A DNA stretch of 64,000 nt, taken from the NCBI GenBank assembly GCA_046598315.1, contig JBKJIY010000079.1, forward strand, positions 4,931 to 68,930, written 5' to 3'. Positions 1 to 64,000 of the stretch are shown here, piece after piece (the stretch's first letter is position 1; each line of letters starts with the position of its first letter). Below the pieces are notes generated by a model. That model did not search any database. It was not told where the DNA came from and was given only the letters and a program-made list of their open reading frames with translations. A program made the translations under genes and the position numbers. The DNA is from Gemmatimonadaceae bacterium (GTDB taxonomy: Bacteria > Gemmatimonadota > Gemmatimonadetes > Gemmatimonadales > Gemmatimonadaceae).

Positions 1-122
1 CTGGGACGCCGCCGCACACACGGAGCGATCCGGCCGATGTTGAAGCGGTTCACAAGCAGTTGCAGTTTCAGCAGCAACATGACTCACCTGATCAGCTCCA
101 CCGCCTGAGACATCTGCTCACC

Positions 123-2216
123 ATGACGCCGTTCCGCTGGATCGCTGCGCTCCTGCTCGTCCCACTCGCGTTGCGCGCCCAGGACACCACATCGCGCAAG
201 GTCCTCCCGACGGTGCGCATCACCGCGGCGCGCGATGGCCCGCGTGCGCCGCTCGACTTGCCGTATGCCGCCACACTGGTGCGCCCGGATTCGCTCGCCG
301 CGCTCCGGCGCGTCGGCGTGGACGAGCTGCTGTTCGCCGTGCCGGGCGTCGCGCTCGCCAACCGGCAGAATCCCGCTCAGGATCCGCGCGTCAGCATCCG
401 CGGCTTCGGCGCGCGGTCGGCCTTCGGGGTTCGCGGCGTGCGCGTCCTCCAGGATGGCGTGCCCGTCACCCTGCCCGACGGCCAGACTCCGGTGGACGTG
501 CTCGACATCGAGGGCGCGGACCGCGTGGAGGTGATCCGCGGCAGCGCCTCGTCGCTCTACGGCAACGCGGCAGGCGGCGTGATCGATCTGCGCTCCACGA
601 TTCCGTCGCGCGCGCGCGTCGCACCATCCGCGCGCGTGGTGGGTGGCGGCTCGACACCCACCACCACCGCCTTCGGCGCCAGCGGCAGCTTGCCCGCGCT
701 CGGCTACACGTCGTCGCTGGTTCACACCACGGGCAGCGGCTACCGCGCCTACTCGGCGCAGCGCGTCACGCGGGCCGCGGCGCGCCTGCTGCTGTCGTCG
801 CTCACCATGGCGGCTCGCTACTCGGATGTGTCGCGTGCCGAGAATCCCGGTGCGCTCACGCGGGCACAGTTCGACGCCGATCCCCGCATGGCCGACCCGC
901 TCTCGATACGGAAGCGCGCCGGCAAGACCGTGCGCCAGGGTGACCTCTCGCTCGGCGCGTCACGCGCCCTGCGCGCCGCCGGTGCGCTCGAGGCCACCGT
1001 GTACGGCAGCGTGCGCACGCTGGAGAATCCGTTGACCTTCGCTGTGATCGACGTGGGGCGCACGAGCGGCGGCGCATCGATGCGTGCGCGCGATGCGTTC
1101 ACGATCGGCGGACGCACGGCACGGCTGGCCGCAGGTGCGGACCTCCAGTGGCAGAACGACGATCGTCAGGAATGGGAGAATTGCGTGGATGCCACCGCCG
1201 CAACGCGGACGTGTGCGGCTGGCGCGGCGACGCGTGGCGCGCTGCGCCGCGATCAGCGGGAGCTCGTCTCGAGCGCCGGACCCTTCGTGCGGGGCGAGAT
1301 CGCCCTCGCACCGTCGCTTCTGGCGTCGGCGGGGGTGCGGGCCGACGCAGTGCGCTTCCGCGTGCGCGACCGCCTCGTGTCGGCCACCAACCCTGACGAC
1401 TCGGGCGAGCGGACGCTGCACGCCGCGAGCCCGGCCGTGGGACTCGTCTGGCGCGCGTCGGCGCTCACGTCGCTCTACGCCAGCGTGTCCAGCAGCTTCG
1501 AGACGCCGACCACCACGGAGCTCGGCAACAAGCCGGACGGCTCCGCAGGCATCAATCCCGAGCTGCGCCCGCAGCGCGCCGTCACTGTGGAGATCGGCAG
1601 CAAGGGGCTATTGGCCGGTGCCGCACTGCGGTGGGACGCCGCGCTCTTCGCGACACGGGCGCGCGATGAGCTCGTGCCGTTCGACGTACCCGGCGGCGCC
1701 GGCCGCCGCTTCTTTCGCAACGCCGGCCGTACCGAGCGGCGCGGAGCCGAGATCGGCCTCGATGCTGACGCTGGTCCGGTCGCGCTGCGCGGCGCGTACA
1801 GCTACTCGCACTTCCGCTACGCCAGCTACACGCTGGGCACCGTGTCGTTCGCCGGGCGGCGGATTCCCGGCGTCCCCGAGCACGCGCTCATGACCGCCGC
1901 GACGATGCGGCGCGGCGCGGCGAGCCTGGGGTTCACCGCCGACCTGGCGAGCGAGGTGGAGGTGGACGACGCCAACAGCGCGCGGGCGCCGGCGCGGGCG
2001 CTGTTCGGCGCCTCGCTCGGCAGCATGGTGCGGCTCGGCGGTGTTCGCCTGCTTCCGCTCGTCGCCGTGCAGAACTTCTTCGGCACGCGCTCCGCGGGCT
2101 CGGTGAACGTGAACGCCGCGGGGGGCAAGTTCTATGAGCCGGCACCGGGGCGCGTGCTGCTCGTCCGCCTCGCCCTCGCACGGCAGCACTCTGCCCCGGA
2201 GCACCCCCAGCCGTAG
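123..2216 (+). CDS. TonB-dependent outer-membrane receptor
   Basis: ORF 60..2216. The ATG at 123 gives signal peptide MTPFRWIAALLLVPLALRAQ. Plug-domain motifs DELLFAVPGVAL, RVSIRGFG and VEVIRGSASSLYG are present, followed by a long beta-barrel-like remainder. Confidence 0.85.
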   Translation: MTPFRWIAALLLVPLALRAQDTTSRKVLPTVRITAARDGPRAPLDLPYAATLVRPDSLAALRRVGVDELLFAVPGVALANRQNPAQDPRVSIRGFGARSAFGVRGVRVLQDGVPVTLPDGQTPVDVLDIEGADRVEVIRGSASSLYGNAAGGVIDLRSTIPSRARVAPSARVVGGGSTPTTTAFGASGSLPALGYTSSLVHTTGSGYRAYSAQRVTRAAARLLLSSLTMAARYSDVSRAENPGALTRAQFDADPRMADPLSIRKRAGKTVRQGDLSLGASRALRAAGALEATVYGSVRTLENPLTFAVIDVGRTSGGASMRARDAFTIGGRTARLAAGADLQWQNDDRQEWENCVDATAATRTCAAGAATRGALRRDQRELVSSAGPFVRGEIALAPSLLASAGVRADAVRFRVRDRLVSATNPDDSGERTLHAASPAVGLVWRASALTSLYASVSSSFETPTTTELGNKPDGSAGINPELRPQRAVTVEIGSKGLLAGAALRWDAALFATRARDELVPFDVPGGAGRRFFRNAGRTERRGAEIGLDADAGPVALRGAYSYSHFRYASYTLGTVSFAGRRIPGVPEHALMTAATMRRGAASLGFTADLASEVEVDDANSARAPARALFGASLGSMVRLGGVRLLPLVAVQNFFGTRSAGSVNVNAAGGKFYEPAPGRVLLVRLALARQHSAPEHPQP

Positions 2217-2298
2217 GGCACGATCGGATGGCCCGGGTGTCCAACGCATGGCACCCCGGGTCATTTTCCGGATGGCCGCGCCATCTCCCACCCGCCGC

Positions 2299-3720
2299 AT
2301 GCGACGCTCACCTCTCCGACCGGCTCTGCTCGCGATGGTCCTGCTCGCGTGCCGCGCGGCGGCGCCGGTGGCCGCTGGTCCCGCGCCCGCCGAGATCGTG
2401 GAGGGCCGCGTGGAGGGAGCGGTACAGACGGACACGATACGCGACGGTGCGTCCATCTCGGTGAGCCGGGCACGCTGGACGCTTCAGTCACGCCCGCAGC
2501 GCCAGCTCGACTTCTGGAGCAATGTCGCGGCGCTGGATGTCGCCAGCGCCGAGCGGGTCGCGCAGTCGCTGGACGAGAAGACGTTCGCCGCCGCGTTGCG
2601 CTCTCTGATGGCGAGCGATCCCGATGCTGCTGCCGTGGCGTTCACCGCGCTGTACGGCCGAGCGGGCGACGCGTTCATGCGCCTGCGCGCGCGTGTCGGT
2701 CTCACCATCGCCCTCTCCTGGCGGCCGGACTGGTCCGCGCTCTCGCGCCTCCCCGAGGTCGAGCCGGACAGCTCGGCGGCACCACTCGATCCGATGGTCG
2801 TGCAGGCGGGGGTGGAGCGGTGGGCACGCGCGCTCGCCGCGCTGCCGGCGCAGACCGTCCACATCCCGGAGGGCGAGACCGTGCTTCCGCTTCGGCGGAG
2901 CGCGTTCGGCACGCCGGTAGTGACGGTGCGGCTCAATGGACGCTCGTACCAGTTCTGGTTCGACACGGGGGCGAGCATGACGCTCATCTCGGCCAGCATC
3001 GCGCGCGAGGCGGGGGTACGGCTGGCGTCTCCCGACTCGCTCGCGCTCGGCGTGATCGCCGGTCACATCCCGGCGCGCGCCATCTTCATCGATTCGCTCG
3101 GCCTCGGCCCCGTGATGGCGCGCGGGCTGTCGGCGGCGCTCGTGAATCCCGATGCGCTGCGACTCGACCTGCGCAACGAGAAGGGCATCAGATCCACCGT
3201 GTCCATCGACGGCGTGATCGGCACCGACCTGATGCGCCACATGGACATCGTGCTCGACGCGCGCGACGGCACCATCACCATCCGCCGTCCGCGGCGCAAT
3301 CCGCGTGCGGAGCGGAATCTGTTCTGGATGGGCTATCCGGTCGTCCGCTTCATCACGCGGGACGGGCGCCCGGTCCTGTTCGGGCTCGATACCGGCGCCG
3401 AGGTGACATACGTGACGTCGGCGCTGCTGCGGAAGATGCCGAAGACGTCGATCGCCGCGCGCATCGGCGCGCTCTCCGGGCTCGGCTCCGAGACGCAGCG
3501 GACCGAGTGGGTGGCGCGCAGCGTCGCGCTGAGCGACGGCGACCACGCGATCGACCTGCGCAACATCCCCGTGGTGCCCGAGCGGCGATGGACGTTCGTC
3601 ACCGTGGACGGCGTGATCGGGAGCGATGTGGCGCTCGCGTCGAGGATGCACCTGGACTTCACGAACGGCATCTTCGACGTGCGCCGGAGCGCGGCGCCGC
3701 TCGTGAAGGTGGCGCCCTGA
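2299..3720 (+). CDS. Secreted retropepsin-like aspartic protease with two DTG lobes
   Basis: ORF 2134..3720. The ATG at 2299 gives signal peptide MRRSPLRPALLAMVLLACRAAAP. Two aspartic-protease signatures are present, FDTGASMTLIS and GLDTGAEVTYVTS. Confidence 0.7.
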   Translation: MRRSPLRPALLAMVLLACRAAAPVAAGPAPAEIVEGRVEGAVQTDTIRDGASISVSRARWTLQSRPQRQLDFWSNVAALDVASAERVAQSLDEKTFAAALRSLMASDPDAAAVAFTALYGRAGDAFMRLRARVGLTIALSWRPDWSALSRLPEVEPDSSAAPLDPMVVQAGVERWARALAALPAQTVHIPEGETVLPLRRSAFGTPVVTVRLNGRSYQFWFDTGASMTLISASIAREAGVRLASPDSLALGVIAGHIPARAIFIDSLGLGPVMARGLSAALVNPDALRLDLRNEKGIRSTVSIDGVIGTDLMRHMDIVLDARDGTITIRRPRRNPRAERNLFWMGYPVVRFITRDGRPVLFGLDTGAEVTYVTSALLRKMPKTSIAARIGALSGLGSETQRTEWVARSVALSDGDHAIDLRNIPVVPERRWTFVTVDGVIGSDVALASRMHLDFTNGIFDVRRSAAPLVKVAP

Positions 3721-3735
3721 CCGTTGTGCCGCCGA

Positions 3736-5127
3736 TCAGCGCGCGGGGAGAGCGACAGGCGTGCGCGGCAGGCGCTCCGGCATCTCGGCCAGCACGTACG
3801 CGTACACCGCCATCGTCGCCACGCACTTCGCCACCTCGCGCGGATCGAGCTTGTCCGGCGTGTCGGCGTCGGTGTGGTGGTACCAGAAATAGCGCGTGCC
3901 GTCCACGTGCAGTCCCGCGCCGGGCACGCCGGCGCGCAGCAGGGGACCGATGTCCGCCTCGCCATCACCGACCGACACCGAATCGGCACCGATGCGCTTC
4001 AGGAGTGGCGCGATGCGGCGCAGCATGGCCAGCGCGGAGTCGGTGCCCACGGCGGCGATGCCGTATGGCCGGAACACGCCGTTGTCCGATTCCATGGCGA
4101 ACACGTGCTTGTCCACCTCGGCGGCGTGCGTGTCGCGATACGCCAGGCCGCCGCGTGTTCCGTTCTCCTCGTTCGTCCAGGCCACCACGCGCACGGTGCG
4201 ACGCGGGCGCAGCCCGAGCTGCTTCATGAGCCGCACCGCCTCCCACGCCGCCACCACCCCGCCGGCGTCGTCCATGGCCCCCTGCCCCACGTCCCACGAG
4301 TCGATGTGGCCGCCGATCACCACCACCTCATCGGGGAGCTCGCGTCCGCGGATCTCCGCCACCGCGTTGCGCGATGGCGCATCGGGCAGCATCTGCGCGC
4401 TCATGCGCAGCGTGACCGTCACCTGCTGCCCACGATCCTGCAGGCGGTGCATGAGCATCGCGTCTTCCACGGTGATCGCCGCGGCGGGAATGCGCGTGGC
4501 GGCGGAGTCGTAGCGCATGCTGCCCGTGTGCGGCGAGTTCATGCTCGACGAGGCCACGGAGCGCAGCAGCATGGCGACGGCACCGGCGCGCGACGCCGCG
4601 TTCACGCCCGTGCGCCGATAGGCCGACGTCTGCCCGTACGTGGTGAACGGCACGTCGAACAGCACGATCTTTCCCCTGGCCTCGGCGGCCCGTGCCTGCA
4701 GCTCCTCAGAGCTGGACACGACGAGTACGGGCGCGGTAATGCCGCCGGCCGGCGTGCCGATGGATCCGCCCAGGCCGAGCATCGAGAGCTTCTTCACGCG
4801 CGGCGTGATCATCTCCGCCGACTCGGCGCCGCGGACCCAGTGCGGCACCATCACCGGCTCGCCGCGCACCGCTTCCAGGCCATCGGCGCGCATGCGATCC
4901 AGCGTCCAGTCGATCGACCGCTCGAGCGCTGGCGAGCCGCTCAACCGGTGACCGAAGGTGTCCGTGAGCTCGGCGATGCGGTGCCAGGCGGCGCTGTCCG
5001 CGAGCGCCGCGTCGATGAGCCGGTCGGCCGCGGCGCGGTAGCGCTCCGTGGTCTGGGTTACAGCGAGTCGCGGCGTGAGGAGCGCGGCGAGCGCGAGGAG
5101 CGCGGTGCTGCGGGCGGCCAGTCGCAT
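3736..5127 (-). CDS. M28-family zinc aminopeptidase with PA-like insert, secreted
   Basis: ORF 3736..5214. The ATG at 5127 gives MRLAARSTALLALAALL. The metal-ligand region is VVIGGHIDSWDVGQGAMDDAGGV, with NEENG and HHTDADT motifs typical of M28. Confidence 0.85.
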   Translation of the reverse strand: MRLAARSTALLALAALLTPRLAVTQTTERYRAAADRLIDAALADSAAWHRIAELTDTFGHRLSGSPALERSIDWTLDRMRADGLEAVRGEPVMVPHWVRGAESAEMITPRVKKLSMLGLGGSIGTPAGGITAPVLVVSSSEELQARAAEARGKIVLFDVPFTTYGQTSAYRRTGVNAASRAGAVAMLLRSVASSSMNSPHTGSMRYDSAATRIPAAAITVEDAMLMHRLQDRGQQVTVTLRMSAQMLPDAPSRNAVAEIRGRELPDEVVVIGGHIDSWDVGQGAMDDAGGVVAAWEAVRLMKQLGLRPRRTVRVVAWTNEENGTRGGLAYRDTHAAEVDKHVFAMESDNGVFRPYGIAAVGTDSALAMLRRIAPLLKRIGADSVSVGDGEADIGPLLRAGVPGAGLHVDGTRYFWYHHTDADTPDKLDPREVAKCVATMAVYAYVLAEMPERLPRTPVALPAR

Positions 5128-5223
5128 GCGGATCGTTGGTTCGGGCGAAGAAGTGGTGCGAGGAAACAAGCTGCTCCCGGTGTCGGCGCACAACAAGCGG
5201 GGTCGCGCCTGCACGCGTCGATG

Positions 5224-6390
5224 TCAGTTGGCGAGTGCAGGGCGTCCGGGTGCCAGCTCGCGCTCGAGGAAAGACGAGATCACCCGATACGCCAACTGCG
5301 CGCCGAGACCCGCCGGCGCCAGGTCGAAGCCGTGCTCGGCCCACGGAAGCTCCACGGCGATCACGGGCACGCCCGCGGCGCGCAGCGCGCGCGCCGCAGA
5401 GCGGTTGAAGTCCGCTTTCACCACGTGATCGCGCGCGCCATAGAGCAGCAGCGTGGGGGGCAGGCCCGGCCGGATGTGCGACACCGGCGACGCGTCGCGG
5501 TAGTGCGCTGCCTGTTCAGCCGGCGTGCCGCCCAGGTAGTTGCGCAGCACCTCCTGCACGCCGATCGGGTCGGGGCGCGGCAGGTCCACGTAGCCCTTGA
5601 CGAGATCGAATGGCGCATAGAGGGAGACGACCGCGCGGATGTGGAGGGGACCGGGCGTGTACGCCGCCAACTCGGCGAGCTGTCCGCCCGAGGAACGCCC
5701 CAGGAGGGCGACGCGGGCCGTGTCGATGCGCCAGGCGGATGCCGAATCGCGCAGCAGCGCGAGCGCGCCGCGCACGTCGTCGAGCTGGCCCGGAAAGCGC
5801 GTCTCCGGCGCGTGCCGGTAGTCGATGGCCGCCACGGCGAATCCGCGCTGCGCGAGGACGCGGCTGACGTTCCGGGCCTGCGTTGGATCGCCCGAGCGCC
5901 AGGCGCCGCCGTAGATCACCACCACCGTGGGCCGCGGCAGCACGCTGGGCCGCGCGTAGAGATGCATTGCCAGCGGGGAGCCGTCGGCGGCGCGGTACGC
6001 GACGACGTGCTCGACGACATCGGGCGATGGCCCGAGCCCGCGCACGGCGGCGACGAGCGAGAAGCGCGGTGGAGAATGCTCGAGCCCCAGTTGCGCCGCC
6101 GCCGAGCGCGCAGCGCCGGCAAAGCGCGCGACCGGCCAGAGCGCGACGCAGGCGCCCGCAACGAGCAGGATACTGAGAACGCCGCGTGCCGAGTGATGCG
6201 CGCGCAACAAGCGCCACACCAGCGGCAGCACGAAGAGATCGAGCAGCGCCAGCAGCGGCGAGAGCTCGCTCGCCGCGACGGCGAGAGTGAGCGTGCCCGC
6301 CGACCAGGGCGGCACGACGACGAACGCCGAGAGCGCGACGAGCGGCACGCCGAGGAGAAAGGCAACAATCTGGGCGACGGAGCTTTTCAC
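5224..6390 (-). CDS. Alpha/beta hydrolase (esterase/lipase-type) with N-terminal multi-TM segment
   Basis: GTG start at 6390. The first 100 or so aa are hydrophobic helices. Oxyanion-type motif VIYGGAWRSGD and nucleophile elbow GRSSGGQLA are present. Confidence 0.75.
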   Translation of the reverse strand: MKSSVAQIVAFLLGVPLVALSAFVVVPPWSAGTLTLAVAASELSPLLALLDLFVLPLVWRLLRAHHSARGVLSILLVAGACVALWPVARFAGAARSAAAQLGLEHSPPRFSLVAAVRGLGPSPDVVEHVVAYRAADGSPLAMHLYARPSVLPRPTVVVIYGGAWRSGDPTQARNVSRVLAQRGFAVAAIDYRHAPETRFPGQLDDVRGALALLRDSASAWRIDTARVALLGRSSGGQLAELAAYTPGPLHIRAVVSLYAPFDLVKGYVDLPRPDPIGVQEVLRNYLGGTPAEQAAHYRDASPVSHIRPGLPPTLLLYGARDHVVKADFNRSAARALRAAGVPVIAVELPWAEHGFDLAPAGLGAQLAYRVISSFLERELAPGRPALAN

Positions 6391-6453
6391 TTCTGTCTTC
6401 CTGTCTTCCTGTCTTCCTGTCTTCCTGTCTTCCTGTCTTCCTGTCTTCCTGTC
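6391..6453. repeat. 8-bp microsatellite: seven perfect ttcctgtc units (6398-6453) plus one 7-bp variant (6391-6397). It reads (GACAGGAA)7-GACAGAA on the minus strand.
   Basis: Counted directly in the sequence. It abuts the GTG start (6390) of the minus-strand hydrolase gene and lies in the divergent intergenic region with the 6620 gene. Confidence 0.95.
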
Positions 6454-6619
6454 TCTCGGAGCAGATTAGCGGACACGGCTCGACCTGCGCTACTGCGCGC
6501 GACAGGTTCCGGGGATTTCGTTGTCCTCGGCCACCGTTCTGCTCATACTGTACCTCACCGGTAACCGGCAACAGTAACCGATCCGTGACCGCGTTCCTTT
6601 TCCTCGTTCCTCGCTCCGC

Positions 6620-7537
6620 ATGCGCACGGCCGTTCGCCGCCGGGCCATCGGGCCGGTGCTCCTGCTCGGCATTCTCGCGGGGTGCGCGACCAAACCCGTC
6701 GGGCGCTCCATGATCTCGTACGACGAGCTCTCGGGCGCGCCCGCGCCGGCCGGCGGTGAGCGCATCGTGTACGGGAGCGATCCGCTGCAGTTCGGTGTGC
6801 TGCGGTTGCCGTCAGGGACGAAGTCCGCTCCCGTCGTGGTGCTCATGCACGGCGGCTGCTGGCGCTCGGCATTCGATCTCGGGTACATGGCGCACGCCGC
6901 GGCGGCGCTCACGGCGGCGGGGTACGCGACATGGACCATCGAGTTCCGCCGTCTCGGCGACGCGGGCGGAGGCTGGCCTGGTACGTTTGCCGACGTCGCC
7001 ATGGCGACGGATCACGTGCGCGCCCTTGCCACGGCGCACGCGCGGCTGGACACCACACGCGTTGTGCTCGCGGGCCATTCCGCCGGCGGGCAGCTCGCGC
7101 TCTGGAGCGCATCACGCGCCGCGGACCGATCGCACGACGAGCTGCCGAGCGGCGCCACCCCACTTCGCGTGTCCGGCGTGGTCAGTCTTTCGGGCATCAC
7201 GGACCTGGCCGACTACGGACGCCGGCCCGGCGCCTGCAACAGCGCCGTGACGCCGCTCATGGGCGGCACCCCCGCCGAACAGAGGGCACGCTATCGCGCC
7301 GTCAGCCCCGCCGAGCGAATCCCGATTGGCGTGCCGATGCGCCTCGTCCACGGAGGCGAGGACACCATCGTGCCAGTGGAGCAGGTACGGAGATTCACCG
7401 ACCAGGCTCGCGCGGCCGGCGATCGCGTCGTGCTCGACGTCGTCGCTGGCGCCGGCCACTTCGATCTGGTCGCGCCGCAGTCGATCGCGTGGGCGACGGT
7501 CATCGGAGCCGTCCGCGCACTCGTCCCCACGCCGTGA
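6620..7537 (+). CDS. Alpha/beta hydrolase (esterase-type) lipoprotein, paralogue-like to 5224-6390
   Basis: Lipobox LLLGILAGC. Motifs VLMHGGCWRSAFD and GHSAGGQLA. C-terminal His region GAGHFD. Confidence 0.8.
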   Translation: MRTAVRRRAIGPVLLLGILAGCATKPVGRSMISYDELSGAPAPAGGERIVYGSDPLQFGVLRLPSGTKSAPVVVLMHGGCWRSAFDLGYMAHAAAALTAAGYATWTIEFRRLGDAGGGWPGTFADVAMATDHVRALATAHARLDTTRVVLAGHSAGGQLALWSASRAADRSHDELPSGATPLRVSGVVSLSGITDLADYGRRPGACNSAVTPLMGGTPAEQRARYRAVSPAERIPIGVPMRLVHGGEDTIVPVEQVRRFTDQARAAGDRVVLDVVAGAGHFDLVAPQSIAWATVIGAVRALVPTP

Positions 7538-7590
7538 GCTGGATTCCATCGCGCCGCGGTTGAACTGCGGTCACGGATCACGGGATGTCG

Positions 7591-7674
7591 AGCAAGGAAA
7601 CGGCGGATCTTCATTGAATGGTCGGGCCAACGCGCGAGGAGCCTTCACTCGAGGCGAGGGATCCGTCGTTGCGC
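7591..7674 (+). repeat. Diverged copy (D) of the ~100-bp inverted-repeat intergenic element family
   Basis: The left end agcaaggaaacggcggat pairs with the reverse complement of atccgtcgttgcgc. The interior attgaatgg...gggcc resembles copy B. It shares the flank tgaactgcg with copy E. It is shorter and more degenerate than the other copies. Confidence 0.4.
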
Positions 7675-7726
7675 CCCGCGTCCGTGCCATCCGTGACCGC
7701 CGTTGGCCAGGGCGCACGGGAGCAGG

Positions 7727-8866
7727 CTACCGGAACACGTGCGGCACGAACCGCGACGTGTTGTCCGTCACCCAGCCATCGGACTCGCGCACGCCCATGC
7801 CGCCAGCCTCGTTGCCGATGATCCAGCTGCCGATCACCGGACGGCGCCCGTCGATCAGCGGGATGGGCGCCAGCTCCTGGAATACGTAGCCCTCCGCGCC
7901 GTACTCCCCGGTGGATTCCACGTGCTCCTTCATCGTGTGCACGGTGATGTTCGCCCCCTCGCGCGAAAGGAGCGGCTTCTTCACCCATTCGAACATGCCG
8001 TGCGGCTCGTCGAAGTACGCCGGCAGCAGATTGCCGTGTCGGGGGAAGAGCTCCCAGAGGATGGGCAGGATCCCCTTGTTGGAGAGCACCATCTTCCACG
8101 CCGGCTCGATCAACTGCGTCTGTGAGAGCGCGAGGTTCTCGGCGAAGGGCTCGTGCACGAGCCACTCCCACGGATAGAGCTTGAACAGGGTATCGATTGG
8201 CGCATCCTCACGGTCGCACAGCTCGCGCGCCGCGGGATCCCAGCCGATGTCGCTCATGGAGAGCAGCTTCACCTGAAGGCCCGCCTGCGCGGCGGTCTCG
8301 GCGACGTACGCCGCGGTCATGCCGTCCTCCAGCTCGTCCATGGAGGCGAAGTGGATCTGCGGACCGAGCGCGCCGGCGGGCGGGAGCGAGGGCCTGATCT
8401 CCTGCCACCGCGCGACGAGCCGCTCGTGCAGCGAGTTGAACTGGTCGATGCCCGGATGTACCGCCTTCGCCCAGTCCCACTGGATCACCGACGCCTCGAG
8501 CAGCGATGTGGGCGTGTCGGCGTTGTACTCCAGCATCTTGGGCGGCGACACGCCGTCGTACGCCAGATCGAAGCGGCCGTAGAGGCTCGGCGGCTCGTGC
8601 TCCCAGCTCGCCTCGATGAGCGGGATGGCGTGCGCGGGAATGCGAAGCTCCGCATAACGACGTTCGTCGATCACGTGCTGCACCGCTTCCAGCGCGCGCT
8701 CGTGCAGCTCGTTCGTCGCGCGCTCCACGGCGTCGATCTGCTGGGCGGTGAAGCGGTAGTAGACGTCCTCCGTCCAGTAGGGCGTCTGCCCGGTGTGCCA
8801 CTTGAGCCCCCGCGCCTCCACGAGCTCCTGCCAGCCGTCACGCGGGGTGCTCGCGATGCGCTCCAC
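7727..8866 (-). CDS. Glutathionylspermidine-synthase-like ATP-grasp protein (YgiC/YjfC family)
   Basis: 379 aa with a GTG start. The N-terminus PRDGWQELVEARGLKWH...TPYWTEDVYYRFT and overall length match the preATP-grasp GspS homologues. Confidence 0.85.
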   Translation of the reverse strand: MERIASTPRDGWQELVEARGLKWHTGQTPYWTEDVYYRFTAQQIDAVERATNELHERALEAVQHVIDERRYAELRIPAHAIPLIEASWEHEPPSLYGRFDLAYDGVSPPKMLEYNADTPTSLLEASVIQWDWAKAVHPGIDQFNSLHERLVARWQEIRPSLPPAGALGPQIHFASMDELEDGMTAAYVAETAAQAGLQVKLLSMSDIGWDPAARELCDREDAPIDTLFKLYPWEWLVHEPFAENLALSQTQLIEPAWKMVLSNKGILPILWELFPRHGNLLPAYFDEPHGMFEWVKKPLLSREGANITVHTMKEHVESTGEYGAEGYVFQELAPIPLIDGRRPVIGSWIIGNEAGGMGVRESDGWVTDNTSRFVPHVFR

Positions 8867-9265
8867 TCAGCCGCCGCCGAATCCGCGCGAGCCGCCGATG
8901 CCGCCGAATCCGCCGCGCACCACCGCCGTGCGCGGCCGCGACGCATCGGAGCGCGCACGGATGCCGCGTGCCGTGGGCGAATAGGACGACATCGGCAGCG
9001 CGCGCGCGCGTCCTCCCGCGGCCACGAATCGTGAATAGCCGTTGTAGTAGAACAACGGCGCGTACGCATACGCCATCGGGAACCAGGTGCCCTGGTTGTA
9101 ATAGCCCTTGTTGGCCACCGCGTACTCGCAGGCCTGCTGCGAATAGTTGTTCGGCTTGCAGGGATCCACGCCCAGCGCGGGTGTGGATGGCCCGCACCCC
9201 GTAGCGGCGGCGAGTGCCGGCACGAGCACGAGCGGAACGGCGGTCGAACGCTTCTGGGAAGGCAT
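8867..9265 (-). CDS. DUF1190-like lipoprotein (YgiB/YjfM-like partner of the ATP-grasp gene)
   Basis: Lipobox AAATGC. A Cys pair is present in DPCKPNNYSQQACEY. The Gly-rich C-terminus VVRGGFGGIGGSRGFGGG resembles the E. coli YgiB tail. Its stop directly abuts the start of 7727-8866. Confidence 0.65.
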   Translation of the reverse strand: MPSQKRSTAVPLVLVPALAAATGCGPSTPALGVDPCKPNNYSQQACEYAVANKGYYNQGTWFPMAYAYAPLFYYNGYSRFVAAGGRARALPMSSYSPTARGIRARSDASRPRTAVVRGGFGGIGGSRGFGGG

Positions 9266-9305
9266 GCGATGTACTACGGAAAGAGGACCCGGACTGTTCC
9301 GAAAG

Positions 9306-10151
9306 CTACTCCCGTCGCAGCGTGGCCTCGATGAGGCCGTAGGGCTCGGGAGCGGGGACGAAGATCTCGTTCGTGTTGGGGAGCCCGAACGGCGTGAGGT
9401 CCACCACGAGATGATGCCGGTTGGGCATCGTCAGGCGAATCTCGTCCATCGCGGCGCAGGCGTCCAGCGCTGCCTGGCCCATGGCATAGAGGGTATGCTG
9501 CACGGACTTGCTGTCGTGCTCGGAGAAGGCGGCGAGCATGGCGCGGCGCACGACGTCGAAGTGAGCGGCGGCGCCACTGGCATCACGGTATCTCCACTGC
9601 GCGGTGATGGAAGTGGCCAGAATGCGGTCCTCCGTCTCGCGTAGCGTCGTGTACCCATCGCGTGGGTAGCCGGTGAACGCCGACCGCGCCGATTTGAGCA
9701 CGACGAGCCCTTCGATTCCCGCGTGGACCACTGGCGCCTGCCCCCGCTCGAGGCGCACCGTCGCGGTGCGTGCCTCGCCGCCGGCATGCTCGAAGGCGTG
9801 GTCGTGCGCATCGGCTCCGCCAGGCAGCCGCCGCCAGCCGTGTTCCGCCACGCGTACGCGCGACACGCTCGCCGACGGGCTCGCGCCCAGAAAGTGCCTG
9901 GCAAGGACGAGCGCGAACTCTTCCGGCGCACCGAGCGCGTCCTCCGCGGCCCTTGCATATACGGTGTTCTTCATGGTGTCGGTGGGGAGCACGTCGCTGT
10001 TGTCCCCATCGCGATGCGCCCGCTCGAACGCGCCCTCCAGCGCGATGTCCACCGTGAGATCCCGGATCTCGTGTCGCGCACCGTGGCGAATGACCTTCAC
10101 CAGCCGCACCGCCGACTTGCCGTAGCTGTTGCTGGCCAGAACGACGCCCAT
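9306..10151 (-). CDS. uox: Cofactor-independent urate oxidase (uricase)
   Basis: 281 aa. The N-terminus NSYGKSAVRLVKV, the motif LPTDTMKNTVY and the two-T-fold length are typical of bacterial uricase. Pathway context supports the call. Confidence 0.9.
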   Translation of the reverse strand: MGVVLASNSYGKSAVRLVKVIRHGARHEIRDLTVDIALEGAFERAHRDGDNSDVLPTDTMKNTVYARAAEDALGAPEEFALVLARHFLGASPSASVSRVRVAEHGWRRLPGGADAHDHAFEHAGGEARTATVRLERGQAPVVHAGIEGLVVLKSARSAFTGYPRDGYTTLRETEDRILATSITAQWRYRDASGAAAHFDVVRRAMLAAFSEHDSKSVQHTLYAMGQAALDACAAMDEIRLTMPNRHHLVVDLTPFGLPNTNEIFVPAPEPYGLIEATLRRE

Positions 10152-10154
10152 CGG

Positions 10155-10511
10155 TCAGCTCCCCCGGTAGGTGGAGTAGCCGAAAGGGCTGAGCAGCAGC
10201 GGCACGTGATAGTGCTGCGCGCCAGGCGCCACATGAAAGCGGATGACGATCTCCTCGTAGAAGCTCTCGCGCATCGCGGTGGCGAAGTAGCTGCCGACGG
10301 AGAAGGTCAGCTCGTACGTTCCCGCCTCGAGCGCCGTGGCGGGGGGAACGAGCGCCACCACGCGCCCATCGGCGTCCGTCATCGCGCGGCCGATCACACC
10401 GCCGTCGTGCGGCGCGCCGGCGGCGCGCAGCACGACGGCGATTCCCGCGGCCGGCCGGCCGAGCGAGGTATCGAGAACGTGCGTGCTGATGGAATTCGTC
10501 GTGCCGGTCAT
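10155..10511 (-). CDS. uraH: 5-hydroxyisourate hydrolase (transthyretin-like)
   Basis: The ATG at 10511 gives a 118-aa product. ISTHVLDTSLGRPAAG and the diagnostic C-terminal YRGS tetrapeptide are present. Confidence 0.92.
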   Translation of the reverse strand: MTGTTNSISTHVLDTSLGRPAAGIAVVLRAAGAPHDGGVIGRAMTDADGRVVALVPPATALEAGTYELTFSVGSYFATAMRESFYEEIVIRFHVAPGAQHYHVPLLLSPFGYSTYRGS

Positions 10512-11035
10512 GGTCCGCCGTCCTCGTGAGGTACGATCAGCTTCTCGAGCCGAAGCCGGGTGATCTCGCACTGCTCCGCCGCGGCGATGCCGAGCTCGGT
10601 GACGCGATCGTGCGCCAGCCGCCGCTCGAGTGCGTCGAGTATCTCGCCGGCGCCACGTCCGGCCGCGCGGATGATGAAGACGAAGCCGAACTGGCTCTCG
10701 TACTGCGTGTTGAGGGCCACGAGCCGCCGCTGCATCGCGTCGGTGGCATCTCCCACCGCTGTCTGCTCGTCCGCAGACCACCCACGCGCGGCGTCAGGCA
10801 CGGGCGCGGCCGCGGCTCGCTCGCCGATGCGCGGGTGATGCGCGAACGCCTCCAGCCAGTCGGTCTCGTGCATCATGCCACTCACGTCGTCCGCGGTGCG
10901 CAGCAGGGCGGAGCGCGTGCCGAACGGCCGGCGCACGAGCATCGCCTCCACCCACGCGCGCGAGCCGCAGCAGGCGAGGAGCGCGTCTGCGGCCTCGTCG
11001 CGGGGCATGGCGTTCAACGTGGCGAGTGTGAGCAT
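10508..11035 (-). CDS. uraD: OHCU decarboxylase
   Basis: The ATG at 11035 gives a 175-aa product. Motifs CCGSRAWVEAM, AFAHHPRIGE and FGFVFIIRAAGR are present. It overlaps HIU hydrolase by 4 nt and the allantoicase stop by 1 nt. Confidence 0.88.
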   Translation of the reverse strand: MLTLATLNAMPRDEAADALLACCGSRAWVEAMLVRRPFGTRSALLRTADDVSGMMHETDWLEAFAHHPRIGERAAAAPVPDAARGWSADEQTAVGDATDAMQRRLVALNTQYESQFGFVFIIRAAGRGAGEILDALERRLAHDRVTELGIAAAEQCEITRLRLEKLIVPHEDGGP

Positions 11036-12039
11036 CAGGCGGTCGACGGCCGGCCGAACAGGCGCAGGCGCGCGACTCCGCCGTCGGGATAGATGTTGAG
11101 GCGCACATGCGTGGCCAGACCAGCGGCGCCGGCCACAGCGAACCGGTGTCGTGCGTGCGGCTGCAGCGGGGTGTGCGGCACGAGCGCCGTCCAGCGCACC
11201 GAGTCGCTGGCGAGTGCCTCGGCGGAGGCACCAGGCAGCTCGCAGCACTCCATCATGCACGACCCCGGCGCATTTCCCTTGTAGTGGTCGGTATCCAGCT
11301 CCACCCCCTCGATGGCGCCAGGTGCGCCGAGCTTCACGATGATCCAGTCGTGGCCCGGTCCGCGCCGGCGGCGGGTCTCCCAGCCGTTCCCCATGTGCGT
11401 GGAGCGCCCAGGCATGATGAGGTTCTGCCGGTGCCCGAAGAACATGTCGCTGCACAGCACGGCAAACCCGCCGTTCTCCACCGCCGCCAGGTCCACCAGC
11501 TCGCCACGCCGGTCGCCCCAGTCGGGCACCACGTCGCCATGCACGCGCAGCCGGGCGACGCCGCCATCCGGAAAGATGTTGAGCCGGAGGTGCGTCACCC
11601 GCTGCTCGTCGGTCACGGCGAAGGCATTGCGCGCGTCGCCGGCGAGCGTCGTCCCCAGCAGGATCTCGCGCCAGTCGGTCGTGTCGCTCGCCAGCTCCGC
11701 CAGTGAGGGAACACCGGGGAGCGAGCAGGCGTCGATGCTCGCGCGCTCGGGGAAATTGCCTCGGAAGAAGCTCGTGTCGATCACCACGCCGCGCACCACG
11801 CCGGCCGCGCCCAACCGCACGATGGCCCAGTCGTGGCCCGGCGTGCGGCGGCGGCGCGTCTCCCATCCGTCCATCCACTTGCCGCGCTCGGTGTACGCGC
11901 CCTCGCGCCACTCGGCCGGCGTCGCCTTGAGCAGCCCCTCTTTGGGCGCGAAGAACTCGTCGTTCGCCATCACGACCACTCCGCCAAGCTGCTCGGCGGC
12001 GAGATCGATCAACTCCGCGAAATCTGGTGATTCGCTCAT
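11035..12039 (-). CDS. alc: Allantoicase
   Basis: ATG at 12039 (MSESPDFAELIDLAAE). The duplicated allantoicase repeat appears as WMDGWETRRRR and GNGWETRRRRGPGHDW. Confidence 0.9.
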   Translation of the reverse strand: MSESPDFAELIDLAAEQLGGVVVMANDEFFAPKEGLLKATPAEWREGAYTERGKWMDGWETRRRRTPGHDWAIVRLGAAGVVRGVVIDTSFFRGNFPERASIDACSLPGVPSLAELASDTTDWREILLGTTLAGDARNAFAVTDEQRVTHLRLNIFPDGGVARLRVHGDVVPDWGDRRGELVDLAAVENGGFAVLCSDMFFGHRQNLIMPGRSTHMGNGWETRRRRGPGHDWIIVKLGAPGAIEGVELDTDHYKGNAPGSCMMECCELPGASAEALASDSVRWTALVPHTPLQPHARHRFAVAGAAGLATHVRLNIYPDGGVARLRLFGRPSTA

Positions 12040-12055
12040 GGTCGCCTGGAACCGG

Positions 12056-13390
12056 TCAGGTGAGGAGACGGCCGGTGGGGCCGCCGACGAACTGTCCTTC
12101 GCGATAGACGATCGCCCCCGCCACCACGGTGGCTTGCACCACCCCGTGCAGCACGAGCCCCTGGTACGGGGTGAGCGAATGCCGGTGCTGGAGCTGCGTA
12201 CCGTCCACGGTGAACGCCGCATCGGGGTCCCACACCACCAGGTCTGCGTCGAGGCCGGCGGCGATGCGTCCCTTGCGATGCGCCAGTCCAGCCAGCGCCG
12301 CGGGCGCGGCGCTCATCTTCTCGGCCATGATGCTCAGGCCAGCGCCGTGCTGGCGCGCCACGGTCCATGCAGCCGGGAGCGTCAACTGCAGCGAGGAAAT
12401 GCCGCCCCACGCCGCGAAGAAGTCACCGGTGTGGAGGGCCTTGAGCGCCGGCGGACAGGGAGAATGATCGGAGACGATCATCTCGATCCCCTCGCTCTGC
12501 ACCGCCTGCCAGAGCGCCTCGCGGTTGGCGCGGCCGCGAATGGGCGGAGCGCACTTGAATTGCGTGGCCCCATCGCCGATGTCCTCGGCGGCGAACGCCA
12601 GATAGTGAGGACAGGTCTCGGCGCTCACCCGCACTCCCCGCGCCCGCGACTCGGCCAGCAGCGGCAACGAGGCGCACGAGGTGAGGTGCACGATGTGCAC
12701 GCGTGCCCCGAACTCCTCGGCCAGACGCACCACGAGGCGCGCCGCCTCCGTCTCGGCCGCATCCGGACGCGAGGCCAGATAGGTGGCGTACGCGCGCACG
12801 TCGCCCTCGATGATGGTCTGCAGCTGCTCCGGCAGCTCCGCGTGCACCATGAGCGGCGCATCCAGTTCCGCGAGGATCGGGAGCGCCTCGCGCAGGTCCG
12901 GCTCGGCGACATGGCGAAACTCGTCCACGCCCGACGGCACGAGAAAGCACTTGAACAGGCGGACGCCGGCGGCATGGAGCGGCCGCAGCTCGCCGGCATT
13001 GCCGGGCACCACGCCGCCGGTGAAGCCCACGTTCACCCAGCATCGGTCTCGCGCCGCAGCGCGTTTCGCCTCGACGGCGGCCACGCTCGTGGTGGCGGGA
13101 ATGCTGTTGAGCGGCATGTCGAACAGTGTGGTGACGCCGCCCGCCGCCGCCGCGCGCGTGGCCGAGTCGAAGCCCTCCCAGTCGCTGCGACCCGGATCGT
13201 TCACGTGCACATGGGTATCCACGAGGCCCGGCATCAACGCATCGGTGCCCGCGTCGAAGGTCGCGTGACTGGAGGGAAAATCGCTCCAGTCGGACACCCG
13301 CGCGATCACGCCATCGCGCACATGGATGCTCGCGGCGCGCACTCCCTCGGGCAGCACGACGCGACGGCTGCGGATGACGAGCGCGTTCAT
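12056..13390 (-). CDS. allB: Allantoinase (cyclic amidohydrolase)
   Basis: ATG at 13390 (MNALVIRSRRVVLPEG). The metal motif LVDTHVHVNDPGR, FKCFL (carbamylated-Lys region) and VSDHSPC are present. Confidence 0.88.
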   Translation of the reverse strand: MNALVIRSRRVVLPEGVRAASIHVRDGVIARVSDWSDFPSSHATFDAGTDALMPGLVDTHVHVNDPGRSDWEGFDSATRAAAAGGVTTLFDMPLNSIPATTSVAAVEAKRAAARDRCWVNVGFTGGVVPGNAGELRPLHAAGVRLFKCFLVPSGVDEFRHVAEPDLREALPILAELDAPLMVHAELPEQLQTIIEGDVRAYATYLASRPDAAETEAARLVVRLAEEFGARVHIVHLTSCASLPLLAESRARGVRVSAETCPHYLAFAAEDIGDGATQFKCAPPIRGRANREALWQAVQSEGIEMIVSDHSPCPPALKALHTGDFFAAWGGISSLQLTLPAAWTVARQHGAGLSIMAEKMSAAPAALAGLAHRKGRIAAGLDADLVVWDPDAAFTVDGTQLQHRHSLTPYQGLVLHGVVQATVVAGAIVYREGQFVGGPTGRLLT

Positions 13391-13403
13391 CGGGTCGCGA
13401 CGC

Positions 13404-14222
13404 TCACGCGGTATCGGACCAGAAGCGCCGCAGCAGATTGCCGGCGACCTGGCGACGATACTCGGCGGTGGACCGGATGTCGTCGATCGGGGCGATCTCG
13501 CTGGCGAGCTCGCGCACCGCGTCATCGATGCTCCCCGAGGCCGCGAGCACCCCCTCGGTGCGCGGCAGGCGGATCACCGTGGCCGCGACGCTCCCCAGGG
13601 CGATGCGCGGTGCGGGCGCGCGCACGGCGGCCATCACGAGCTTGCTGATCGCCTGCGCCGCTCGCGTGCCGACTTTGCGGAACCATTGACGTCCCTCGAT
13701 GCGCGGAATCTCCACGCGCACGATCAGCTCGTCCGCGTCCATGACGGTCGCGCGATAGCCGGTGTAGAAATCCGCGAAGGCCACACGTCGCTCGCCCGCG
13801 ACGCTCCCCAGCACGATCGTCGCGCCGGCCGCTGCGAGCACGGGGAGCGCATCACCCGCCGGTGACCCATTGGCGATGTTGCCGCCGAGTGTGCCGCGGT
13901 TCTGGATCTGGATGCCGCCGATCATGCCCGCCGACGACACGAGCATCGGCACGCGCTGCGCCACGACCGGCGACGCGATGATGGACGTGTAGCTCGCCAG
14001 CGCACCGATGTGCAGCACGTCGTCGCGCACGTCGATCGTGCGCAGCGAGTCGAGGCCGCCGATGTCCACGAACCTGCGCGCCCGGAGCGTACCGAAATTC
14101 AGCCCCACGAACAGATCGGTGGCGCCGGCGATCGGCACGAGCGGCTCCGCATGCATCATCACGAGCGCTTCGTCCAGCGTGGCCGGCGTGCGGAGGGTGA
14201 GCGGGCTCGTCGCCGTCCTCAT
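13404..14222 (-). CDS. Xanthine dehydrogenase family, FAD-binding (medium) subunit
   Basis: The ATG at 14222 gives a 272-aa product. Motifs PIAGATDLFV and RGTLGGNIANGSPAGD are present. ATGA overlap with the Fe-S subunit gene. Confidence 0.85.
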   Translation of the reverse strand: MRTATSPLTLRTPATLDEALVMMHAEPLVPIAGATDLFVGLNFGTLRARRFVDIGGLDSLRTIDVRDDVLHIGALASYTSIIASPVVAQRVPMLVSSAGMIGGIQIQNRGTLGGNIANGSPAGDALPVLAAAGATIVLGSVAGERRVAFADFYTGYRATVMDADELIVRVEIPRIEGRQWFRKVGTRAAQAISKLVMAAVRAPAPRIALGSVAATVIRLPRTEGVLAASGSIDDAVRELASEIAPIDDIRSTAEYRRQVAGNLLRRFWSDTA

Positions 14223-14659
14223 GCCTCGTGCTCCTGGTTGGCGCGCTGGATGGCCCGATAGATCGCCTCGTAGCCGGTGCACCGGCAGAGGTTGCCCGCG
14301 AGGGCGACGCGGATCTCCTCGAGCGTCGCGTCCCTGCGCAGCGTGGAGGCCACCATGATCATCCCCGGCGTGCAGATGCCGCACTGCGCGCCCGCTTCGT
14401 TCATGAAGTGGTGCTGCAGCGCGTGGTCGTCGCCCAGTCCCTCGATGGTGCGGACATCGGCGTCGCGCACCTGGGCGAAGGGCACGAGACAGGAGACCAC
14501 CGCCTCGCCGTCTACGAGCACCGTGCACGCGCCGCACTCGCCCTCGCCGCACCCTTCCTTGGTGCCGGTCAGGCCGCAATCCTCGCGCAGCACGTCCAGA
14601 AGCCGCCGCATCGGATGCGCCTCGACGTCTGCGACCGCGCCGTTCAGCGTGAAGCGCAT
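14219..14659 (-). CDS. Xanthine dehydrogenase family, [2Fe-2S] (small) subunit
   Basis: 146 aa. Cysteine clusters GCGEGECGACTV and QCGICTPG...CRCTGY are present. Confidence 0.9.
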   Translation of the reverse strand: MRFTLNGAVADVEAHPMRRLLDVLREDCGLTGTKEGCGEGECGACTVLVDGEAVVSCLVPFAQVRDADVRTIEGLGDDHALQHHFMNEAGAQCGICTPGMIMVASTLRRDATLEEIRVALAGNLCRCTGYEAIYRAIQRANQEHEA

Positions 14660-16752
14660 GCGCTCATCACGAGTTCCGGCGTGGCGGGGATCTCCCTGAT
14701 GTCGATGCCGAGATGGCGGATGGCATTGACGACCGCAGGCGCCGGCCCATCCACGGGCAGCTCACCCAGCCCCTTGGCGCCATACGGGCCGTCAGCGTAC
14801 GGATTGTCCAGGATGACGATGTCCATCGTGGGCGTGTCGAGCGTGGTGGGGATGGTGTAGTTCGTGAGCGATGCGTTCGCCATGCCGCCATCCTTCATGA
14901 CCACGCGCTCGAGGAGGGCGAAGCCGAGCCCCTGCGCGCTGCCCCCTTCGATCTGTCCCCGTGCCAGCCCCGGATGGATCGCCCGTCCGAACTCCTGCAC
15001 CGCGGTGAAGTGCACTGGCCGCACCTCGTACGTGTCGGCGTCGAGCTCCACCTCCGCCACGTCGCATCCCCACGAGTAGGTCGCGTAGGCGTCGCCACGG
15101 TAGGCGTCCTCATCCCAGACGATCCAGGCTGGCGGGTCGTGCTGTTTGAGGATGGTGAGTGGACCGTGCCGTGCGAAGTACTCGGCGGGAGAGAGGGAGC
15201 CGAGCGTCGCGCGCATCTCCGTGGCGCAGCGCTCGAGGATCTTGCCCACCACCATGCACGTGCGGGAGGCCACAGTGGGGCCGCTGTCCGGCACGAGCAT
15301 GGTGTCCGGCTGCGCCACCTCGATCTGTTCGTACGGGACGCCAAGGGCATCGGACACGATCTGTGCGTGCATGGTGCGCGTGCCCTGTCCGATCTCCGTG
15401 CTGGCGACGAGGATGCGTACACCCGTGGCGGTGAGCTCGAGCGCCGCCTTGGATTCCAGCCGGTGCTCTCCGCTGCCCGTGAACCCGGCGCCGTGATAGA
15501 ACAGGGCGAGGCCGATGCCGCGGTTGGTGCCTCTGTATTCCTCGCGCTTGCGATGGAAGTCGGTCCGGGCGACGGCTTCGCGCAGCACGGCCAGCGCGCT
15601 GCAGTCCTCGGTGAGTGTCTGGCCAGTGGCCGTCGTATCCCCCGGACGAAGCGCATTGACCTCGCGCACCGCCACCGGGTCCATCCCGAGCGCATCGGCG
15701 ATGCGGTCCATGTGCGCCTCGATGGCGAACAGCGTCTGCGGCGCTCCGAAGCCGCGGAAGGCGCCGTTGGGCGGCGTGTTGGTGAACATGGCGCGGCCGC
15801 TGATGCGCACGTTGTCGCAGCGGTAGGGGCCGGCCGCATGGATGCTGCCGCGCGAGATCACGACGGGACTGAGCGTGACGTACGCGCCGCCGTCGATGAG
15901 GACGTCCACCTCCATCGCCACGAGCCGGCCGTCGCGCATGACGCCGGTGCGGTGCCGCACGATGGAGGGATGGCGCTTGGTGGTGGCGAGCATGTCCTCC
16001 GTGCGGTCGTAGATGATCTTGACCGGCGTGCCCGATTTCAGTGCCAGCAGCGTGGCGTGTCCGGCGATCATCGACGGGTATTCCTCCTTGCCGCCGAACC
16101 CGCCACCCGTCTCCGTCTGCACCACACGGATGTGCGCGTCCGGACCCAGGAGGCTGCGGAGTGCTTTCACGACATAGAAGGGGCACTGGATGGACCCATG
16201 GACCGCCACGCCATCCGCCTCGGGGATGGCGATCACCCCGTTGGGCTCGATGTACACATGCTCCTGGTGGCCCGTCCGGTACGTCGCGTCCACGACGACG
16301 TCGGCGGTCGCGAAGCCTTCCTCCAGGTTGCCCTTGTCGATGGAGAGGCCCTTGAGGAGTTGCGTGGAGCGCTCGACGTCGAGCAGTGGCTCTTCGGCGT
16401 CGTACTCGATGTGCACGCGAGCGGCGAGGAGCGTCTCCCGATCGGCGTGCGCGAGCAGGAGGATCGGTTCGGCGAGATGCCGGACCTCGTGCTCCGCCAG
16501 GAATGGCTGGTCGTATTCCACCAGCGCGACGATGTTCTTTCCCTGGGCGGGGATGTCGCGGTAGTCGACGATGGTGAAGCCGGACTGGTCGAAGTCGAGC
16601 GTTACCGACCTGATGCGCCCGCGCGCGATCGTCGAGCGGATCGTCCGGCCGAAGAGCATGCCGGGCCAGGCGAGATCGTCCGCATAGCGCGCACGGCCCG
16701 TGGCCTTTCCGATTCCATCCTTTCTCGCAACGCTTGTTCCGACGACGGGCAT
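14644..16752 (-). CDS. Xanthine dehydrogenase family, molybdopterin-binding (large) subunit
   Basis: ORF 14644..17256. The ATG at 16752 gives the canonical N-terminus MPVVGTSVARKDGIGKATGRARYADD. Motifs GGGFGGKE and FRGFGAPQ are present. It overlaps the small-subunit gene by 16 nt. Confidence 0.88.
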   Translation of the reverse strand: MPVVGTSVARKDGIGKATGRARYADDLAWPGMLFGRTIRSTIARGRIRSVTLDFDQSGFTIVDYRDIPAQGKNIVALVEYDQPFLAEHEVRHLAEPILLLAHADRETLLAARVHIEYDAEEPLLDVERSTQLLKGLSIDKGNLEEGFATADVVVDATYRTGHQEHVYIEPNGVIAIPEADGVAVHGSIQCPFYVVKALRSLLGPDAHIRVVQTETGGGFGGKEEYPSMIAGHATLLALKSGTPVKIIYDRTEDMLATTKRHPSIVRHRTGVMRDGRLVAMEVDVLIDGGAYVTLSPVVISRGSIHAAGPYRCDNVRISGRAMFTNTPPNGAFRGFGAPQTLFAIEAHMDRIADALGMDPVAVREVNALRPGDTTATGQTLTEDCSALAVLREAVARTDFHRKREEYRGTNRGIGLALFYHGAGFTGSGEHRLESKAALELTATGVRILVASTEIGQGTRTMHAQIVSDALGVPYEQIEVAQPDTMLVPDSGPTVASRTCMVVGKILERCATEMRATLGSLSPAEYFARHGPLTILKQHDPPAWIVWDEDAYRGDAYATYSWGCDVAEVELDADTYEVRPVHFTAVQEFGRAIHPGLARGQIEGGSAQGLGFALLERVVMKDGGMANASLTNYTIPTTLDTPTMDIVILDNPYADGPYGAKGLGELPVDGPAPAVVNAIRHLGIDIREIPATPELVMSACASR

Positions 16753-16831
16753 CGACGACTTCCTGAGGCTTCGGTTTGCGAAGATGCTCGGTGCGATCCA
16801 GCGTGGCAAGTGAACTGCGACGGGGCCTGAC

Positions 16832-16934
16832 AGCGGGAGGAGCGGATTCTCCGACTTGTACCGGAAACTGCCGAATCGATGCGCGACTGATCCGGCCGTT
16901 CTCGGTTCAATTCGTTTGATCCGCTCCTCACGCT
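16832..16934 (-). repeat. Copy E of the ~100-bp inverted-repeat intergenic element family, inverted relative to copies A, B and C
   Basis: Termini are agcgggaggagcggat (16832-16847) and atccgctcctcacgct (16919-16934), a 15/16 inverted repeat. The reverse complement aligns along its whole length with copy B, for example gaattgaaccgagaacggccggatc against gaaattgaatcgagacaggccggatc. Confidence 0.75.
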
Positions 16935-17024
16935 TTTGCCGTTGGTCCTTGAGCGACATGTGCTCGATGCGCCGACGCCGTAGGCGCACTTCCCCGCGCA
17001 CCTCGCTGCAACCATCTTCCCGCC

Positions 17025-17594
17025 ATGCCGAACTTCGACGTACGGGTGGACTATCCAGCGTGGGTGAACGAGGTGGTGGACTGGAATCGCCCCTACGCCA
17101 CGGACGAGGACCGCATGCGGCTGGCCATCGCCATGTCGCACGAGAACGTGGAGCGCGCGACGGGTGGACCGTTCGGGGCGGCCGTGTTCGAGGGCGCGAG
17201 CGGGCGACTCGTCGCCGTGGGCATGAACTCCGTTGTCCGCTTGAACAATTGCACACTGCACGGCGAGATGGTGGCGTTCATGATGGCGCAGCGCCGGCTC
17301 GGCTCCTTCACGCTGAGCGGCCCCGGCCTGCCGGTGCACGAGCTCTTCACCTCCTGCGAGCCGTGCGCCATGTGTCTCGGCGCGACACTCTGGAGCGGCG
17401 TGAAGCGTGTGGTGTACGGCGCGGGCCGCGAGGATGCGTCGCGCCTGAGCTTCGAGGAGGGGCCGGTCTTTCCCGAGTCGTACCGCTATCTCGAGGCGCG
17501 CGGGATCACCATCGTTCGCGACGTCCTGCGCACCGAGGCGCAGCAGGTCATGGAGCGCTACCGCTCGACCAGCGGACGGATCTACAACGGGTGA
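17025..17594 (+). CDS. guaD: CMP/dCMP-type zinc deaminase, probably guanine deaminase
   Basis: 189 aa. The zinc motifs HGEMVA and CEPCAMC are present. The gene is divergent from the xanthine dehydrogenase operon. The substrate is inferred from context. Confidence 0.75.
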   Translation: MPNFDVRVDYPAWVNEVVDWNRPYATDEDRMRLAIAMSHENVERATGGPFGAAVFEGASGRLVAVGMNSVVRLNNCTLHGEMVAFMMAQRRLGSFTLSGPGLPVHELFTSCEPCAMCLGATLWSGVKRVVYGAGREDASRLSFEEGPVFPESYRYLEARGITIVRDVLRTEAQQVMERYRSTSGRIYNG

Positions 17595-17601
17595 GGGTAC
17601 G

Positions 17602-18939
17602 ATGACCGACTCGAACGACGCCTCTGGCGCGCTGCGCGCCGCGAACCTCGCCTTCGCCACACGGTATCCCGGCGAGGCGGGGGGGCGTCAGCCCGTGCAC
17701 ACGGTGTACGGCGGCGCGCAGCTCTTTCGGGGCGACACGACACGCAAGCTGGGCGATCTCGCACTACGCGCAATGGACGAGTATGCGTCGGACGCGGCGG
17801 CCCTTGGACGCGCGCTCGGCATCGCGGACCATCCCGCGCTCGATGTGATCCACCGCCGCGTCCGGGAAAAGCTCGCGCGTGAGCCGGTGGAGGATTTCCG
17901 CATCGATTTCGAGGACGGATACGGCATCCGTCCCGATGCCGAGGAGGACGCGCATGCGCTCGCGGTGGGCGATGCCCTCGCGCGCGGGATGGAGGATCAG
18001 ACCCTCTCTCCCTTCATCGGTCTGCGTGTGAAACCGCTGAACGAGGAGCTCCGCGCGCGCAGCGTGCGGACGCTGGAGCTCGTCGTCTCACGCGTGATGG
18101 AGAAGTCGGGTTCCCTTCCCGAGAACTTCGTCGTGACCATCCCCAAGGTCACGATCATCGAACAGGTAGAGCACACGGTGAGCGTGCTCGCCGCGCTCGA
18201 GCGCAAGGTCGGACTGGCCAATGGCACGCTGCGCTTCGAGGTGATGGTGGAGACCCCGCAGATCGTGCTCGACGCCGAGGGTCGCTCTCTCCTGCCGCGT
18301 CTTCCCGCCGCGGCGCAGGGGCGGCTCACTGGTGCCCACTTCGGGACATACGACTATACCGCGGGGGTGAACATCACCGCGGCGCATCAGCGCATGCGTC
18401 ACCCGGCGTGCGATTTCGCGAAGCACATGATGCAGGTGGCGTTCGCGGGCACGGGTGTCTGGCTGTCGGACGGCTCCACCACCGTGATGCCCGTGCCCAT
18501 TCATCGCGCTGGCCCGGATGCGCCGCTCGGCGCCGAGCAGCGGGCGGCCAACGAGGCCAGCGTGCACGCTGCCTGGCGACTGCACTTCGACGACGTGACG
18601 CATTCACTCGTCGGCGGCTTCTATCAGGGATGGGATCTGCATCCGGCGCAGCTCGTGAGCCGCTACGCCGCGCTGTACGCGTTCTTCCTCGACGGCATCG
18701 ATGCCGCTGCCGCGCGTCTGAGCAATTTTGTGGGGAAGGCCGCGCAGGCGACGCTCATCGGAGACGTGTTCGACGACGCCGCGACCGGGCAGGGGCTGCT
18801 CAACTTCTTCCTGCGCGGCGTGAACTCGGCGGCGATCACCGAGGAGGACGCCGTGCGACTGACGAGTCTGTCGGTGGATGAGCTGCGGTCACGATCGTTC
18901 GTGACGATCCTGCGAAACCGTGGAGGCGGGCTGGCGTAG
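17602..18939 (+). CDS. Uncharacterised TIM-barrel protein resembling the HpcH/HpaI aldolase, citrate-lyase beta and malate synthase superfamily
   Basis: 445 aa, starting 7 nt after guaD. The motifs FRIDFEDGYG and RFEVMVETPQ resemble the CitE/malate-synthase metal and substrate motifs. I recognise no characterised orthologue. Confidence 0.55.
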   Translation: MTDSNDASGALRAANLAFATRYPGEAGGRQPVHTVYGGAQLFRGDTTRKLGDLALRAMDEYASDAAALGRALGIADHPALDVIHRRVREKLAREPVEDFRIDFEDGYGIRPDAEEDAHALAVGDALARGMEDQTLSPFIGLRVKPLNEELRARSVRTLELVVSRVMEKSGSLPENFVVTIPKVTIIEQVEHTVSVLAALERKVGLANGTLRFEVMVETPQIVLDAEGRSLLPRLPAAAQGRLTGAHFGTYDYTAGVNITAAHQRMRHPACDFAKHMMQVAFAGTGVWLSDGSTTVMPVPIHRAGPDAPLGAEQRAANEASVHAAWRLHFDDVTHSLVGGFYQGWDLHPAQLVSRYAALYAFFLDGIDAAAARLSNFVGKAAQATLIGDVFDDAATGQGLLNFFLRGVNSAAITEEDAVRLTSLSVDELRSRSFVTILRNRGGGLA

Positions 18940-18941
18940 TA

Positions 18942-19305
18942 TTGGCGCCTCTGGCGATTTTCTGGTGGCTGGATTCTGGAGCGGCGGTCAACGAGCTTGG
19001 GTTTGGATTCCTCGAGTGCGTATATGCGTCGGCGCCGGAAATGGTGCTCCGAGAGCACGGGCCGTCCGTGCACCGCGAGCAGAAAGCTCGAAGTCATGTT
19101 TCGAGGGAAGAGGCTCGGCGTGTTGCGAGCTGACCTCGTGGTCGAAGATCTGCTTGTCCTGGAGCTGAAAGCGGGTGCAGTTCTTCCTCAAGGCGCCAAG
19201 GCCCAGCTCCTCAGCTATCTCAAGGCCTCACGCAAGGAAGTGGGCCTGCTGCTGTTCTTCGGTCCAATCCCGGAGGTCCAACGCGCGATCCTCTCCCGCC
19301 AATAG
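18942..19305 (+). pseudogene. GxxExxY-family (PD-(D/E)xK-like) gene disrupted by a +1 frameshift
   Basis: The N-terminal half NELGFGFLECVYASA...REHGPSVHREQK lies in the 18942 frame. The C-terminal half LEVMFRGKRLGVLRADLVVEDLLVLELKAG...AQLLSYLKAS...GLLLFFG lies in the 18997 frame. Removing one a from the run at 19083-19085 restores a single ORF of about 120 aa. Confidence 0.75.
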
Positions 19306-19427
19306 ATAGATCCGCCCCAGCCAACACTTTCAGAAGTTTCCGCGATGTCAGTTGAGGGCCGAGACGAACCGGAGCCAGGCTAGATTTCAATGGACGGCAC
19401 ACACGCCGCCCGCTCCAGCCCTCGCTC

Positions 19428-21737
19428 ATGCTGCTCCCGCTTCTCGCCCAACTCGCTCTCGCCACGCCACCGGCGTCGGGCGCCACGTACCACGGCCGTC
19501 ACCAGCAGACAGTCGTCCGCGCCGTTGGCACCTCCACTGCTCCCATCGTGGATGGCAAGCTCGACGAGCCGCAGTGGCGCACTGCGGCGCGGCTCACCGG
19601 CTTCTCCATGTATCAGCCCGTGGACGGCGCGCCAGCGCCGGATTCCACCGAGGTGCTGGTGATGTACACGTCCACGGCGCTGCACATCGGCATCCGCGCC
19701 CTGGAGCCCCACGGCGCCGTGCGCGCCACGCTGGCCGATCGCGACCGGATCGCCAGCGACGACAACATCCAGCTCTTCATCGACACCTTCGACGACAGGC
19801 GACGCGCGTTCGTGTTCGCCGTGAACCCGTTCGGCGTCCAGGCCGACGGCGTTCGAAGCGAGAGCAGCGGCGGCGGGCGCGGCGGGTCGGGCTCGGTGGA
19901 TCTCTCGTCGGATTTCCTCTTCGAGTCCAGGGGGCGCGTCACCGCCGACGGCTACGAGGTGGAGCTGCGGATCCCATTCAGCTCGCTGCGCTATCCCCCG
20001 GGGCGCGAGCAGCGCTGGGGATTCAACGTCATCCGCACCGTGCAGCATTCCGGCTACCAGCAGACATGGACGGCGGCCAGGCGCGCCTCCGCGACCTTTC
20101 TCAGCCAGTCGGGAGTGATCGAGGGGCTCACCGGACTCGTGCGCGGACGCGTCGCCTCGCTCAATCCGGAGATCACCGCCCGCGTCACCGGCGAGATGGA
20201 CGCCGGTTCGGGCGGCTGGCGCTACCGGCGGGAGCAGGACGCCGGCGGCAACCTCAAGTACGACCTCAACAGCAGCCTCACACTCAATGGCACCGTTCAC
20301 CCGGACTTCTCGCAGGTGGAGGCGGATGCGCCGCAGATCGCGCTCGATCCGCGGTTCGCGCTCTTTTATGCGGAGAAGCGCCCGTTCTTCATCGACGGCA
20401 TCGAGCAGTTCGACGTCCCGAATCGGCTGATCTACACTCGTCGCATCCTGCAGCCGGTGGGCGCCGCGAAGATCACCGGGACCATCGGCGGCACCGACGT
20501 CGCCCTCCTCGCGGCACAGGACGCATCCGGGGGCTCGGCCGACGGCCGGACGAGGCCGACATACCTCGTCTCACGCCTCCGCCGCGATGTCGCCGGCGGC
20601 AGCACCACGCTCGGCGTGGTGTTCACCGATCGCGAGGAGGGCGCGAGCGCCAACCGCGTGCTCGGCGCCGACGCACGCATCACCTTCCGCAACCTGTACT
20701 ACGCGCAGTTCCAGGCGGCGGCGAGCCAGACACGCGTGAACGCGGCCTCGCGCTACGCGCCACTCTGGGAGGCGGTGCTCGACCGCACCGGTCGCAGCTT
20801 CGGCTTCCACTACCAGATCACCGGCGTGGGCGAGGACTTCTCCGCGGCGAGCGGCTTCGTGGCACGCACCGGCTATGTGCGACCGTTCCTGGCGAATCGG
20901 TTCAGCATCTACGGGGCGCGCGGCGCGCTGCTGGAGAACTACACCGCGCGGCTCCTCACGAATGGCACGTGGCGGTACCGTGACTTCTTTCAGGGGCGGA
21001 GCGTGCTCGAGAGTGGCGCCTCGCTGCAGAACGACTTCACCTTTCGCGGCGGATGGAAGGTGGAGTTCGCACCGACGGCCGCGTCGTACGCATTCGACCC
21101 CAGGGCCTACGCGGGGCTCGCCGTGGCCGGTGCGCGCGACACCGTGGCGTTCGTGGTGCCGGGCCGGCTGCCGACGTTCGGCGTGGTTGGCGAGATCGAG
21201 ACGCCGCAGTTCCGTCACTTCTCGGCCAACATCTCCTTCAATGCGGGAAGCGACGTGGACTTCCTGGAGGCCGGCCGCGCGCGCCGGCGCGATGTGGGCG
21301 TCGGTGTGGACTGGCGGCCCACGAGTCAGCTTCGCGTGGGTGCCTCCTACCAGTCCAGCGAGCTGGCCCGTGCCAGCGACGGCAGCGTCGTGGCCACGGC
21401 GCGCATCCCGCGCGTGAAGACGGAGTATCAGGTGAGCCGGCCGGTGTTCGTGCGGCTGATCGCGCAGTACGACGCCCGACGTCGCGCGCCCCTCGTCGAT
21501 TATCGGACCGGTGCGCCACTCGTGATCGGTTCGCCTGGCACCTTCCGGCCTTTGCTGGAGCAGCGGAACAATGGCGTGCGCATGGACGGACTCTTCTCCT
21601 ATCAACCGTCACCCGGCACCGTCGTCTTCCTCGGATACGGCAACAGTCTTACGGAACCCGAGGCGCTGTCGTTCACCAGGCTGCGCCGCGTCGGTGACGG
21701 GTTCTTCGCGAAGATGAGCTATTTGTTCAAGGGGTAG
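19428..21737 (+). CDS. Outer-membrane protein with N-terminal CBM9-like domain and DUF5916-type beta-barrel
   Basis: 769 aa. It has a signal peptide, and IVDGKLDEPQW...FSMYQP...IQLFIDTFDDRR is typical of this family. The C-terminal half shows alternating beta-strand character and ends in an aromatic-rich SYLFKG. Confidence 0.65.
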   Translation: MLLPLLAQLALATPPASGATYHGRHQQTVVRAVGTSTAPIVDGKLDEPQWRTAARLTGFSMYQPVDGAPAPDSTEVLVMYTSTALHIGIRALEPHGAVRATLADRDRIASDDNIQLFIDTFDDRRRAFVFAVNPFGVQADGVRSESSGGGRGGSGSVDLSSDFLFESRGRVTADGYEVELRIPFSSLRYPPGREQRWGFNVIRTVQHSGYQQTWTAARRASATFLSQSGVIEGLTGLVRGRVASLNPEITARVTGEMDAGSGGWRYRREQDAGGNLKYDLNSSLTLNGTVHPDFSQVEADAPQIALDPRFALFYAEKRPFFIDGIEQFDVPNRLIYTRRILQPVGAAKITGTIGGTDVALLAAQDASGGSADGRTRPTYLVSRLRRDVAGGSTTLGVVFTDREEGASANRVLGADARITFRNLYYAQFQAAASQTRVNAASRYAPLWEAVLDRTGRSFGFHYQITGVGEDFSAASGFVARTGYVRPFLANRFSIYGARGALLENYTARLLTNGTWRYRDFFQGRSVLESGASLQNDFTFRGGWKVEFAPTAASYAFDPRAYAGLAVAGARDTVAFVVPGRLPTFGVVGEIETPQFRHFSANISFNAGSDVDFLEAGRARRRDVGVGVDWRPTSQLRVGASYQSSELARASDGSVVATARIPRVKTEYQVSRPVFVRLIAQYDARRRAPLVDYRTGAPLVIGSPGTFRPLLEQRNNGVRMDGLFSYQPSPGTVVFLGYGNSLTEPEALSFTRLRRVGDGFFAKMSYLFKG

Positions 21738-21785
21738 CTGTGTTCGGCGGTTTACGGTCACGGTAACCGAAAACCGAACCGCTTC

Positions 21786-23162
21786 CTAGAAGAAATACCC
21801 GAAGATGATATTCATCTCCGCGTCGCTCGTCAGTCCGAAGCCGATCGGCTTGGCCGTCGTGTTGTTGTACGTCACGACCGAACGCAGCCCCTGTCCCGGC
21901 TGCAGCACGATCGGCTGCGCGTAGTTCACGATCGCGGGGTGCTCCCAGTCGAGATTCTCGTAGACGACCTCGCCGTCCCGCGGCCCGCCGACGATCCTGA
22001 TCTGATAGCGCTCGCCGCGCGCGTGCATGTGCGACGTCAGCGCGATGATCGTCGTCGTCTTGCCGAAGGTGAAGGTCTTCTCGACCGTCGTTCGTGCACC
22101 CGCGGGAAGCACGAAGCTCGTATTGCTCAGGTTCAGCGTGGACAGCGGCTGCGTCACCTGCGACGCGGGGACGGTGTACAGGTTCACGTACGCTTCACCG
22201 GAAATCGACGCAGCCGTGCGGTTGGCGTAGTGGACGTTGAGATCCAGCGCCGCATCGGCGGGAAGTCGAAGCCCCATCCCGGGAGGAAACCGGTAGTCGC
22301 TCTGCGGCGTCATCGAGCCGGCGAAGAAGACGTGGTAGCCCATCGCCAGCATGTTGGCAAAGATGAGCGAGCCGTCGGCATTGCGGATGTCGCGCACCGC
22401 ATCGGGTGGCGGCACGATGAAGGCCGGGGTGGCTTCGGTGAAGGTGTAGAGCAGGAAGTGGTGACTGAGCGGGCGCATCGACGTCTGGATGCGCGAGACG
22501 TACATCGGCTCGGTATTGGCGAGCTTGCGATACGTGAACAGCTCGCGCTCGAAGATTGGGGCGACGTCGAACCGGTCGACCTTCAGTTGAATGCCCGCAC
22601 CCGGCGCCGGTGCAGCGAGGGGGATGAACGGCAGCGTCGTCTGCGGCGTGCGGTCGGCGAGCAGCGCGACGTCGGCGACGGCGCCGCTCTTCGGCGCGCC
22701 CGCGGCGATCCACCGGCGCACGTACTCCACCACGCCCGCACTCAGGCCGGCCGTTCCGATCGGCATCGGATTGCCGTAGTCGTGCATGTGATGTCCCACC
22801 GGCGTGATCAGCTTGTGGTAGAGCAGGCTTGAATCCGGCTTCCCGGCCACCACGCGTTTGACCCCGTCGGCGCGCGCCGCCGGATTCGTCGCCGGCACAC
22901 CGACGAGTTGCTCGTAGGCAACGTCGGAGGTGAGGGCGAGCTGGCCCTGCGGACTCGTGCCCGCATGACAGCCGCTCGTCGCACAGCTCGGGGTGAAGAT
23001 CTGCGTCTGCAGCTGCGCAAAGCTCGCGGTCGACGGCGCCGGCGTCCCGGGAGTTCCTGGTGACGACGGCGTCGCGGGAGTCGATGCACTGCCGCCGTCA
23101 CCACCGCAGCCGAGGGCGAGCATGGCGACGAGGATGGCGTGTCGTGGCGTGCGTGAGGGCAT
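21786..23162 (-). CDS. Lipoprotein with an N-terminal CxxxxCH domain and a PHM/DBH-like (copper monooxygenase-like) histidine pattern
   Basis: ORF 21786..23195. The ATG at 23162 gives lipobox MLALGCGG, then a Pro/Ser/Thr linker and SCATSGCHAG. The ligand pattern HH(245-246), H322, HxH(389-391), M461 has spacing similar to peptidylglycine monooxygenase ligands. The CDS call is solid and the function is tentative. Confidence 0.5.
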   Translation of the reverse strand: MPSRTPRHAILVAMLALGCGGDGGSASTPATPSSPGTPGTPAPSTASFAQLQTQIFTPSCATSGCHAGTSPQGQLALTSDVAYEQLVGVPATNPAARADGVKRVVAGKPDSSLLYHKLITPVGHHMHDYGNPMPIGTAGLSAGVVEYVRRWIAAGAPKSGAVADVALLADRTPQTTLPFIPLAAPAPGAGIQLKVDRFDVAPIFERELFTYRKLANTEPMYVSRIQTSMRPLSHHFLLYTFTEATPAFIVPPPDAVRDIRNADGSLIFANMLAMGYHVFFAGSMTPQSDYRFPPGMGLRLPADAALDLNVHYANRTAASISGEAYVNLYTVPASQVTQPLSTLNLSNTSFVLPAGARTTVEKTFTFGKTTTIIALTSHMHARGERYQIRIVGGPRDGEVVYENLDWEHPAIVNYAQPIVLQPGQGLRSVVTYNNTTAKPIGFGLTSDAEMNIIFGYFF

Positions 23163-23256
23163 ATCGGCAGAATGGCTATGGAGATTCGGCCTCACGCTAC
23201 AACTCGGGATCTCGCTCTACAAGGCGTCGAGGAGCTTTCTGTTCAGGTACCGGGAT

Positions 23257-23291
23257 GGTTTCCGGTTTCCGCAAGCAGAGAACCGGAAACC
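23257..23291 (-). terminator. Perfect 11-bp hairpin downstream of msrA. No U-tract follows.
   Basis: Arm ggtttccggtt (23257-23267), a 13-nt loop, then arm aaccggaaacc (23281-23291). It lies between the msrA stop (23314) and the start of the next gene. Confidence 0.4.
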
Positions 23292-23313
23292 GATCACCGT
23301 ACCCCTTCTTCCG

Positions 23314-24012
23314 TCAACTTCCCTTGATCTCGTCCCGCCACAGATGCGGCATCAGCTTCTTCAGATTCGCCACCTTGGGCGCGTCGTGGATGCGGATATA
23401 GGCGGCGTCGGGATGCTTCGTCGCGTAGTCCTGGTGGTACGACTCCGCGACGTAGAACGCGCCGAGTGGGGCGACCTCCGTGACGATCGGGCGGGGAAAG
23501 GTCTTCGCCCTGGTCAGCTGCGCGATGTACGACTCGGAGATCTTCTGCTGCTCATCGGTCGTGTAATAGATGGCCGAGCGATATTGCGTCCCCTCGTCCG
23601 GCCCCTGACGGTTGAGCTCCGTGGGGTTGTGCGCGATGGAGAAGAAGATCTGCAGCAGGGTGCCGTACGAGATCACCGATGAGTCGTAGGTGACGCGAAC
23701 AACCTCGGCGTGCCCGGTGCTCCCCGAGCTCACCTGCTCGTACGAGGGACGCGCCATCGCGCCACCCGAGTAGCCGGAGACCACTGTCCTGACCCCCTTG
23801 AGATGCTGGAAGACCGCCTGGACGCCCCAAAAACAGCCCCCGGCGAACACCGCCGTCTGCTCGCCCTTGGGCGCCACGGCATCAACGGCAGGGCTCGGCA
23901 AGACCGCCGCAGCGCTGGCCACCCTGGGCGTGGTGGCGTTGGCCACCAGCAGACTTCCAAAAACGCCAGCGGCGATCGCGGCGCCAGCACGGGCGAATAC
24001 TCGCATCATCAT
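23314..24012 (-). CDS. msrA: Peptide-methionine (S)-S-oxide reductase, exported form
   Basis: An N-terminal signal peptide is followed by the catalytic motif GGCFWGVQAVF and GHAEVVRVTYD. Confidence 0.92.
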   Translation of the reverse strand: MMMRVFARAGAAIAAGVFGSLLVANATTPRVASAAAVLPSPAVDAVAPKGEQTAVFAGGCFWGVQAVFQHLKGVRTVVSGYSGGAMARPSYEQVSSGSTGHAEVVRVTYDSSVISYGTLLQIFFSIAHNPTELNRQGPDEGTQYRSAIYYTTDEQQKISESYIAQLTRAKTFPRPIVTEVAPLGAFYVAESYHQDYATKHPDAAYIRIHDAPKVANLKKLMPHLWRDEIKGS

Positions 24013-24181
24013 CTCTCTCCATTAGGTACGCTCGTGTAGTACTGACGAGATACGAGGCGAGTTCCCGCCCGGATCCCTCGGTGATGCCGAGGTCGTTCAG
24101 TTTCCGCTGCTGCCACTTTCCTCGTATAATGATTGAGCCGCCGTCGCTCCCCTCCCGTCCGCCATCTCCGGACCCGTCCAG

Positions 24182-25456
24182 ATGAACAGTCCGCACTCGC
24201 GCGTCTCGCACCTCGCCTCGGGCCTCGTGGGCTCGGAGATCCTCAAGATCGCCGCCGACGTGCGCGCGCTCGCTGCCACCGGCCTCGACATCTGCAATCT
24301 CACCGTCGGGGACTTCGCGCCGTCCGAGTTCCGCATCCCGTCGTCGCTCGAGGAGGGGATCGTGGACGCGCTGCGCCGCGGCGAGACCAACTACCCGCCC
24401 TCGGACGGCATCCTTTCCCTCCGCGAAGCGGTTCGCGCGCTGTACCAGCGTGAGCTCGGCTTCACCCCCGCGCTCGAGTCCATCGTGGTGACGGGAGGCT
24501 CGCGTCCTGGCATCTACGCCACCTACCTCGCTCTCGTGAACCCCGGTGAACGCGTTGTATACCCCGCTCCATCGTGGAACAACAACCACTACGCGGGCAT
24601 CGTCGGCGCCGACTCCGCCAGCGTCGTCTGCCACGCGGCGAGCAACTTCATGCCCACGCGCGCCGACCTGCAGGACGCCGTGCGCGGCGCGCGCCTCCTG
24701 GCGCTGTGCTCACCACAGAATCCCACTGGCACGGCGTTCACCGCGGAGTCGCTCGGCGAGATCTGCGACCTCGTGCTGGAGGAGAATGCCGGACGCGGCC
24801 CGGACGAGCGTCCGCTGTTCGTCATGTACGACCAGGTGTACTGGACGCTCACCTTCGGCAAGGATCACGTGCATCCGGTCGGCGTGCGGCCCGCGATGGC
24901 GGCGTACACGGTCTACGTGGACGGAATCTCCAAGGCCTTCGCCGCCACGGGCATCCGTGTTGGGTGGATCGTGGCGCCCCAGGATGTGGCCGCACCGATG
25001 AGCAACCTGCTCGGTCACATCGGCGCGTGGGCGCCGCGCGCCGAGCAGAGCGCCGTCGCGGCGTTGCTCGGCGATTCCGACAAGTTGAGTGCGTATCGCG
25101 GCGAGATCGTGGCGGGGGTGCGCCAGCGGCTGGACGCGCTGTACACCGGCCTCACCGGGATGCGCGACGCCGGGCTGCCGGTGGAGGCGCTGGCGCCGGA
25201 GGGAGCGATCTACCTGAGCGTGCGGTTCGCGCTTGTGGGGCGGGTGCTCGAGGATGGCACCCAGCTGCGGACGGACGAGGAGGTGCGTGCCTATCTGCTT
25301 CGCGCGGCGGGCGTGGCGATTGTGCCCTTCCAGGCGTTTGCGGTCACGAGGGACACGGGGTGGTTTCGCCTGAGCGTCGGGGCGGTGTCGCCGGAGCAGA
25401 TCGAGCGGATGCTGCCGCGGCTGCGGGCGGCGATCGAGGGGACGCGGGTGGCGTGA
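24182..25456 (+). CDS. Class I/II PLP-dependent aminotransferase (aspartate/aromatic-type)
   Basis: 424 aa. Motifs NYPPSDG, SPQNPTG and the PLP-lysine motif YVDGISKAFAATGIRVGW are present. Confidence 0.88.
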   Translation: MNSPHSRVSHLASGLVGSEILKIAADVRALAATGLDICNLTVGDFAPSEFRIPSSLEEGIVDALRRGETNYPPSDGILSLREAVRALYQRELGFTPALESIVVTGGSRPGIYATYLALVNPGERVVYPAPSWNNNHYAGIVGADSASVVCHAASNFMPTRADLQDAVRGARLLALCSPQNPTGTAFTAESLGEICDLVLEENAGRGPDERPLFVMYDQVYWTLTFGKDHVHPVGVRPAMAAYTVYVDGISKAFAATGIRVGWIVAPQDVAAPMSNLLGHIGAWAPRAEQSAVAALLGDSDKLSAYRGEIVAGVRQRLDALYTGLTGMRDAGLPVEALAPEGAIYLSVRFALVGRVLEDGTQLRTDEEVRAYLLRAAGVAIVPFQAFAVTRDTGWFRLSVGAVSPEQIERMLPRLRAAIEGTRVA

Positions 25457-27023
25457 TGCGTCGCACGCGATCGTCGTGGACACGTCGCTCGCGACTTGGG
25501 AGACGTATCACGCCGTCAGGCGAATCCACGACCCACAACAACGGCACCGTCATCATCACCCGGTGCGACGTGGCCACTCCGCTGCGGAAGAACAGCGGTC
25601 CGCTCGGTGCGCCGATCACGCCGCCCGCGAGGGGTGCGCTCCTTCCGGCATCCGCCACAATGAGATCGGGTCTCGTCGCGCAGTCCTCGTTGCCGCAGTT
25701 GCGCCGATAGGCGTAGGAGACCTCCAGCTCGCGCGAGCGATAGCGCACGCCGGCGCCCGGCATCCATTCGGTCCAGCGCTCCTTCTGCGTGCGCACGGTG
25801 GCGCGCAGCAGATCATTCTGAAGCAGAGAGTAGTCGATGGCATACATCGACAGCCCGAGGTTCACGGCGATCGAGCTCCCGGAATCGCGACCGATGTCGA
25901 AGCGGCGGCCGACGCCGAGGCGCAGCTTGTGGTTGCGAAATTCAAAGTGGTTCTCCACCGTGCGCGCTCCCGCGCGGAAGATGGCGCCCCGCGCCGTCGT
26001 GGTGTCGGTCGCCCGGTCCGCCCACGTGTCGCTGTTCATCGGCTCGATGATCACATCGGCAGCGAAGGTGAGCGGACCCGCTTCCCGCGCCAGCCCGACG
26101 CCGAGATTGTACGCGTTGGTGTTCCCCGGATCGCGCGGGATGTTCTGGAACGAGTAGTTCGGAATCTTCGGGTGCCCGAGCCGGTTCGCCGTGGCGAGCG
26201 CGCCGAATCGCCAGCCGCGCGTGCCGAACGGCACGGTGTACTCCGAGTGCAGCCCAGCGATGCGCGTCTCGTCGCGGTTCAGCTCCTGCCGCTGCGTTGA
26301 AGTCGATCGCCTCGTCGCCGGATCCCATCGCCACGTGGTGAAGTGCACGTCGTGCGTCATCGTCGTGCGATTGTGCAGGGCCAGCAGCTCCAGCGCATGC
26401 CCCGGCGCCCACTCCTTCACCGCGCCCAGGCGCAGATCGGTCATCGATCCGTCCTGATCGATGCGGTCGCTGCCACCGTACATCAGATCCACTCCGTCCA
26501 CCGCGCCGAGACTGGCGTGCGCGGCGCTCCCGCCCAGCGAGAGCCCCGCGCCAAGACGCCGCGCGGCCACCGCCGTGACATAACGGTTGTTGGCCATGCG
26601 CTCGCTTTGCGGACGATTCCACACCGGACCGGCACGATGGATCTGTTGAAAGGCACCGACGAGAGCGCCGGCCCAGTCGCCGCGACTGGCCATCAACGTC
26701 ACGGGCACGGTCCGTCCGCCACCGTTGTTCACCGCGATCTCGTGGGAATACGGCATCACGACGAGGTGCACACCTCGCAGCCGCAACGCCTTGGCGGGAT
26801 TGGTGAAGGGATCAGCGAGGGAGTCATCGAGCGCGAGCGACACGCCTCCGAGTCCTGGACGGCTGGACGGATAGAGGTCGAACTGTTCGTCCTGCAACAC
26901 CGGAACCGTCTTGGGAGTGACGAGCTGAGCACTCGCGAGCGCGGGGGCCATGACGGCCGAGAGGGCCACAAGCGCCAGGACTCGGTGTGCCGCGGGGCGG
27001 GAGAGAACGGACGATGCGCGCAT
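25344..27023 (-). CDS. Hypothetical secreted or outer-membrane protein
   Basis: ORF 25344..27128. The ATG at 27023 gives signal peptide MRASSVLSRPAAHRVLALVALSAVMAPALASAQ. The body is beta-rich with no recognised family. The 3' 113 nt overlap the aminotransferase gene. Confidence 0.55.
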   Translation of the reverse strand: MRASSVLSRPAAHRVLALVALSAVMAPALASAQLVTPKTVPVLQDEQFDLYPSSRPGLGGVSLALDDSLADPFTNPAKALRLRGVHLVVMPYSHEIAVNNGGGRTVPVTLMASRGDWAGALVGAFQQIHRAGPVWNRPQSERMANNRYVTAVAARRLGAGLSLGGSAAHASLGAVDGVDLMYGGSDRIDQDGSMTDLRLGAVKEWAPGHALELLALHNRTTMTHDVHFTTWRWDPATRRSTSTQRQELNRDETRIAGLHSEYTVPFGTRGWRFGALATANRLGHPKIPNYSFQNIPRDPGNTNAYNLGVGLAREAGPLTFAADVIIEPMNSDTWADRATDTTTARGAIFRAGARTVENHFEFRNHKLRLGVGRRFDIGRDSGSSIAVNLGLSMYAIDYSLLQNDLLRATVRTQKERWTEWMPGAGVRYRSRELEVSYAYRRNCGNEDCATRPDLIVADAGRSAPLAGGVIGAPSGPLFFRSGVATSHRVMMTVPLLWVVDSPDGVIRLPSRERRVHDDRVRRITPPASPRSPPAAAAASARSAPATPPRRSGETTPCPS

Positions 27024-27184
27024 CAGGGTCTCGCGGCTGAAGGAGAGGACAAGCGGGCGATCGCACTCACTCTTTCCGACCCGGATCACCTTCCGGGCGT
27101 CACACTCGCGCTCGATGGAGCGGCCCACTTCCCCACGGCGGCGCGGTTCCGTTCATTACCGGGCGCTCACGCTCAGGAGAACTG

Positions 27185-27898
27185 GTGCTCACGCTGATCG
27201 GCATTCTCATCGTCGTCGTCGGATTCGTCCTCCGGCTCAATCCGCTCCTCGTCGTCACCGTCGCCGGCCTCGCCACCGGGCTCGCCAGCGGGCTGGGTCC
27301 GGTGGAGGTGGTCACCGCGTTCGGTAAGGCGTTCGTGGAGAGCCGCTATGTGGCCATCGTCTGGCTGGTACTGCCGGTCATCGGCCTGCTGGAGCGCGCC
27401 GGACTCAAGGAGCGCGCACGCACGGTGATCGCCGGCATTCCCGCCGCCACCACCGGTCGAGTGTTGATGATCTACTTCGCCATCCGACAGTCCACGGCGG
27501 CCCTCGGCCTTCTCTCGCTCGGCGGTCATGCCCAGATGGTGCGTCCGCTCGTCGCGCCGATGGCCGAGGGAGCGGCGGAGAACCGCTTCGGTACCCTGCC
27601 CGACCGCGTGCGCCGGCGCATCCGCGCCCACTCGGCGGCCGCGGACAACATCGCCGTCTTCTTCGGTGAAGACATCTTCATCGCGGTGGGATCCATCCTC
27701 CTGATCAAGGGCTTCCTCGAGCAGAACGGGATCATCGTGCAGCCACCGCAGCTCGCGCTCTGGGCTATTCCCACCGCGGTCGCCGCGCTCGTCATCCACT
27801 TCGCCCGTCTCGCGTTGCTGGACCGTTCGCTTCGCCGGACGATGTCGGCAGCGGCAACGGCAGCGACGGTCGAGCAGCCGACGGGAGTCGACGCGTGA
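27185..27898 (+). CDS. DUF969-family integral membrane protein
   Basis: 237 aa, multi-TM. The N-terminus is MLTLIGILIVVVGFVLRLNPLLVV. It overlaps the next gene by 4 nt, as in the usual DUF969/DUF979 pair. Confidence 0.75.
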   Translation: MLTLIGILIVVVGFVLRLNPLLVVTVAGLATGLASGLGPVEVVTAFGKAFVESRYVAIVWLVLPVIGLLERAGLKERARTVIAGIPAATTGRVLMIYFAIRQSTAALGLLSLGGHAQMVRPLVAPMAEGAAENRFGTLPDRVRRRIRAHSAAADNIAVFFGEDIFIAVGSILLIKGFLEQNGIIVQPPQLALWAIPTAVAALVIHFARLALLDRSLRRTMSAAATAATVEQPTGVDA

Positions 27899-28848
27899 TC
27901 GCGCTGGAACAGGTCTACTGGCTCATGGGCGCGCTGTCGGGCAGCGTGGCCATCATCAACCTCCGCGACCCGTCCAATCCCAGGCGCTACAACAACGCGG
28001 CATTCTGGGGATTGTACGCCGTGACTTTTCTGCTCGGTTCCCGGCTCCCCCACTTCGCGAGCGGGTGCATCGTGATCGTCATGGTGCTGGTGGCCAGCAT
28101 CGGCAAGCTCGGGCAGTCCACGAGCGAGAGCCAGACGCGCGACGAGCGGGAGGCGAGCGCAGCGAGGTGGGGAAACCGATTGTTCTTCCCGGCACTCGCC
28201 ATTCCCGCTTTCACGCTGCTCGGCAACTATCTGCTCAAGAGCGCCACCTTTCAGGGCGCACCGCTCGTGGACCCCAAGCAGGTCACTCTCGTCTCGCTCG
28301 CGCTCGCCACGCTCCTCGCGCTGGCCATCGGCATGGTCATGCTGCGACCGCCACTTTCCGCCCCACTGAAGGAAGCGCGCCGCCTGTGGGACGCCGTGGG
28401 GTGGGCCGCCGTGCTGCCCCAGATGCTCGCCGCGCTCGGCGCCCTGTTCGCCGTGGCGGGTGTGGGCAAGGTCGTGGCCACAGTCGCGGAGCGATGGATC
28501 CCGCTGGGTAGTCCGCTCGTCGCGGTGATCACGTATACCGTGGGAATGGCGCTGTTCACGATGATCATGGGGAACGCCTTCGCGGCTTTTCCCGTGATGA
28601 CGGCCGGCATCGGCCTGCCCCTCATCGTCGCGCGGTTCGGCGGTGACGTCACGATCATGGCGGCGGTGGGGATGCTGTCGGGATTCTGCGGCACGCTCAT
28701 GACACCGATGGCGGCCAACTACAACATCGTGCCCGCCGCGCTGCTGGAGCTGGACGAATACGCCGTGATCCGCGCGCAGATCCCGACGGCGCTGCTCCTG
28801 CTCGTGGCCAACACGGCGATCATGTACCTCTTCGTCTACCGGCACTGA
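27895..28848 (+). CDS. DUF979-family integral membrane protein
   Basis: 317 aa, multi-TM, translationally coupled to the DUF969 gene and to the next gene. Confidence 0.75.
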   Translation: MIALEQVYWLMGALSGSVAIINLRDPSNPRRYNNAAFWGLYAVTFLLGSRLPHFASGCIVIVMVLVASIGKLGQSTSESQTRDEREASAARWGNRLFFPALAIPAFTLLGNYLLKSATFQGAPLVDPKQVTLVSLALATLLALAIGMVMLRPPLSAPLKEARRLWDAVGWAAVLPQMLAALGALFAVAGVGKVVATVAERWIPLGSPLVAVITYTVGMALFTMIMGNAFAAFPVMTAGIGLPLIVARFGGDVTIMAAVGMLSGFCGTLMTPMAANYNIVPAALLELDEYAVIRAQIPTALLLLVANTAIMYLFVYRH

Positions 28849-29897
28849 TGACCAGCACACCCGAGCTCACCGCGGAGATGGCCGCCGACCTGGCGCGTCT
28901 CGCGCTCACGCATGTGCGCCGCGAGTACCCCAACAAGCTCGATCACGTGATGAGTGGGGGCGGCGACGTGGCGTCGCCAAGCGCGCTCCATCCGCTGTTC
29001 TTCGGCAGCTTCGATTGGCATTCCTGCGTGCACGCCTACTGGACCCTCGCCACCCTCTATCGCCGCTTTCCCGGACTCGCGGAAGCAGACGTCATTCGCG
29101 AACTGTTCGACGAGCAGTTCACGGCGGAGTCGGTCGGCGGCGAGATGGACTATCTCTCGCAGCCGAACCGGATGGGATTCGAGCGGCCGTACGGCTGGGC
29201 ATGGCTGCTGATGCTGCACGCCGAACTCGAGCGTCACGTGACTGCGGAGGGAAAGCGCTGGGGCGCCGAGCTGGCGCCACTGGCCAGCGTGTTCGCGCGC
29301 CGGTTCCAAGAGTTCCTGCCCAGGGCGACGTATCCCGTGCGCGTCGGTACGCACTTCAATACGGCCTTCGCGCTGCGACTGGCGCTCGAGTACGCCGAGA
29401 CGGTGGACGACGTGGTGCTCGCGTCGCTCTGCCGTGAGCGAGCGCGCCTGTGGTATGCCGGCGACGTGGACTGCCAGGCGTGGGAGCCTGGCGGAGACGA
29501 TTTCCTGTCGTCGGCGCTGATCGAGGCGGAGTGCATGCGCGTGGTGCTGGGCGCGGACGAGTGCGCCGCATGGCTCGGGCAATTCCTGCCGCGCCTCGCC
29601 CAGCGAAAGCCGGCCACGCTCTTCACTCCGGCCGTGGTGAGCGACCGGAGCGACGGAAAGATCGCGCATCTGGATGGCCTCAATCTCAGCCGTGCCTGGT
29701 GCTGGCGGTCGCTGGCCGGCATCTGGGGCGAAGGCGATTCCATGCGCGCGTTGGCACTGGAGACGGCGGCGGTGCACCAGAACGCGAGTCTGCCGTATCT
29801 GCGCGGCGAGTACGCGGGCGAGCACTGGTTGGGGACGTTCGCGCTGCTCGCGCTCAGCGTGGATCGGCGGAAGCGAGAGAGTTCAGATAGCGAGTGA
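28848..29897 (+). CDS. DUF2891-family protein
   Basis: 349 aa. HVRREYPNKLDHV...HPLFFGSFDWHSCVHAYW is the characteristic N-terminal signature. Confidence 0.75.
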   Translation: MTSTPELTAEMAADLARLALTHVRREYPNKLDHVMSGGGDVASPSALHPLFFGSFDWHSCVHAYWTLATLYRRFPGLAEADVIRELFDEQFTAESVGGEMDYLSQPNRMGFERPYGWAWLLMLHAELERHVTAEGKRWGAELAPLASVFARRFQEFLPRATYPVRVGTHFNTAFALRLALEYAETVDDVVLASLCRERARLWYAGDVDCQAWEPGGDDFLSSALIEAECMRVVLGADECAAWLGQFLPRLAQRKPATLFTPAVVSDRSDGKIAHLDGLNLSRAWCWRSLAGIWGEGDSMRALALETAAVHQNASLPYLRGEYAGEHWLGTFALLALSVDRRKRESSDSE

Positions 29898-32800
29898 TCT
29901 CGGCACGCGGGGTCCAGCGTTCCTGGCGAATGTCGTCCATGAAGTGACGGACGAAGCGGGATGCAGCGTCCCAGCCGTCCAGACGTTCGAGGCACATGGC
30001 GGTGACGTACGCGGGATGGTCCATGAACGTCATCTTTCCCGCGAAACAGTCGAGCAGACGTGGGAGCAACGCCGCGATGCTCTCCTCATCGTTTTCCAGG
30101 AGCGCGATGTGCGCGTAGATGGCGACGACACGCGCCCGTGGCATGAGCCCGGCTTGCGCGGCAGCCGCTTCCAGGGGCACGGTGAATTCCGTCCGCGCGC
30201 GCTTCGGATCAGCCGCCTCGAGCGCGTAGACGGCGCAGGCGATGGCCCGTGCACGGTCCATCTGCGTGTCGGGCAGCGCACCCGCAGGTCCGAGGTGGTG
30301 CAGGAGCGGGGCGACCTCGTCGAGGTGGCCTGCCTCCAACGCACTCATCACGATTGCTTCGGCCATCCTCGTAACGAGGTACTTTCGGCGCAGCGCTATT
30401 CCATGTTCCATCGCTTCGCGCCGCAACGCCTGCGCCTCCACGAGACTCCCTCGCATCTCCGCAATCATCGCCGCGTAGGACATCACCAGCATATACCGGG
30501 GCATCGCCCCGTTCTCTCGCCGCACGATCCCGAGGGCGATTTCAATGTGCTGGTGCGCCTGATCTGGGTCGTCCACATTTCGGAAGTGTCCTGCCCCGAA
30601 TAGCGCGAGCGCGACTCGCTCTTCATCCGAGGACGGCGTAAGGGCGCCGATCGTGTCCCAGGCGCGCCTGTGCGCCGCCTGCTCATGCAGATTCATCTGC
30701 CGCCACAGGGTCGTCATCCGCGATGCCGCATCGATCCGGTGGAATACCGAGGCAGTCTCGGAATGAATGCATGTGGACAGCTGCGCGATGGATTCGTGCC
30801 CCCCTCCCTCTCGCCGCATGGTCGCACTCAGCGCCATCAGCTCCACGGCATGATGCGGTGAATACCCGACCGGATCGATCCGTTTCGCGATCTCGTCGTA
30901 GCGCGCCTGCACGCGATGGAGCGCGTCGCTGGACCGATCAGCATCCTCCTCCATCCAGAGCGCCGCGGCACGATCCAGGTAGTGCAACGCCGCCGGTGAA
31001 TCACCAGCGATCTGCGCGGCACGCTCCATCATTTCTCCGGCCTCGATCGCAAATCCGCTCACGGACAGCAGGCTCGCGGCGGCATCCAGCGCTCCCTGCG
31101 CCCGCGCCGGATCACCCGCCGCCAGCCAATGCTCCGCCGCCGCCCAGGACCGGCGCGAACTGGCTGGGCCGGATGCGGCCACGGACTGCTCCAGCCACTC
31201 GGCGGCCGTGTGATGCATCAGCTGAAGCGTGCTGTCGGGTACCCGGCGCATCACCGCTTCCGTCCAGAGCGCATGGGTGGAGAAGATTCCCTCCACCACG
31301 CGGAGGATGCCCCCGAGCCCCAGTTCGTTCGTGGCCTCCATCAGTGTCGCCCGGTCCAGCATCGCGACCGCATCCACCGACGCGAGCACGGCATCCTCTC
31401 CCAGCACGGCAATCGCCGCCAGCGTGCGCGCGGCGCCGTCGGACACCCGATCCAGCCGCGCCTGCACCAGACGCGCGACCGAGGACGGAAGCGACGCCAG
31501 ATCCCCCGTCTCCATCCAGTGATCGACGAGCGCCTCGGCCACGAAGGGAATGCCGGCCGCACGCGCGATGAGACGCTGCATGACATCGGCCTGGATCTCA
31601 CGCGGTGCCGCGCGCGACATACATAGCGCCGAGACGCTCGAATGCTCGAGCGGAGAGAGCCAGATCAACTCGCGCTCCGACTCGGCCTCGCCGGCTGGAA
31701 AAATCGGTTCGCCGAGCCTGGTTGCGTCGCTGCGCGTCGCCGCGCGAAGCGTCGCGATCCACGCGACCGATTCGTCTTCCTGCGCGAACATCGGCGCAAG
31801 GATCGACCAGGAGCCAGGCTCGGCCCACTGTGCGTCGTCCAGCACCACAGCCAGCGGAGCGTCGTCGGCGACGGCCCCCAGCAGGTCCTTCAGCGCCGAA
31901 TAGACGACGGCACGGCGGGCACCGCCTTGTTCAGGTTCATCGCCGTCGTCCGACTCGCCAGTGAGGCCGCGAAGTACCTCGAGCGACGTTGGGTCCGCGC
32001 CGAGCGCACCGCGCATCTCGAGCAACGCGCGCGCAAGGTCGATGACGAGCGACAGTGGGCGCAACGCATCGCCGCGGCTGCAGCGCAGACTGACTACCTG
32101 CGTGCCGCGCAGACGGGCCAGTGCCATGAACTCCTGAATGAGGCGCGTCTTCCCCATGCCAGCCGGTCCGGCCACCGCCAGGCGCCGCGAGAGATCCGCC
32201 GTGGGACCAAGAACGGCGAGCAGTCTCTCCAGCACATCCTGGCGACCGACCAGGGGTGCGTTGCGCGAGGACAGACTGGCGTCTGCGGCAGATGCGCCCC
32301 GCGGCGACGCGTCGGCGTGACGCGTGTCCTGCATCGCTACTGCTTCCGAGAGCGCCGTTGCCGCCTGTTTATGGAAGGGATCCAGGGTCAGGATCCGACG
32401 CGCCAGCTGCGCGGTAGCGCTCCAGTTTGCCCCGCGCCGTGCCGCCGCGAGCCAGGGGAGCAGGGCGCGCAGCAGATCCAGCCGCAATGCATCGCGCGTC
32501 TCCTCCAGCCAGCGCGAGAAGAGATCCGAGATATCGGGCTCGTAGCCGGCGAGTAGCGCGTCGGAGCCGCGCGCGAGCACGTCCTCGACCGTCATCGCCT
32601 GGACGATGGCGTCCATGTCGGTGCTGACGTCGCCCACGGAGAGCGTCATGTCGGCCGCGCGCGCCTGTACCGGAACCCCATGCTGCTTGAGTTGGCTCAC
32701 CAGCCAGCGTAGCCGTTCGCCGCGCGCCGCGGTGTCTGCATCGGGCCAGAGGAGAGCGGCGAGCGTGGCCCGGCGCACCGTCCGGCCGCGGTGCAGCAGG

Positions 32801-32958
32801 AGATACAGCGCCGCCGCAAAGACCACAGGCTTCGTCGGAGAAAGCTCCCCCGCGGGTGCAAAGATTCTCGGGGCCCCGATGAGCTCGACACGAAAGCGCG
32901 ACTCCGGCCTGAGGGACTCGCTCGTCGGTGCGCTGGTCAGGCGGGCCTCACCGCGCAC
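29854..32958 (-). CDS. Large STAND-type regulator: SARP/BTAD-like winged-helix N-terminus, P-loop NTPase, then a TPR-like helical C-terminus
   Basis: 1034 aa with a GTG start. The N-terminus FRVELIGAPRI...LAALLWPD... is SARP-like. Walker A is AVAGPAGMGKTRL and Walker B-like is LAVVLDDAQWAE. The rest is a long helical repeat region. Confidence 0.75.
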   Translation of the reverse strand: MRGEARLTSAPTSESLRPESRFRVELIGAPRIFAPAGELSPTKPVVFAAALYLLLHRGRTVRRATLAALLWPDADTAARGERLRWLVSQLKQHGVPVQARAADMTLSVGDVSTDMDAIVQAMTVEDVLARGSDALLAGYEPDISDLFSRWLEETRDALRLDLLRALLPWLAAARRGANWSATAQLARRILTLDPFHKQAATALSEAVAMQDTRHADASPRGASAADASLSSRNAPLVGRQDVLERLLAVLGPTADLSRRLAVAGPAGMGKTRLIQEFMALARLRGTQVVSLRCSRGDALRPLSLVIDLARALLEMRGALGADPTSLEVLRGLTGESDDGDEPEQGGARRAVVYSALKDLLGAVADDAPLAVVLDDAQWAEPGSWSILAPMFAQEDESVAWIATLRAATRSDATRLGEPIFPAGEAESERELIWLSPLEHSSVSALCMSRAAPREIQADVMQRLIARAAGIPFVAEALVDHWMETGDLASLPSSVARLVQARLDRVSDGAARTLAAIAVLGEDAVLASVDAVAMLDRATLMEATNELGLGGILRVVEGIFSTHALWTEAVMRRVPDSTLQLMHHTAAEWLEQSVAASGPASSRRSWAAAEHWLAAGDPARAQGALDAAASLLSVSGFAIEAGEMMERAAQIAGDSPAALHYLDRAAALWMEEDADRSSDALHRVQARYDEIAKRIDPVGYSPHHAVELMALSATMRREGGGHESIAQLSTCIHSETASVFHRIDAASRMTTLWRQMNLHEQAAHRRAWDTIGALTPSSDEERVALALFGAGHFRNVDDPDQAHQHIEIALGIVRRENGAMPRYMLVMSYAAMIAEMRGSLVEAQALRREAMEHGIALRRKYLVTRMAEAIVMSALEAGHLDEVAPLLHHLGPAGALPDTQMDRARAIACAVYALEAADPKRARTEFTVPLEAAAAQAGLMPRARVVAIYAHIALLENDEESIAALLPRLLDCFAGKMTFMDHPAYVTAMCLERLDGWDAASRFVRHFMDDIRQERWTPRAEITRYLNSLASADPR

Positions 32959-33056
32959 TCACGTTCAACTCACGCCTTGTGTTTATCATGATCTCGCATG
33001 AAGGAACCGAGCGACGCCGCTCTCCCTATCGTTTCTTTATTTACGGGGTGAGCAAC

Positions 33057-33821
33057 ATGATGGCCGAGCCACTACCTTGTGCGCAATACGCATCGCCCGA
33101 CCTGAGCGACTTCTCAGCATCAGCCTCGGCGGCGTGGATCGTCACCTCCAGCGTCGAGGCAGCATGGCGCGTTCGCTCCCTGCTGGGGGAGGCTAGCTAC
33201 ACCTATCGCGTCATGTCGGCGTCATCGGTCCGACGGGTAGCCAGCGGGAAGGGTCCACCGGCGCTACTCGTCGTGGCGAACCTCCCCGGCAGCGGCGACA
33301 TCGAACGCGTGGTCTCGCATCTCGCTTCACGGTGGCCCGTCACCCCGATCATCGTCGTCTCCGGTGGCGGTGACGATCAGCTCATCGCCCGGTCGCTGCG
33401 CGCCGGAGCGGATGACTGGCTCTCCTCACAGAGCCCGGCGGACCTCGTCCGTGCACGGCTGGACGCGATTCGTCGTCGCGTCGACCGGGGCGATCAGGAG
33501 ACACAGCTGGAAGTCGGGGATCTCACTCTCGACCGCCGACGGCGCCGGATATGGCGGGGCGATGTAGCGTTGGCGATCACCAACCGTGAGTTCGCACTCC
33601 TCGACGCACTCGTCCGCGGTAACGGGTTTCCCGTGGCGCGTAGCGATCTGTTCGCGTGGATCTGGGGCTCAGGCCACGCGGAGATGCCCACGGAGAATGC
33701 GCTGGAGTTTTATGTGAGCTACCTCCGGCGGAAGCTTCACTCGCAGAGAGTGGATATTCTCACAGTCAGGGGCGTGGGATATCGGCTGGTGGTGCGCGCA
33801 TCCGCCACCCTCAGTAACTGA
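33057..33821 (+). CDS. OmpR/PhoB-type winged-helix regulator with a degenerate, non-phosphorylatable receiver domain
   Basis: ORF 32928..33821 with the likely ATG at 33057. The C-terminus LTLDRRRRRIWRGDVALAITNREFALLDALV...TVRGVGYRLV is a canonical OmpR wHTH. In the receiver, DD is replaced by SS (IVTSS), the acceptor Asp by Asn (LLVVANLPG), and the conserved Lys is absent. Confidence 0.8.
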   Translation: MMAEPLPCAQYASPDLSDFSASASAAWIVTSSVEAAWRVRSLLGEASYTYRVMSASSVRRVASGKGPPALLVVANLPGSGDIERVVSHLASRWPVTPIIVVSGGGDDQLIARSLRAGADDWLSSQSPADLVRARLDAIRRRVDRGDQETQLEVGDLTLDRRRRRIWRGDVALAITNREFALLDALVRGNGFPVARSDLFAWIWGSGHAEMPTENALEFYVSYLRRKLHSQRVDILTVRGVGYRLVVRASATLSN

Positions 33822-35316
33822 CGGCCGCTCCAGGAGACGCCCCGCTCTGCCCAGCCAGAATCTCGCGGCCCAGCGCGGTCGCGGACTCCACGAACATCGT
33901 AAAATCCGCCGCCCGGCTTCGGTGGTTCACATTGGCCACACGGATCGCGTAGCGGCCATCGAGCTCGGTACCCGACGGCACGGCGATTCCCCGTTCCTGA
34001 AGCCGCAGCAGAATCTCCCGGTTCAGCTCGTTCAGCGCGCCATCGTCCATGCCCGGCGACACGAATCGAAAGCAGACCACATTGAGCGGCACCGGCGCGA
34101 GCAGCTCCAGCTCTGGGTGTGTCGCGATGAGCGCGGCCAGCCCACGCGCCTGCCGTACGTTCTGCTCCACCATCGCTCGCAGGCCTTCGGTCCCATGCGA
34201 CTGGAGGCTCATCCACACCTTCAGCGCCTTGAAGCCACGCGTCAGCTCGAGCCCGCGGTCCGCGAAAGGGATTCCTCCGGCGATCACCCCGCGCTCCGTG
34301 CCGGCGATGTAGCTGGCCGAGGAAGCGAAGGCGGCGCGGTGCATCTCTGCGTCGCGGACGAGCACGCAGGCGCACTCGAAGGGGAGCGAGCCCCACTTGT
34401 GCAGGTCGAAGCCGAGCGAGTCGGCGCGCTCCATGCCGCGCAGGGTTGGCCGCAGCTCGGGCGACAGGTACGCGAGCGCACCGAACGCGCCGTCCACGTG
34501 GAACCAGAGCCGCTGCTCCTCGCAGACACCGGCGAGCGCCTCGAGATCGTCACTCGCTCCAGTGTTCACGGTGCCCGCGGTGCCGATCACGCAGAAGGGG
34601 ACGAGCCCTGCCGAGCGATCCTCGGCGAGCTGCCGCTGCAATGCGTTCACGTCGATGCGGAACTCGGCGTCCACCGGGACGCGGCGGAAGGCGCCGTTAC
34701 CCAGGCCGAGCAGTTCGGCGGCCTTGCGAGCCCAGTTGTGGGTCTCGGACGAGCCATAGAATGCCAGCCGCGGCCCGCCATGCAGGCCGCGCTCGCGCAG
34801 ATCCCATCCGGCGCGCACGGCCACCGCGTGGCGCGCCACCGCGAGACCGAGGGTGTTGGCCATCGTGCCCCCGCTCACGAGCAGCCCACTGGAGCCCACC
34901 GGCATGCCGAGCATTTCGGCCAGCCAGCGGATGACCTCGTGCTCCACCAACGCCGGCGCCTGGTTGAAGCCCGCCATGTGCGGGTTGATGCCGGCCGCCA
35001 ACATATCGGCCATCATCCCTAACGGCGTCCCGTTTCCCTGCACCCAGCCCCAGAAGCGTGGATGCACGTTGCCGCACGTGTAGGGCATGACACGCTGCGC
35101 GAACGCTTCGTAGGCGGCCTCGTCCCCCGCCCCGTCGCGCGGCACTGGCGACGCGAACGACATGCGCACTTCGCGCGGCATCTCGCGCCAGGCCGGTTGC
35201 GCGCGAAGGCTCTCCAGGTGCGAAAGCATGTCGTCCACCATCCGGTGCGCGAGAGCGCGGAAGTCGCTCCAGCTCGCGGGATCCAGTGTGCGCTCGGGCT
35301 CGTGTGCGTCGTTCAT
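33811..35316 (-). CDS. Group II PLP-dependent amino-acid decarboxylase
   Basis: 501 aa. Motifs SGGTMANT, HVDGAFG and the PLP-lysine motif FDLHKWG are present. Confidence 0.88.
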   Translation of the reverse strand: MNDAHEPERTLDPASWSDFRALAHRMVDDMLSHLESLRAQPAWREMPREVRMSFASPVPRDGAGDEAAYEAFAQRVMPYTCGNVHPRFWGWVQGNGTPLGMMADMLAAGINPHMAGFNQAPALVEHEVIRWLAEMLGMPVGSSGLLVSGGTMANTLGLAVARHAVAVRAGWDLRERGLHGGPRLAFYGSSETHNWARKAAELLGLGNGAFRRVPVDAEFRIDVNALQRQLAEDRSAGLVPFCVIGTAGTVNTGASDDLEALAGVCEEQRLWFHVDGAFGALAYLSPELRPTLRGMERADSLGFDLHKWGSLPFECACVLVRDAEMHRAAFASSASYIAGTERGVIAGGIPFADRGLELTRGFKALKVWMSLQSHGTEGLRAMVEQNVRQARGLAALIATHPELELLAPVPLNVVCFRFVSPGMDDGALNELNREILLRLQERGIAVPSGTELDGRYAIRVANVNHRSRAADFTMFVESATALGREILAGQSGASPGAAVSY

Positions 35317-35376
35317 CCCGGAGTCTACTCCGTCGGCCCGCGCGCGACTATCCGCAGGACTCTTCGCCCGCGTGCG

Positions 35377-37074
35377 TCACTTGCTCCTGACAAATCGCAG
35401 GCCGCGCACGCGGCCGGCGAACACACTGAAGCCGTCGACGTTGCCGCCCGCGTCGCGTGAGAAGACGACCGTGCCGATCTGCTGGCCCATGAACCCGTCG
35501 CGGACAGTGGGATGCAGGACGATTTCGTCGACGGGCCGGCGACGCAGCACCAGCGAGTCGCCACGCACCGCGACGGTGAGTCTGGTCTCGATCTCGTCGC
35601 TCCAGTAGCTGCCTGTGTACCCTGCCAGGTCGGTCGCCGTGACGGCGGCGGCGACGGCCGGTTCGAAGACGAGGGTGTCGCCATCGGTGCCGACGAACAG
35701 CACATCGCGCACGTTGCCACCGCGGAGGCGGTAGGTGAGCTCACCCTGCCCCGGCACGGTGAAGCGGTCCGCTCCCACGGAAGTCAGCACACGGGCGCTC
35801 GGCAGCTCCGTCACGAGCGTGCCGTCCCGCACGGCGACGCGCAGCACATCCTGCGTGCGCCCCACGCGAAACACGCCGGCGTAGCGGCGCAGCTGCTCGT
35901 CCGACAGACGGGGATCTGCCGCGCTGCTGGACGCATCGCCCAGCGCTCCGGCACGCTGCCGCTTGACGAACAACGCCGCCACCTGGTTGCCGAGCGCTGT
36001 CGGGTTCGCCGTCGCCACATTGCAGAACACGGCGACAGACACCTGCTGGTCTGGGTACCGCGCGAGCCAGGTACGGTAGCCCGCAGTCGATCCACCGTGC
36101 GTCACCTCCTGCACGCCGTCCTTGCTCGACACGTCCAGACCGAGGGCATACGTGATGCGCCGGCCGCTGGCGAGCACCATCGAGCGTTCCATCAGTTGTG
36201 CGAACGCGGCACCGCCGAACGACGCCGGCGGCGCGTCGAGCATCGTGTTCCATTTCAGCATGTCGCCGACGGTGGTGAGCAGTCCGCCGTTGCCGTGCAC
36301 GTTGGTGAACGGCATGTCGGTATGGAATCCAGCGGACGCCGTACCGCGATACGCCGTCGCGCGTCCCTTCACTACCGCCGTGTGGTCGTCGCGCCAGCGG
36401 GTGCTCGTCATGCCGAGCGGGCGGAACAGTCGTTCGTCGGTGAATCGCGCGAAGGGCATGCCGCTCACCCGCTGCACGATGATCGCCGCCAGGACGTATC
36501 CGGTATTGCTGTAGAGATACTCCGCGCCGGGCTCGAAGTTGAGCGTCGTCTGGTGCGCCACGAGGTCGAGGATCGTGGCGAAGGAGTGCACCTGCGTGCC
36601 GGCGCCTCGGCCCTGCAGACCGAGCAGTCCCCACTGGTCGCGGAGTCCGCTGGTGTGCGTGAGCAGATTCCGGATGGAGATCTTCTTTCCAAAGCTCGGC
36701 ACCTCGGGCACGTACTGGCGAACGTCGTCGTCCAGCGAAAGGCGGCCATCGCGCGCGAGCAGGACGACCGCGGCGGCGGTGAACTGCTTCGCCACCGAGC
36801 CGCTCTCGAAGATCGTCTCGGGGGTGTTCGGCACGCCGTACTCCAGATTCGCCAGGCCGTAGGCACGCGTGAGTACCGGCTCGCCAGCACGGCTCACCCC
36901 CACGCCGCAGCCCGGCGCGCCGCGTCCGCCGAGCGGCGCGAAGATGCCGTCGATACGCGTGACCATGCTGTCGGGCAACGCGGTGACTCCCGGCTGCTGC
37001 GCGCCGAGCGACTCGTCCGCCGCCGAGAGCAGGAGCGCGACGGCGGCGCGTCGCAGAACGGCGCTATTCACCAC
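35377..37074 (-). CDS. Secreted serine hydrolase of the beta-lactamase/class C family with an extra C-terminal domain
   Basis: 565 aa. It has a signal peptide, the SxxK motif SVAKQF, and YSNTGY. It overlaps the upstream S9 peptidase gene by 11 nt. Confidence 0.85.
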   Translation of the reverse strand: MVNSAVLRRAAVALLLSAADESLGAQQPGVTALPDSMVTRIDGIFAPLGGRGAPGCGVGVSRAGEPVLTRAYGLANLEYGVPNTPETIFESGSVAKQFTAAAVVLLARDGRLSLDDDVRQYVPEVPSFGKKISIRNLLTHTSGLRDQWGLLGLQGRGAGTQVHSFATILDLVAHQTTLNFEPGAEYLYSNTGYVLAAIIVQRVSGMPFARFTDERLFRPLGMTSTRWRDDHTAVVKGRATAYRGTASAGFHTDMPFTNVHGNGGLLTTVGDMLKWNTMLDAPPASFGGAAFAQLMERSMVLASGRRITYALGLDVSSKDGVQEVTHGGSTAGYRTWLARYPDQQVSVAVFCNVATANPTALGNQVAALFVKRQRAGALGDASSSAADPRLSDEQLRRYAGVFRVGRTQDVLRVAVRDGTLVTELPSARVLTSVGADRFTVPGQGELTYRLRGGNVRDVLFVGTDGDTLVFEPAVAAAVTATDLAGYTGSYWSDEIETRLTVAVRGDSLVLRRRPVDEIVLHPTVRDGFMGQQIGTVVFSRDAGGNVDGFSVFAGRVRGLRFVRSK

Positions 37075-39184
37075 CAGATGCCACCTTGTTCGTCCCGTTG
37101 CCGTAGCGCTGGAACCAGCTCCGCAGGTAGAGCTGTGTGCGCAGGAAGTTGCTCGGCTTGGAGCTCGTGCCGTGCCACTCCTCGTTGAAGCGGATCATGG
37201 CCGTGGGGATCTTCCGCAGCTTGAGTGCGCGGTAGAACTGCTCGGTCTGCTCCATGGGTGTGCGCAGATCGTTCACACCAGTCATCAGCATGGTGGGCGT
37301 GGTCACGTTGCCCACGTACATCAGCGGCGAGCGGCGCAGATGCTCCGCCGGGTCCTGCCAGGGCAGCTTCTCGAAGTTGTAGTACCACGAGGCGCCATCC
37401 GTGGTGCCCACGAAGCTCACCCAGTTCACCACCGGGCAGTTGGATGATGCGGCGGCGAAGCGATTGGTGTGCCCGACGATCCACGCGGTGAGCACCCCAC
37501 CGCCGCTGCAGCCATGGACGAACAGATTCTTCGGATCCACGTACCCGCGACCGAGCGCCGTATCCACGCCGGCCATCAGGTCGTCGAAGTCCTTGCCCGG
37601 GTATGCGTTCTTGATCGCGTTGCCGAAGGCGCTGCCGTAGCCCGTGCTGCCGCGCGGGTTAGTGTACAGCACCACATAGCCATTGGCGGCGTGGTCCTGT
37701 CGCGCGAAGCTGAATCCCGTGTTGTACATCGCGTGCGGGCCGCCATGGATATCGAGCATGAGCGGGTATTTCCGGCTGGCGTCGAAGTCGGGAGGCTTCA
37801 CGATCCAGCCCTGGATCTTCATGCCGTCCTTCGACGTGTACCACACTTCCTCCGTCGCACCGAGCCGCTTGCCGAGCAGCACATCCTCGTTCACCGCGGT
37901 GAGCCAGCGGATTGCGGCGGGCTGTCGTACGTCGTAGGTGACGACGTCGTTGGGATGCGTCGGCGTGCTCATCACACCGACGGCGGTGCCGTTGGCGTTG
38001 ATCGAGGTGGTCGTGAGCACCTGCCTGCCGGTGGTGACCTGTCTGACCGCTCCCGTGAGCCCGGCAGCATACAGCTGTCGCGAGCCTTCGCTCTCGGCAC
38101 TGAAGTAGATCGTGCCGCCGTCGCGCGACCAGGTGATGTCGGCGGGCGCGCGGTCCCAGCTCGGCAGGAGCACGCGTGATTCCGTGCCGTCGGCGCGCAT
38201 GACGTGGAGCTTGGCGTCCACCCACGTGTCGCTCGTGGAGTCGTAGCCGGTGTAGGCGATCCACTTGCCGTCGGGCGAGGGAACCGGCTGTGTGTCTGGT
38301 CCCTTGCGCGCGGTGAGCTGTCGTACGTCGCCAGTCACGACATCCACACGATAGATGTCGGACTCACGCCACGCGTACTCCGCATCGGTCGAGCGCAGCC
38401 CGCTGAACACCAGCGTACGCGAATCGGGCATCCAGCGCGGGGCGCCGTGGTTGAAGGCGCCGCTCGTCACCTGTCGCGGCGTGCCCCCGTTGTCGGCGGC
38501 GATCACGAACACGTGCGTATTGCCGTCCTCGATGAAGCCCTGGCGATCGGCGCGGTAGTTGAGCTTCTGCACGATGCGCGGCGCTTCGGTCCACTTGGCA
38601 CCCTTGGGCATCGCCGGCATCTCGATGCGCCAGTCGTGCTTCGCCGGCACCATCATCGTGAAGGCCAGCCATTTTCCGTCGGGCGACCACTCGAGGTTCG
38701 ACGGCGGCTCCGTGAGCCGCGTGAGCTGAGTCACGGCGCCTTCGGCGTCCATCCAACGGATGTAGAGCTGAGTCAGCGGCGTCGCTGCTGCAGCACCGGC
38801 CGTCGCCGGTGCGGTGGAGGGCGGCGTGGCCGTGTAGGCGATGCGCGTCCCGTCCGGCGACCACTTCGGGCTGGCGCCATTCACGAGAAACCGCTGCCGA
38901 GTGCCATCCACCCCCATGACCCAGAGCGACGATTCCCACTTGTCGGTCGTCTTGTCCACCCAACGGCGGGTGAAGACCACTTGCCGGCCATCGGGTGAGA
39001 GTTGGGGATCCTGCACCTCCTCCCAATCGAGATAGTCGGATGTCGCCAGAAGGCCCGTTCGCCGCTCGGGTTGCGACGGCACGTCTCCCTGCTGCGCGCG
39101 CGCGGTAATGGCGACGGGTGCCAGAGCGAGTGCGGCGAATGCGAGAGATGTGGCGAGTCGGCGTGCGATCATCGAAGGCTCCAT
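37064..39184 (-). CDS. S9-family serine peptidase with a TolB-like beta-propeller N-terminal domain
   Basis: ORF 37064..39436, with the likely ATG at 39184 or 39172 (signal peptide MIARRLATSLAFAALALAPVA). It has repeated WSPDG propeller motifs and the nucleophile motif HGCSGGG. Confidence 0.88.
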   Translation of the reverse strand: MEPSMIARRLATSLAFAALALAPVAITARAQQGDVPSQPERRTGLLATSDYLDWEEVQDPQLSPDGRQVVFTRRWVDKTTDKWESSLWVMGVDGTRQRFLVNGASPKWSPDGTRIAYTATPPSTAPATAGAAAATPLTQLYIRWMDAEGAVTQLTRLTEPPSNLEWSPDGKWLAFTMMVPAKHDWRIEMPAMPKGAKWTEAPRIVQKLNYRADRQGFIEDGNTHVFVIAADNGGTPRQVTSGAFNHGAPRWMPDSRTLVFSGLRSTDAEYAWRESDIYRVDVVTGDVRQLTARKGPDTQPVPSPDGKWIAYTGYDSTSDTWVDAKLHVMRADGTESRVLLPSWDRAPADITWSRDGGTIYFSAESEGSRQLYAAGLTGAVRQVTTGRQVLTTTSINANGTAVGVMSTPTHPNDVVTYDVRQPAAIRWLTAVNEDVLLGKRLGATEEVWYTSKDGMKIQGWIVKPPDFDASRKYPLMLDIHGGPHAMYNTGFSFARQDHAANGYVVLYTNPRGSTGYGSAFGNAIKNAYPGKDFDDLMAGVDTALGRGYVDPKNLFVHGCSGGGVLTAWIVGHTNRFAAASSNCPVVNWVSFVGTTDGASWYYNFEKLPWQDPAEHLRRSPLMYVGNVTTPTMLMTGVNDLRTPMEQTEQFYRALKLRKIPTAMIRFNEEWHGTSSKPSNFLRTQLYLRSWFQRYGNGTNKVASGGE

Positions 39185-39310
39185 GGACGGGAAAGGCGCG
39201 GGCTGCTCTACGGTGCAACCGACGCCGCGCGGGCGCCAGAGGATGCGGCCGTTTTTGTTCCGATCGCTGGATTCCTCCTCCTGCCTTGTCTCGTTGCCCT
39301 CGACATCAAA

Positions 39311-39407
39311 AGCGTGAGGAACGGATTCAACGAATTTCTCACAAGAACTGCCGGATCGAGCACACCTCCGGCCGTTTCCGATTAATCGGTGGATCCGTGC
39401 CTTCGCT
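39311..39407 (+). repeat. Copy A of the ~100-bp inverted-repeat intergenic element family
   Basis: The left end agcgtgaggaacggat (39311-39326) is identical to the left end of copy C. It has the central ccggatcgag. The right end atccgtgccttcgct (39393-39407) is an imperfect inverted repeat. Confidence 0.7.
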
Positions 39408-39557
39408 CTGGGTGGTTCAGTCGTGATCCACATCAAGAAGTGTGAGCGTTCTCGCGCATCGAGTTACTTCCTCTCGCCGCCGCCCCGCCGAGATCGTATC
39501 TTCGGCATCGCTCCGCAGGGAGCATCGCCCCAGTCGCGCCGTCCCTCTTCGAACGCC

Positions 39558-40622
39558 ATGTCCCGCTCATTTCGTATCTACTGCGCCTCGCTCACCAGCC
39601 TCGCGCTGTGCGCCGCTCCCGCTCGTGCCCAGGAGCCGGCCGCCTGGGGCACTCCGCTCGATTTCGCCACCTTCTCCATCGCTGCCGTGGACCGTCGTAC
39701 CGGCGAGACGGGTGTGGCCGTGACCACGCGCGTGCCCTGCGTGGGGAATGGCGTGCCGTGGGTCCGAGCCGGCGTGGGTGCCGTGGCCACGCAGGCCAAC
39801 ACGCGCACCGAATTCGGCGCGGAGATCCTCGACCTCATGGCCGCCGGCGCGTCGCCCGAGGATGCGCTCCGGCGCGTCCTCGCCGCGGATACCGGCTCGC
39901 GAAGCCGGCAAGTGGGCGTCGTCGCGATCGACGGACGTGCCGCCAACTTCACCGGCGCCGGGACCACCCAATGGGCGGGCGGCAGAAAGGGCGTGAATTT
40001 CACCACCCAGGGGAATCTCCTCGTCAGCGGTGCGACGATCGACGCCGTCGCCGCCAACTTCGAAGCGAGCGAGGGATCGCCTCGCCATCTCGCCGACCGG
40101 CTGATCGACGCCGTCGCCGCCGGCCACGCCGCCGGCGGCGACGCCCGCAAGGGACGCGCGCAGTCGGCCGCCGTGGTCATCGCCGATCCCCGTGCCGGCC
40201 GCTCGCGACGCGCCGACAGGATCACCGCGTTCATCAACGTCTGCGAGCATCCGGAGCCGGTCGCCGAACTGCGCCGCATCTACAATACCATTTCGCAGAC
40301 GCTCGGCTTCCGCACGCTGGAGCAGCAGAGCGGCAACGATGTGTGGCAGCTCAAGGTCATGCTGCACGCGCTCGGCTTCTACCGCCCTTCCGACGCGCCG
40401 CGACTGGTGCGCGACTCGCTGGCCACGCAGTACACGGGTGACGTGATCCCGGCCGTCAACGCCTTCCGCGCCGCCGAGCAGCTCGCTGGCCCCTCGCTGG
40501 GCTCGCCCTCGGGCCTGGTGGACCGCGAGACGGTCGACCGGCTGTGGGCGGCACTCGACCGCGCAGGGAAGATGCGCGCGGTGCGCGAGGAACTGCTCGA
40601 TCTCACCGCCGTCCGCCGCTAG
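39558..40622 (+). CDS. DUF1028 (Ntn-hydrolase-like) protein fused to a C-terminal peptidoglycan-binding domain, secreted
   Basis: The ATG at 39558 gives signal peptide MSRSFRIYCASLTSLALCAAPARAQ. ATFSIAAVDRRTGETGVAVTT is the DUF1028 N-terminus. The C-terminal LKVMLHALGFY...YTGDVIPAVNAFR...LVDRETVDRLW is PG_binding_1-like. Confidence 0.78.
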   Translation: MSRSFRIYCASLTSLALCAAPARAQEPAAWGTPLDFATFSIAAVDRRTGETGVAVTTRVPCVGNGVPWVRAGVGAVATQANTRTEFGAEILDLMAAGASPEDALRRVLAADTGSRSRQVGVVAIDGRAANFTGAGTTQWAGGRKGVNFTTQGNLLVSGATIDAVAANFEASEGSPRHLADRLIDAVAAGHAAGGDARKGRAQSAAVVIADPRAGRSRRADRITAFINVCEHPEPVAELRRIYNTISQTLGFRTLEQQSGNDVWQLKVMLHALGFYRPSDAPRLVRDSLATQYTGDVIPAVNAFRAAEQLAGPSLGSPSGLVDRETVDRLWAALDRAGKMRAVREELLDLTAVRR

Positions 40623-40632
40623 GGAGCCGCGA

Positions 40633-40839
40633 ATGTCGCACAGCGGACCGATCTTCGACGGCACCCCGATGCGCGAATCACCGCGCGCCCGGTCAGTGCG
40701 CGTGGCCAAGGCGGGCGCGAGCTTCGGCTCGGCGCTGGCCATCACCATCTCATGGAGCGTGCACCACTCCATTCTCTGGGCGATCGTCCACGGGTTCCTC
40801 TCGTGGTTCTACGTCGTCTATTACGCCTTGACGCGCTAG
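40633..40839 (+). CDS. Small membrane protein, hypothetical
   Basis: 68 aa. The C-terminal two-helix hydrophobic segment is ALAITISWSVHHSILWAIVHGFLSWFYVVYY. It sits tightly between flanking genes. Confidence 0.5.
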   Translation: MSHSGPIFDGTPMRESPRARSVRVAKAGASFGSALAITISWSVHHSILWAIVHGFLSWFYVVYYALTR

Positions 40840-40841
40840 CC

Positions 40842-42953
40842 ATGCGGATCCGTCGTACGCCGCCTTCTCGACGACTCCCGCCCTGGACCGCTGGCGTCCT
40901 CGTTGTCGCCATGCTCGCGCCGTCGCTCGTTGCCGCACAGCAGCGCTCCACGTCGTCCGCCGACGCCACGCTCGTGCTTGGCCAGTGGATCGCTCTCCAC
41001 GCACCACCGGGCGAGGAACGCAGCGCCACGTCGGTGATCCGCGCATCCAGCGCGCGATGGGTGCAGGACGACCAGGGCAACCTGATCCGCCGCACGGGCA
41101 CTGGAAGTCCGCGCCGCGTGATCGCGTGCGGGATCGACCATCCGGGCTACGTCGTCAGCGCCATCACCGAGTCCGGCTATTTGCGCCTGCACCGCGCCGG
41201 CAGCGCGCCCGTCCATCCGCTCTGGGACCAGTCGCATCAGGCGCAGCAGATCCTCGTGCACTCGGCCAACGGCGTGGTGCCTGGCGTCGTGGCGATCACC
41301 AACGGCCACTTCAGTCGGCAGCATCGCGCCGACACTGCCGTCGCCAACGTTGACCAGCTCTGGGTGGACGTGGGCGCGCGCTCGCGGGCCGAGGTGGCCG
41401 CGCTCGGCATTCAACTGATCGACCCGGTCGCGCGCGATCTGCCTGCATGGGAGTACGCCGGCCATGTGGCAGGACCCGATGCCAGTGGACGCGCCGGTTG
41501 TGCGGCACTCGCCGCCGTGGCGCCCACTCCCGTGGCGCAGCGCGAGGGCGAGATGGTGTTCGTCATCTCCGCGCTCCGCAGCTTCGGCTGGACGGGGCTG
41601 GACGGGGTGCTCGGCCGCCTCGGAGCCATCGATCACCTCACCCTGGTCACGCCGGCCCCGCTCGGCGCCATCGGCACGGTCGCGGTGCGGCAGGCACGTA
41701 TCGCGCGTCCCGCGTCGCTCGCGAACGCGACGGTGGATTCCGTGAGCACGCTCTCAGTGCGCGCGCGCCTGGCGGGCACCACCATGGAGAGCGTCCGCGT
41801 GGACGATGCCGACGCGCTCCGCCGCAGTCTGGCCACGCTCGCCGGCGCCGACTCGGCGCGCGCCGGATGGGTGTCGATCGACGTCCCGCTCGTTCCCCCG
41901 GCGGCACGGCGCGACTCGCTCTCGAATCTCGCCGAAACGCTGCGCCAGCTCGCCGACCTGCCTGGCGTACCGAGTCAGGAGTTTCGCGTGCGCGACGCGG
42001 TGCACTCGATGCTGCCCGCCTGGGCGCGATCACGCGCCGTCGTCGATTCCGCGGGCAACCTGTATGTGGCCGTGGGGCCGGCACGCGACACGACCGTCGT
42101 CGTCGCTCACATGGATGAGGTGGCGTACACCGTTGCCGCCATCCGGCACGATGGCTCCGTCGTCCTCACCGCGATGGGCGGGGCCGTGGCACCGGCGTGG
42201 GAGGGACAACCGGCCCTGTTGCACTTCGAGGCCGATTCCGGTGACAGTGCGGAGGAGCCGTTGCGTGGGGTCTTCATGGCGCGCGATACGGCGAGCGTGC
42301 GCACGCCACGCGCGATGTCCGCCTGGTTCGGGCTCGATTCCACGGCGCTCGTGGCAAGGGGAGTACGCACAGGACAGGGCGTCACCGCGTACAAGCGCGC
42401 GCAACGCCTGGGAGCCACGCGGTTCACCGGGCGCGCACTGGACGACCGCGCGGGCACCGCGGCGCTCCTTGCCGCGCTGGCCGGTCTCGACACCACCCGC
42501 CTCGACCACACCGTCATCTTCGCCTGGTCCACGCACGAGGAGGGCGGGCTGCTCGGATCGCGGGCCCTCGCTCGATCGCTCGGCGCGAGCGTGCGCCGCG
42601 TGTACGCCGTGGACACCTTCGTCTCGTCGGATACGCCGCTCGAGCTCCCGACGTTTGCCTTCGCGCCGCTGGGCAACGGTCCGGTGCTCCGTGCCCTCGA
42701 CGACGGCTCCGTGACCTCGCGGGCGGAGCGGGAGCGGGTGCTGCGTGCGGCGCGCACGGCGGGCGTGCCGGTGCAGGTGGGCACCACGCACGGCAGCACC
42801 GACGCCGGCGCCTTCACGCATTGGGGCGCCGTGGGTGCGGGGCTGAGCTGGCCCGGGCGCTATAGCCACTCGCCCGGCGAGGTGCTGGACCTGCGCGACC
42901 TCGCCGCGCTGGCGAAGCTCATCCGGGGGGTCGCGAGCCAACCGACCCGCTGA
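40842..42953 (+). CDS. Secreted tandem M42-like (clan MH) peptidase. The N-terminal copy is degenerate and the C-terminal copy intact.
   Basis: ATG at 40842 with a signal peptide. The C-terminal half has VVAHMDEVAY, LDDRAG, STHEEGGLLG and GSTDAG. The N-terminal half has the same layout but with ACGIDHPGYV and PDASGRAG in place of the metal ligands. Confidence 0.7.
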   Translation: MRIRRTPPSRRLPPWTAGVLVVAMLAPSLVAAQQRSTSSADATLVLGQWIALHAPPGEERSATSVIRASSARWVQDDQGNLIRRTGTGSPRRVIACGIDHPGYVVSAITESGYLRLHRAGSAPVHPLWDQSHQAQQILVHSANGVVPGVVAITNGHFSRQHRADTAVANVDQLWVDVGARSRAEVAALGIQLIDPVARDLPAWEYAGHVAGPDASGRAGCAALAAVAPTPVAQREGEMVFVISALRSFGWTGLDGVLGRLGAIDHLTLVTPAPLGAIGTVAVRQARIARPASLANATVDSVSTLSVRARLAGTTMESVRVDDADALRRSLATLAGADSARAGWVSIDVPLVPPAARRDSLSNLAETLRQLADLPGVPSQEFRVRDAVHSMLPAWARSRAVVDSAGNLYVAVGPARDTTVVVAHMDEVAYTVAAIRHDGSVVLTAMGGAVAPAWEGQPALLHFEADSGDSAEEPLRGVFMARDTASVRTPRAMSAWFGLDSTALVARGVRTGQGVTAYKRAQRLGATRFTGRALDDRAGTAALLAALAGLDTTRLDHTVIFAWSTHEEGGLLGSRALARSLGASVRRVYAVDTFVSSDTPLELPTFAFAPLGNGPVLRALDDGSVTSRAERERVLRAARTAGVPVQVGTTHGSTDAGAFTHWGAVGAGLSWPGRYSHSPGEVLDLRDLAALAKLIRGVASQPTR

Positions 42954-43020
42954 TCGAATCATTCTCCGCCCTGTTCCCGTAGTGATCGAGTAGCTCTTTC
43001 ACTCATGTGAGGCGCTCTCC

Positions 43021-43224
43021 GTGCAATTCTCCGTCATCGCGCTCAACGTGCTCTACGCCGTCATCGGCGTCGTGATCATGTTCGTCGCCTATCGCGTCAT
43101 CGACCGGCTCACTCCCGAAGTGGATTTCCCCGCCGAGCTGCACAAGGGCAACGTGGCCGTGGCCATCTTCATCGCGGCGATCTTCCTTTCCATCGCCCTG
43201 ATCATCGGCAAGGCGCTCGGCTGA
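43021..43224 (+). CDS. DUF350-family small membrane protein
   Basis: 67 aa with a GTG start and two TM helices. VIDRLTP..D...L..GNVAVAI is the characteristic motif. 1-nt overlap with the next gene. Confidence 0.7.
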   Translation: MQFSVIALNVLYAVIGVVIMFVAYRVIDRLTPEVDFPAELHKGNVAVAIFIAAIFLSIALIIGKALG

Positions 43225-43889
43225 TGTCACGCACGGCGCGGCTCCTCTCCGGGTTGCTCGTGCTCTGGATGCTCGTGCCGAGCGCGAGCGCGGGAGCGCA
43301 GGGCGCGGCCGATCGGGCCAGGGCGAAGCTGCGCGCCGCGGCCACGTCCGTCGGCAGGGCGGCCGAGGCGCAGCAGGCCCGCAAGGCCACCGAGCGATAC
43401 GATCCCATCTTCCGCAAGTACACCAAGCGGTACTTCGGCATCGGCACAGACTGGCGGCTGTTCAAGGCGCAGGGCATGGCCGAAAGCGACCTGACGCCCA
43501 CGGCGCGGAGTCGAGTCGGCGCGCGGGGCATCATGCAGCTCATGCCAGCCACCTATGGGCTGATCCAGTCGGCGCTGCCGCAGTTCGGTGCGATCGACAA
43601 CCCGGAGTGGAACATCGCCGCCGGCATTCTCCACGATCGCGATCTGTGGCATACCTGGAAGAAGGATGTCCCCGACGAGCAGCGCTGGGATTTCGTCTTT
43701 GCCGGCTACAATGCGGGCGAGGGTACGATCAGGCGGGCGCGCCGCACCGCGGCGGCCGCGCGGCTCGACGACTGGAGCTGGCAGAGCATCGAGCAGGTGG
43801 CGCCCACGGTGCAGCGGTGGCGCTATCTCGAGACCCTGGGCTACGTGCGGCGCATCAGAGCCAATCACCGCGCGATGCCCGACCGGTGA
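43224..43889 (+). CDS. Lytic transglycosylase (SLT domain)
   Basis: It has a signal peptide plus the catalytic and structural motifs AQGMAESDL, GIMQLMPATYG and AGYNAGEG. Confidence 0.85.
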   Translation: MSRTARLLSGLLVLWMLVPSASAGAQGAADRARAKLRAAATSVGRAAEAQQARKATERYDPIFRKYTKRYFGIGTDWRLFKAQGMAESDLTPTARSRVGARGIMQLMPATYGLIQSALPQFGAIDNPEWNIAAGILHDRDLWHTWKKDVPDEQRWDFVFAGYNAGEGTIRRARRTAAAARLDDWSWQSIEQVAPTVQRWRYLETLGYVRRIRANHRAMPDR

Positions 43890-43908
43890 CTCGCGCGTAG
43901 ACTGCGGC

Positions 43909-44607
43909 ATGAAGCTGCTCAAGTATCTGGCAAATCTCGGCTACGGCACTCGGCGCGACGTGGAGCGCATGCTGCGCGAGCGGCGCGTGACGCGTGCCGA
44001 TGGCTCGGTGCTGCGTGAGGGCGATGTATTCACCCACGACGACCTACGCGTCGATACCATGCCTCTCGACGCGCCGCCGGGCTCGCTCGTCATGCTGCAC
44101 AAGCCTGCTGGATATGTGTGCTCCACGCGCGACGCGAGCCGGCTGATCTACGAGCTGCTTCCGCCCCGATTCACGCAACGCTCGCCGGTGATGGCCCCGG
44201 TCGGACGCCTCGATCGCGACACGTCCGGCCTGCTCATCGTCACCGACGACGGCCAGCTGAATCACCGCATCACCTCGCCGCGCCGGCATCTCGCCAAGAC
44301 GTACGAGGCGCGGCTCGCCAGCGACCTGCGCGGCGACGAAGAAGAGATATTTGCCGGTGGCACCCTGCTCCTCGACGGAGAGCCTGCGCCGCTCGCACCG
44401 GCTCGGCTCGAGATCGTCTCGTCCCGCGAGGCGCGCCTGACCATCACCGAGGGTCGATATCACCAGGTGCGGCGCATGTTCGCCGCGGTGGGGAATCACG
44501 TGACCGCGCTTCACCGCAGCGCCATCGGGGGATTGGAGCTCGGCGACCTCGAGCCGGCTGCATGGCGGCTCCTCGACACCACGGACGTGGATCGCCTGTT
44601 CGCGTGA
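43909..44607 (+). CDS. RsuA/RluB-family pseudouridine synthase (RsuA-sized)
   Basis: The ATG at 43909 gives a 232-aa product. It has an S4-like N-terminus KYLANLGYGTRRDVERML and the catalytic motif GRLDRDTSGLLIVTDDG. Confidence 0.88.
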   Translation: MKLLKYLANLGYGTRRDVERMLRERRVTRADGSVLREGDVFTHDDLRVDTMPLDAPPGSLVMLHKPAGYVCSTRDASRLIYELLPPRFTQRSPVMAPVGRLDRDTSGLLIVTDDGQLNHRITSPRRHLAKTYEARLASDLRGDEEEIFAGGTLLLDGEPAPLAPARLEIVSSREARLTITEGRYHQVRRMFAAVGNHVTALHRSAIGGLELGDLEPAAWRLLDTTDVDRLFA

Positions 44608-44619
44608 GCAGGCGCGCCG

Positions 44620-45825
44620 TTACCTGGTGGCGGTCAGCACCTTGAAGCGGGGTCCGTCGTGCAGGTTGACGATGTTCCCGAAGCGGCGCGAAATCACCTG
44701 CTCGTAGGGCAGCGTGCGGTTGGCCACCAGATACAGGCGTCCGCCGGGGTTGAGCACCTGCCACGCATCCTCGATGAACTGCAGCGGCACGTCGAGCGCC
44801 GTCGTCTTACCTACATGGAACGGCGGGTTCGTCACCACCACGTCGAACCGCTCGCCGAGCACGGCGGAGGCGATATCGCTGGCCAGCGCGCGGTAGCGCG
44901 TCACGCCGTTGGCAGCTGCTGAGCGTGCCGCCGAGCGCACCGCCTCCACGTCGGCGTCGAGCATCGTGAGCTCGCCGGTGCCCGAGAGACCCGCGGCGAC
45001 GATCCCCAGCGCGCCCCCGCCGCAACCCAGGTCGAGCACGGATTCCCCCGCGCTCACCTGCATCGTCTCGGCGAGGATCTGCGTCGCCTCGTCCACATGC
45101 TCCCACGAGAAGATGCCGGGCCTGGTGAACAGCCGGCACTCTCGGCCCCGCAATGTGGACGACAGCTCGTGGAACGCATCAGGATGCACGTACGGGTTTG
45201 CCAGCTCTGCATCGGCACCCGGCGCCTCGCCTCGTTTGCTCGCCACGACGAGCCGGTGCGTGCTGTCGCGGGCGAGCACGATCGCGCTGCCGAACAGCTT
45301 CTCCAGCGTACGCGTCGCCGTCTTGATCCCCTCGTTCGTGGCCCCGGCGATATAGCACTTGCCGCCCACGTGGAGGACGCGAAACGCGTCGTGGAGAAGC
45401 TGGAGCAACGCGAGCCGCTCCTGCGGGATCCGGATGGCTACCACGTCGGCACGGAACTCAGCTGGCAAGCCCGATGCGCCGTGCGCGAGCTGCACGTCTC
45501 CTGTCGTCACGACACTCGCTGCGAGGGTGCGGGTGGCCGACTCCACTGAGAGCACGTTTCGGTCGGTGAGCCTCACACGCGAGGCGCCGTCGCGAACGGA
45601 CGCCACGGCAGCGAACAGCCCATTGCCGCAGTTCATGCCGAGCGCCAGGTCGCCGGCCGAGACGCGCACGCGCTCGGACAGCAGCAGCACAGAGGGATCG
45701 AGACGGCCGTGCGCCACCACACCCGGCTTGGTGGCGACCGGAAAATTGGTGCCCGCGACCTTTACGGAGACCTGCTGCCACTGGTGGTAGTCCACGCCGC
45801 CGTGCGTCCTTCTGTCTGCTGCCAT
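44620..45825 (-). CDS. RsmC/RlmG-like rRNA (guanine-N2) methyltransferase with tandem MTase folds
   Basis: 401 aa. It has the SAM motif VLDLGCGGGALG and the catalytic motif VVTNPPFHVG. Confidence 0.85.
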   Translation of the reverse strand: MAADRRTHGGVDYHQWQQVSVKVAGTNFPVATKPGVVAHGRLDPSVLLLSERVRVSAGDLALGMNCGNGLFAAVASVRDGASRVRLTDRNVLSVESATRTLAASVVTTGDVQLAHGASGLPAEFRADVVAIRIPQERLALLQLLHDAFRVLHVGGKCYIAGATNEGIKTATRTLEKLFGSAIVLARDSTHRLVVASKRGEAPGADAELANPYVHPDAFHELSSTLRGRECRLFTRPGIFSWEHVDEATQILAETMQVSAGESVLDLGCGGGALGIVAAGLSGTGELTMLDADVEAVRSAARSAAANGVTRYRALASDIASAVLGERFDVVVTNPPFHVGKTTALDVPLQFIEDAWQVLNPGGRLYLVANRTLPYEQVISRRFGNIVNLHDGPRFKVLTATR

Positions 45826-45917
45826 TCGGCAAAACTAATGCGCGAGGAGGAGGCGACCCCCGTCGTGCGCCCCGGGTGGCAGCGCGACTCGTCTTGGATT
45901 CCTGGGGACGCCGTGCG

Positions 45918-46373
45918 CTAGCGCGCTGGCACGGCGCGGAACTGTCCGGCGACTCGCTGCGGGACGCCCGTGCTGTCGGAGGGAAAGGTGATCGTCCACA
46001 GCCCCGTGATGGTACCGTCCACCCCGATGACGCCGGTGTGGTGAAAGCGAGCGTTATCGAAGTCGAAGCGGATCGCCCGACCGGCGTCGACTGTTCCTAT
46101 CACCGAGCCGACACAGTCGACGATCGCGGCCGGCGAGGTGAGCGTGGACTGACATTGACCAGGAAGTCGGTAGGACCCCCCCGCTGTGTCGTCGGCTCCA
46201 TCCTGGAGGCGCAAGACACCACGCAGCACTGGTTGATTGCCGTCGAGAAAGATCGCGGTGTAGTCATAGATGCCACCGACCAACACTCGGGACTGCGGCT
46301 CGCTGAGGCGAGTGGCGCAGCTCGTCGTGATGATGAGCAACGCAGCGGTACAGAAGCGGGGGAGAGGTCGCAT
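45918..46373 (-). CDS. Hypothetical small lipoprotein, last gene of the repeat-protein module
   Basis: 151 aa. The N-terminus is MRPLPRFCTAALLIITTSC. It starts 21 nt downstream of the 46395-48848 gene. No family recognised. Confidence 0.55.
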   Translation of the reverse strand: MRPLPRFCTAALLIITTSCATRLSEPQSRVLVGGIYDYTAIFLDGNQPVLRGVLRLQDGADDTAGGSYRLPGQCQSTLTSPAAIVDCVGSVIGTVDAGRAIRFDFDNARFHHTGVIGVDGTITGLWTITFPSDSTGVPQRVAGQFRAVPAR

Positions 46374-46394
46374 ATCGGAACGATCGGAGAAGGG

Positions 46395-48848
46395 TTACCA
46401 GAGTGTGCGGGTGAGTGCGCTGCTCGCCGTACAGGCGCTGCCAGCCGACCTAGCGCCGCGCAGTTCGTCTAGGCGGGTGCGCCCTGCCGTCGCCTCACAA
46501 GCCACCGCCATGCCGACGGCCCAGTTGCGCGCGAGCGGCCATCGCACCAGCCCCCGCACCCCTGAGGCATCCAGCCGATCACGATGGAGGGTGTGGGCGA
46601 GCGTCGGGCCGGGTGCGGCCTCGACACCATGAAGCGTCGCAGCCTGATTGCGCAGCAGCCGCGCCCGGACGTCCAGCCGTAGTCCGCTGCCGGTGCGATG
46701 ATTCCAGCCCGCCTCCACGCCTCCGGCAGTGGCGGCCCATACGCATCCGCCGGATTCGCCACTGGACACGACCGCAGTGCCTGGGCTCGCGAGCCTCGCT
46801 GGCGGCGGGGCCCCGCAGCTCCAGAGCGCCCCGGTTTGCATCTCGAGGGAGAGCGTTCCGCTCGGCGACTCGCGTGTGAGGCGGGCGACCCCACCGACCT
46901 GGGCCCCTGGCGCGAGGGTGGAGAAGACGATGGTTCGCTGGGCGGTCAGGCCGACGATCCCGGACCAGCGCGCGGTCGTACGGGAGACGGCCGTGAGCGT
47001 CGACACGCCTGTACGCCATGCCTGAACGCTGATGCCCGGGAGGATGGCCCGCGTCACTCCGGGAATCGCGAAGCGATCTCCGAGCACCAGCAGTCGCGCA
47101 CCACCTGGCCGGGCGCCCGAACTGTCGGCACCGTGGAATCGGGCAAGTGCCAACGTGGCGTGACCCTCGCCGGCTCCGCTGGAATGCAAGCCTCGCCGAA
47201 AAGCCGTGAGCTCTCGCATCTGGCTCGTCCAGTTCGCCGTGGCTGACCACACCAGCCCGCGCGCACGTGTACCAGCAGCGGATCGTACCCACTCTAGTGC
47301 AGCGGCCGATCGCTCCAGACCATCACGCGGGGCGAAGGCCGCGCCGGCAACGCCAAAGCCGCGCCCGATGCGCTCGTGGCCCACCTGCAGGCGCGTGGCC
47401 CCATTCAGCGGAGTCGCGACTCCGAGCAGCACAGCCTCCGGACGCGTCGCGAGGTCAGCGAGCGAACCGGTGGTCGTCCACCCCGCCTTGATCTGTCCCA
47501 CGTGTGCGCTGTCACCCAGAGCGCGAAGGGCCGCCGACGGATTCACCGACCGGAGCGGAACGACGGTAGTCACGTCCGCCGAGTAGGCCCATGGCCACCG
47601 CGAGGTAGCCCCGCTGCCAGGAAGGAGGCGAAGCAGCGCACCGCGCAGCGCCAGCGGGCTCACCGTCGGATCGCCGAGCGAGAGTCCGGCGGCGGAGAGC
47701 CGGCCTCGCCCATCCTCGGTCGCGAGAGCGCGCATGCCGAGTGGTCTCATCCAGGGCAGCGCGACGTCCTTGATGCGAACCGTGGCCACGGCGCCAGTGG
47801 CATCGACACGCGGTGTGTCGAGAAAGAGAAACGCTCCCGCCGCGGGACGCCATGGAAGGAGGTCAGCTCGGTTCTCCGGCACCGCTCGCGGAAAACGTCG
47901 ATTCGGATCGACCTCCAGCTGCTCCCAGGGGCGAATCACCGTCTCGGGACGCAGCACTACCATCGCCGATCGTGATGCTTCTGGCCCGTGCCACCGCGCG
48001 CTCACGCCAACGCTGGCTACCCCGCGAGCGTCGTACACCACGGGTCCGCCGGTGGCCACGTTTCCGATGAGCGACACCGATGTGACCCCGCGAAGTCTCG
48101 CCCCAGTTGCTTGCGCGCCGCGCCTCGGCGTCGCTGTGCCTCCAGGCGACGGATGTTGCGGTCCGTCGAGCGCCCACCTCGTGCCGCGCAGCTGGAGTTG
48201 CATGCCGCGGAAGCTCGTGCCGAAGGGCACTGTTGCAACCCCGTACCACCACCCCGCCGAATCCGTCGGGACGAGGGTGATGGTCACCGGCACCCCATTC
48301 ATCGGCATCGGCACTCCTGCACGTGGAGCGCCGCCTCCCATCGGGGGCAAGTGCCAGCCCGCCGTGCGACGTGTCTGTGGATCGAGCGTGATACGCAGGT
48401 TGCGCCGTGCGGCGCCGCTGTCGACCTGGATGTCGATCTGCCAGCACTCCGACTCCACCCCCAGGCAGTCGAATGTCATTGGGACAGCGGGAGCCGACAC
48501 GAGTTGGTTCTTCATCGTCCACGACAGTGCGCTCCGGACTCTGAGCACGGCCGCCTGGCCTCCTGCCGGCTCCGTACACCATTGCACCGTTGAGGCGATC
48601 TCATCCGGCGTCGGACGCCGTCTCGCGGCCACGACCTCTTCACTTGTCGCCATCACGATCGCCGTGGCGCACCCCACGGCAGGAAAGGGCGCGGTGGCGA
48701 GCGTCGCTGGGACAGACGGGGCCGGCGCGGCACTCGTCTGAGCGAGCGTAGCCACACTCGCCCCCGCGAGAAGGCCTGCCACGAGGGCGCTCATCCTGCC
48801 ACGCCGTGTGGTGATGATGAAATCGCGCATCGCGCGAGCATGCATCAA
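46395..48848 (-). CDS. Hypothetical large secreted protein, putative outer-membrane beta-barrel
   Basis: 817 aa. The alternative ATG at 48794 gives signal peptide MSALVAGLLAGASVATLAQT. The C-terminal ~350 aa are rich in short alternating strands and the protein ends in ...TRTLW (terminal aromatic). The ATGA overlap with the upstream gene applies if the 48848 start is used. Confidence 0.6.
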   Translation of the reverse strand: MMHARAMRDFIITTRRGRMSALVAGLLAGASVATLAQTSAAPAPSVPATLATAPFPAVGCATAIVMATSEEVVAARRRPTPDEIASTVQWCTEPAGGQAAVLRVRSALSWTMKNQLVSAPAVPMTFDCLGVESECWQIDIQVDSGAARRNLRITLDPQTRRTAGWHLPPMGGGAPRAGVPMPMNGVPVTITLVPTDSAGWWYGVATVPFGTSFRGMQLQLRGTRWALDGPQHPSPGGTATPRRGAQATGARLRGVTSVSLIGNVATGGPVVYDARGVASVGVSARWHGPEASRSAMVVLRPETVIRPWEQLEVDPNRRFPRAVPENRADLLPWRPAAGAFLFLDTPRVDATGAVATVRIKDVALPWMRPLGMRALATEDGRGRLSAAGLSLGDPTVSPLALRGALLRLLPGSGATSRWPWAYSADVTTVVPLRSVNPSAALRALGDSAHVGQIKAGWTTTGSLADLATRPEAVLLGVATPLNGATRLQVGHERIGRGFGVAGAAFAPRDGLERSAAALEWVRSAAGTRARGLVWSATANWTSQMRELTAFRRGLHSSGAGEGHATLALARFHGADSSGARPGGARLLVLGDRFAIPGVTRAILPGISVQAWRTGVSTLTAVSRTTARWSGIVGLTAQRTIVFSTLAPGAQVGGVARLTRESPSGTLSLEMQTGALWSCGAPPPARLASPGTAVVSSGESGGCVWAATAGGVEAGWNHRTGSGLRLDVRARLLRNQAATLHGVEAAPGPTLAHTLHRDRLDASGVRGLVRWPLARNWAVGMAVACEATAGRTRLDELRGARSAGSACTASSALTRTLW

Positions 48849-50878
48849 TCAGGCAGACGAATCAGTGTGAGTGCGAGTCCGCCGCCGGTCACGACGGAGG
48901 CGCCGCTCGCCGTTGGCGCACGCGCAGCGCTCGCGCTGGTGTTCCGGATGCTCGCGCCGAGCAAGGCGGCCTCAGCGCGACGGAACTCGGCCTCGGCGTC
49001 GGTTGATTTCGCGGATTGCGTGGACGTGGCCTGGAGCGTGGACCGGAGCACTGGAGCGATACGCGAGGGAGTGGCGGTGATGCCATCCGCGGTGATTCCC
49101 ACCGCGACCGTCGCTCCCGGTTGGGGTTCCGCCGGAGTGGCGACCAGCAGGAAACGAGCAGTTGCGAGGGCGGGCATCAGACAGAGCGTGCTGCCGGTGG
49201 CGTCGGAGGTGAGCAGGCTATCCGTGCTCAGTGAGCTTCCCGCGATGGTGAGCGGACGAATGCTCCCAGGTTCGAGAGTGAGCCGCGCGACTGCGGCGCA
49301 GTGGGGGAGCGTCGACACGACTTGCGTTCCCAGGTGAATACGCGTGGTCACTCCGGGAGCGGTATCGAAGCGCAGAAACGCCGCCCCGCCGGCGGGCAGG
49401 GACAGGCGAATGGCGCCGGCGCTATCGAGTGGCAAGAGGCCGAGCGCGACCGGCGGTTGCGCGCTCACGGCAAGGATGGCGTCATAATCCCAACTGCGAC
49501 GGCGCCAGCGTGCGTCGGCGGCGGCGGCTTGCAGCCCCATCGCGTTCGCTGCATTGCCCACCGCCCAATCGTGCGTCCATGAAGGCCAATCGGCGCCCAA
49601 CGCCCGCGTCAGGTTCGCCGTACCCTTCTCGGTCGAGCGCACGAGCGACGACAGGATGGCGTCCTCGCGCGCGAGAGGATTCGTGCCCACGACGCGATCG
49701 ATGGCATAACGAAGAAACTGCCAGATGGCCCCGCGCGTCGGGAGGTCCGCGTCTCTGTCGAAGGCGCCCTGCGCAGCCGGGTTCGCGTACCAGGTTCCCA
49801 ACCGATCCACGTCGGGGCGGAGGAAACGTTGATAGGGCGCCGTGGGATCGCTCGGGGGAGCGAATACCTCCGCACCGAGAAGGGTACGGGGCTGCGTCCC
49901 GGTGGCGGCAAGATACGCGCGCTCTTCCATGACATGGCTCAACCCCTCGTTGAGCCAGATCTCGTCGGAGGGTGCGCCCTGCTGCTCGTAGAACCGCGAC
50001 CCTGCGTTGACGAGATGCTGCAACTCGTGTCCGATGGTGCCGATGGACACGCGCCGAACGAGTGCCGCGGTGCGGACGTTACCGCCCACCTTCCCTGCGG
50101 GATCCGGGGCCAGCATGTAGACGATCTCTCCTTCATAGCTGCCGGGACACGCGGTGAAGCGACCGAAGCCGCGGCGGGGAAGGAGATCGCGGCTCGTGAA
50201 GAGACCGGCAATGAACGAGGTCGCACCCGGCGGAGTGAGCTCATTGATGAGCCGTGTGTACAGCACCACGATGCGCGCATTGGCATCGAGGTCGGTCCAG
50301 GGACCGAGAGTGCGGCGTGTCAGCGGGGCCGTCAGCGTGTCAACCGCGCGCATGATCGAGGCGTAGTCGGCGTCGCTGAGGCTGCCGGCTGGATTGTCCA
50401 GATCTTCGGCCAGCCACACTTCGCGCCCGCGGCCCACGATCCTGGCGCGGCCCGAGGCGAGGCCGGTGCAGGTCGTGAGAGATCCCGAGGCGAAGTGCAG
50501 CAGGGTGTCCACAGTCACCGTGATCGTGTCTGCGGGACCATCGGACGCTACTCGCGCCACCACACGCGCGCTGCCGATGGCGGCGGCTACCAGCATGCCT
50601 TGCGTTGACAGGCGCACGGTTCCCGGATCGAGCACCGTCCACTGGAGCGGCGGCGTAATCTCGGAGCCGGCCGCGTCATACACCGTGGTGCGGAGTCGCG
50701 CGCTGTCGCCCGGCGCCAGGGTGATGGCAGTGGGGCGAATCCTGAGGAGAGACGCAGGCGCGTCGACCAACGCGGTCGGCAGATCGGGACGACATCCAGT
50801 GCCCCCCGCGCACAGCAGAGCGGCCAGGACGGCACGACACCGGCGTGCAGACGAATGGGGCGGTACTGAGGCGCGCAT
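48845..50878 (-). CDS. Putative lipoprotein zinc metallopeptidase (gluzincin HExxH...WLNEG) with an N-terminal Big_2-like domain
   Basis: ORF 48845..51004. The ATG at 50878 gives MRASVPPHSSARRCRAVLAALLCAGGTGC. The Ig-like segment ITLAPGDSARLRTTVYDAAGSEI...GSARVVARV is present. IGHELQHLVN followed by EIWLNEGLSH resembles the M1-type HEXXH-(18+)-WLNEG arrangement. Confidence 0.68.
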   Translation of the reverse strand: MRASVPPHSSARRCRAVLAALLCAGGTGCRPDLPTALVDAPASLLRIRPTAITLAPGDSARLRTTVYDAAGSEITPPLQWTVLDPGTVRLSTQGMLVAAAIGSARVVARVASDGPADTITVTVDTLLHFASGSLTTCTGLASGRARIVGRGREVWLAEDLDNPAGSLSDADYASIMRAVDTLTAPLTRRTLGPWTDLDANARIVVLYTRLINELTPPGATSFIAGLFTSRDLLPRRGFGRFTACPGSYEGEIVYMLAPDPAGKVGGNVRTAALVRRVSIGTIGHELQHLVNAGSRFYEQQGAPSDEIWLNEGLSHVMEERAYLAATGTQPRTLLGAEVFAPPSDPTAPYQRFLRPDVDRLGTWYANPAAQGAFDRDADLPTRGAIWQFLRYAIDRVVGTNPLAREDAILSSLVRSTEKGTANLTRALGADWPSWTHDWAVGNAANAMGLQAAAADARWRRRSWDYDAILAVSAQPPVALGLLPLDSAGAIRLSLPAGGAAFLRFDTAPGVTTRIHLGTQVVSTLPHCAAVARLTLEPGSIRPLTIAGSSLSTDSLLTSDATGSTLCLMPALATARFLLVATPAEPQPGATVAVGITADGITATPSRIAPVLRSTLQATSTQSAKSTDAEAEFRRAEAALLGASIRNTSASAARAPTASGASVVTGGGLALTLIRLPD

Positions 50879-50965
50879 GACCAACCGCGAGTGAGGACCG
50901 GATCCGCAGCGGCCGAGACAGGCCTGGCTCGCGAGACACATTCGGTATCCAGGAACGAGAGGGAC

Positions 50966-50996
50966 GGCGGCCTCCGAATCGTGATGGGAGGCCGCC
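50966..50996 (-). terminator. Perfect 10-bp GC-rich hairpin 15 nt downstream of the repeat-protein stop codon, a possible attenuator
   Basis: Arm ggcggcctcc (50966-50975), an 11-nt loop, then arm ggaggccgcc (50987-50996). No clear U-tract follows on the minus strand. Confidence 0.45.
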
Positions 50997-51011
50997 GCGG
51001 TCACTCCCGGG

Positions 51012-51401
51012 TTATTGAAGCAGCGCCGCTCCAGGGCCGATCATGCCGGAGCTGGAGGCCACGATCACGCCGGTGCCGGAAGCGAGCATGTACCCGGAGC
51101 TCGAGGCCACGATCACGCCGGTGCTGGACGCCATGTCGTACCCGGAGCTCGACGCCACGATCACGCCAGTGCTGGACGCCACGATGACGCCAGTGCTGGA
51201 TGCCACGATGACGCCAGTGCTGGATGCCACGATGACGCCAGTGCTGGACGCCACGATGACGCCAGTGCTGGATGCCATGTCGGTGCTCGATGCAACGATC
51301 ACTCCGTATCGCCCGATGGCGTCGGTCGTGCCCTGCGCGCTTGCGGTGGCCGTGGTGGCGAGGAGCAGGATAGCCGTCAGGGAGGAAAGACGCTTGATCA
51401 T
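51012..51401 (-). CDS. Small Sec-secreted repeat protein carrying 8 GVIVAS motifs, five of them as perfect STGVIVAS octapeptides
   Basis: ORF 51012..51467. The ATG at 51401 gives signal peptide MIKRLSSLTAILLLATTATASAQG. The mature part is GRYGVIVASSTDMAS(STGVIVAS)x5...SSGYDMASSTGVIVASSSGYMLASGTGVIVASSSGMIGPGAALLQ. GC-rich third positions and the same strand as the downstream genes support this frame. Confidence 0.7.
   Translation of the reverse strand: MIKRLSSLTAILLLATTATASAQGTTDAIGRYGVIVASSTDMASSTGVIVASSTGVIVASSTGVIVASSTGVIVASSTGVIVASSSGYDMASSTGVIVASSSGYMLASGTGVIVASSSGMIGPGAALLQ
51059..51306. repeat. Tandem DNA repeat inside the repeat-protein gene: 2 x 48 bp, then 5 x 24 bp (51155-51274), then degenerate units
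   Basis: The unit is ccacgatgacgccagtgctggatg. Units at 51179, 51203 and 51251 are identical. The unit at 51227 differs at 1 nt and the unit at 51155 at 2 nt. Confidence 0.92.
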
Positions 51402-51579
51402 GGAATGCTCGCGGGAGAGAGGATGCGAGTGCGACGACCGCCGCACCACTGGATCGAGCTCCATCATTCACTCTTCGGCGTCCCGGGACGTGTTCGAATG
51501 CGAGGTGGCGCGCGCTCCTGCACGATCATTTCACTTCTCCCTCCCGGGGACAATGTGGGCGAGGGTGCTTTTGTCCTCG

Positions 51580-51614
51580 AAGCTGAGCCCCTCCTCAGCT
51601 TGGCGCTGTTTTTT
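51580..51614 (+). terminator. Terminator-like hairpin plus T6 run in the leader region upstream of the DUF2132 gene
   Basis: Arm aagctgag (51580-51587), loop cccctc, arm ctcagctt (51594-51601), then ggcgctg and tttttt (51609-51614). A weaker hairpin cgagg...cctcg at 51560-51579 precedes it. Confidence 0.35.
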
Positions 51615-51679
51615 CTTGTGGTCGGTCAGTAGCGTGCGCGACGAGCGCGCAGAACCCACTCTCGATTAGCATTCAGCGC

Positions 51680-51922
51680 ATGCGCCCATCTCCCGCCAGC
51701 CAGCCTAATAACCCTCTCCACGGCACGACTCTCGAGGCTATCCTGGAGCGCCTCGTGGCGCACTACGGCTGGTCCGTGATGGGCAGCCTGATCAACGTCA
51801 ACTGCTTCACCAGCGACCCGAGCATCAAGTCGTCACTCAAGTTTCTGCGGAAGACGCCATGGGCGCGCAGCAAGGTGGAAGCGCTCTACGTTCAGGCGTT
51901 CGGCGGGTCGCGGGCCGACTGA
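51680..51922 (+). CDS. VF530/DUF2132-family small protein
   Basis: 80 aa. [21 protein letters not shown]...[29 protein letters not shown] is the family signature. Confidence 0.85.
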
Positions 51923-51956
51923 CACAGCTCGGCCGGCTGCCTCGTAGATTCCGCGC

Positions 51957-52772
51957 ATGATTCGCCTCATCTGCATCGATGTGGACGGTACGCTCATCGG
52001 TTCGAGCGGCACCGTGCTCCCCGCGGTCTGGGCCGCCGCCAAGCGCCTGCGCGCCAGCGGAATCCGTCTGGCCATCTGCTCCGGTCGCCCAGGCTTCGGC
52101 GACGCGCGCGGGTACGCGCGGCGTCTCGATCCGGACGGCTGGCACGTCTTCCAGAATGGCGCAAGCGTGGTGCACCCGATCTCCGGCGAATCGCGCTCCA
52201 CCGCCATCGCATCGGAACTCGTCTCGCGCCTGGTCACGCGCGCGAGAGAGACCGGACGAATTCTGGAGCTGTATTCGGATGTCGCCTACGCGGTGGAGAG
52301 TACTGAGCTCCGAGCACGACAGCATTCGGACCTGCTCGGAGTGCCGTTCGTCGCCACGCCGTTCGACCAGTTGACCGACCCCGTCGTTCGCATGCAGTGG
52401 CTTCTTCCACGCGAGGAGGCGTCGTCGGTGCTGCGAGAGCTGGAACCAGGCTTGGAGGGATCTGCGTCGACCTCCCCGCTCATGGCGGACACCTCGTTCA
52501 TCAACATGACGGCGGCGGGCGTGAACAAGGCGACGGCGGTGCGCGCGCTGGCCGACGAGTACGGCATCTCGCTGCCGGAGGTGATGTTCGTGGGAGACGG
52601 TGAGAACGACCTCGGGGCCATGCGCTCGATCGGCTTTCCGGTGGCGATGGGCAACGCCGAACCGTCGGTCAAGGACATCGCGCACCGCATCGTGGCCCAC
52701 GTGGACGAGGGCGGGCTCGCGGAGGCGATGGAGCTGGTACTGGCCTCGCGGGACCGCTCACCAACCGTCTGA
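51957..52772 (+). CDS. Cof-type HAD-IIB phosphatase
   Basis: Motifs are ICIDVDGTL (motif I), SGR (motif II) and the motif III/IV region FVGDGENDLGAM. Confidence 0.88.
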   Translation: MIRLICIDVDGTLIGSSGTVLPAVWAAAKRLRASGIRLAICSGRPGFGDARGYARRLDPDGWHVFQNGASVVHPISGESRSTAIASELVSRLVTRARETGRILELYSDVAYAVESTELRARQHSDLLGVPFVATPFDQLTDPVVRMQWLLPREEASSVLRELEPGLEGSASTSPLMADTSFINMTAAGVNKATAVRALADEYGISLPEVMFVGDGENDLGAMRSIGFPVAMGNAEPSVKDIAHRIVAHVDEGGLAEAMELVLASRDRSPTV

Positions 52773-52801
52773 CGCACGCTGCTGGCGGGACGGCGCGGCG
52801 G

Positions 52802-53248
52802 TCAGGGCAGCAGATCCCTTGCGTGTACGCCCTTGTACTTGCTCACGCTCGAGCGCTCTCGGTCCAGCTCCGGGATGTGTCGCTCGGCGTATCCGCGGCG
52901 GCGGAAGAATTCCCCGCTGTTGCTCACGGCGAATACCGTGGTGTAGCCGCGGATGCGCGCCAACCGCTCCAGCGCCTCCACGAGCGCGACGCCCACCCCC
53001 GCGCCCTGTGCTGACGGTGAGACGGCGAGCGAGCGCACTTCGGCCAGGCTGGGCGCGTACTCCTCGAGGTGCACGCAGCCGATGATCCGGGCATCCTGCT
53101 CGGCCACGATGAAGTGGTCGAGGTGCAGCGCCACGAATGCCGCCGTGCGCGGCAGCAGTTCGCCGCTCGGCACGTTGAGGTCGATGAGCGCCACGATGCC
53201 AGCAGCGTCGGCGAGCGTGGCAGGACGGATCGTGTAAGGACGTGACAT
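52802..53248 (-). CDS. GNAT-family N-acetyltransferase
   Basis: 148 aa. The acetyl-CoA-binding motif is SPSAQGAGVGVALVEALE. Confidence 0.85.
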   Translation of the reverse strand: MSRPYTIRPATLADAAGIVALIDLNVPSGELLPRTAAFVALHLDHFIVAEQDARIIGCVHLEEYAPSLAEVRSLAVSPSAQGAGVGVALVEALERLARIRGYTTVFAVSNSGEFFRRRGYAERHIPELDRERSSVSKYKGVHARDLLP

Positions 53249-53300
53249 CGTTCGAATATAGGTGCTGCCTCTCGCTTAGGGTGTGGGGTCAAAACCGAAG

Positions 53301-53402
53301 AGCGGGAGGAACGGATTCACCGAAATTGAATCGAGACAGGCCGGATCGACCCACGGATTCGGGTGTTTTTCGGGAACATTCGACTGATTCGTTCCTCCCG
53401 CT
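53301..53402 (+). repeat. Copy B (best preserved) of the ~100-bp inverted-repeat intergenic element family
   Basis: Termini are agcgggaggaacggat (53301-53316) and attcgttcctcccgct (53387-53402), a 15/16 inverted repeat. Pairing extends to ccgaag/ttcgg (53295-53407). The central motif is ggccggatcgaccc. Confidence 0.8.
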
Positions 53403-53441
53403 TTCGGAGTGTGTTCCATCACACGCATCGGGCGCGACGTG

Positions 53442-55508
53442 CTACCTCGCAGCCGGCAACGCGAACGCCACGAACGTCCCGCCCGACGGCGCGCCGTTCT
53501 TGCCTCCGCCGCAGGCGATCACCACATATTGCCGGCCGTTGACCATGTAGGTCGATGGCGTCGCGCTTCCCGCCGCCGGCAGGGTCGTCTCCCAGAGCAG
53601 TGCGCCAGTGCGCTTGTCGTACGCACGGAACTTCTTGTCCCAGCTCGTGGCACCGATGAACAGCAGACCGTTCTCCGTCACCACCGGCCCGCCGTAGTTG
53701 TCGGTGCCGGTGTTCTTCATCCCCTTGGCGGCGAGCTCGGGATATTCGCCGAAGGGAATCTTCCAGCGGATCTCGCCCTTGTTGAGATCGATCGCGTTCA
53801 GCGTGCCCCACGGCGGCGCGATGGCGGGATATCCCTCGTGGTCGAGGAAGATGTTGTACCCGTCGTTGCGATATTTCAGGAAGTTCGGATTGGTCTTGCC
53901 CGTCTCGGCCACGTCGCGGCCCGTGATCAGGAAGTTCGCCAGGTCGTTGATCGCCCCACTCTCGAGCGTCCCGCCGAACCCGGGCATGCGTCCCGTTCCC
54001 TGCCGGATGATGGCCACGAGCTCGTCGCGCGTCTTCCGCGTGCCGACGTCCACGAGCGACGGTGGACCCCCCGGCGTGCCCTTGAGGTCGGCGCGATGAC
54101 AGCTCGCACAGTTGTTGTTGAACAGCGACTTGTCGCTTCGCGGCACCATGCGCAGCAACCACGCCATTTCGTTGCTGTTCACGTACAGCAACCCGGATTC
54201 CGGATCGTAGGCCGGTCCGCCCCATTCGGCGCCACCGTCGTACCCAGGATACACGATGATCCCCTTGGTACTCGGCGGAGTGAACAGCGGCCCGGCGGTG
54301 TACTGGCGAAAGGTCTTGAGTGCGTACGCATGCGCGGCCGCCGTGCGCCGCGTGAGCATGCGCTCGGTGAGTCGCTGGCGTGCAAAGGGTGGCGGCTTCA
54401 CCGGAAGGGGCTGCGTTGCGCTCGCCTTCTCCCCGTCGAGCGAGGACTTCGGCGTCTTCACGTACCTGATGGGAAAGAGCGGCGCGCCGCTGCGTCGATC
54501 GAACACGAACACATGGCCCGTCTTGGTGATCTGCGCCAGCGCGTCGATGCGCCGTCCATCGCGCGTGACGGTGACGAGCGCCGGCGGCGACGGAAAATCG
54601 AGATCCCACAGATCGTGCTTGATCCCCTGGAAGTGCCAGACGCGCTTTCCCGTGCGCGCGTCGAGCGCGAGGATGGTGTTGGCGAACAGGTTGTCGCCGT
54701 GTCGGTTGCTGCCGTAGAAGTCGAACGCCGCCGAGCCGGTTGCGCCGTAGACCATTCCAAGCGTGCTGTCCACGGTGAGGCCAGCCCACGCGTTCGCCCC
54801 CCCGGCGATCTTGTACGCGTCCTTCGGCCAGGTATCGTGTCCGAATTCGCCCGGACGAGGAATCGTGTGGAATACCCAGCGCAGTTCCCCGGTGATGGCG
54901 TCGTAGGCACGGATGTCGCCCGGTGCCGAGGGCAGGCTCTCGCTCACCGTGCTGCCGATGAGCAGCATGCCGTCGAAGATCACACCCGGCGTGCTCGCGC
55001 TTACGGAGAGCCCCTCGATCGGTCGCCCGAGCCCCTCGCGCAGATCGACGATACCCTGCTTTCCGAACGACTCGATCGGCTTGCCAGTCTTGCGATCAAG
55101 CGCCCAGAGCCGGTTCCGCTGGGACACGAACAGCCGGTCCCTGTACACCGTCACGCCGCGGTGGCGATAGCGTCCCGTGCGGCTGTCGCCGACATTCGGA
55201 TCGAAGCTCCAGAGCTCGCGTCCCGTGGCCGCATCGAGCGCGATCACGCGCAGTTTGGGCGATGTCGCATACAGCACCCCATCCACGATGACGGGATTTG
55301 ACTGCATCTCCGAGCCGGGGTATTCATCCTTCGTCGCATACGTCCACGCCACCTCGAGCTGCCGTACATTCGCCGGAGTGATCTGGCTCAGCCGCGAGTA
55401 GCGCGTGTTGTCCTGGTTGCCGCCGTAGAGCGGCCAGTCGACGGACGTGCCTTGCGCGAGCGCGATTGCGGGACAGCACAGCAACAGGGCAGCGATGGTA
55501 CTCTTCAT
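53442..55508 (-). CDS. PQQ-dependent dehydrogenase (beta-propeller quinoprotein) with an embedded c-type haem motif
   Basis: ORF 53442..56288. The ATG at 55508 gives signal peptide [35 protein letters not shown] is a PQQ-dehydrogenase N-terminus. Repeated W-motif propeller blades are present, and the internal haem motif is [14 protein letters not shown]. Confidence 0.85.
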
Positions 55509-55640
55509 GGAGGCCGGTGGGTGGAGAGTTGCCCGAATACTACGCCCGATGTTCCGGGCTCCGATAGATCGAGTTGGAGGACCCACGGCCGCGTTCGCGG
55601 CACGCCAGCGATACGCGCGGCATCTCCCTGAGGATACGCG

Positions 55641-56330
55641 ATGACGACGCCGATCGATCCACTCAGCGACGCGAAGGTCGTGGACTCGTGGCACCGCAAC
55701 GCCGCGCCATGGACGACGGCGATTCGCGAGGAGCAGATCGAGAGCCGGCGGCTGGTGACGAACCGGGCGATCGTGGATGCCGTGCTTGGCCGCGCGCCGC
55801 GCACGGCGCTCGACATCGGCTGCGGCGAGGGGTGGCTCGTGCGCGCCCTTGCCGCCGCCGGTGTGCGCGGGACCGGCGTGGACGTGGTGCCCGGGCTGAT
55901 CGACGATGCCGTCCGTGCCGGAGGAGGCGACTTTCGCGTGGCGTCGTACGAGAGGATTGCCGCGGGCGACCTGGCGCTCACCGCCGACGTCGTCGTGGCC
56001 AACTTTTCCCTGATCGGCCACGAGTCGGTCGACGCATTCGTCGCGCGTGTGCCGCACCTGCTCACGCCGCGAGGCGCGCTCATCGTGCAGACGCTGCATC
56101 CGTTGATCGCCACCGGCGAGCTGCCGTACGCCGACGGTTGGCGCACGGGGTCGTGGACAGGATTCAGCCCCGACTTCACCGACCCCGCCCCCTGGTACTT
56201 CCGCACCCTCGAGAGCTGGACGCGTCTCCTCACCGCGAGCGGACTCGGCCTCGTCGAGATTCGCGAGCCGCTCCATCCCGTCACGCACCGGCCCGCGTCG
56301 GTGATATTCGTGGCCGAGGCGTCTGGCTAG
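55641..56330 (+). CDS. Class I SAM-dependent methyltransferase
   Basis: 229 aa with the SAM motif [15 protein letters not shown]. Confidence 0.8.
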
Positions 56331-56420
56331 ACCTTAGTCGGCGCGCTATGGTTGGGCGTTCCTCTCTCGACAGGACCGCTCCGTGCGCGGAGGGGTGACC
56401 GCGACTTCGGAGATCGCTCG

Positions 56421-59400
56421 ATGATGACCAGTCCCGTTCGACGCAGCGTGCTCGGCGCGGCGCTCGCCCTTCTCGTACTGCCCGGACTGCTCGGGGCGCA
56501 GACCACTACCGGCACGATACGCGGCCGCGTCACCGAGGCGGGGGGGGGACGCGGCGTCCCCGAAGCGCAGGTGATCGTCACCGGCACCCGGCTCGGCGCC
56601 CTCAGCAACACGAATGGCGAGTTCACCCTCGCCGCCGTGCCGGCGGGCGCACGCTCGGTGTCGGTGCGCCGGGTGGGGTACGAACCCGCGACACGCAGCG
56701 TGACCGTGACGGCGGGGACGAGCGTCACCCTCGACATCCCGCTTCGTGTGAGCGCCGTCAACCTCAACGAGGTGATCGTCACCGGGTCGGGCACGCCCAC
56801 CGAGAAGCGGAAGATCGGCACCAGCGTGGCCTCGATCGACTCGGCACTGATCTCGCGCGCACAGGCGGTCACGGTGGATCAGGCGCTGCAGGGCAAGATC
56901 GCTGGCGCACAGATCACGCAGAACTCCGGAGGGCCGGGCGGCGGCGGTATCTCGGTTCGGCTGCGCGGGACGAACTCCTTCATCTCGGGCTCCGATCCCC
57001 TCTACATCGTCGATGGCGTGATCATCGATAACGGCTCGGCGCAGCTGGCCGACCTCGGTATGCGCTCCAATCCGCAGAACCGCCTCGCCGACCTCAATCC
57101 CGCCGACATCGACCGGGTGGAGGTGATCCGCGGCGCCGCCGCCGCCGCGCTGTATGGATCGCGGGCCAACAACGGCGTGGTGCAGATCTTCACCAAGCGC
57201 GGCACCATCGGGAAGCCGCACTTCGCCGTCTCGTCGCGCTTCGCCACCAGCGAGCTGCGCGAGCAGCAGCCCTTCAACTTCTATCCGTTCGACGCCGCCG
57301 GCCTGCCGGTGCAGCGCTTCAACTACCAGAACGACATCTTCTACCGCGCGCCGGCGAGCGAGCAGAACCTTACCGTGGAGGGAGGGTCCGACCAGACTCG
57401 CTACTACGTGAGCGGCAACTTCGCCGACGAGAAGGGAATTCTCCGCTCCACCTCGTCGCGCCGCGCGGGCGCGCGCGTGAACCTCCAGCAGCAGCTCACG
57501 TCGCGGCTCGTCGGTAACGTCACGTCGAACTACGTGAACACCCGCAACGAGCTCCAGGCGTTCGGCGAGCAGAACGACTACGGGATCATGGGCTCGCTCT
57601 TCTTCGCCCCCACGTCGGTGAACTTCGCGCCGGTCAACGGGATCTATCCGCTCCCGCCCGCGCTCGGCACCAACCCGCTGCTCGCCATCGATCGCATCCG
57701 GAATCCGCAGACGATCGACCGCTTCATCGGCTCTACCAAGCTCACGTTCACGCCCATCCCGAGCCTCCTGCTCGACTACACCGTCGGCATCGACAACACG
57801 TCGTTCGAGCAGCGGCAGTTCGTGCCGCGCGGCGCGGTGCTCGGGACGGCGCCGCTGGCGACGGGACGCTCGCAGTCGGTGTTCCAGGCCACGCGCGTCA
57901 TCAACCAGGATGGCGTGGCGAGCTACACCTGGGACCCGATGGGCACGATCGAGCTGCGCACCACGGGCGGCTTCAACATCACGTCGCAGCGCGTGCGGCA
58001 GACCGCGGCCACGGCCAATGGCCTCGCGCCCGTGGGCGACCTCGTGAGCGCCGGCTCGGTGTTCTCGGCGGGGCAGAGCGACGTGGAGCTGCGCACGCTC
58101 GGGTTCTATGGCCAGCAGGAGATCGCGTGGCGCGACCGGCTCTTTCTCACCGGCGCCGTCCGCTACGACGCCTCGTCCACCTTCGCCCCCTCGGAGCGTT
58201 GGCAGGCCTTCCCCAAGCTTTCGGCCTCGTACGTGATCCGCGACAACGAGGCCGGCATGCTCAACAACCTCCGCGTGCGCAGCGCGCTCGGATGGGCCGG
58301 CAGCCAGCCCGGCATCGCCAACGCGTACTCGCAGTTCATCACGTACGCACAGAGTCCCTTCGCCGGCCGGCCGGGATTCGTCAACGACGTGATCTTCGGC
58401 AACCCGGACCTGCGCAACGAGCGCGCGCGCGAATGGGAGGTCGGCAGCGAAATCGGTCTGGTGGACGGACGCATCGGGATCGAGGCGACGTACTACAATC
58501 GCCTCGTGTCCGACCTGCTGTTCTTCCGGCCGCTGCCCACCAGCACCGGGTTCTCGCGGCAGTTCTTCCCCATCGGCAAGATGTCCAACAAGGGAGTGGA
58601 GCTGCTGCTGCGCACGGCGAACGTGAGCCGGCCGATGTTCGACTGGTCCAGCACGGCGACGTACGCGAACAACCGCAACAAGGTGGAGAGCCTCGACATT
58701 CTCGATTTCCAGTCGGCCGGGGGCTACCCCAACCGGATCCGCGCCGGCGAGCCGGCCGGCGTGTTCTACGGCTCGTACGCCGCGCGCAACTGCATCACCG
58801 GTGCGCTGCTGCTCGACTCGCTGGGCCGCTACCGCCGCAGCAATCAAGCGGTGGACATGGGCGCCACGTTCGCGGCCCGTCAGGCGCTCAGCGGCGGCAC
58901 GTGCAATGACTCGTCCAACAAGGTCATCGGCGATCCCAACCCGAGCTGGACCGGCTCACTGCTCAACGAGATCACCATCGCCAAAAAGCTGCGGCTGCGC
59001 GCCCTGCTCGATGGCGTGTTCGGCAACGACGTGATGAACCTGTCCACGCGCGCGCAGAACGCGGGCATCGCCAGCAACTCCAAGAGCTACGAGCGGGAGC
59101 TGCTCCCCTTCGGCGATCCCAACCGGCTGCCGTCGGGCTTCAATGCACGCACGCAGGGCATCTTTCAATACTGGGTGGAGGACGGCACCTTCGTGAAGCT
59201 GCGCGAGGTGTCCGCGAGCTACACGGTGGACGCGCCCGCCGTGCGGCGCGTGTTCCGCGAGGGCGTGGACCTCACGCTCTCGGGGCGCAACCTGTTCGTC
59301 TGGACCAGCTACAGCGGCTATGATCCGGAGATCAACCTGTTCGGCACCAACGCTGGCGGAAGGGAATCGGTGCAGACCACGGCGGCCGATCGCGGCTTCG

Positions 59401-59459
59401 ACTTTGGCGGCTATCCGATCCCGCGCGTCTGGTCGCTCACGGCTCGCTTCTCCTTCTGA
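56421..59459 (+). CDS. SusC/RagA-family TonB-linked outer-membrane protein
   Basis: The ATG at 56421 gives a signal peptide. It has a CarboxypepD_reg-like domain (GTIRGRVTE...GEFTLAAVPAGARSVSVRRVGYE), a plug (IEVIRGAAAAALYGSRANNGVVQIFTKRG) and a long barrel ending in ARFSF. Confidence 0.9.
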   Translation: MMTSPVRRSVLGAALALLVLPGLLGAQTTTGTIRGRVTEAGGGRGVPEAQVIVTGTRLGALSNTNGEFTLAAVPAGARSVSVRRVGYEPATRSVTVTAGTSVTLDIPLRVSAVNLNEVIVTGSGTPTEKRKIGTSVASIDSALISRAQAVTVDQALQGKIAGAQITQNSGGPGGGGISVRLRGTNSFISGSDPLYIVDGVIIDNGSAQLADLGMRSNPQNRLADLNPADIDRVEVIRGAAAAALYGSRANNGVVQIFTKRGTIGKPHFAVSSRFATSELREQQPFNFYPFDAAGLPVQRFNYQNDIFYRAPASEQNLTVEGGSDQTRYYVSGNFADEKGILRSTSSRRAGARVNLQQQLTSRLVGNVTSNYVNTRNELQAFGEQNDYGIMGSLFFAPTSVNFAPVNGIYPLPPALGTNPLLAIDRIRNPQTIDRFIGSTKLTFTPIPSLLLDYTVGIDNTSFEQRQFVPRGAVLGTAPLATGRSQSVFQATRVINQDGVASYTWDPMGTIELRTTGGFNITSQRVRQTAATANGLAPVGDLVSAGSVFSAGQSDVELRTLGFYGQQEIAWRDRLFLTGAVRYDASSTFAPSERWQAFPKLSASYVIRDNEAGMLNNLRVRSALGWAGSQPGIANAYSQFITYAQSPFAGRPGFVNDVIFGNPDLRNERAREWEVGSEIGLVDGRIGIEATYYNRLVSDLLFFRPLPTSTGFSRQFFPIGKMSNKGVELLLRTANVSRPMFDWSSTATYANNRNKVESLDILDFQSAGGYPNRIRAGEPAGVFYGSYAARNCITGALLLDSLGRYRRSNQAVDMGATFAARQALSGGTCNDSSNKVIGDPNPSWTGSLLNEITIAKKLRLRALLDGVFGNDVMNLSTRAQNAGIASNSKSYERELLPFGDPNRLPSGFNARTQGIFQYWVEDGTFVKLREVSASYTVDAPAVRRVFREGVDLTLSGRNLFVWTSYSGYDPEINLFGTNAGGRESVQTTAADRGFDFGGYPIPRVWSLTARFSF

Positions 59460-59476
59460 CCGCGGAGACCCACAAC

Positions 59477-60841
59477 ATGCGCATCATCAGACCCTTCGCG
59501 GTCACCGTCGTTGCCGCGGCGCTCGGGGCATGCAGCCTCGACCTTCAGAACCCCAACGCCCCCACCGACTCCCAGGTGACGACGAGCGTGGACGGCGTGA
59601 TCGCCCTCGCCACCGGGCTTCAGGGGCGGTTTGCCACGTCGTTCGGCAACTATGCCTACACCGCTGGCCTCGTCACCGACGAATTCGCCTCCACGAGCGC
59701 GGCGCTCATCTCCATCAGCGACGCCGAGCAGGGTGCCGTGCCGCAGGGCACGGGCATCGCCGACCAGGTGTTCAACTCGATCTACCGCACCGTGCGCACG
59801 GCTGACGACGTGCTCACGGGCTCCGTGGCCCTCACCGCGTCGATCGCGCCGGGAACGCGCAGCGGATTGCGTGCGCTGGCATTTGCACTCAAGGCGGAGG
59901 CGCTCGGCGAGGCGCTGCAGTCGTACCAGAAGATTCCCATCCGGACGCTCGGCGAGATCGCGCCGACGTATGTCAATCGCTCCGAGGCACTGCCATTCGT
60001 GCGGGCGTTGCTCGATTCCGCGGCGACGGAGATCGCCGCGGTGCCGCCGAGCGTCTTCTTCAACGCCAACGTGCTCACGCCCGGCGTGAACCTGCCGAAC
60101 AGCATTCAGCTGTTCCGCGCACGGTATGCGCGCATGGCGAACGATCATGCGAATGCGCTCGCCGCCGCCAACCTCGTGGCGCGCTCGGGTCCGGGAGCGC
60201 TCTCGCTGCTGCAGTTCCCCGCGCCGGCGGTGAATCCATACGCCGCCGTCACCGGCGGCACGAACGGAATCGCGCCGCGCCGCCAGTACCGGCTCTCGAT
60301 GGCGCCGCAGGACCAGCGCTTTACCTACTTCGTCATCCCGTCCACCACGCTCACGGGCCGGGTGGGCGCGCTGCTCGACCCGTGGAACCGGAACGCGAAC
60401 CCCCAGGCGCCGCTGCCCGTGTACTTCCCCGACGAGGCACTCCTGATCAAGGCCGAGGCGCTGGCGAATCTCAATCAGCTGCCCGCGGCGCAAGCGGCGC
60501 TGGACTCCGTGCGCACCGATTGTACGGGGGGTCGCGGCCTCGATGATCCCAAGGCGTGCCTCCCCGCGCTGGCGTCGCCGCTCTCGCAGGCGCAGCTGCT
60601 GACCGAGATCTACGTGCAGCGCCGGTACGAGCTGTTCGGCTCCGGGCTTCGCTGGGAGGACGTACGACGCCGCAACGCCATCCGCGGTCCCACCGCGGCG
60701 CCCGCCGTGCCCGTGGACGGACAGCGCTGCTGGCTGCCATACTCGGTCGGCGACCGCAACGCCAACCCGAACGCGACCACCGCCGTGCTTCCCGATCCCA
60801 CCGAGCCGTCGTCCTTCCCCACCGGCTGCACCACACAGTGA
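59477..60841 (+). CDS. SusD/RagB-family lipoprotein
   Basis: Lipobox AAALGACS. It lies 17 nt after the SusC-like gene. The helical TPR-like body carries ...QRRYELFGSGLRWEDVRR..., the conserved SusD C-terminal motif. Confidence 0.85.
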   Translation: MRIIRPFAVTVVAAALGACSLDLQNPNAPTDSQVTTSVDGVIALATGLQGRFATSFGNYAYTAGLVTDEFASTSAALISISDAEQGAVPQGTGIADQVFNSIYRTVRTADDVLTGSVALTASIAPGTRSGLRALAFALKAEALGEALQSYQKIPIRTLGEIAPTYVNRSEALPFVRALLDSAATEIAAVPPSVFFNANVLTPGVNLPNSIQLFRARYARMANDHANALAAANLVARSGPGALSLLQFPAPAVNPYAAVTGGTNGIAPRRQYRLSMAPQDQRFTYFVIPSTTLTGRVGALLDPWNRNANPQAPLPVYFPDEALLIKAEALANLNQLPAAQAALDSVRTDCTGGRGLDDPKACLPALASPLSQAQLLTEIYVQRRYELFGSGLRWEDVRRRNAIRGPTAAPAVPVDGQRCWLPYSVGDRNANPNATTAVLPDPTEPSSFPTGCTTQ

Positions 60842-60852
60842 GCGCGCCATTC

Positions 60853-61620
60853 ATGACCACCAGAGCCACAGCGTTCGCTGCACTCATCGCCGGCAGCATC
60901 CTGCTCGCGGCGTGCGGCACCCGGGAAGCGCCCGGCCCCCTCGAGCCGTCCGGCGCCATGGGCCGCGTGCGGCTCGTCAACGTGATCACGGACGAGGCAC
61001 GCGGCCGCGTGAACGCCATCCTCGAAGGCCTGCCGTTCACGGTGAACCTCACGTACACGCAGAGTGCGCCGGCCAACCTGCCGGCGCCCTCGTCGGCGCC
61101 GTACGCCGCCGTGCTCGCGGGCAACCGTTCATTCATTCTCAAGCGTACCGCCGACACGAACGTCGTCGTGGCGACGGTGCCGTTCGCCGTGGAGGCGGGA
61201 CAGGTGCGCTCCGTCTACGCCATCGGTGGCGCGGCGGGCTCGACGATCACCGGCTTCGTGACGTCGGATACCAATACCGTACCGGCGGCGGGCCAGGCGC
61301 GGGTGCGCGTGGTGCAGTTGAGCCCCACCGCCGGCGCGGTGGACATCTTCATCACCGCCCCGAATGCCGACCTCGCGACGGCGACGCCGAGCTTCGCGGC
61401 GGTCCCGACTCAACGCGCCACAGCGTATCTCACCCTGCCGGCGGGGACGTATCAGCTCCGCGCCGTGCCGGGGGGCACCCTCCCCGCCGCGCGAGCGGCG
61501 GCCGTGAGCATCACCCTGCCGAGCGTCGTGCTCGGCAGCAGTGCGCAGCGCACGATCGTCACGGCAGACAACAGCACGGGTGGCACCCCACTGCGGGCGT
61601 TCGTGCTGGTCGATCAGTAA
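60853..61620 (+). CDS. DUF4397-domain lipoprotein
   Basis: The ATG at 60853 gives lipobox ILLAACG. RVRLVNV... and ARVRVVQLSPTAGAVDIF...LPAGTYQLRAVP are tandem DUF4397-like units. Confidence 0.72.
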   Translation: MTTRATAFAALIAGSILLAACGTREAPGPLEPSGAMGRVRLVNVITDEARGRVNAILEGLPFTVNLTYTQSAPANLPAPSSAPYAAVLAGNRSFILKRTADTNVVVATVPFAVEAGQVRSVYAIGGAAGSTITGFVTSDTNTVPAAGQARVRVVQLSPTAGAVDIFITAPNADLATATPSFAAVPTQRATAYLTLPAGTYQLRAVPGGTLPAARAAAVSITLPSVVLGSSAQRTIVTADNSTGGTPLRAFVLVDQ

Positions 61621-61645
61621 GTACGAAGTCACCGAATCGAATCAA

Positions 61646-61686
61646 GAACGGCCGAATCGCCCCGGAGCATTCGGCCGTTTTCGTTG
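61646..61686 (+). terminator. Rho-independent terminator after the SusC/SusD/DUF4397 unit
   Basis: Arm aacggccgaat (61647-61657), an 11-nt loop, arm attcggccgtt (61669-61679), followed by ttcgttgatt. Confidence 0.7.
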
Positions 61687-61712
61687 ATTGTACTTCTGGC
61701 GCTTTCGACAAG

Positions 61713-61814
61713 AGCGTGAGGAACGGATATTACCGATGCAACAGCAGATGATCGGATCGACCGGGAAGCAAGCCGGTCGCCTCCGTTGAATCAGGAAGAT
61801 CTCTTCCGCACGCT
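61713..61814 (+). repeat. Copy C of the ~100-bp inverted-repeat intergenic element family
   Basis: The left end is agcgtgaggaacggat (61713-61728). The right end atctcttccgcacgct (61799-61814) is a 13/16 inverted repeat. The central motif is tcggatcgaccgg. Confidence 0.75.
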
Positions 61815-61910
61815 TTTGCGTGTTTGCTCGTGCAAGCTACCAGGAAGCACGCGGTGTCGTCGACGTCAGGCAACACCAGGACGTCGTGCTCTGGTCATCC
61901 CGGAGATTCG

Positions 61911-64000
61911 TCACGTGATGACGTCCGACTTCCTGACCTTGACGATCACCCCGTTCACCCCGCCGTCCTGCAGCAGCTTGTTGAACGCCGGCACCTCCTG
62001 CTGCTCGATGACCTGTACCTCGGCGCGCATCGCCGACCAGAGCCGCTCCAGTTCGGCGAACCGCTCCCGTGAGGGCTGCGTCACCCCGTCGTTGCCCTCC
62101 ACGTTGCCGAGCAGGAAGACGTACTGCGAGTTGATGCCGTTGCGATAGTTGATCACGTCCTGTCCATTCGCCGCCCTGGTGGAGAGCCTCGGCTCGAGCA
62201 GGTCCACCTTGCTCGTGATCTCCTTGCCCTTCGCGGTGATGGCGCTTGCCGCGGCCGATTCCTTCGCCCGCTCCACGAAGCTCGCGACCTGTACCTTCAC
62301 GTCGCGCAGCCGAAGCAGCGCCTCGTTGATTTCCCCGACGCGCGCATTGATGGCGCGCGCCAGCGAGTCCCGCGCCGCGATGGCCGGCGCCGGCGCGGTG
62401 ACGCGCGGATCCTGCCGCACCTCGAAGCCCTGCGTCTGCACCGTCGTCCCCGCCGTCAATCGCACCTGATACCGGCCGGGTGCCACGAGGTAGCCGGTCG
62501 TCGGACCGCCCCAGAGGTTGAGATTGCCGGGGAGCACCGTCGGCGCATCGGCTCGCAGGTCCCACTGGAAGGAGTTGAGACCGGGCTTGGGTGCAAGCGT
62601 CGCCGGTCCTCTGTTTCCCGGTGCCGCTGGTGGCGTGGCAGTCGCCGCCGCTGGCGCGCGGCTCACGCTGCGCAGCACGCGACCGCTCGTGTCCAGAAAC
62701 TCGAGCTTGAGGACCTGCGCGGAGTCTGGCACCCTGGCCAGGCTGTAGTACACGTTGGCGCCACTCGGCGGGTTGCGTCCGGCCGTCGTCGTCGGCGCCG
62801 AGGGCGCACCGCCGAGCAGGGCGGGCCGAGGCGCGAACAGATGCACCTCGCGCCCCGACACCTGCGCGTTCATCTGGCGCAGCGGCGAGAGGTCGTCGAG
62901 CGCCCAGAACGAACGCCCTTCCGTGGACGCATACAGATCGCCGTGCCGCACTTCGAGGTCGGTCACCGGCGTCACCGGCAGGTTGCGCGAGAAGGGCGTC
63001 CAGCTCTCGCCCCCATTCCACGATGCGTACACGCCCGTCTCGGAACCGAGGTAAAGGAGTCCGCGGCGCTCCGGATCTTCACGCACCACGCGCACCGGCT
63101 CTCCCGGCCGCAATCCCGCGGCGATGCGCGTCCATGTGCGGCCGTAGTCGGTGGACTTGTAGGGATATGGCGCGTAGTCGCCGCGCCGGTCGAGGCGGAA
63201 GGCCAGGTACACCGTGGCGGGATCGTGCGGCGAGACCTCCACCTCGTTCGCCAGGCCGACGGGGATGCCCGAGGGTGTGACATTCGTCCAGCTCGTTCCC
63301 CCGTCCCGCGTGAGCTGCACCAGTCCGTCGTCCGTGCCCACGTACATCGTGTTCGCATCGTGCGGCGATTCGGCGATGGTGACGATCGCGCCGTACACCT
63401 CGCCACCGGCGCCCTCGTTGGTGATCGGCGCGCCGCCGCGGCCCTGCGTGGACTTGTCGTTCCGCGAGAGATCGGGCGACGCGGGCGCCCAGGTGCGGCC
63501 GCGGTCCGTCGTCTTGAACAGGACGTTGCCCGCGTGATAGACCACGTTCGGATTGTGCTGTGAGACCACCGCCGGCGCCGTCCAGTTGAACCGGTACCGT
63601 GTCGCGTCGCTCGGCTCCGTGAGCATCAGCTCGGGCCATGGCATGATGGCGCGCCGCAGCCCCGTCTGCGTGTCCAGTTCGTCGAGGATGCCCTGATAGC
63701 ATCCGCCGTACACGAAGCGCGGATTCCGCCGGTCCACCCCGATGTTGGCGCTCTCGCAGCCCGGTCCCTCGTCCCAGTCCCGCGCGCCGATGGTCGGGTT
63801 GTCGCTGCGGCTCTTGATGATGACCGAGCTGTTGTCCTGCTGCCCACTGTAGAGACGGTACGGATAGACGTCGTCCACCATCACGTGGTAGAACTGGGAC
63901 GTGGGCTGATTGTCCTGGGTGCTCCAGCTCTTTCCGCCGTCCACGGAGATGGACGCCCCGCCGTCATTGGCGTTGATGAGGTAGCGGGAGTCCTTCGGGT
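61911..64000 (-). CDS. BNR/Sortilin(VPS10)-type beta-propeller glycosidase-like protein, N-terminus outside the window
   Basis: The frame stays open to the window edge. Repeated BNR motifs are present (SVDGGKSW, TDRGRTW, RDGGTSW, STDYGRTW, WNGGESW). Confidence 0.85.
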   Translation of the reverse strand, partial: PKDSRYLINANDGGASISVDGGKSWSTQDNQPTSQFYHVMVDDVYPYRLYSGQQDNSSVIIKSRSDNPTIGARDWDEGPGCESANIGVDRRNPRFVYGGCYQGILDELDTQTGLRRAIMPWPELMLTEPSDATRYRFNWTAPAVVSQHNPNVVYHAGNVLFKTTDRGRTWAPASPDLSRNDKSTQGRGGAPITNEGAGGEVYGAIVTIAESPHDANTMYVGTDDGLVQLTRDGGTSWTNVTPSGIPVGLANEVEVSPHDPATVYLAFRLDRRGDYAPYPYKSTDYGRTWTRIAAGLRPGEPVRVVREDPERRGLLYLGSETGVYASWNGGESWTPFSRNLPVTPVTDLEVRHGDLYASTEGRSFWALDDLSPLRQMNAQVSGREVHLFAPRPALLGGAPSAPTTTAGRNPPSGANVYYSLARVPDSAQVLKLEFLDTSGRVLRSVSRAPAAATATPPAAPGNRGPATLAPKPGLNSFQWDLRADAPTVLPGNLNLWGGPTTGYLVAPGRYQVRLTAGTTVQTQGFEVRQDPRVTAPAPAIAARDSLARAINARVGEINEALLRLRDVKVQVASFVERAKESAAASAITAKGKEITSKVDLLEPRLSTRAANGQDVINYRNGINSQYVFLLGNVEGNDGVTQPSRERFAELERLWSAMRAEVQVIEQQEVPAFNKLLQDGGVNGVIVKVRKSDVIT

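Follow-up and report, generated by a model that had tools for sequence, protein, structure and literature searches.

A rare gene module, apparently a new cell-envelope system, joins a short-repeat secreted protein to a small lipoprotein and a probable outer-membrane barrel

Results

The region was analyzed within a window of 64 kb, which is the whole stretch of DNA considered here. Four genes, a tandem array and a hairpin were located, all on the minus strand:

51012 to 51401, minus strand: P1, the repeat ORF (129 aa)
51038 to 51277, minus strand: tandem DNA array encoding the octapeptides of P1, detected with TRF
50950 to 51010, minus strand: G+C-rich hairpin directly 3' of the P1 stop codon
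48845 to 50878, minus strand: P2, 677 aa from an ATG that the public record also uses
46395 to 48848, minus strand: P3, 817 aa from a TTG
45918 to 46373, minus strand: P4, 151 aa

The four ORFs announced in an earlier note on this DNA were all found, with the junctions given there: 133 nt between P1 and P2, a 4-nt overlap between P2 and P3, and 21 nt between P3 and P4. The public record starts P3 one codon later (816 aa), and an alternative start at Met19, preceded by GGCAGG, would leave a P2/P3 gap of about 50 nt; the P2 ORF is extendable to 51004. According to signal sequences read by eye, all four products are extracytoplasmic, each carrying a signal peptide or a lipobox. Family alignments reveal conserved Cys pairs among the module proteins.

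P1 begins with a Sec signal peptide that appears as clean by eye as the earlier note had described it (MIKRLSSLTAILLLATTATASA, followed by QG, with cleavage between ASA and QG). The mature part (107 residues; Ser 22%, Gly 15%, Thr 9%) is composed of about ten octapeptide units, chiefly STGVIVAS with the variants SSGYDMAS and SSGYMLAS, and it does contain exactly 8 GVIVAS motifs. TRF reads the corresponding DNA array with a period of 24 (10.0 copies, 81% matches, score 243) and, in a second reading, with a period of 48 (score 273). It is the sole long tandem array of the window whose period is a multiple of 3, and only about 10 comparable in-frame arrays are present in about 1.08 Mb of related Gemmatimonadota DNA. 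The pattern of differences between units indicates that P1 is under coding selection: 88 of 115 fall at codon position 3 of the P1 frame, and in this frame 76 codon pairs are synonymous versus 20 that are not; the antisense frame with the same third positions gives 46 versus 48. The GC3 of P1 is 0.83, and an antisense ORF, also of high GC3, spans the repeat. HMMER found no homologue of P1 by sequence, and no clear Shine-Dalgarno or promoter was found for it. P1 is absent from the public protein collection, thus the annotation of the record did not call it. The AF2 model computed from the single sequence (pLDDT 60.6) has 11 regular strands of 4 residues and suggests, at low confidence, a regular beta array with one strand per octapeptide; no significant structural match to this model was obtained.

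The arms of the hairpin between P1 and P2 pair perfectly over 11 bp (50965-50975 and 50987-50997) and are followed by a pyrimidine-rich tail. Its RNA fold (-38.1 kcal/mol, z = -5.45) was equalled by 0 of 200 shuffles. It is unique within the window, and the intergenic regions of the module contain no other perfect inverted repeat. Having no run of T, it was passed over by a simple terminator scan. The hairpin may act as a terminator, as an attenuator or as a stabiliser of the mRNA, and could equally mark P1 as a separate transcription unit.

P2 was expected to be a lipoprotein combining an Ig-like domain with a gluzincin, and this description holds. An Ig-like domain at the N-terminus is followed by a gluzincin domain of the lugdulysin-like M30 type and by a C-terminal extension. 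The catalytic motif H284-E285-xx-H288 ... E311 is invariant at H284, E285, H288 and E311 in 32 homologues, and the lipobox Cys29 is aligned with the lipobox cysteines of the family (90% conserved). Similarity to lugdulysin (7bb8) covers the catalytic domain (phmmer, E = 1.6e-7) and reaches E = 2.6e-30 with the family profile. The proposed Big_2 assignment stands through homologues and the family profile, which also matches Ig-like Big_2 structures, but not through direct comparison: the Pfam scan of P2 itself returned no family at E<=1, Big_2 included. Homologues of P2 form 101 protein clusters at no fewer than 511 genomic loci, mostly in Gemmatimonadota; the family is widespread without P3, often beside other peptidases. 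Neither P1, P3 nor P4 was found near the 80 best P2-family loci, nor was any short-period in-frame array found beside 80 other P2-family genes, and across its >500 loci the family shows no general link to P1, P3 or P4. The C-terminal extension is common only to P2 and its closest orthologue (P0002, 39% identity end to end), whose gene immediately precedes that of the closest P3 orthologue.

P3 is secreted, and a search of 1.84 billion representative proteins found only 6 distant relatives, with E-values between 2e-17 and 9e-4; its sequence has no match in Pfam, NCBIfam or PDB. The motif DPNRRFPR..PW..G.F.WLDTRRVD is strongly conserved and, in the family alignment, the C-terminal part has four invariant Cys; P3 itself ends in ...TLW. 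The AF2 model, of low confidence (mean pLDDT 54, pTM 0.48), contains one or more N-terminal beta-sandwich regions, at low confidence, and about 21 long antiparallel strands over residues 353-815, a strand-rich C-terminal region of about 460 residues. Foldseek comparison of this model with PDB gave 124 matches at E<=1e-3; every one of the 50 best is an outer-membrane barrel, although TM-scores are low (0.1-0.4). The best matches are the TonB-dependent transporters YncD, FrpB and FhuE (E about 2e-6), a ranking which is unspecific since TM-scores are low for all barrels alike; LptDE is also among the matches (E = 2.6e-5, TM-score about 0.2). In the P3 of the window, the barrel region has few aromatic residues and the amphipathicity of its strands is weak. 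A barrel, as the earlier note had suspected, is the best reading of the C-terminal half in view of the strands and of the Foldseek matches, and P3 is a probable outer-membrane beta-barrel.

P4 likewise has no match in Pfam, NCBIfam or PDB. Its lipobox Cys19 aligns with the conserved lipobox cysteines of its family, in which C19, C74 and C87 are invariant. The gene after the P3 homologue in locus L084 encodes a protein with 41% identity to P4 (E = 9e-34); the versions of L087 and L089 show a more remote relationship, with E = 1.8e-4 in hmmsearch and 1e-4 in hhalign.

Gene neighbourhoods were then compared between lineages. A P4-like lipoprotein gene follows every P3 homologue (700-1075 aa across loci), this adjacency being present in 7 of 7 independent lineages whose G+C ranges from 51% to 80%: P4 is an obligate neighbour of P3. 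A signal-peptide protein with short repeats lies beside P3/P4 in 6 of the 7 lineages (5 of 6 when the present one is excluded). The repeat units of the other loci measure 5-8 residues and always include Ser or Thr:

L085: repeat protein with SRYMLAD heptads, its gene immediately before that of the P3 homologue
L087 and L088: repeat protein with GGTASWA heptads
L089: repeat protein with W-containing heptads
L084 and L086: repeat proteins of GQLTI type

Units are near-identical within a protein and completely different between lineages, while the machinery is conserved; a variant SGY(M/I)LA is common to P1 and the L085 repeat protein. Repeat genes are cut by contig ends in four loci; in the L090/L091/L093 lineage the contigs stop before any such gene can be seen. 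In this closest lineage (L091, L093) the order P2-P3-P4 recurs with overlapping stop and start codons. An S8 protease follows P4 in L084 and L086, and no protease is visible in L085, L087 and L089; a protease, M30-like or S8, accompanies P3-P4 in 3 of 7 lineages. The idea of a conserved four-gene set is retained for the P3-P4 pair and the repeat protein, but not for the protease, which is not a universal part.

Discussion

Comparison of sequences and neighbourhoods indicates that P1-P4 form a real and rare module, undescribed in any searched library. Its core, as delimited by synteny, is a Sec-exported protein built almost entirely of beta-prone repeats of 5-8 residues, the large probable barrel P3 and the small disulfide-containing P4 lipoprotein. 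An extracytoplasmic protease is often added to this core, namely the M30-like P2 in the present locus and the closest lineage, and a subtilisin (S8) elsewhere.

CsgG, the curli channel, is a 9-mer; unlike curli, the module pairs a probable barrel of about 21 strands with a lipoprotein of 130 residues, and a nucleator paralogue was not seen in it. What it has in common with curli is that a subunit made of repeats is exported by Sec, that a component including a lipoprotein is dedicated to export at the outer membrane, and that the genes are clustered (PMC9268375). In agreement with the earlier note, Pfam and NCBIfam scans matched P1-P4 neither to curli (Curlin_rpt and CsgG models included) nor to other known families, and gave no indication of a relationship to Fap in any component. 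FapD is a predicted peptidase, and FapF is a far smaller protein, of roughly half the size of P3. Fap likewise combines a repeat subunit with a dedicated outer-membrane beta-barrel; its FapF is a trimeric porin, and the role of FapD is called unclear (PMC9268375). P3 differs from FapF by its N-terminal beta-sandwich regions, and the module proteases are M30-like or S8, not of the FapD type.

P3 and P4 also resemble LptD/LptE, in which a small outer-membrane lipoprotein is likewise paired with a barrel protein of some 800 aa that has conserved disulfides and a periplasmic beta domain at its N-terminus. Whereas LptD/LptE is universal and essential, the module is a rare accessory, and a repeat protein and a protease go with it; the LptD and LptE Pfam models have no match in P1-P4. 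P2 is similar to proteases of the lugdulysin/hyicolysin type (MEROPS M30) in its catalytic domain, with the HExxH and downstream Glu conserved. It differs from them in being a lipoprotein of a diderm, in its Ig-like domain at the N-terminus and its long extension at the C-terminus, and in belonging to a mostly Gemmatimonadota expansion of >500 loci.

Our best inference, a tentative one, is that the putative function of the module is to export the repeat protein and to assemble it as a fibre or coat. The repeats of curli and Fap subunits are far longer than 5-8 residues, and against a fibre stand this much shorter period and the small size of P1 with its 107 mature residues. A precedent in favour of export exists: curli and Fap each associate a Sec-exported repeat subunit with a dedicated outer-membrane pore, the two pores being mutually unrelated (PMC9268375).

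A glycoconjugate system, with P1 as its carrier or anchor (rich in Ser, Thr and Gly, and possibly glycosylated) and with P3 and P4 handling a polysaccharide or glycoprotein, is unlikely. Such a role has been proposed for GfcA, GfcB and GfcD of E. coli (PMC8592465). The gfcABCD and yjbEFGH genes, of unresolved function, encode a Ser/Thr-rich secreted protein of 80-101 aa, a lipoprotein of the outer membrane and a barrel of 698 aa, and their start and stop codons overlap (PMC8592465). The module has a similar architecture (small Ser/Thr/Gly-rich secreted protein, lipoprotein, barrel of about 700 aa, overlapping codons), and both the composition of mature P1 and the Ser or Thr of every unit elsewhere would fit. 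However, hhalign reveals no relationship (probability 0.04% for the P3 family versus E. coli YjbH, 0.4% for the P4 family versus YjbF), the YjbH, YjbF and GfcC Pfam models are without match, and the loci contain no GfcC-like, Wza/Wzc, glycosyltransferase or other capsule genes. Unlike YjbE, P1 has strictly periodic repeats, which are hydrophobic in their core.

P3 could alternatively import surface peptides cut by P2 or the S8 protease, with P4 as lid or binder, following a logic of the Sus or TonB-dependent-transporter type in which the repeat protein is an unrelated passenger or regulator. The Foldseek ranking of P3, the protease present in 3 of 7 lineages and the frequent proximity of the P2 family to other peptidases point this way, but no family member has a Plug, TonB_dep_Rec or SusD Pfam match at E<=0.1-1, the ranking does not discriminate between barrels, and TonB/ExbBD and ABC importer genes are absent from the loci. 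As this scheme also leaves the co-occurrence of the repeat protein in 6 of 7 lineages unexplained, it appears quite improbable. We give similarly little credit to a multi-copy precursor, which the protease would cut into identical signals or antimicrobials of 5-8 residues to be released by P3 and P4. It is suggested by the divergence of units between lineages with conserved machinery, which is typical of lineage-specific peptide products, and by a protease with intact active site linked to the module in three lineages. Against it, no cleavage motif is recognisable between units, three loci have no visible protease, a dedicated barrel of about 21 strands is unneeded for such small peptides, and the hydrophobic, beta-prone units would not be typical signalling peptides. 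Finally, a reading in which a tandem repeat in the DNA creates P1 as a spurious ORF, and chance alone makes the four genes neighbours in a high-GC genome, is very improbable and already disfavoured: the missing annotation, homologue and expression signals of P1, the antisense ORF and the 80 P2-family loci devoid of P1, P3 and P4 are outweighed by the substitution pattern, the clean signal peptide, the analogous repeat ORFs of five other lineages and the conserved P3-P4 and P2-P3-P4 orders.

In the preferred reading, export and assembly of a surface fibre or coat, P1 would cross the inner membrane by Sec and be kept unfolded in the periplasm. The P3 barrel would be its route through the outer membrane, with P4 as partner or plug, and the octapeptide strands may then stack into a beta-solenoid or cross-beta structure at the surface. 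The protease could trim, release or clear P1, and the hairpin may let the transcript of this subunit accumulate in excess over the machinery genes. Since this set of genes is found again in a few uncultured bacteria that differ widely, the module looks like a new cell-envelope system of diderm bacteria, whose function we infer.

Gene organization in the window

An earlier note proposed that four co-directional genes of the minus strand form a candidate surface-fibre or amyloid-like module. The four open reading frames were found at the positions claimed, together with their junctions: 133 nt between P1 and P2, a 4-nt overlap between P2 and P3, and 21 nt between P3 and P4. The P2/P3 junction becomes about 50 nt if Met19, which is preceded by GGCAGG, is taken as the start of P3. 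The genes and their housekeeping neighbours are as follows.

51012-51401, minus strand: P1, repeat protein, 129 aa
48845-50878, minus strand: P2, metalloprotease lipoprotein, 677 aa
46395-48848, minus strand: P3, probable barrel, 817 aa
45918-46373, minus strand: P4, small lipoprotein, 151 aa
43224-45825 and 51957-52772: flanking housekeeping genes (SLT transglycosylase, pseudouridine synthase, MTS methyltransferase, HAD hydrolase)

All four genes display the third-position G+C excess typical of coding DNA. Third-position G+C reaches 0.75-0.77 in P2-P4 (45918-50878) versus 0.84-0.89 in the flanks (43224-45825, 51957-52772), a difference consistent with an insert that was horizontally acquired or is weakly expressed. 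No sigma-54 promoter was found upstream of P1, nor any sigma-70 promoter match, Rfam family or significant hairpin 3' of P4. A strong hairpin with perfect 11-bp arms (50965-50975 and 50987-50997) starts about 15 nt past the P1 stop; its energy is -38.1 kcal/mol (z = -5.45) and the window contains no second one. Termination, attenuation or mRNA stabilisation are its possible roles.

Elsewhere in the window, in this genome of 68% G+C, we observed a perfect 8-nt tandem repeat, CTGTCTTC, in 7.8 copies (6393-6454; GGAAGACA units, repeated, when read on the minus strand). A 388-aa minus-strand ORF (5224-6390) has its GTG start at 6390, and the repeat lies directly upstream of that codon. Since its period is not divisible by 3, the repeat could be a promoter or 5'-leader element prone to slippage.

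The repeat gene P1

The eight GVIVAS motifs and the canonical Sec signal peptide attributed to P1 are both present in its translation. The motifs are encoded in a tandem array with a 24-nt unit in 10 copies; no other long tandem array of the 64-kb window has a period divisible by 3. The public protein collection does not contain P1, therefore the annotation of the record did not call it, and a word-indexed homologue search with P1 gave no matches. An antisense ORF sharing third codon positions also covers the array. When repeat units are compared in the P1 frame, 88 of the 115 differences are third-position changes, and synonymous to non-synonymous codon pairs are in the ratio 76:20 in the P1 frame versus 46:48 in the antisense frame. 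We favour the reading of P1 as a gene, backed by this substitution pattern, by the signal peptide and by analogous signal-peptide repeat ORFs at homologous loci.

Folded alone, the mature protein gave a model with a pLDDT of 60.6 and 11 regular 4-residue strands, one per octapeptide. No structural match to this model was significant; the weak list (E>=0.8) is made up of beta-helical proteins, bactofilin and ice-binding proteins among them.

P3 and P4 form a conserved pair

Neither P3 nor its family has a PDB sequence match, P3 belongs to no curated family of Pfam or NCBIfam, and a word-indexed search recovered only P3 itself. An exhaustive HMMER search of 1.84 billion representatives identified six relatives (E 2e-17 to 9e-4), in which no Pfam domain was detected. 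The family alignment contains signal peptides and, in the N-terminal part, a CGxxxxC loop; the motif DPNRRFPR..PW..G.F.WLDTRRVD is strongly conserved and followed by HERIG.GF..GAAFAP.DG, and the C-terminal part has four invariant cysteines. The C-terminal residue is W or F in 3 of the 7 members.

Each P3 homologue is followed by a small lipoprotein. That of L084 is 41% identical to P4 (E = 9e-34). The most divergent ones still match P4 by hmmsearch (E = 1.8e-4) and by hhalign (E = 1e-4), the latter alignment being collinear across the lipobox and both conserved cysteines, and the P3-P4 pair is therefore conserved in all seven independent lineages, at loci ranging from 51% to 80% G+C. The gene-neighbourhood search thus supported the grouping proposed for these genes, P2-P3-P4 order being also kept in a second lineage. 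The P4 family has no PDB sequence matches, and scans of metagenome contigs using P3 and P4 patterns gave none either. P3 and P4 are two new protein families without coverage in any curated library.

Loci with a P3/P4 pair outside the window, with their repeat proteins
L084: P3 homologue, 145-aa lipoprotein, S8 peptidase, 286-aa signal-peptide protein (weak OMP_b-brl match); repeat protein GQLTINEAGFLTM..., its gene running into the contig end
L086: four genes of the same types and order as in L084 (P3 homologue, lipoprotein, S8 peptidase, signal-peptide protein); repeat protein encoded on the converging strand, with GQLTI and GxLTVSEQ units, its gene running into the contig end
L085: 154-aa repeat protein of ESGYILA and SRYMLAD heptads (about 14 units, 21-nt array), P3 homologue, P4 homologue; divergent sigma-54 activator and TPR gene upstream
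L087/L088 (one lineage): P3 homologue, then lipoprotein (in the 155-199-aa range); repeat protein of GGTASWA heptads with a signal peptide (L087 14246-14734)
L089: P3 homologue, then lipoprotein (same range); repeat protein of imperfect W-containing heptads
L090/L091 (lineage closest to the window): P3 homologue, then lipoprotein (same range)

The model of P3 (AF2, 7 input sequences) has a mean pLDDT of 54 and a pTM of 0.48. Confidence is low for residues 1-134; beta-sandwich-like strands occupy residues 136-299, and about 21 long strands, antiparallel and in many cases at pLDDT 70-88, occupy residues 353-815. Foldseek against the PDB returned 124 matches at E<=1e-3 (best E 2e-6), and outer-membrane barrels make up the whole top 50 (TonB-dependent transporters, OccK porins, LptDE, MtrB, FimD and SlpA). 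The TM-scores are only 0.1-0.4, which supports the outer-membrane barrel fold class for P3 but allows no family to be assigned. The barrel suggested in the earlier note is consistent with the strands, the Foldseek list and the signal peptide, and is less well served by the low mean pLDDT and TM-scores and by the window protein itself, which is aromatic-poor with weak strand amphipathicity. On this model, P3 is probably a large outer-membrane beta-barrel.

Several neighbours of the pair were recorded. In L085 (1005-3394) the sigma-54-dependent activator and the TPR protein lie just upstream of the repeat gene and the P3 and P4 homologues; no convincing -24/-12 promoter was seen there or upstream of P1, the single L085 match being no better than chance. 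About 400 nt downstream of the P4 orthologue, L090 (2463-3179) and L091 (3528-4244) encode a 238-aa PEP-CTERM (exosortase-sorted) protein. In L087 (1-9439, a contig of 58% G+C) the module is near an IS1595-family transposase, a patatin-like gene and a large AAA_11/AAA_12 helicase, a neighbourhood that hints at a part of the genome that is mobile or variable.

Repeat proteins accompany the pair

A short-repeat signal-peptide protein adjoins the P3/P4 pair in five further lineages. Only in the L090/L091/L093 lineage is no repeat gene visible, because the contigs end before its expected position. The variant units SSGYMLAS and SSGYDMAS of P1 resemble those of L085; the pairwise E of 6e-4 carries little weight for such low-complexity sequence. 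Chance adjacency, the weakest of the rival explanations, would place these repeat genes beside the pair by accident: in the background we counted about 10 in-frame short-period arrays in 1.08 Mb, 0 of them beside a P2-family gene, so the co-occurrence is not due to chance.

Standard gene callers miss or mis-strand these genes: P1 was not called, and in L087 the called gene runs antisense to the GGTASWA ORF, the one that bears the signal peptide. Such systems are therefore probably under-counted in databases.

The metalloprotease P2 and its association with the module

The earlier note described the second gene as a lipoprotein with an Ig-like Big_2 domain and a gluzincin signature. Pfam and NCBIfam scans of P2 gave nothing at E<=1. 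By phmmer, P2 residues 149-325 align with 7bb8, the solved structure of the neutral metalloprotease lugdulysin (E = 1.6e-7), across HELQH and WLNEGLS, and a profile built from 32 P2 homologues raises this match to E = 2.6e-30. H284, E285, H288 and E311 (HExxH and the downstream Glu ligand) are invariant among the 32 homologues, and the lipobox Cys29 is conserved at 90%. By sequence and motif P2 belongs to the lugdulysin/hyicolysin-like gluzincins (M30 type). The signature was thus upheld, whereas the Big_2 domain is indicated by the family and not by the Pfam scan of P2 itself: over the N-terminal region, LigA and other Big_2 structures match the profile of the family (E 1e-7 to 1e-8), and PF02368 is present in many homologues.

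P0002, the closest homologue of P2, is 39% identical over the full length, C-terminal extension included. Its C-terminus is 93% identical to a partial ORF of L091 that overlaps the start of the closest P3 orthologue, and on its own contig (L093) the stop codon of the P2 orthologue overlaps the start of the closest P3 orthologue. P2-P3-P4 order is therefore conserved in this second lineage (about 80% G+C). An S8 peptidase takes the protease role in L084 and L086, and no protease is visible within the locus DNA examined in L085, L087 and L089. We read the protease as a recurrent accessory, outside the core of the module.

The S8 peptidases follow the P4 homologue, have 727 or 768 aa and are 43% identical to each other; that of L084 has a weak FlgD_ig-like match at its C-terminus. 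The next gene encodes a signal-peptide protein of 286 or 305 aa (27% mutual identity); the L084 copy may be a small barrel in addition to P3. Both genes lie within 3598-6638 in L084 and 3541-6724 in L086, and the window has no counterpart of either.

The P2 family is very large in Gemmatimonadota (101 protein clusters, at least 511 genomic loci) and occurs in varied contexts, e.g. beside S58 and NlpC/P60 peptidases. The best 80 of its loci contain no homologues of P1, P3, P4 or the flanks, thus no general link joins the family to the module, and it was dropped as a marker.

A subset of P2-family metallopeptidases is directly followed by a second, uncharacterised lipoprotein family of about 165 aa, with motifs VGS.P.N, SV(D/N)G.PV and KVWVQGP..VQTYGV. 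It is found in L081 (9944-10447) and L083 (2412-2909), both with a 4-nt overlap, and also in L001, L002, L007, L008, L019, L042 and L059; it could be a cognate partner or inhibitor of these enzymes. Its kinship with P4, suggested by one pairwise BLAST match (E = 0.001), was rejected because P4 obtains no score with the profile of that family.

Comparison with known systems

For curli, a Curlin_rpt subunit and a CsgG-family channel were sought: no Csg family was detected in P1-P4 (Pfam, NCBIfam, E<=1), or in the homologues of P3, P4 or the repeat proteins. For Fap (FapA-F), the comparison covered the Pfam and NCBIfam scans, in which P1, P3 and P4 match no curated family. FapD belongs to a peptidase class different from that of the P2 metalloprotease. 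For chaperone-usher pili, no Usher, PapD or fimbrial Pfam match was obtained, and FimD appears at Foldseek rank 47 (TM-score 0.19). LptD/LptE gave no Pfam or NCBIfam match, the Foldseek match to LptDE (E = 2.6e-5) having a TM-score of 0.21. No account of this module came up in the literature searches.

A Gfc/Yjb-like role in glycoconjugate handling (PMC8592465) is a rival explanation for a barrel paired with a lipoprotein. Homology of P3 and P4 to that system was rejected: hhalign gave a probability of 0.04% for the P3 family against E. coli YjbH and 0.4% for the P4 family against YjbF, without a Pfam match. Import instead of export is a second rival. TonB-dependent transporters are among the structural matches of P3, but this likeness is generic to barrels, and P3 and its 6 homologues have no Plug or TonB_dep_Rec Pfam match. 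A third rival takes the repeat proteins as multi-copy peptide precursors; it is to be set beside the protease, which some loci have and others do not display.

Proposed function and significance

The module is real, conserved, rare and undescribed. In it a repeat protein, a probable barrel of large size and a small lipoprotein are conserved together, often with a protease predicted to be catalytically intact; all are predicted to be extracytoplasmic. The interpretation put forward at the outset is partly supported: its architecture and novelty hold, and the fibre or amyloid role is a candidate function. From these sequences, we rate the module as a putative dedicated outer-membrane system for a secreted repeat protein.

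Following the logic of curli and Fap (PMC9268375), the repeat protein would be exported by Sec and would cross the outer membrane through P3, helped by P4. Its short strands would then stack into a surface structure of the beta-solenoid or cross-beta type, with the protease processing or clearing the repeat protein, and the hairpin after P1 would raise expression of the subunit relative to the machinery. We give this export and assembly scheme as a whole slightly under an even chance. The outer-membrane pores of curli and Fap are unrelated to each other (PMC9268375). A bolder proposal, which we consider rather unlikely, is that the module would be a third non-homologous outer-membrane pathway for beta-solenoid or amyloid-like fibres, with subunits of 5-8-residue repeats, a P3 barrel with an obligate P4 and tuning by a surface protease, the subunits diversifying freely between lineages while the machinery is conserved.

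The family is very rare (7 lineages found) and known only from uncultured organisms, which limits its immediate reach. If the export reading holds, the module would be a new, independently evolved outer-membrane machine for the export and assembly of repeat proteins, and no natural beta-repeat subunits known would have a shorter period than those of the module. It would then be relevant to the design rules of amyloids and beta-solenoids, to biomaterials, and to the envelope biology of poorly studied phyla such as Gemmatimonadota.

Follow-up and report, generated by a model that had tools for sequence, protein, structure and literature searches.

The spacer between the genes for a PQQ dehydrogenase and a GNAT protein holds an imperfect palindrome of about 100 nt, and related sequences lie in other spacers of the window, i.e. 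the whole stretch of 64 kb that was analysed. Is this repeat a piece of mobile DNA, an operator shared by several genes, a hairpin that serves its host, or an RNA gene? Our analysis suggests a mobile or formerly mobile, lineage-restricted, non-autonomous palindromic family of soil Gemmatimonadaceae, a reading to which we assign a probability of roughly 0.7. The family is new, but the kind of element is well known, and nothing here amounts to a new kind of system.

The source of the window is an uncultured, Gemmatimonadaceae-like soil bacterium. The window has a G+C content of ~68% and its sequence is present in soil-metagenome DNA runs. Homologues of its DUF1028 and DUF6986 proteins carry the source labels Gemmatimonadaceae or Gemmatirosa, as does the rpoD gene adjoining a metagenomic copy of the element at locus L122, and the top non-self identities of the window proteins are 79% (DUF1028) and 83% (DUF6986). 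Pfam matches in the ~45 ORFs of the window include no transposase domain, as the earlier note had stated, no integrase was found among these ORFs, and no second dispersed repeat family is visible in the 64 kb.

Copies of the element in the window

The flagged copy, B, is located on the + strand at 53298-53405 (53301-53402; for each copy, the limits given by the earlier note are added in brackets). It lies in a tandem arrangement between the stop codon of the PQQ dehydrogenase gene (53442, - strand) and the start of the GNAT gene (53248, - strand). Its terminal 16-mers are at 53301-53316 and 53387-53402 (1 mismatch), its apical CGGATC is at 53342-53347, and the palindrome reaches outward to CCGAA/TTCGG at 53295-53408. 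Copy B scores 80 bits with a covariance model (CM) and folds with -57.7 kcal/mol (z -5.1). The best-preserved hairpin of the window is copy E on the - strand at 16829-16937 (16832-16934), with a CM score of 102.5 bits, a fold of -57.8 kcal/mol (z -7.5), two exact 16-mers (16919-16934 and 16832-16847) and the apical CGGATC at 16889-16894. It sits within a purine-catabolism cluster, where it occupies the 272-bp spacer between the divergent genes for the Mo subunit of XDH (- strand, start ATG at 16752) and a deaminase (+ strand, start at 17025). Copy A is likewise found between divergent genes, i.e. those for a peptidase S9 (- strand, start at 39172 or 39184) and a DUF1028 protein (+ strand, start at 39558). 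It was detected by nhmmer on the + strand at 39308-39410 (39311-39407), scores 70.9 bits with the CM, and combines an exact left 16-mer (39311-39326) and the apical CGGATC (39352-39357) with a decayed right arm (39392-39407). Copy C (+ strand, 61710-61817; 61713-61814) scores 86.8 bits, its 16-mers being at 61713-61728 and 61799-61814 (3 mismatches) and its apical CGGATC at 61753-61758.

The earlier note had counted at least five copies in 64 kb. The count of five stands, but the fifth member is a sequence absent from that note, C', and not the one it had listed as copy D. C' (+ strand, 61613-61706) forms a tandem pair with C, lying 3 nt to its left in the convergent spacer between the stop codons of a DUF4397 gene (61620, + strand), which is overlapped by the left end of C', and of a gene for a BNR protein (61911, - strand). 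C' is full-length and degenerate, i.e. it has kept the inner arms together with the apical hairpin GGCCGAATC...GATTCGGCC, and its terminal 16-mers are decayed; it is recovered with an HMM E-value of 3e-7 and a CM score of 33.3 bits (E 7e-6 over the window), and its DNA fold has a z of -3.8. D, by contrast, is a separate 140-nt palindrome (7563-7704, no strand assigned) in a convergent spacer, with an outer stem GCGGTCACGGAT/ATCCGTGACCGC and a DNA fold of z -3.3. Its common ground with the family is limited to ACGGATC-type motifs; with the family HMM nhmmer did not recover it, and with the CM it reaches 14 bits (E 0.34) over 7563-7704, so that its membership is unsupported.

For A, B, C and E the coordinates and motifs agree with the earlier description, including the shared CGGATC centre, and both kinds of model support them. 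An HMM built from these four copies recovers each of them with E-values of 1e-25 to 3e-30 and, in keeping with their palindromic nature, also matches the reverse strand of each. The covariance model R1, run with filters off, scores them at 71-102 bits (E 1e-15 to 1e-23). The degenerate 16-mer AGCGKGAGGARCGGAT has five exact matches in the window and one with a single mismatch; with up to three mismatches there are 11 matches versus 3.5 +/- 1.7 in dinucleotide shuffles, and 0 of 100 shuffles reach 11. The similarity is thus better than that of shuffled sequence, and chance similarity among the copies is ruled out by E-values of 1e-25.

From Pfam matches and codon-position GC, which define the gene boundaries around the copies, we confirmed that all of them are intergenic. 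Three long mechanical ORFs traverse A, E and B, and in each case the coding signal ends before the element. Distances of 8-22 kb separate the copies, which lie among genes of housekeeping type in mixed orientation, and every gene context that had been claimed is represented: divergent (A and E), tandem (B) and convergent (C' and C). Their pairwise identity is only 45-68%, which indicates that they are old, and their decay is asymmetric. B and E retain an exact or near-exact 16-mer at each end, A and C at a single end. Nothing in these partly decayed sequences points to present-day activity.

Anatomy and pairing of the hairpin

The element is a non-coding, imperfect palindrome of ~105-115 bp with three conserved parts, i.e. 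the ends AAAAGCGKGAGGARCGGAT, the apex GGCCGGATC, and A/T runs at the foot. From the outside in, the foot with its A-run and T-run is followed by the 16-19 bp end, a loosely paired internal stretch and the apical stem, and the full order reads AAAAGCGKGAGGARCGGAT, the loose stretch with a second CGGAT, AACGGGAACGGCCGGATCAA, a loop of 4-14 nt, TTGATCCGGCCGTTCCCGTT and, after a further stretch, ATCCGYTCCTCMCGCTTTT. The apical stem AACGGGAACGGCCGGATCAA/TTGATCCGGCCGTTCCCGTT is conserved in the well-preserved copies, the apex is as conserved as the ends, the CGGAT motif occurs three times per arm, and the starts of the two 16-mers are spaced by 81-87 bp. By inspection, neither internal self-complementarity nor a GTAG is seen in the 16-mer AGCGKGAGGARCGGAT, which pairs only with the opposite arm.

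The stem-loop of ~100 nt that the earlier note had anticipated from the terminal pairing is borne out by folding. As RNA, the window copies have minimum free energies (MFE) between -39 and -58 kcal/mol (z -2.0 to -7.5), and folding with DNA parameters agrees with this (z -2.6 to -5.5). For the well-preserved metagenome copies the RNA values lie between -66 and -76 kcal/mol (z -8.5 to -12). In an alignment of nine copies 90% of the cells are paired. Covariation is present as well, as five pairs show compensatory, i.e. double, changes versus 1.5 +/- 1.0 in shuffles (0/500), for example the R in GGARCGGAT with the Y in ATCCGYTCC, but it carries no strand-specific RNA signal. Departures from pairing are balanced between G.U (9) and A.C (7); thus, the constraint does not single out an RNA made from one strand.

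Distribution, gain at an orthologous site and the copy behind rpoD

A scan of metagenome contigs with a strict pattern yielded 23 loci, about half of which are chance matches inside genes, and only ~8 distinct true loci. Real elements are found at L127, L126 (the same as L138), L122, L130, L133, L125, L128 (the same as L129) and L141. Those at L127, L126, L130, L133 and L122 are near-perfect palindromes at unrelated Gemmatimonadaceae loci and show what the window copies have decayed from. Moreover, there are length variants, i.e. one of 64 bp (L125) and others of ~230 bp with a central insert of 125 bp (L128/L129 and L141).

A scan of genome contigs with the bare 16-mer, too unspecific as a pattern, gave 120 single-match loci from all phyla and the full element in none of them, and neither a plasmid collection (searched by blastn) nor viral contigs gave a match. 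No family copies were present in ~140-160 kb of other Gemmatimonadaceae loci; the loci with DUF1028 homologues (L144-L147) and the rpoD loci L148-L154 contained neither copies nor synteny with the A site. None of the loci L121-L158 contained an autonomous insertion sequence with the same ends. As the copies are confined to a few relatives and variable in site, the family is lineage-restricted and polymorphic, like mobile DNA.

Among the relatives, L157 (DUF6986 83% identical) proved the best; its synteny with the window extends gene for gene from 7.7 to 29 kb, i.e. from the gene for glutathionylspermidine synthase (GSP) to that for DUF2891, and L158 shares the purine cluster. In these two loci the spacer between the XDH and deaminase genes is devoid of the element and measures 107 bp (L157) and 129 bp (L158), compared to 272 bp with copy E in the window. 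With the site empty in two outgroups, the best reading of E is that it was gained in the lineage of the window. That relatives keep the flanking genes and have an empty site argues for gain by insertion and against a conserved operator. The doubt of the earlier note about a single operator function was thus justified, and we reject a regulon operator, since relatives that possess the same genes can dispense with an element there. At this site the window has an extra segment of ~165 nt, i.e. E plus ~55 nt, whose exact junctions are obscured by the divergence of the flanking spacer; a CGACG on either side of the segment is probably a chance occurrence in DNA of 68% G+C. L157 has a diverged member of its own (48 bits, positions 2605-2720) at a non-orthologous site between other genes, which is the one family copy in its 21 kb, and no transposase was found among its genes. 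Taken together, the dispersed homologous intergenic copies, the E site that is empty in both relatives, the L157 copy at another site and the better-preserved palindromes at unrelated loci support what the earlier note had favoured, a mobile non-autonomous element or a REP/BIME-like repeat.

Around nine copies, the near-perfect ones included, no direct repeat of 3-9 bp occurs at a consistent offset. The A-run and T-run flanks are inverted and part of the palindrome, i.e. they are not direct repeats. This weakly suggests that there is no target-site duplication, base-exact empty sites being lacking. Logan contigs from the soil runs X1-X4, compared with the part of the window from 44 to 64 kb, contained no joint that skips an element; their unitigs (<1 kb, ~6x) are uninformative on empty sites.

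A different aspect of the family is revealed by an orthologous copy that lies ~18 nt behind rpoD, the gene for the primary sigma factor, in L122, L126 and L127. The divergence of this copy was compared with that of the 4-fold sites in the adjacent gene of 1,185 aa in the three genomes. The identity is 0.69-0.87 for the element and 0.56-0.59 for the 4-fold sites (random expectation 0.40), and the rough distances are 0.19-0.53 and 1.12-1.32, respectively, i.e. the copy changes 2.5-6 times more slowly than the synonymous sites nearby; no difference among the three genomes is found in its 20-bp apical stem or its left 16-mer. Selection may account for this slow change, as may homogenisation (gene conversion) against other copies; least likely, the copy is younger than the species split and the same spot was hit repeatedly. 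In the direction of rpoD transcription the hairpin is followed by T5-6 in three of three genomes. In L155 and L156, whose RpoD is 94-95% identical, the copy is absent and an ordinary G+C-rich hairpin is found there instead; in L155 a histidine-kinase gene lies between rpoD and the downstream GH18-deacetylase-GT2 gene. The T-run, considered alongside the ordinary hairpin that relatives have in this position, points to a predicted use of the element in rpoD termination. Thus, the rpoD copy looks co-opted as a terminator, and the ordinary terminator hairpin appears to have been replaced by it.

Mobile DNA, host hairpins and known repeat families

The rpoD copy raises the possibility that the family consists of host-functional hairpins under selection, i.e. 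bidirectional terminators, mRNA-stabilising stems or sites for a protein that recognises CGGAT(C), and that mobility is incidental or past. Apart from the constraint and the T-run behind rpoD, this possibility is favoured by copy B, whose extended stem (CCGAA.../...TTCGG) is followed by TTTT on the - strand just downstream of the PQQ dehydrogenase gene, and by a simple terminator scan that detects the apical hairpins of B and C'. The same scan, however, finds no more terminator-like matches in the window than in shuffles, and A and E are located between divergent starts, where there is nothing to terminate and termination would make no sense. Furthermore, the same genes are found in relatives that have no element at the E site, decay has affected the window copies asymmetrically, and a terminator role leaves the homology among the dispersed copies unexplained. 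As an account of the whole family we therefore regard host function as unlikely, while some copies have probably been co-opted as terminator hairpins.

A classical MITE, i.e. an internally deleted derivative of a DDE-type insertion sequence that moves by cut-and-paste via its terminal inverted repeats, would have to have produced duplications too short or too decayed to be seen. The terminal inverted repeats of 16-19 bp, the small size without an ORF, the intergenic distribution with presence and absence at orthologous sites (the E site and the rpoD site), and the length variants with internal insertions and deletions are all typical of such families. Nevertheless, a consistent direct repeat of 3-9 bp is missing even at the near-perfect and presumably young copies of L130 and L127, the flanking runs are inverted rather than direct, complementarity extends over the whole length with an apex conserved besides the ends, and an autonomous relative is present in none of the loci seen, which together make this origin improbable.

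Small structured RNA genes or cis-regulatory RNAs made from one strand, the alternative that the earlier note had allowed for, would agree with the stable predicted hairpins and with the presence of some compensatory changes, but are very improbable since Rfam gives no match in the window at the gathering score (relaxed searches return only generic miRNA-precursor hairpins of 18-27 bits versus gathering scores of 77-137), both strands of every copy give scores, G.U departures are balanced by A.C ones, a promoter scan finds no sigma-70-like promoter adjoining any copy, the orientation to the neighbouring genes varies and the E site is dispensable in relatives. CRISPR was rejected as the repeats are inverted, not direct, and form no array, and a retron or other RT-linked RNA as there is no RT gene. 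Integron attC sites were rejected as well, given ends of the type AGCGKGAGG... instead of GTTRRRY, copies 8-22 kb apart in mixed orientation and no integrase.

For the preferred reading, a mobile or formerly mobile non-autonomous family, we speculate that a partner transposase is encoded elsewhere in the genome. This hypothetical enzyme would recognise the conserved ends and possibly the CGGAT that is repeated three times per arm, and would move or copy the element into intergenic DNA without a target-site duplication. Transposition might proceed via a single-strand hairpin intermediate, like that of REPIN/RAYT and IS200/IS605-type systems. The whole-length complementarity, the absent duplication, the adjacent copies and the long persistence speak for an HUH/Y1-type enzyme over DDE cut-and-paste, and within the mobile reading we give such a mechanism about an even chance. 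Once inserted, the hairpin with its A/T-run foot could serve as a terminator or an RNA-stabilising stem in either direction.

In anatomy the family appears closest to REPINs, i.e. REP doublets that are mobilised by RAYTs. A REP unit is a short, imperfectly palindromic sequence marked by a conserved 5' motif (GTAG in E. coli), and RAYTs are Y1/HUH transposases (Pfam Y1_Tnp), typically encoded by a single-copy gene flanked by REPs. To our knowledge, the described REPIN-RAYT systems are mainly proteobacterial. The REPINs of Pseudomonas fluorescens SBW25 consist of two invariant inverted 16-mers, the starts of which are 71 bp apart (81-87 bp here), and a less conserved complementary spacer (PMC3116915). 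The elements described here share the invariant inverted 16-bp ends, the complementary, less conserved spacer and the hairpin of ~100 nt, and they resemble REPINs in their strictly extragenic location in all gene contexts, in adjacent or clustered copies, in the lack of a visible target duplication and in the long vertical persistence, with conserved orthologous copies, that is reported for REPINs. Five copies in 64 kb, all extragenic, may be set beside the tens to hundreds per genome by which REPINs are defined. However, the 16-mer of our family is no short palindrome and shows no evident GTAG-like 5' motif, conservation at the hairpin apex equals that at the ends, the 64-kb window contains no RAYT (Y1_Tnp) gene, and the host belongs to the Gemmatimonadota, with no sequence similarity between the families. 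We do not claim REPIN membership since the 16-mer is no REP-like palindrome and a RAYT is absent as far as the 64 kb show.

ERIC/IRU of enterobacteria, Correia/NEMIS of Neisseria and RUP of Streptococcus pneumoniae are MITE-like palindromic repeats. ERIC, Correia and RUP elements are often co-transcribed with their neighbours; TA target duplications are a feature of Correia and RUP, for both of which IS partners are known or suspected. Our family resembles these three in being non-coding, intergenic, imperfect palindromes of 100-150 bp that give long RNA hairpins able to affect termination or mRNA stability and that occur in indel size variants. It differs from all of these repeats in its lineage, a relationship in sequence is not expected, and it differs from Correia and RUP in that neither a duplication nor a partner was seen. 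The pneumococcal repeats are also covered in PMC3049150.

With bidirectional intrinsic terminators the family has in common a G+C-rich hairpin with an A-run before and a T-run after it on both strands, and several copies directly behind stop codons. In contrast to these terminators, its stem is 5-10 times longer, its copies are homologous, and two of the five window copies are located between divergent starts.

Small palindromic intergenic repeats are known from many bacterial genomes. We know of no REPIN-RAYT-type association described for Gemmatimonadota, and our search of the literature for such repeats in this phylum returned nothing relevant. For soil MAGs the family is of practical relevance, as repeats break assemblies and create spurious ORF extensions; model R1 can be used to mask or annotate those of this family, which are also possible strain-typing markers. 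Going further, one might speculate that the family is a REPIN-like replicator of Gemmatimonadota that is vertically persistent, constrained and free of target duplication, depends on a domesticated HUH/Y1 enzyme or an unrecognised partner that reads the CGGAT motifs, three per arm, and the conserved apex, and has had some of its copies, e.g. the one behind rpoD, adopted by the host as terminators. We hold this scenario to be doubtful as it stands; if true, it would extend the REPIN-RAYT type of long-term association between element and host to a new phylum. The conserved rpoD copy and the apparent replacement of a terminator make the family usable as a test case for how selfish hairpin elements may become host terminators and for REPIN-like persistence outside Proteobacteria.

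A longer subfamily and the GATC content of the element

A subfamily of the intergenic, hairpin-forming repeat element reaches ~230 bp and is found at at least two unrelated loci, i.e. at 4245-4480 of contig L128 (= L129) and at 60-170 of contig L141. It carries a non-coding insert of ~125 bp at the apex of the element, and its copies have an additional left end, GATCAGAAAA, in common. Each repeat element contains one to four GATC sites. In the whole window GATC occurs 476 times vs. ~187 times expected from base composition, i.e. it is ~2.5-fold enriched and thus not avoided.

Other palindromes

The convergent spacer between the esterase and glutathionylspermidine synthase genes, where the earlier note had placed a diverged copy of the element, harbours a 140-nt palindrome (7563-7704) with a perfect 12-bp outer stem, GCGGTCACGGAT/ATCCGTGACCGC, and an inner stem, ACGGCGGATC/GATCCGTCGT. 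ACGGATC motifs are common to this palindrome and the repeat family, but the match between the two is not significant; the palindrome may be a relative, either a different or a very old one, or, alternatively, a bidirectional terminator.

A large palindromic microsatellite lies between convergent genes of the related contig L157 (17845-17973), running from (GGGGTT)n ... AAGCGTGAGAGGTTCGAACCTCTCAC via ~8 units of CCTCTCA to (CCCCAA)n. Its segment AAGCGTGAG is similar to the end of the repeat family, a likeness that may be due to chance.

Purine-catabolism cluster and tandem repeats

The purine-catabolism cluster of the window (9300-18940) encodes uricase, HIU hydrolase, allantoicase, an amidohydrolase, the FAD and Mo subunits of XDH, a deaminase and DUF6986, and its gene order is the same in two related contigs, L157 (1-11344) and L158 (1629-11341). 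In L157 a membrane Urate_ox_N protein replaces the classical uricase.

Two tandem repeats were observed in the window. The BD-FAE esterase gene (5224-6390, minus strand) has ~9 units of the perfect 8-nt repeat CTGTCTTC (6385-6462) directly at its 5' end or upstream of it. As the unit length is not divisible by 3, this tract is probably non-coding, and it is a candidate for a slipped-strand, phase-variable tract. A repeat with a 24-nt period (51038-51301; at least seven overlapping units, 63-78% identity) lies within overlapping ORFs on the minus (51012-51467) and plus strand (51043-51669) and possibly codes for an 8-residue protein repeat.

The element at gene ends and junctions

The decayed left arm of the degenerate copy C' contains the stop codon and the last codons of the DUF4397 gene (61613-61620), and its insertion may therefore have altered the shape of the 3' end of this gene. 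In contig L155 (1437-5048) rpoD is separated from the GH18-deacetylase-GT2 gene by a hybrid histidine kinase of 1,139 aa; the kinase gene is absent from L122, L126 and L127, which have the repeat element at this junction. The element may be a mark of this rearrangement or may have mediated it.
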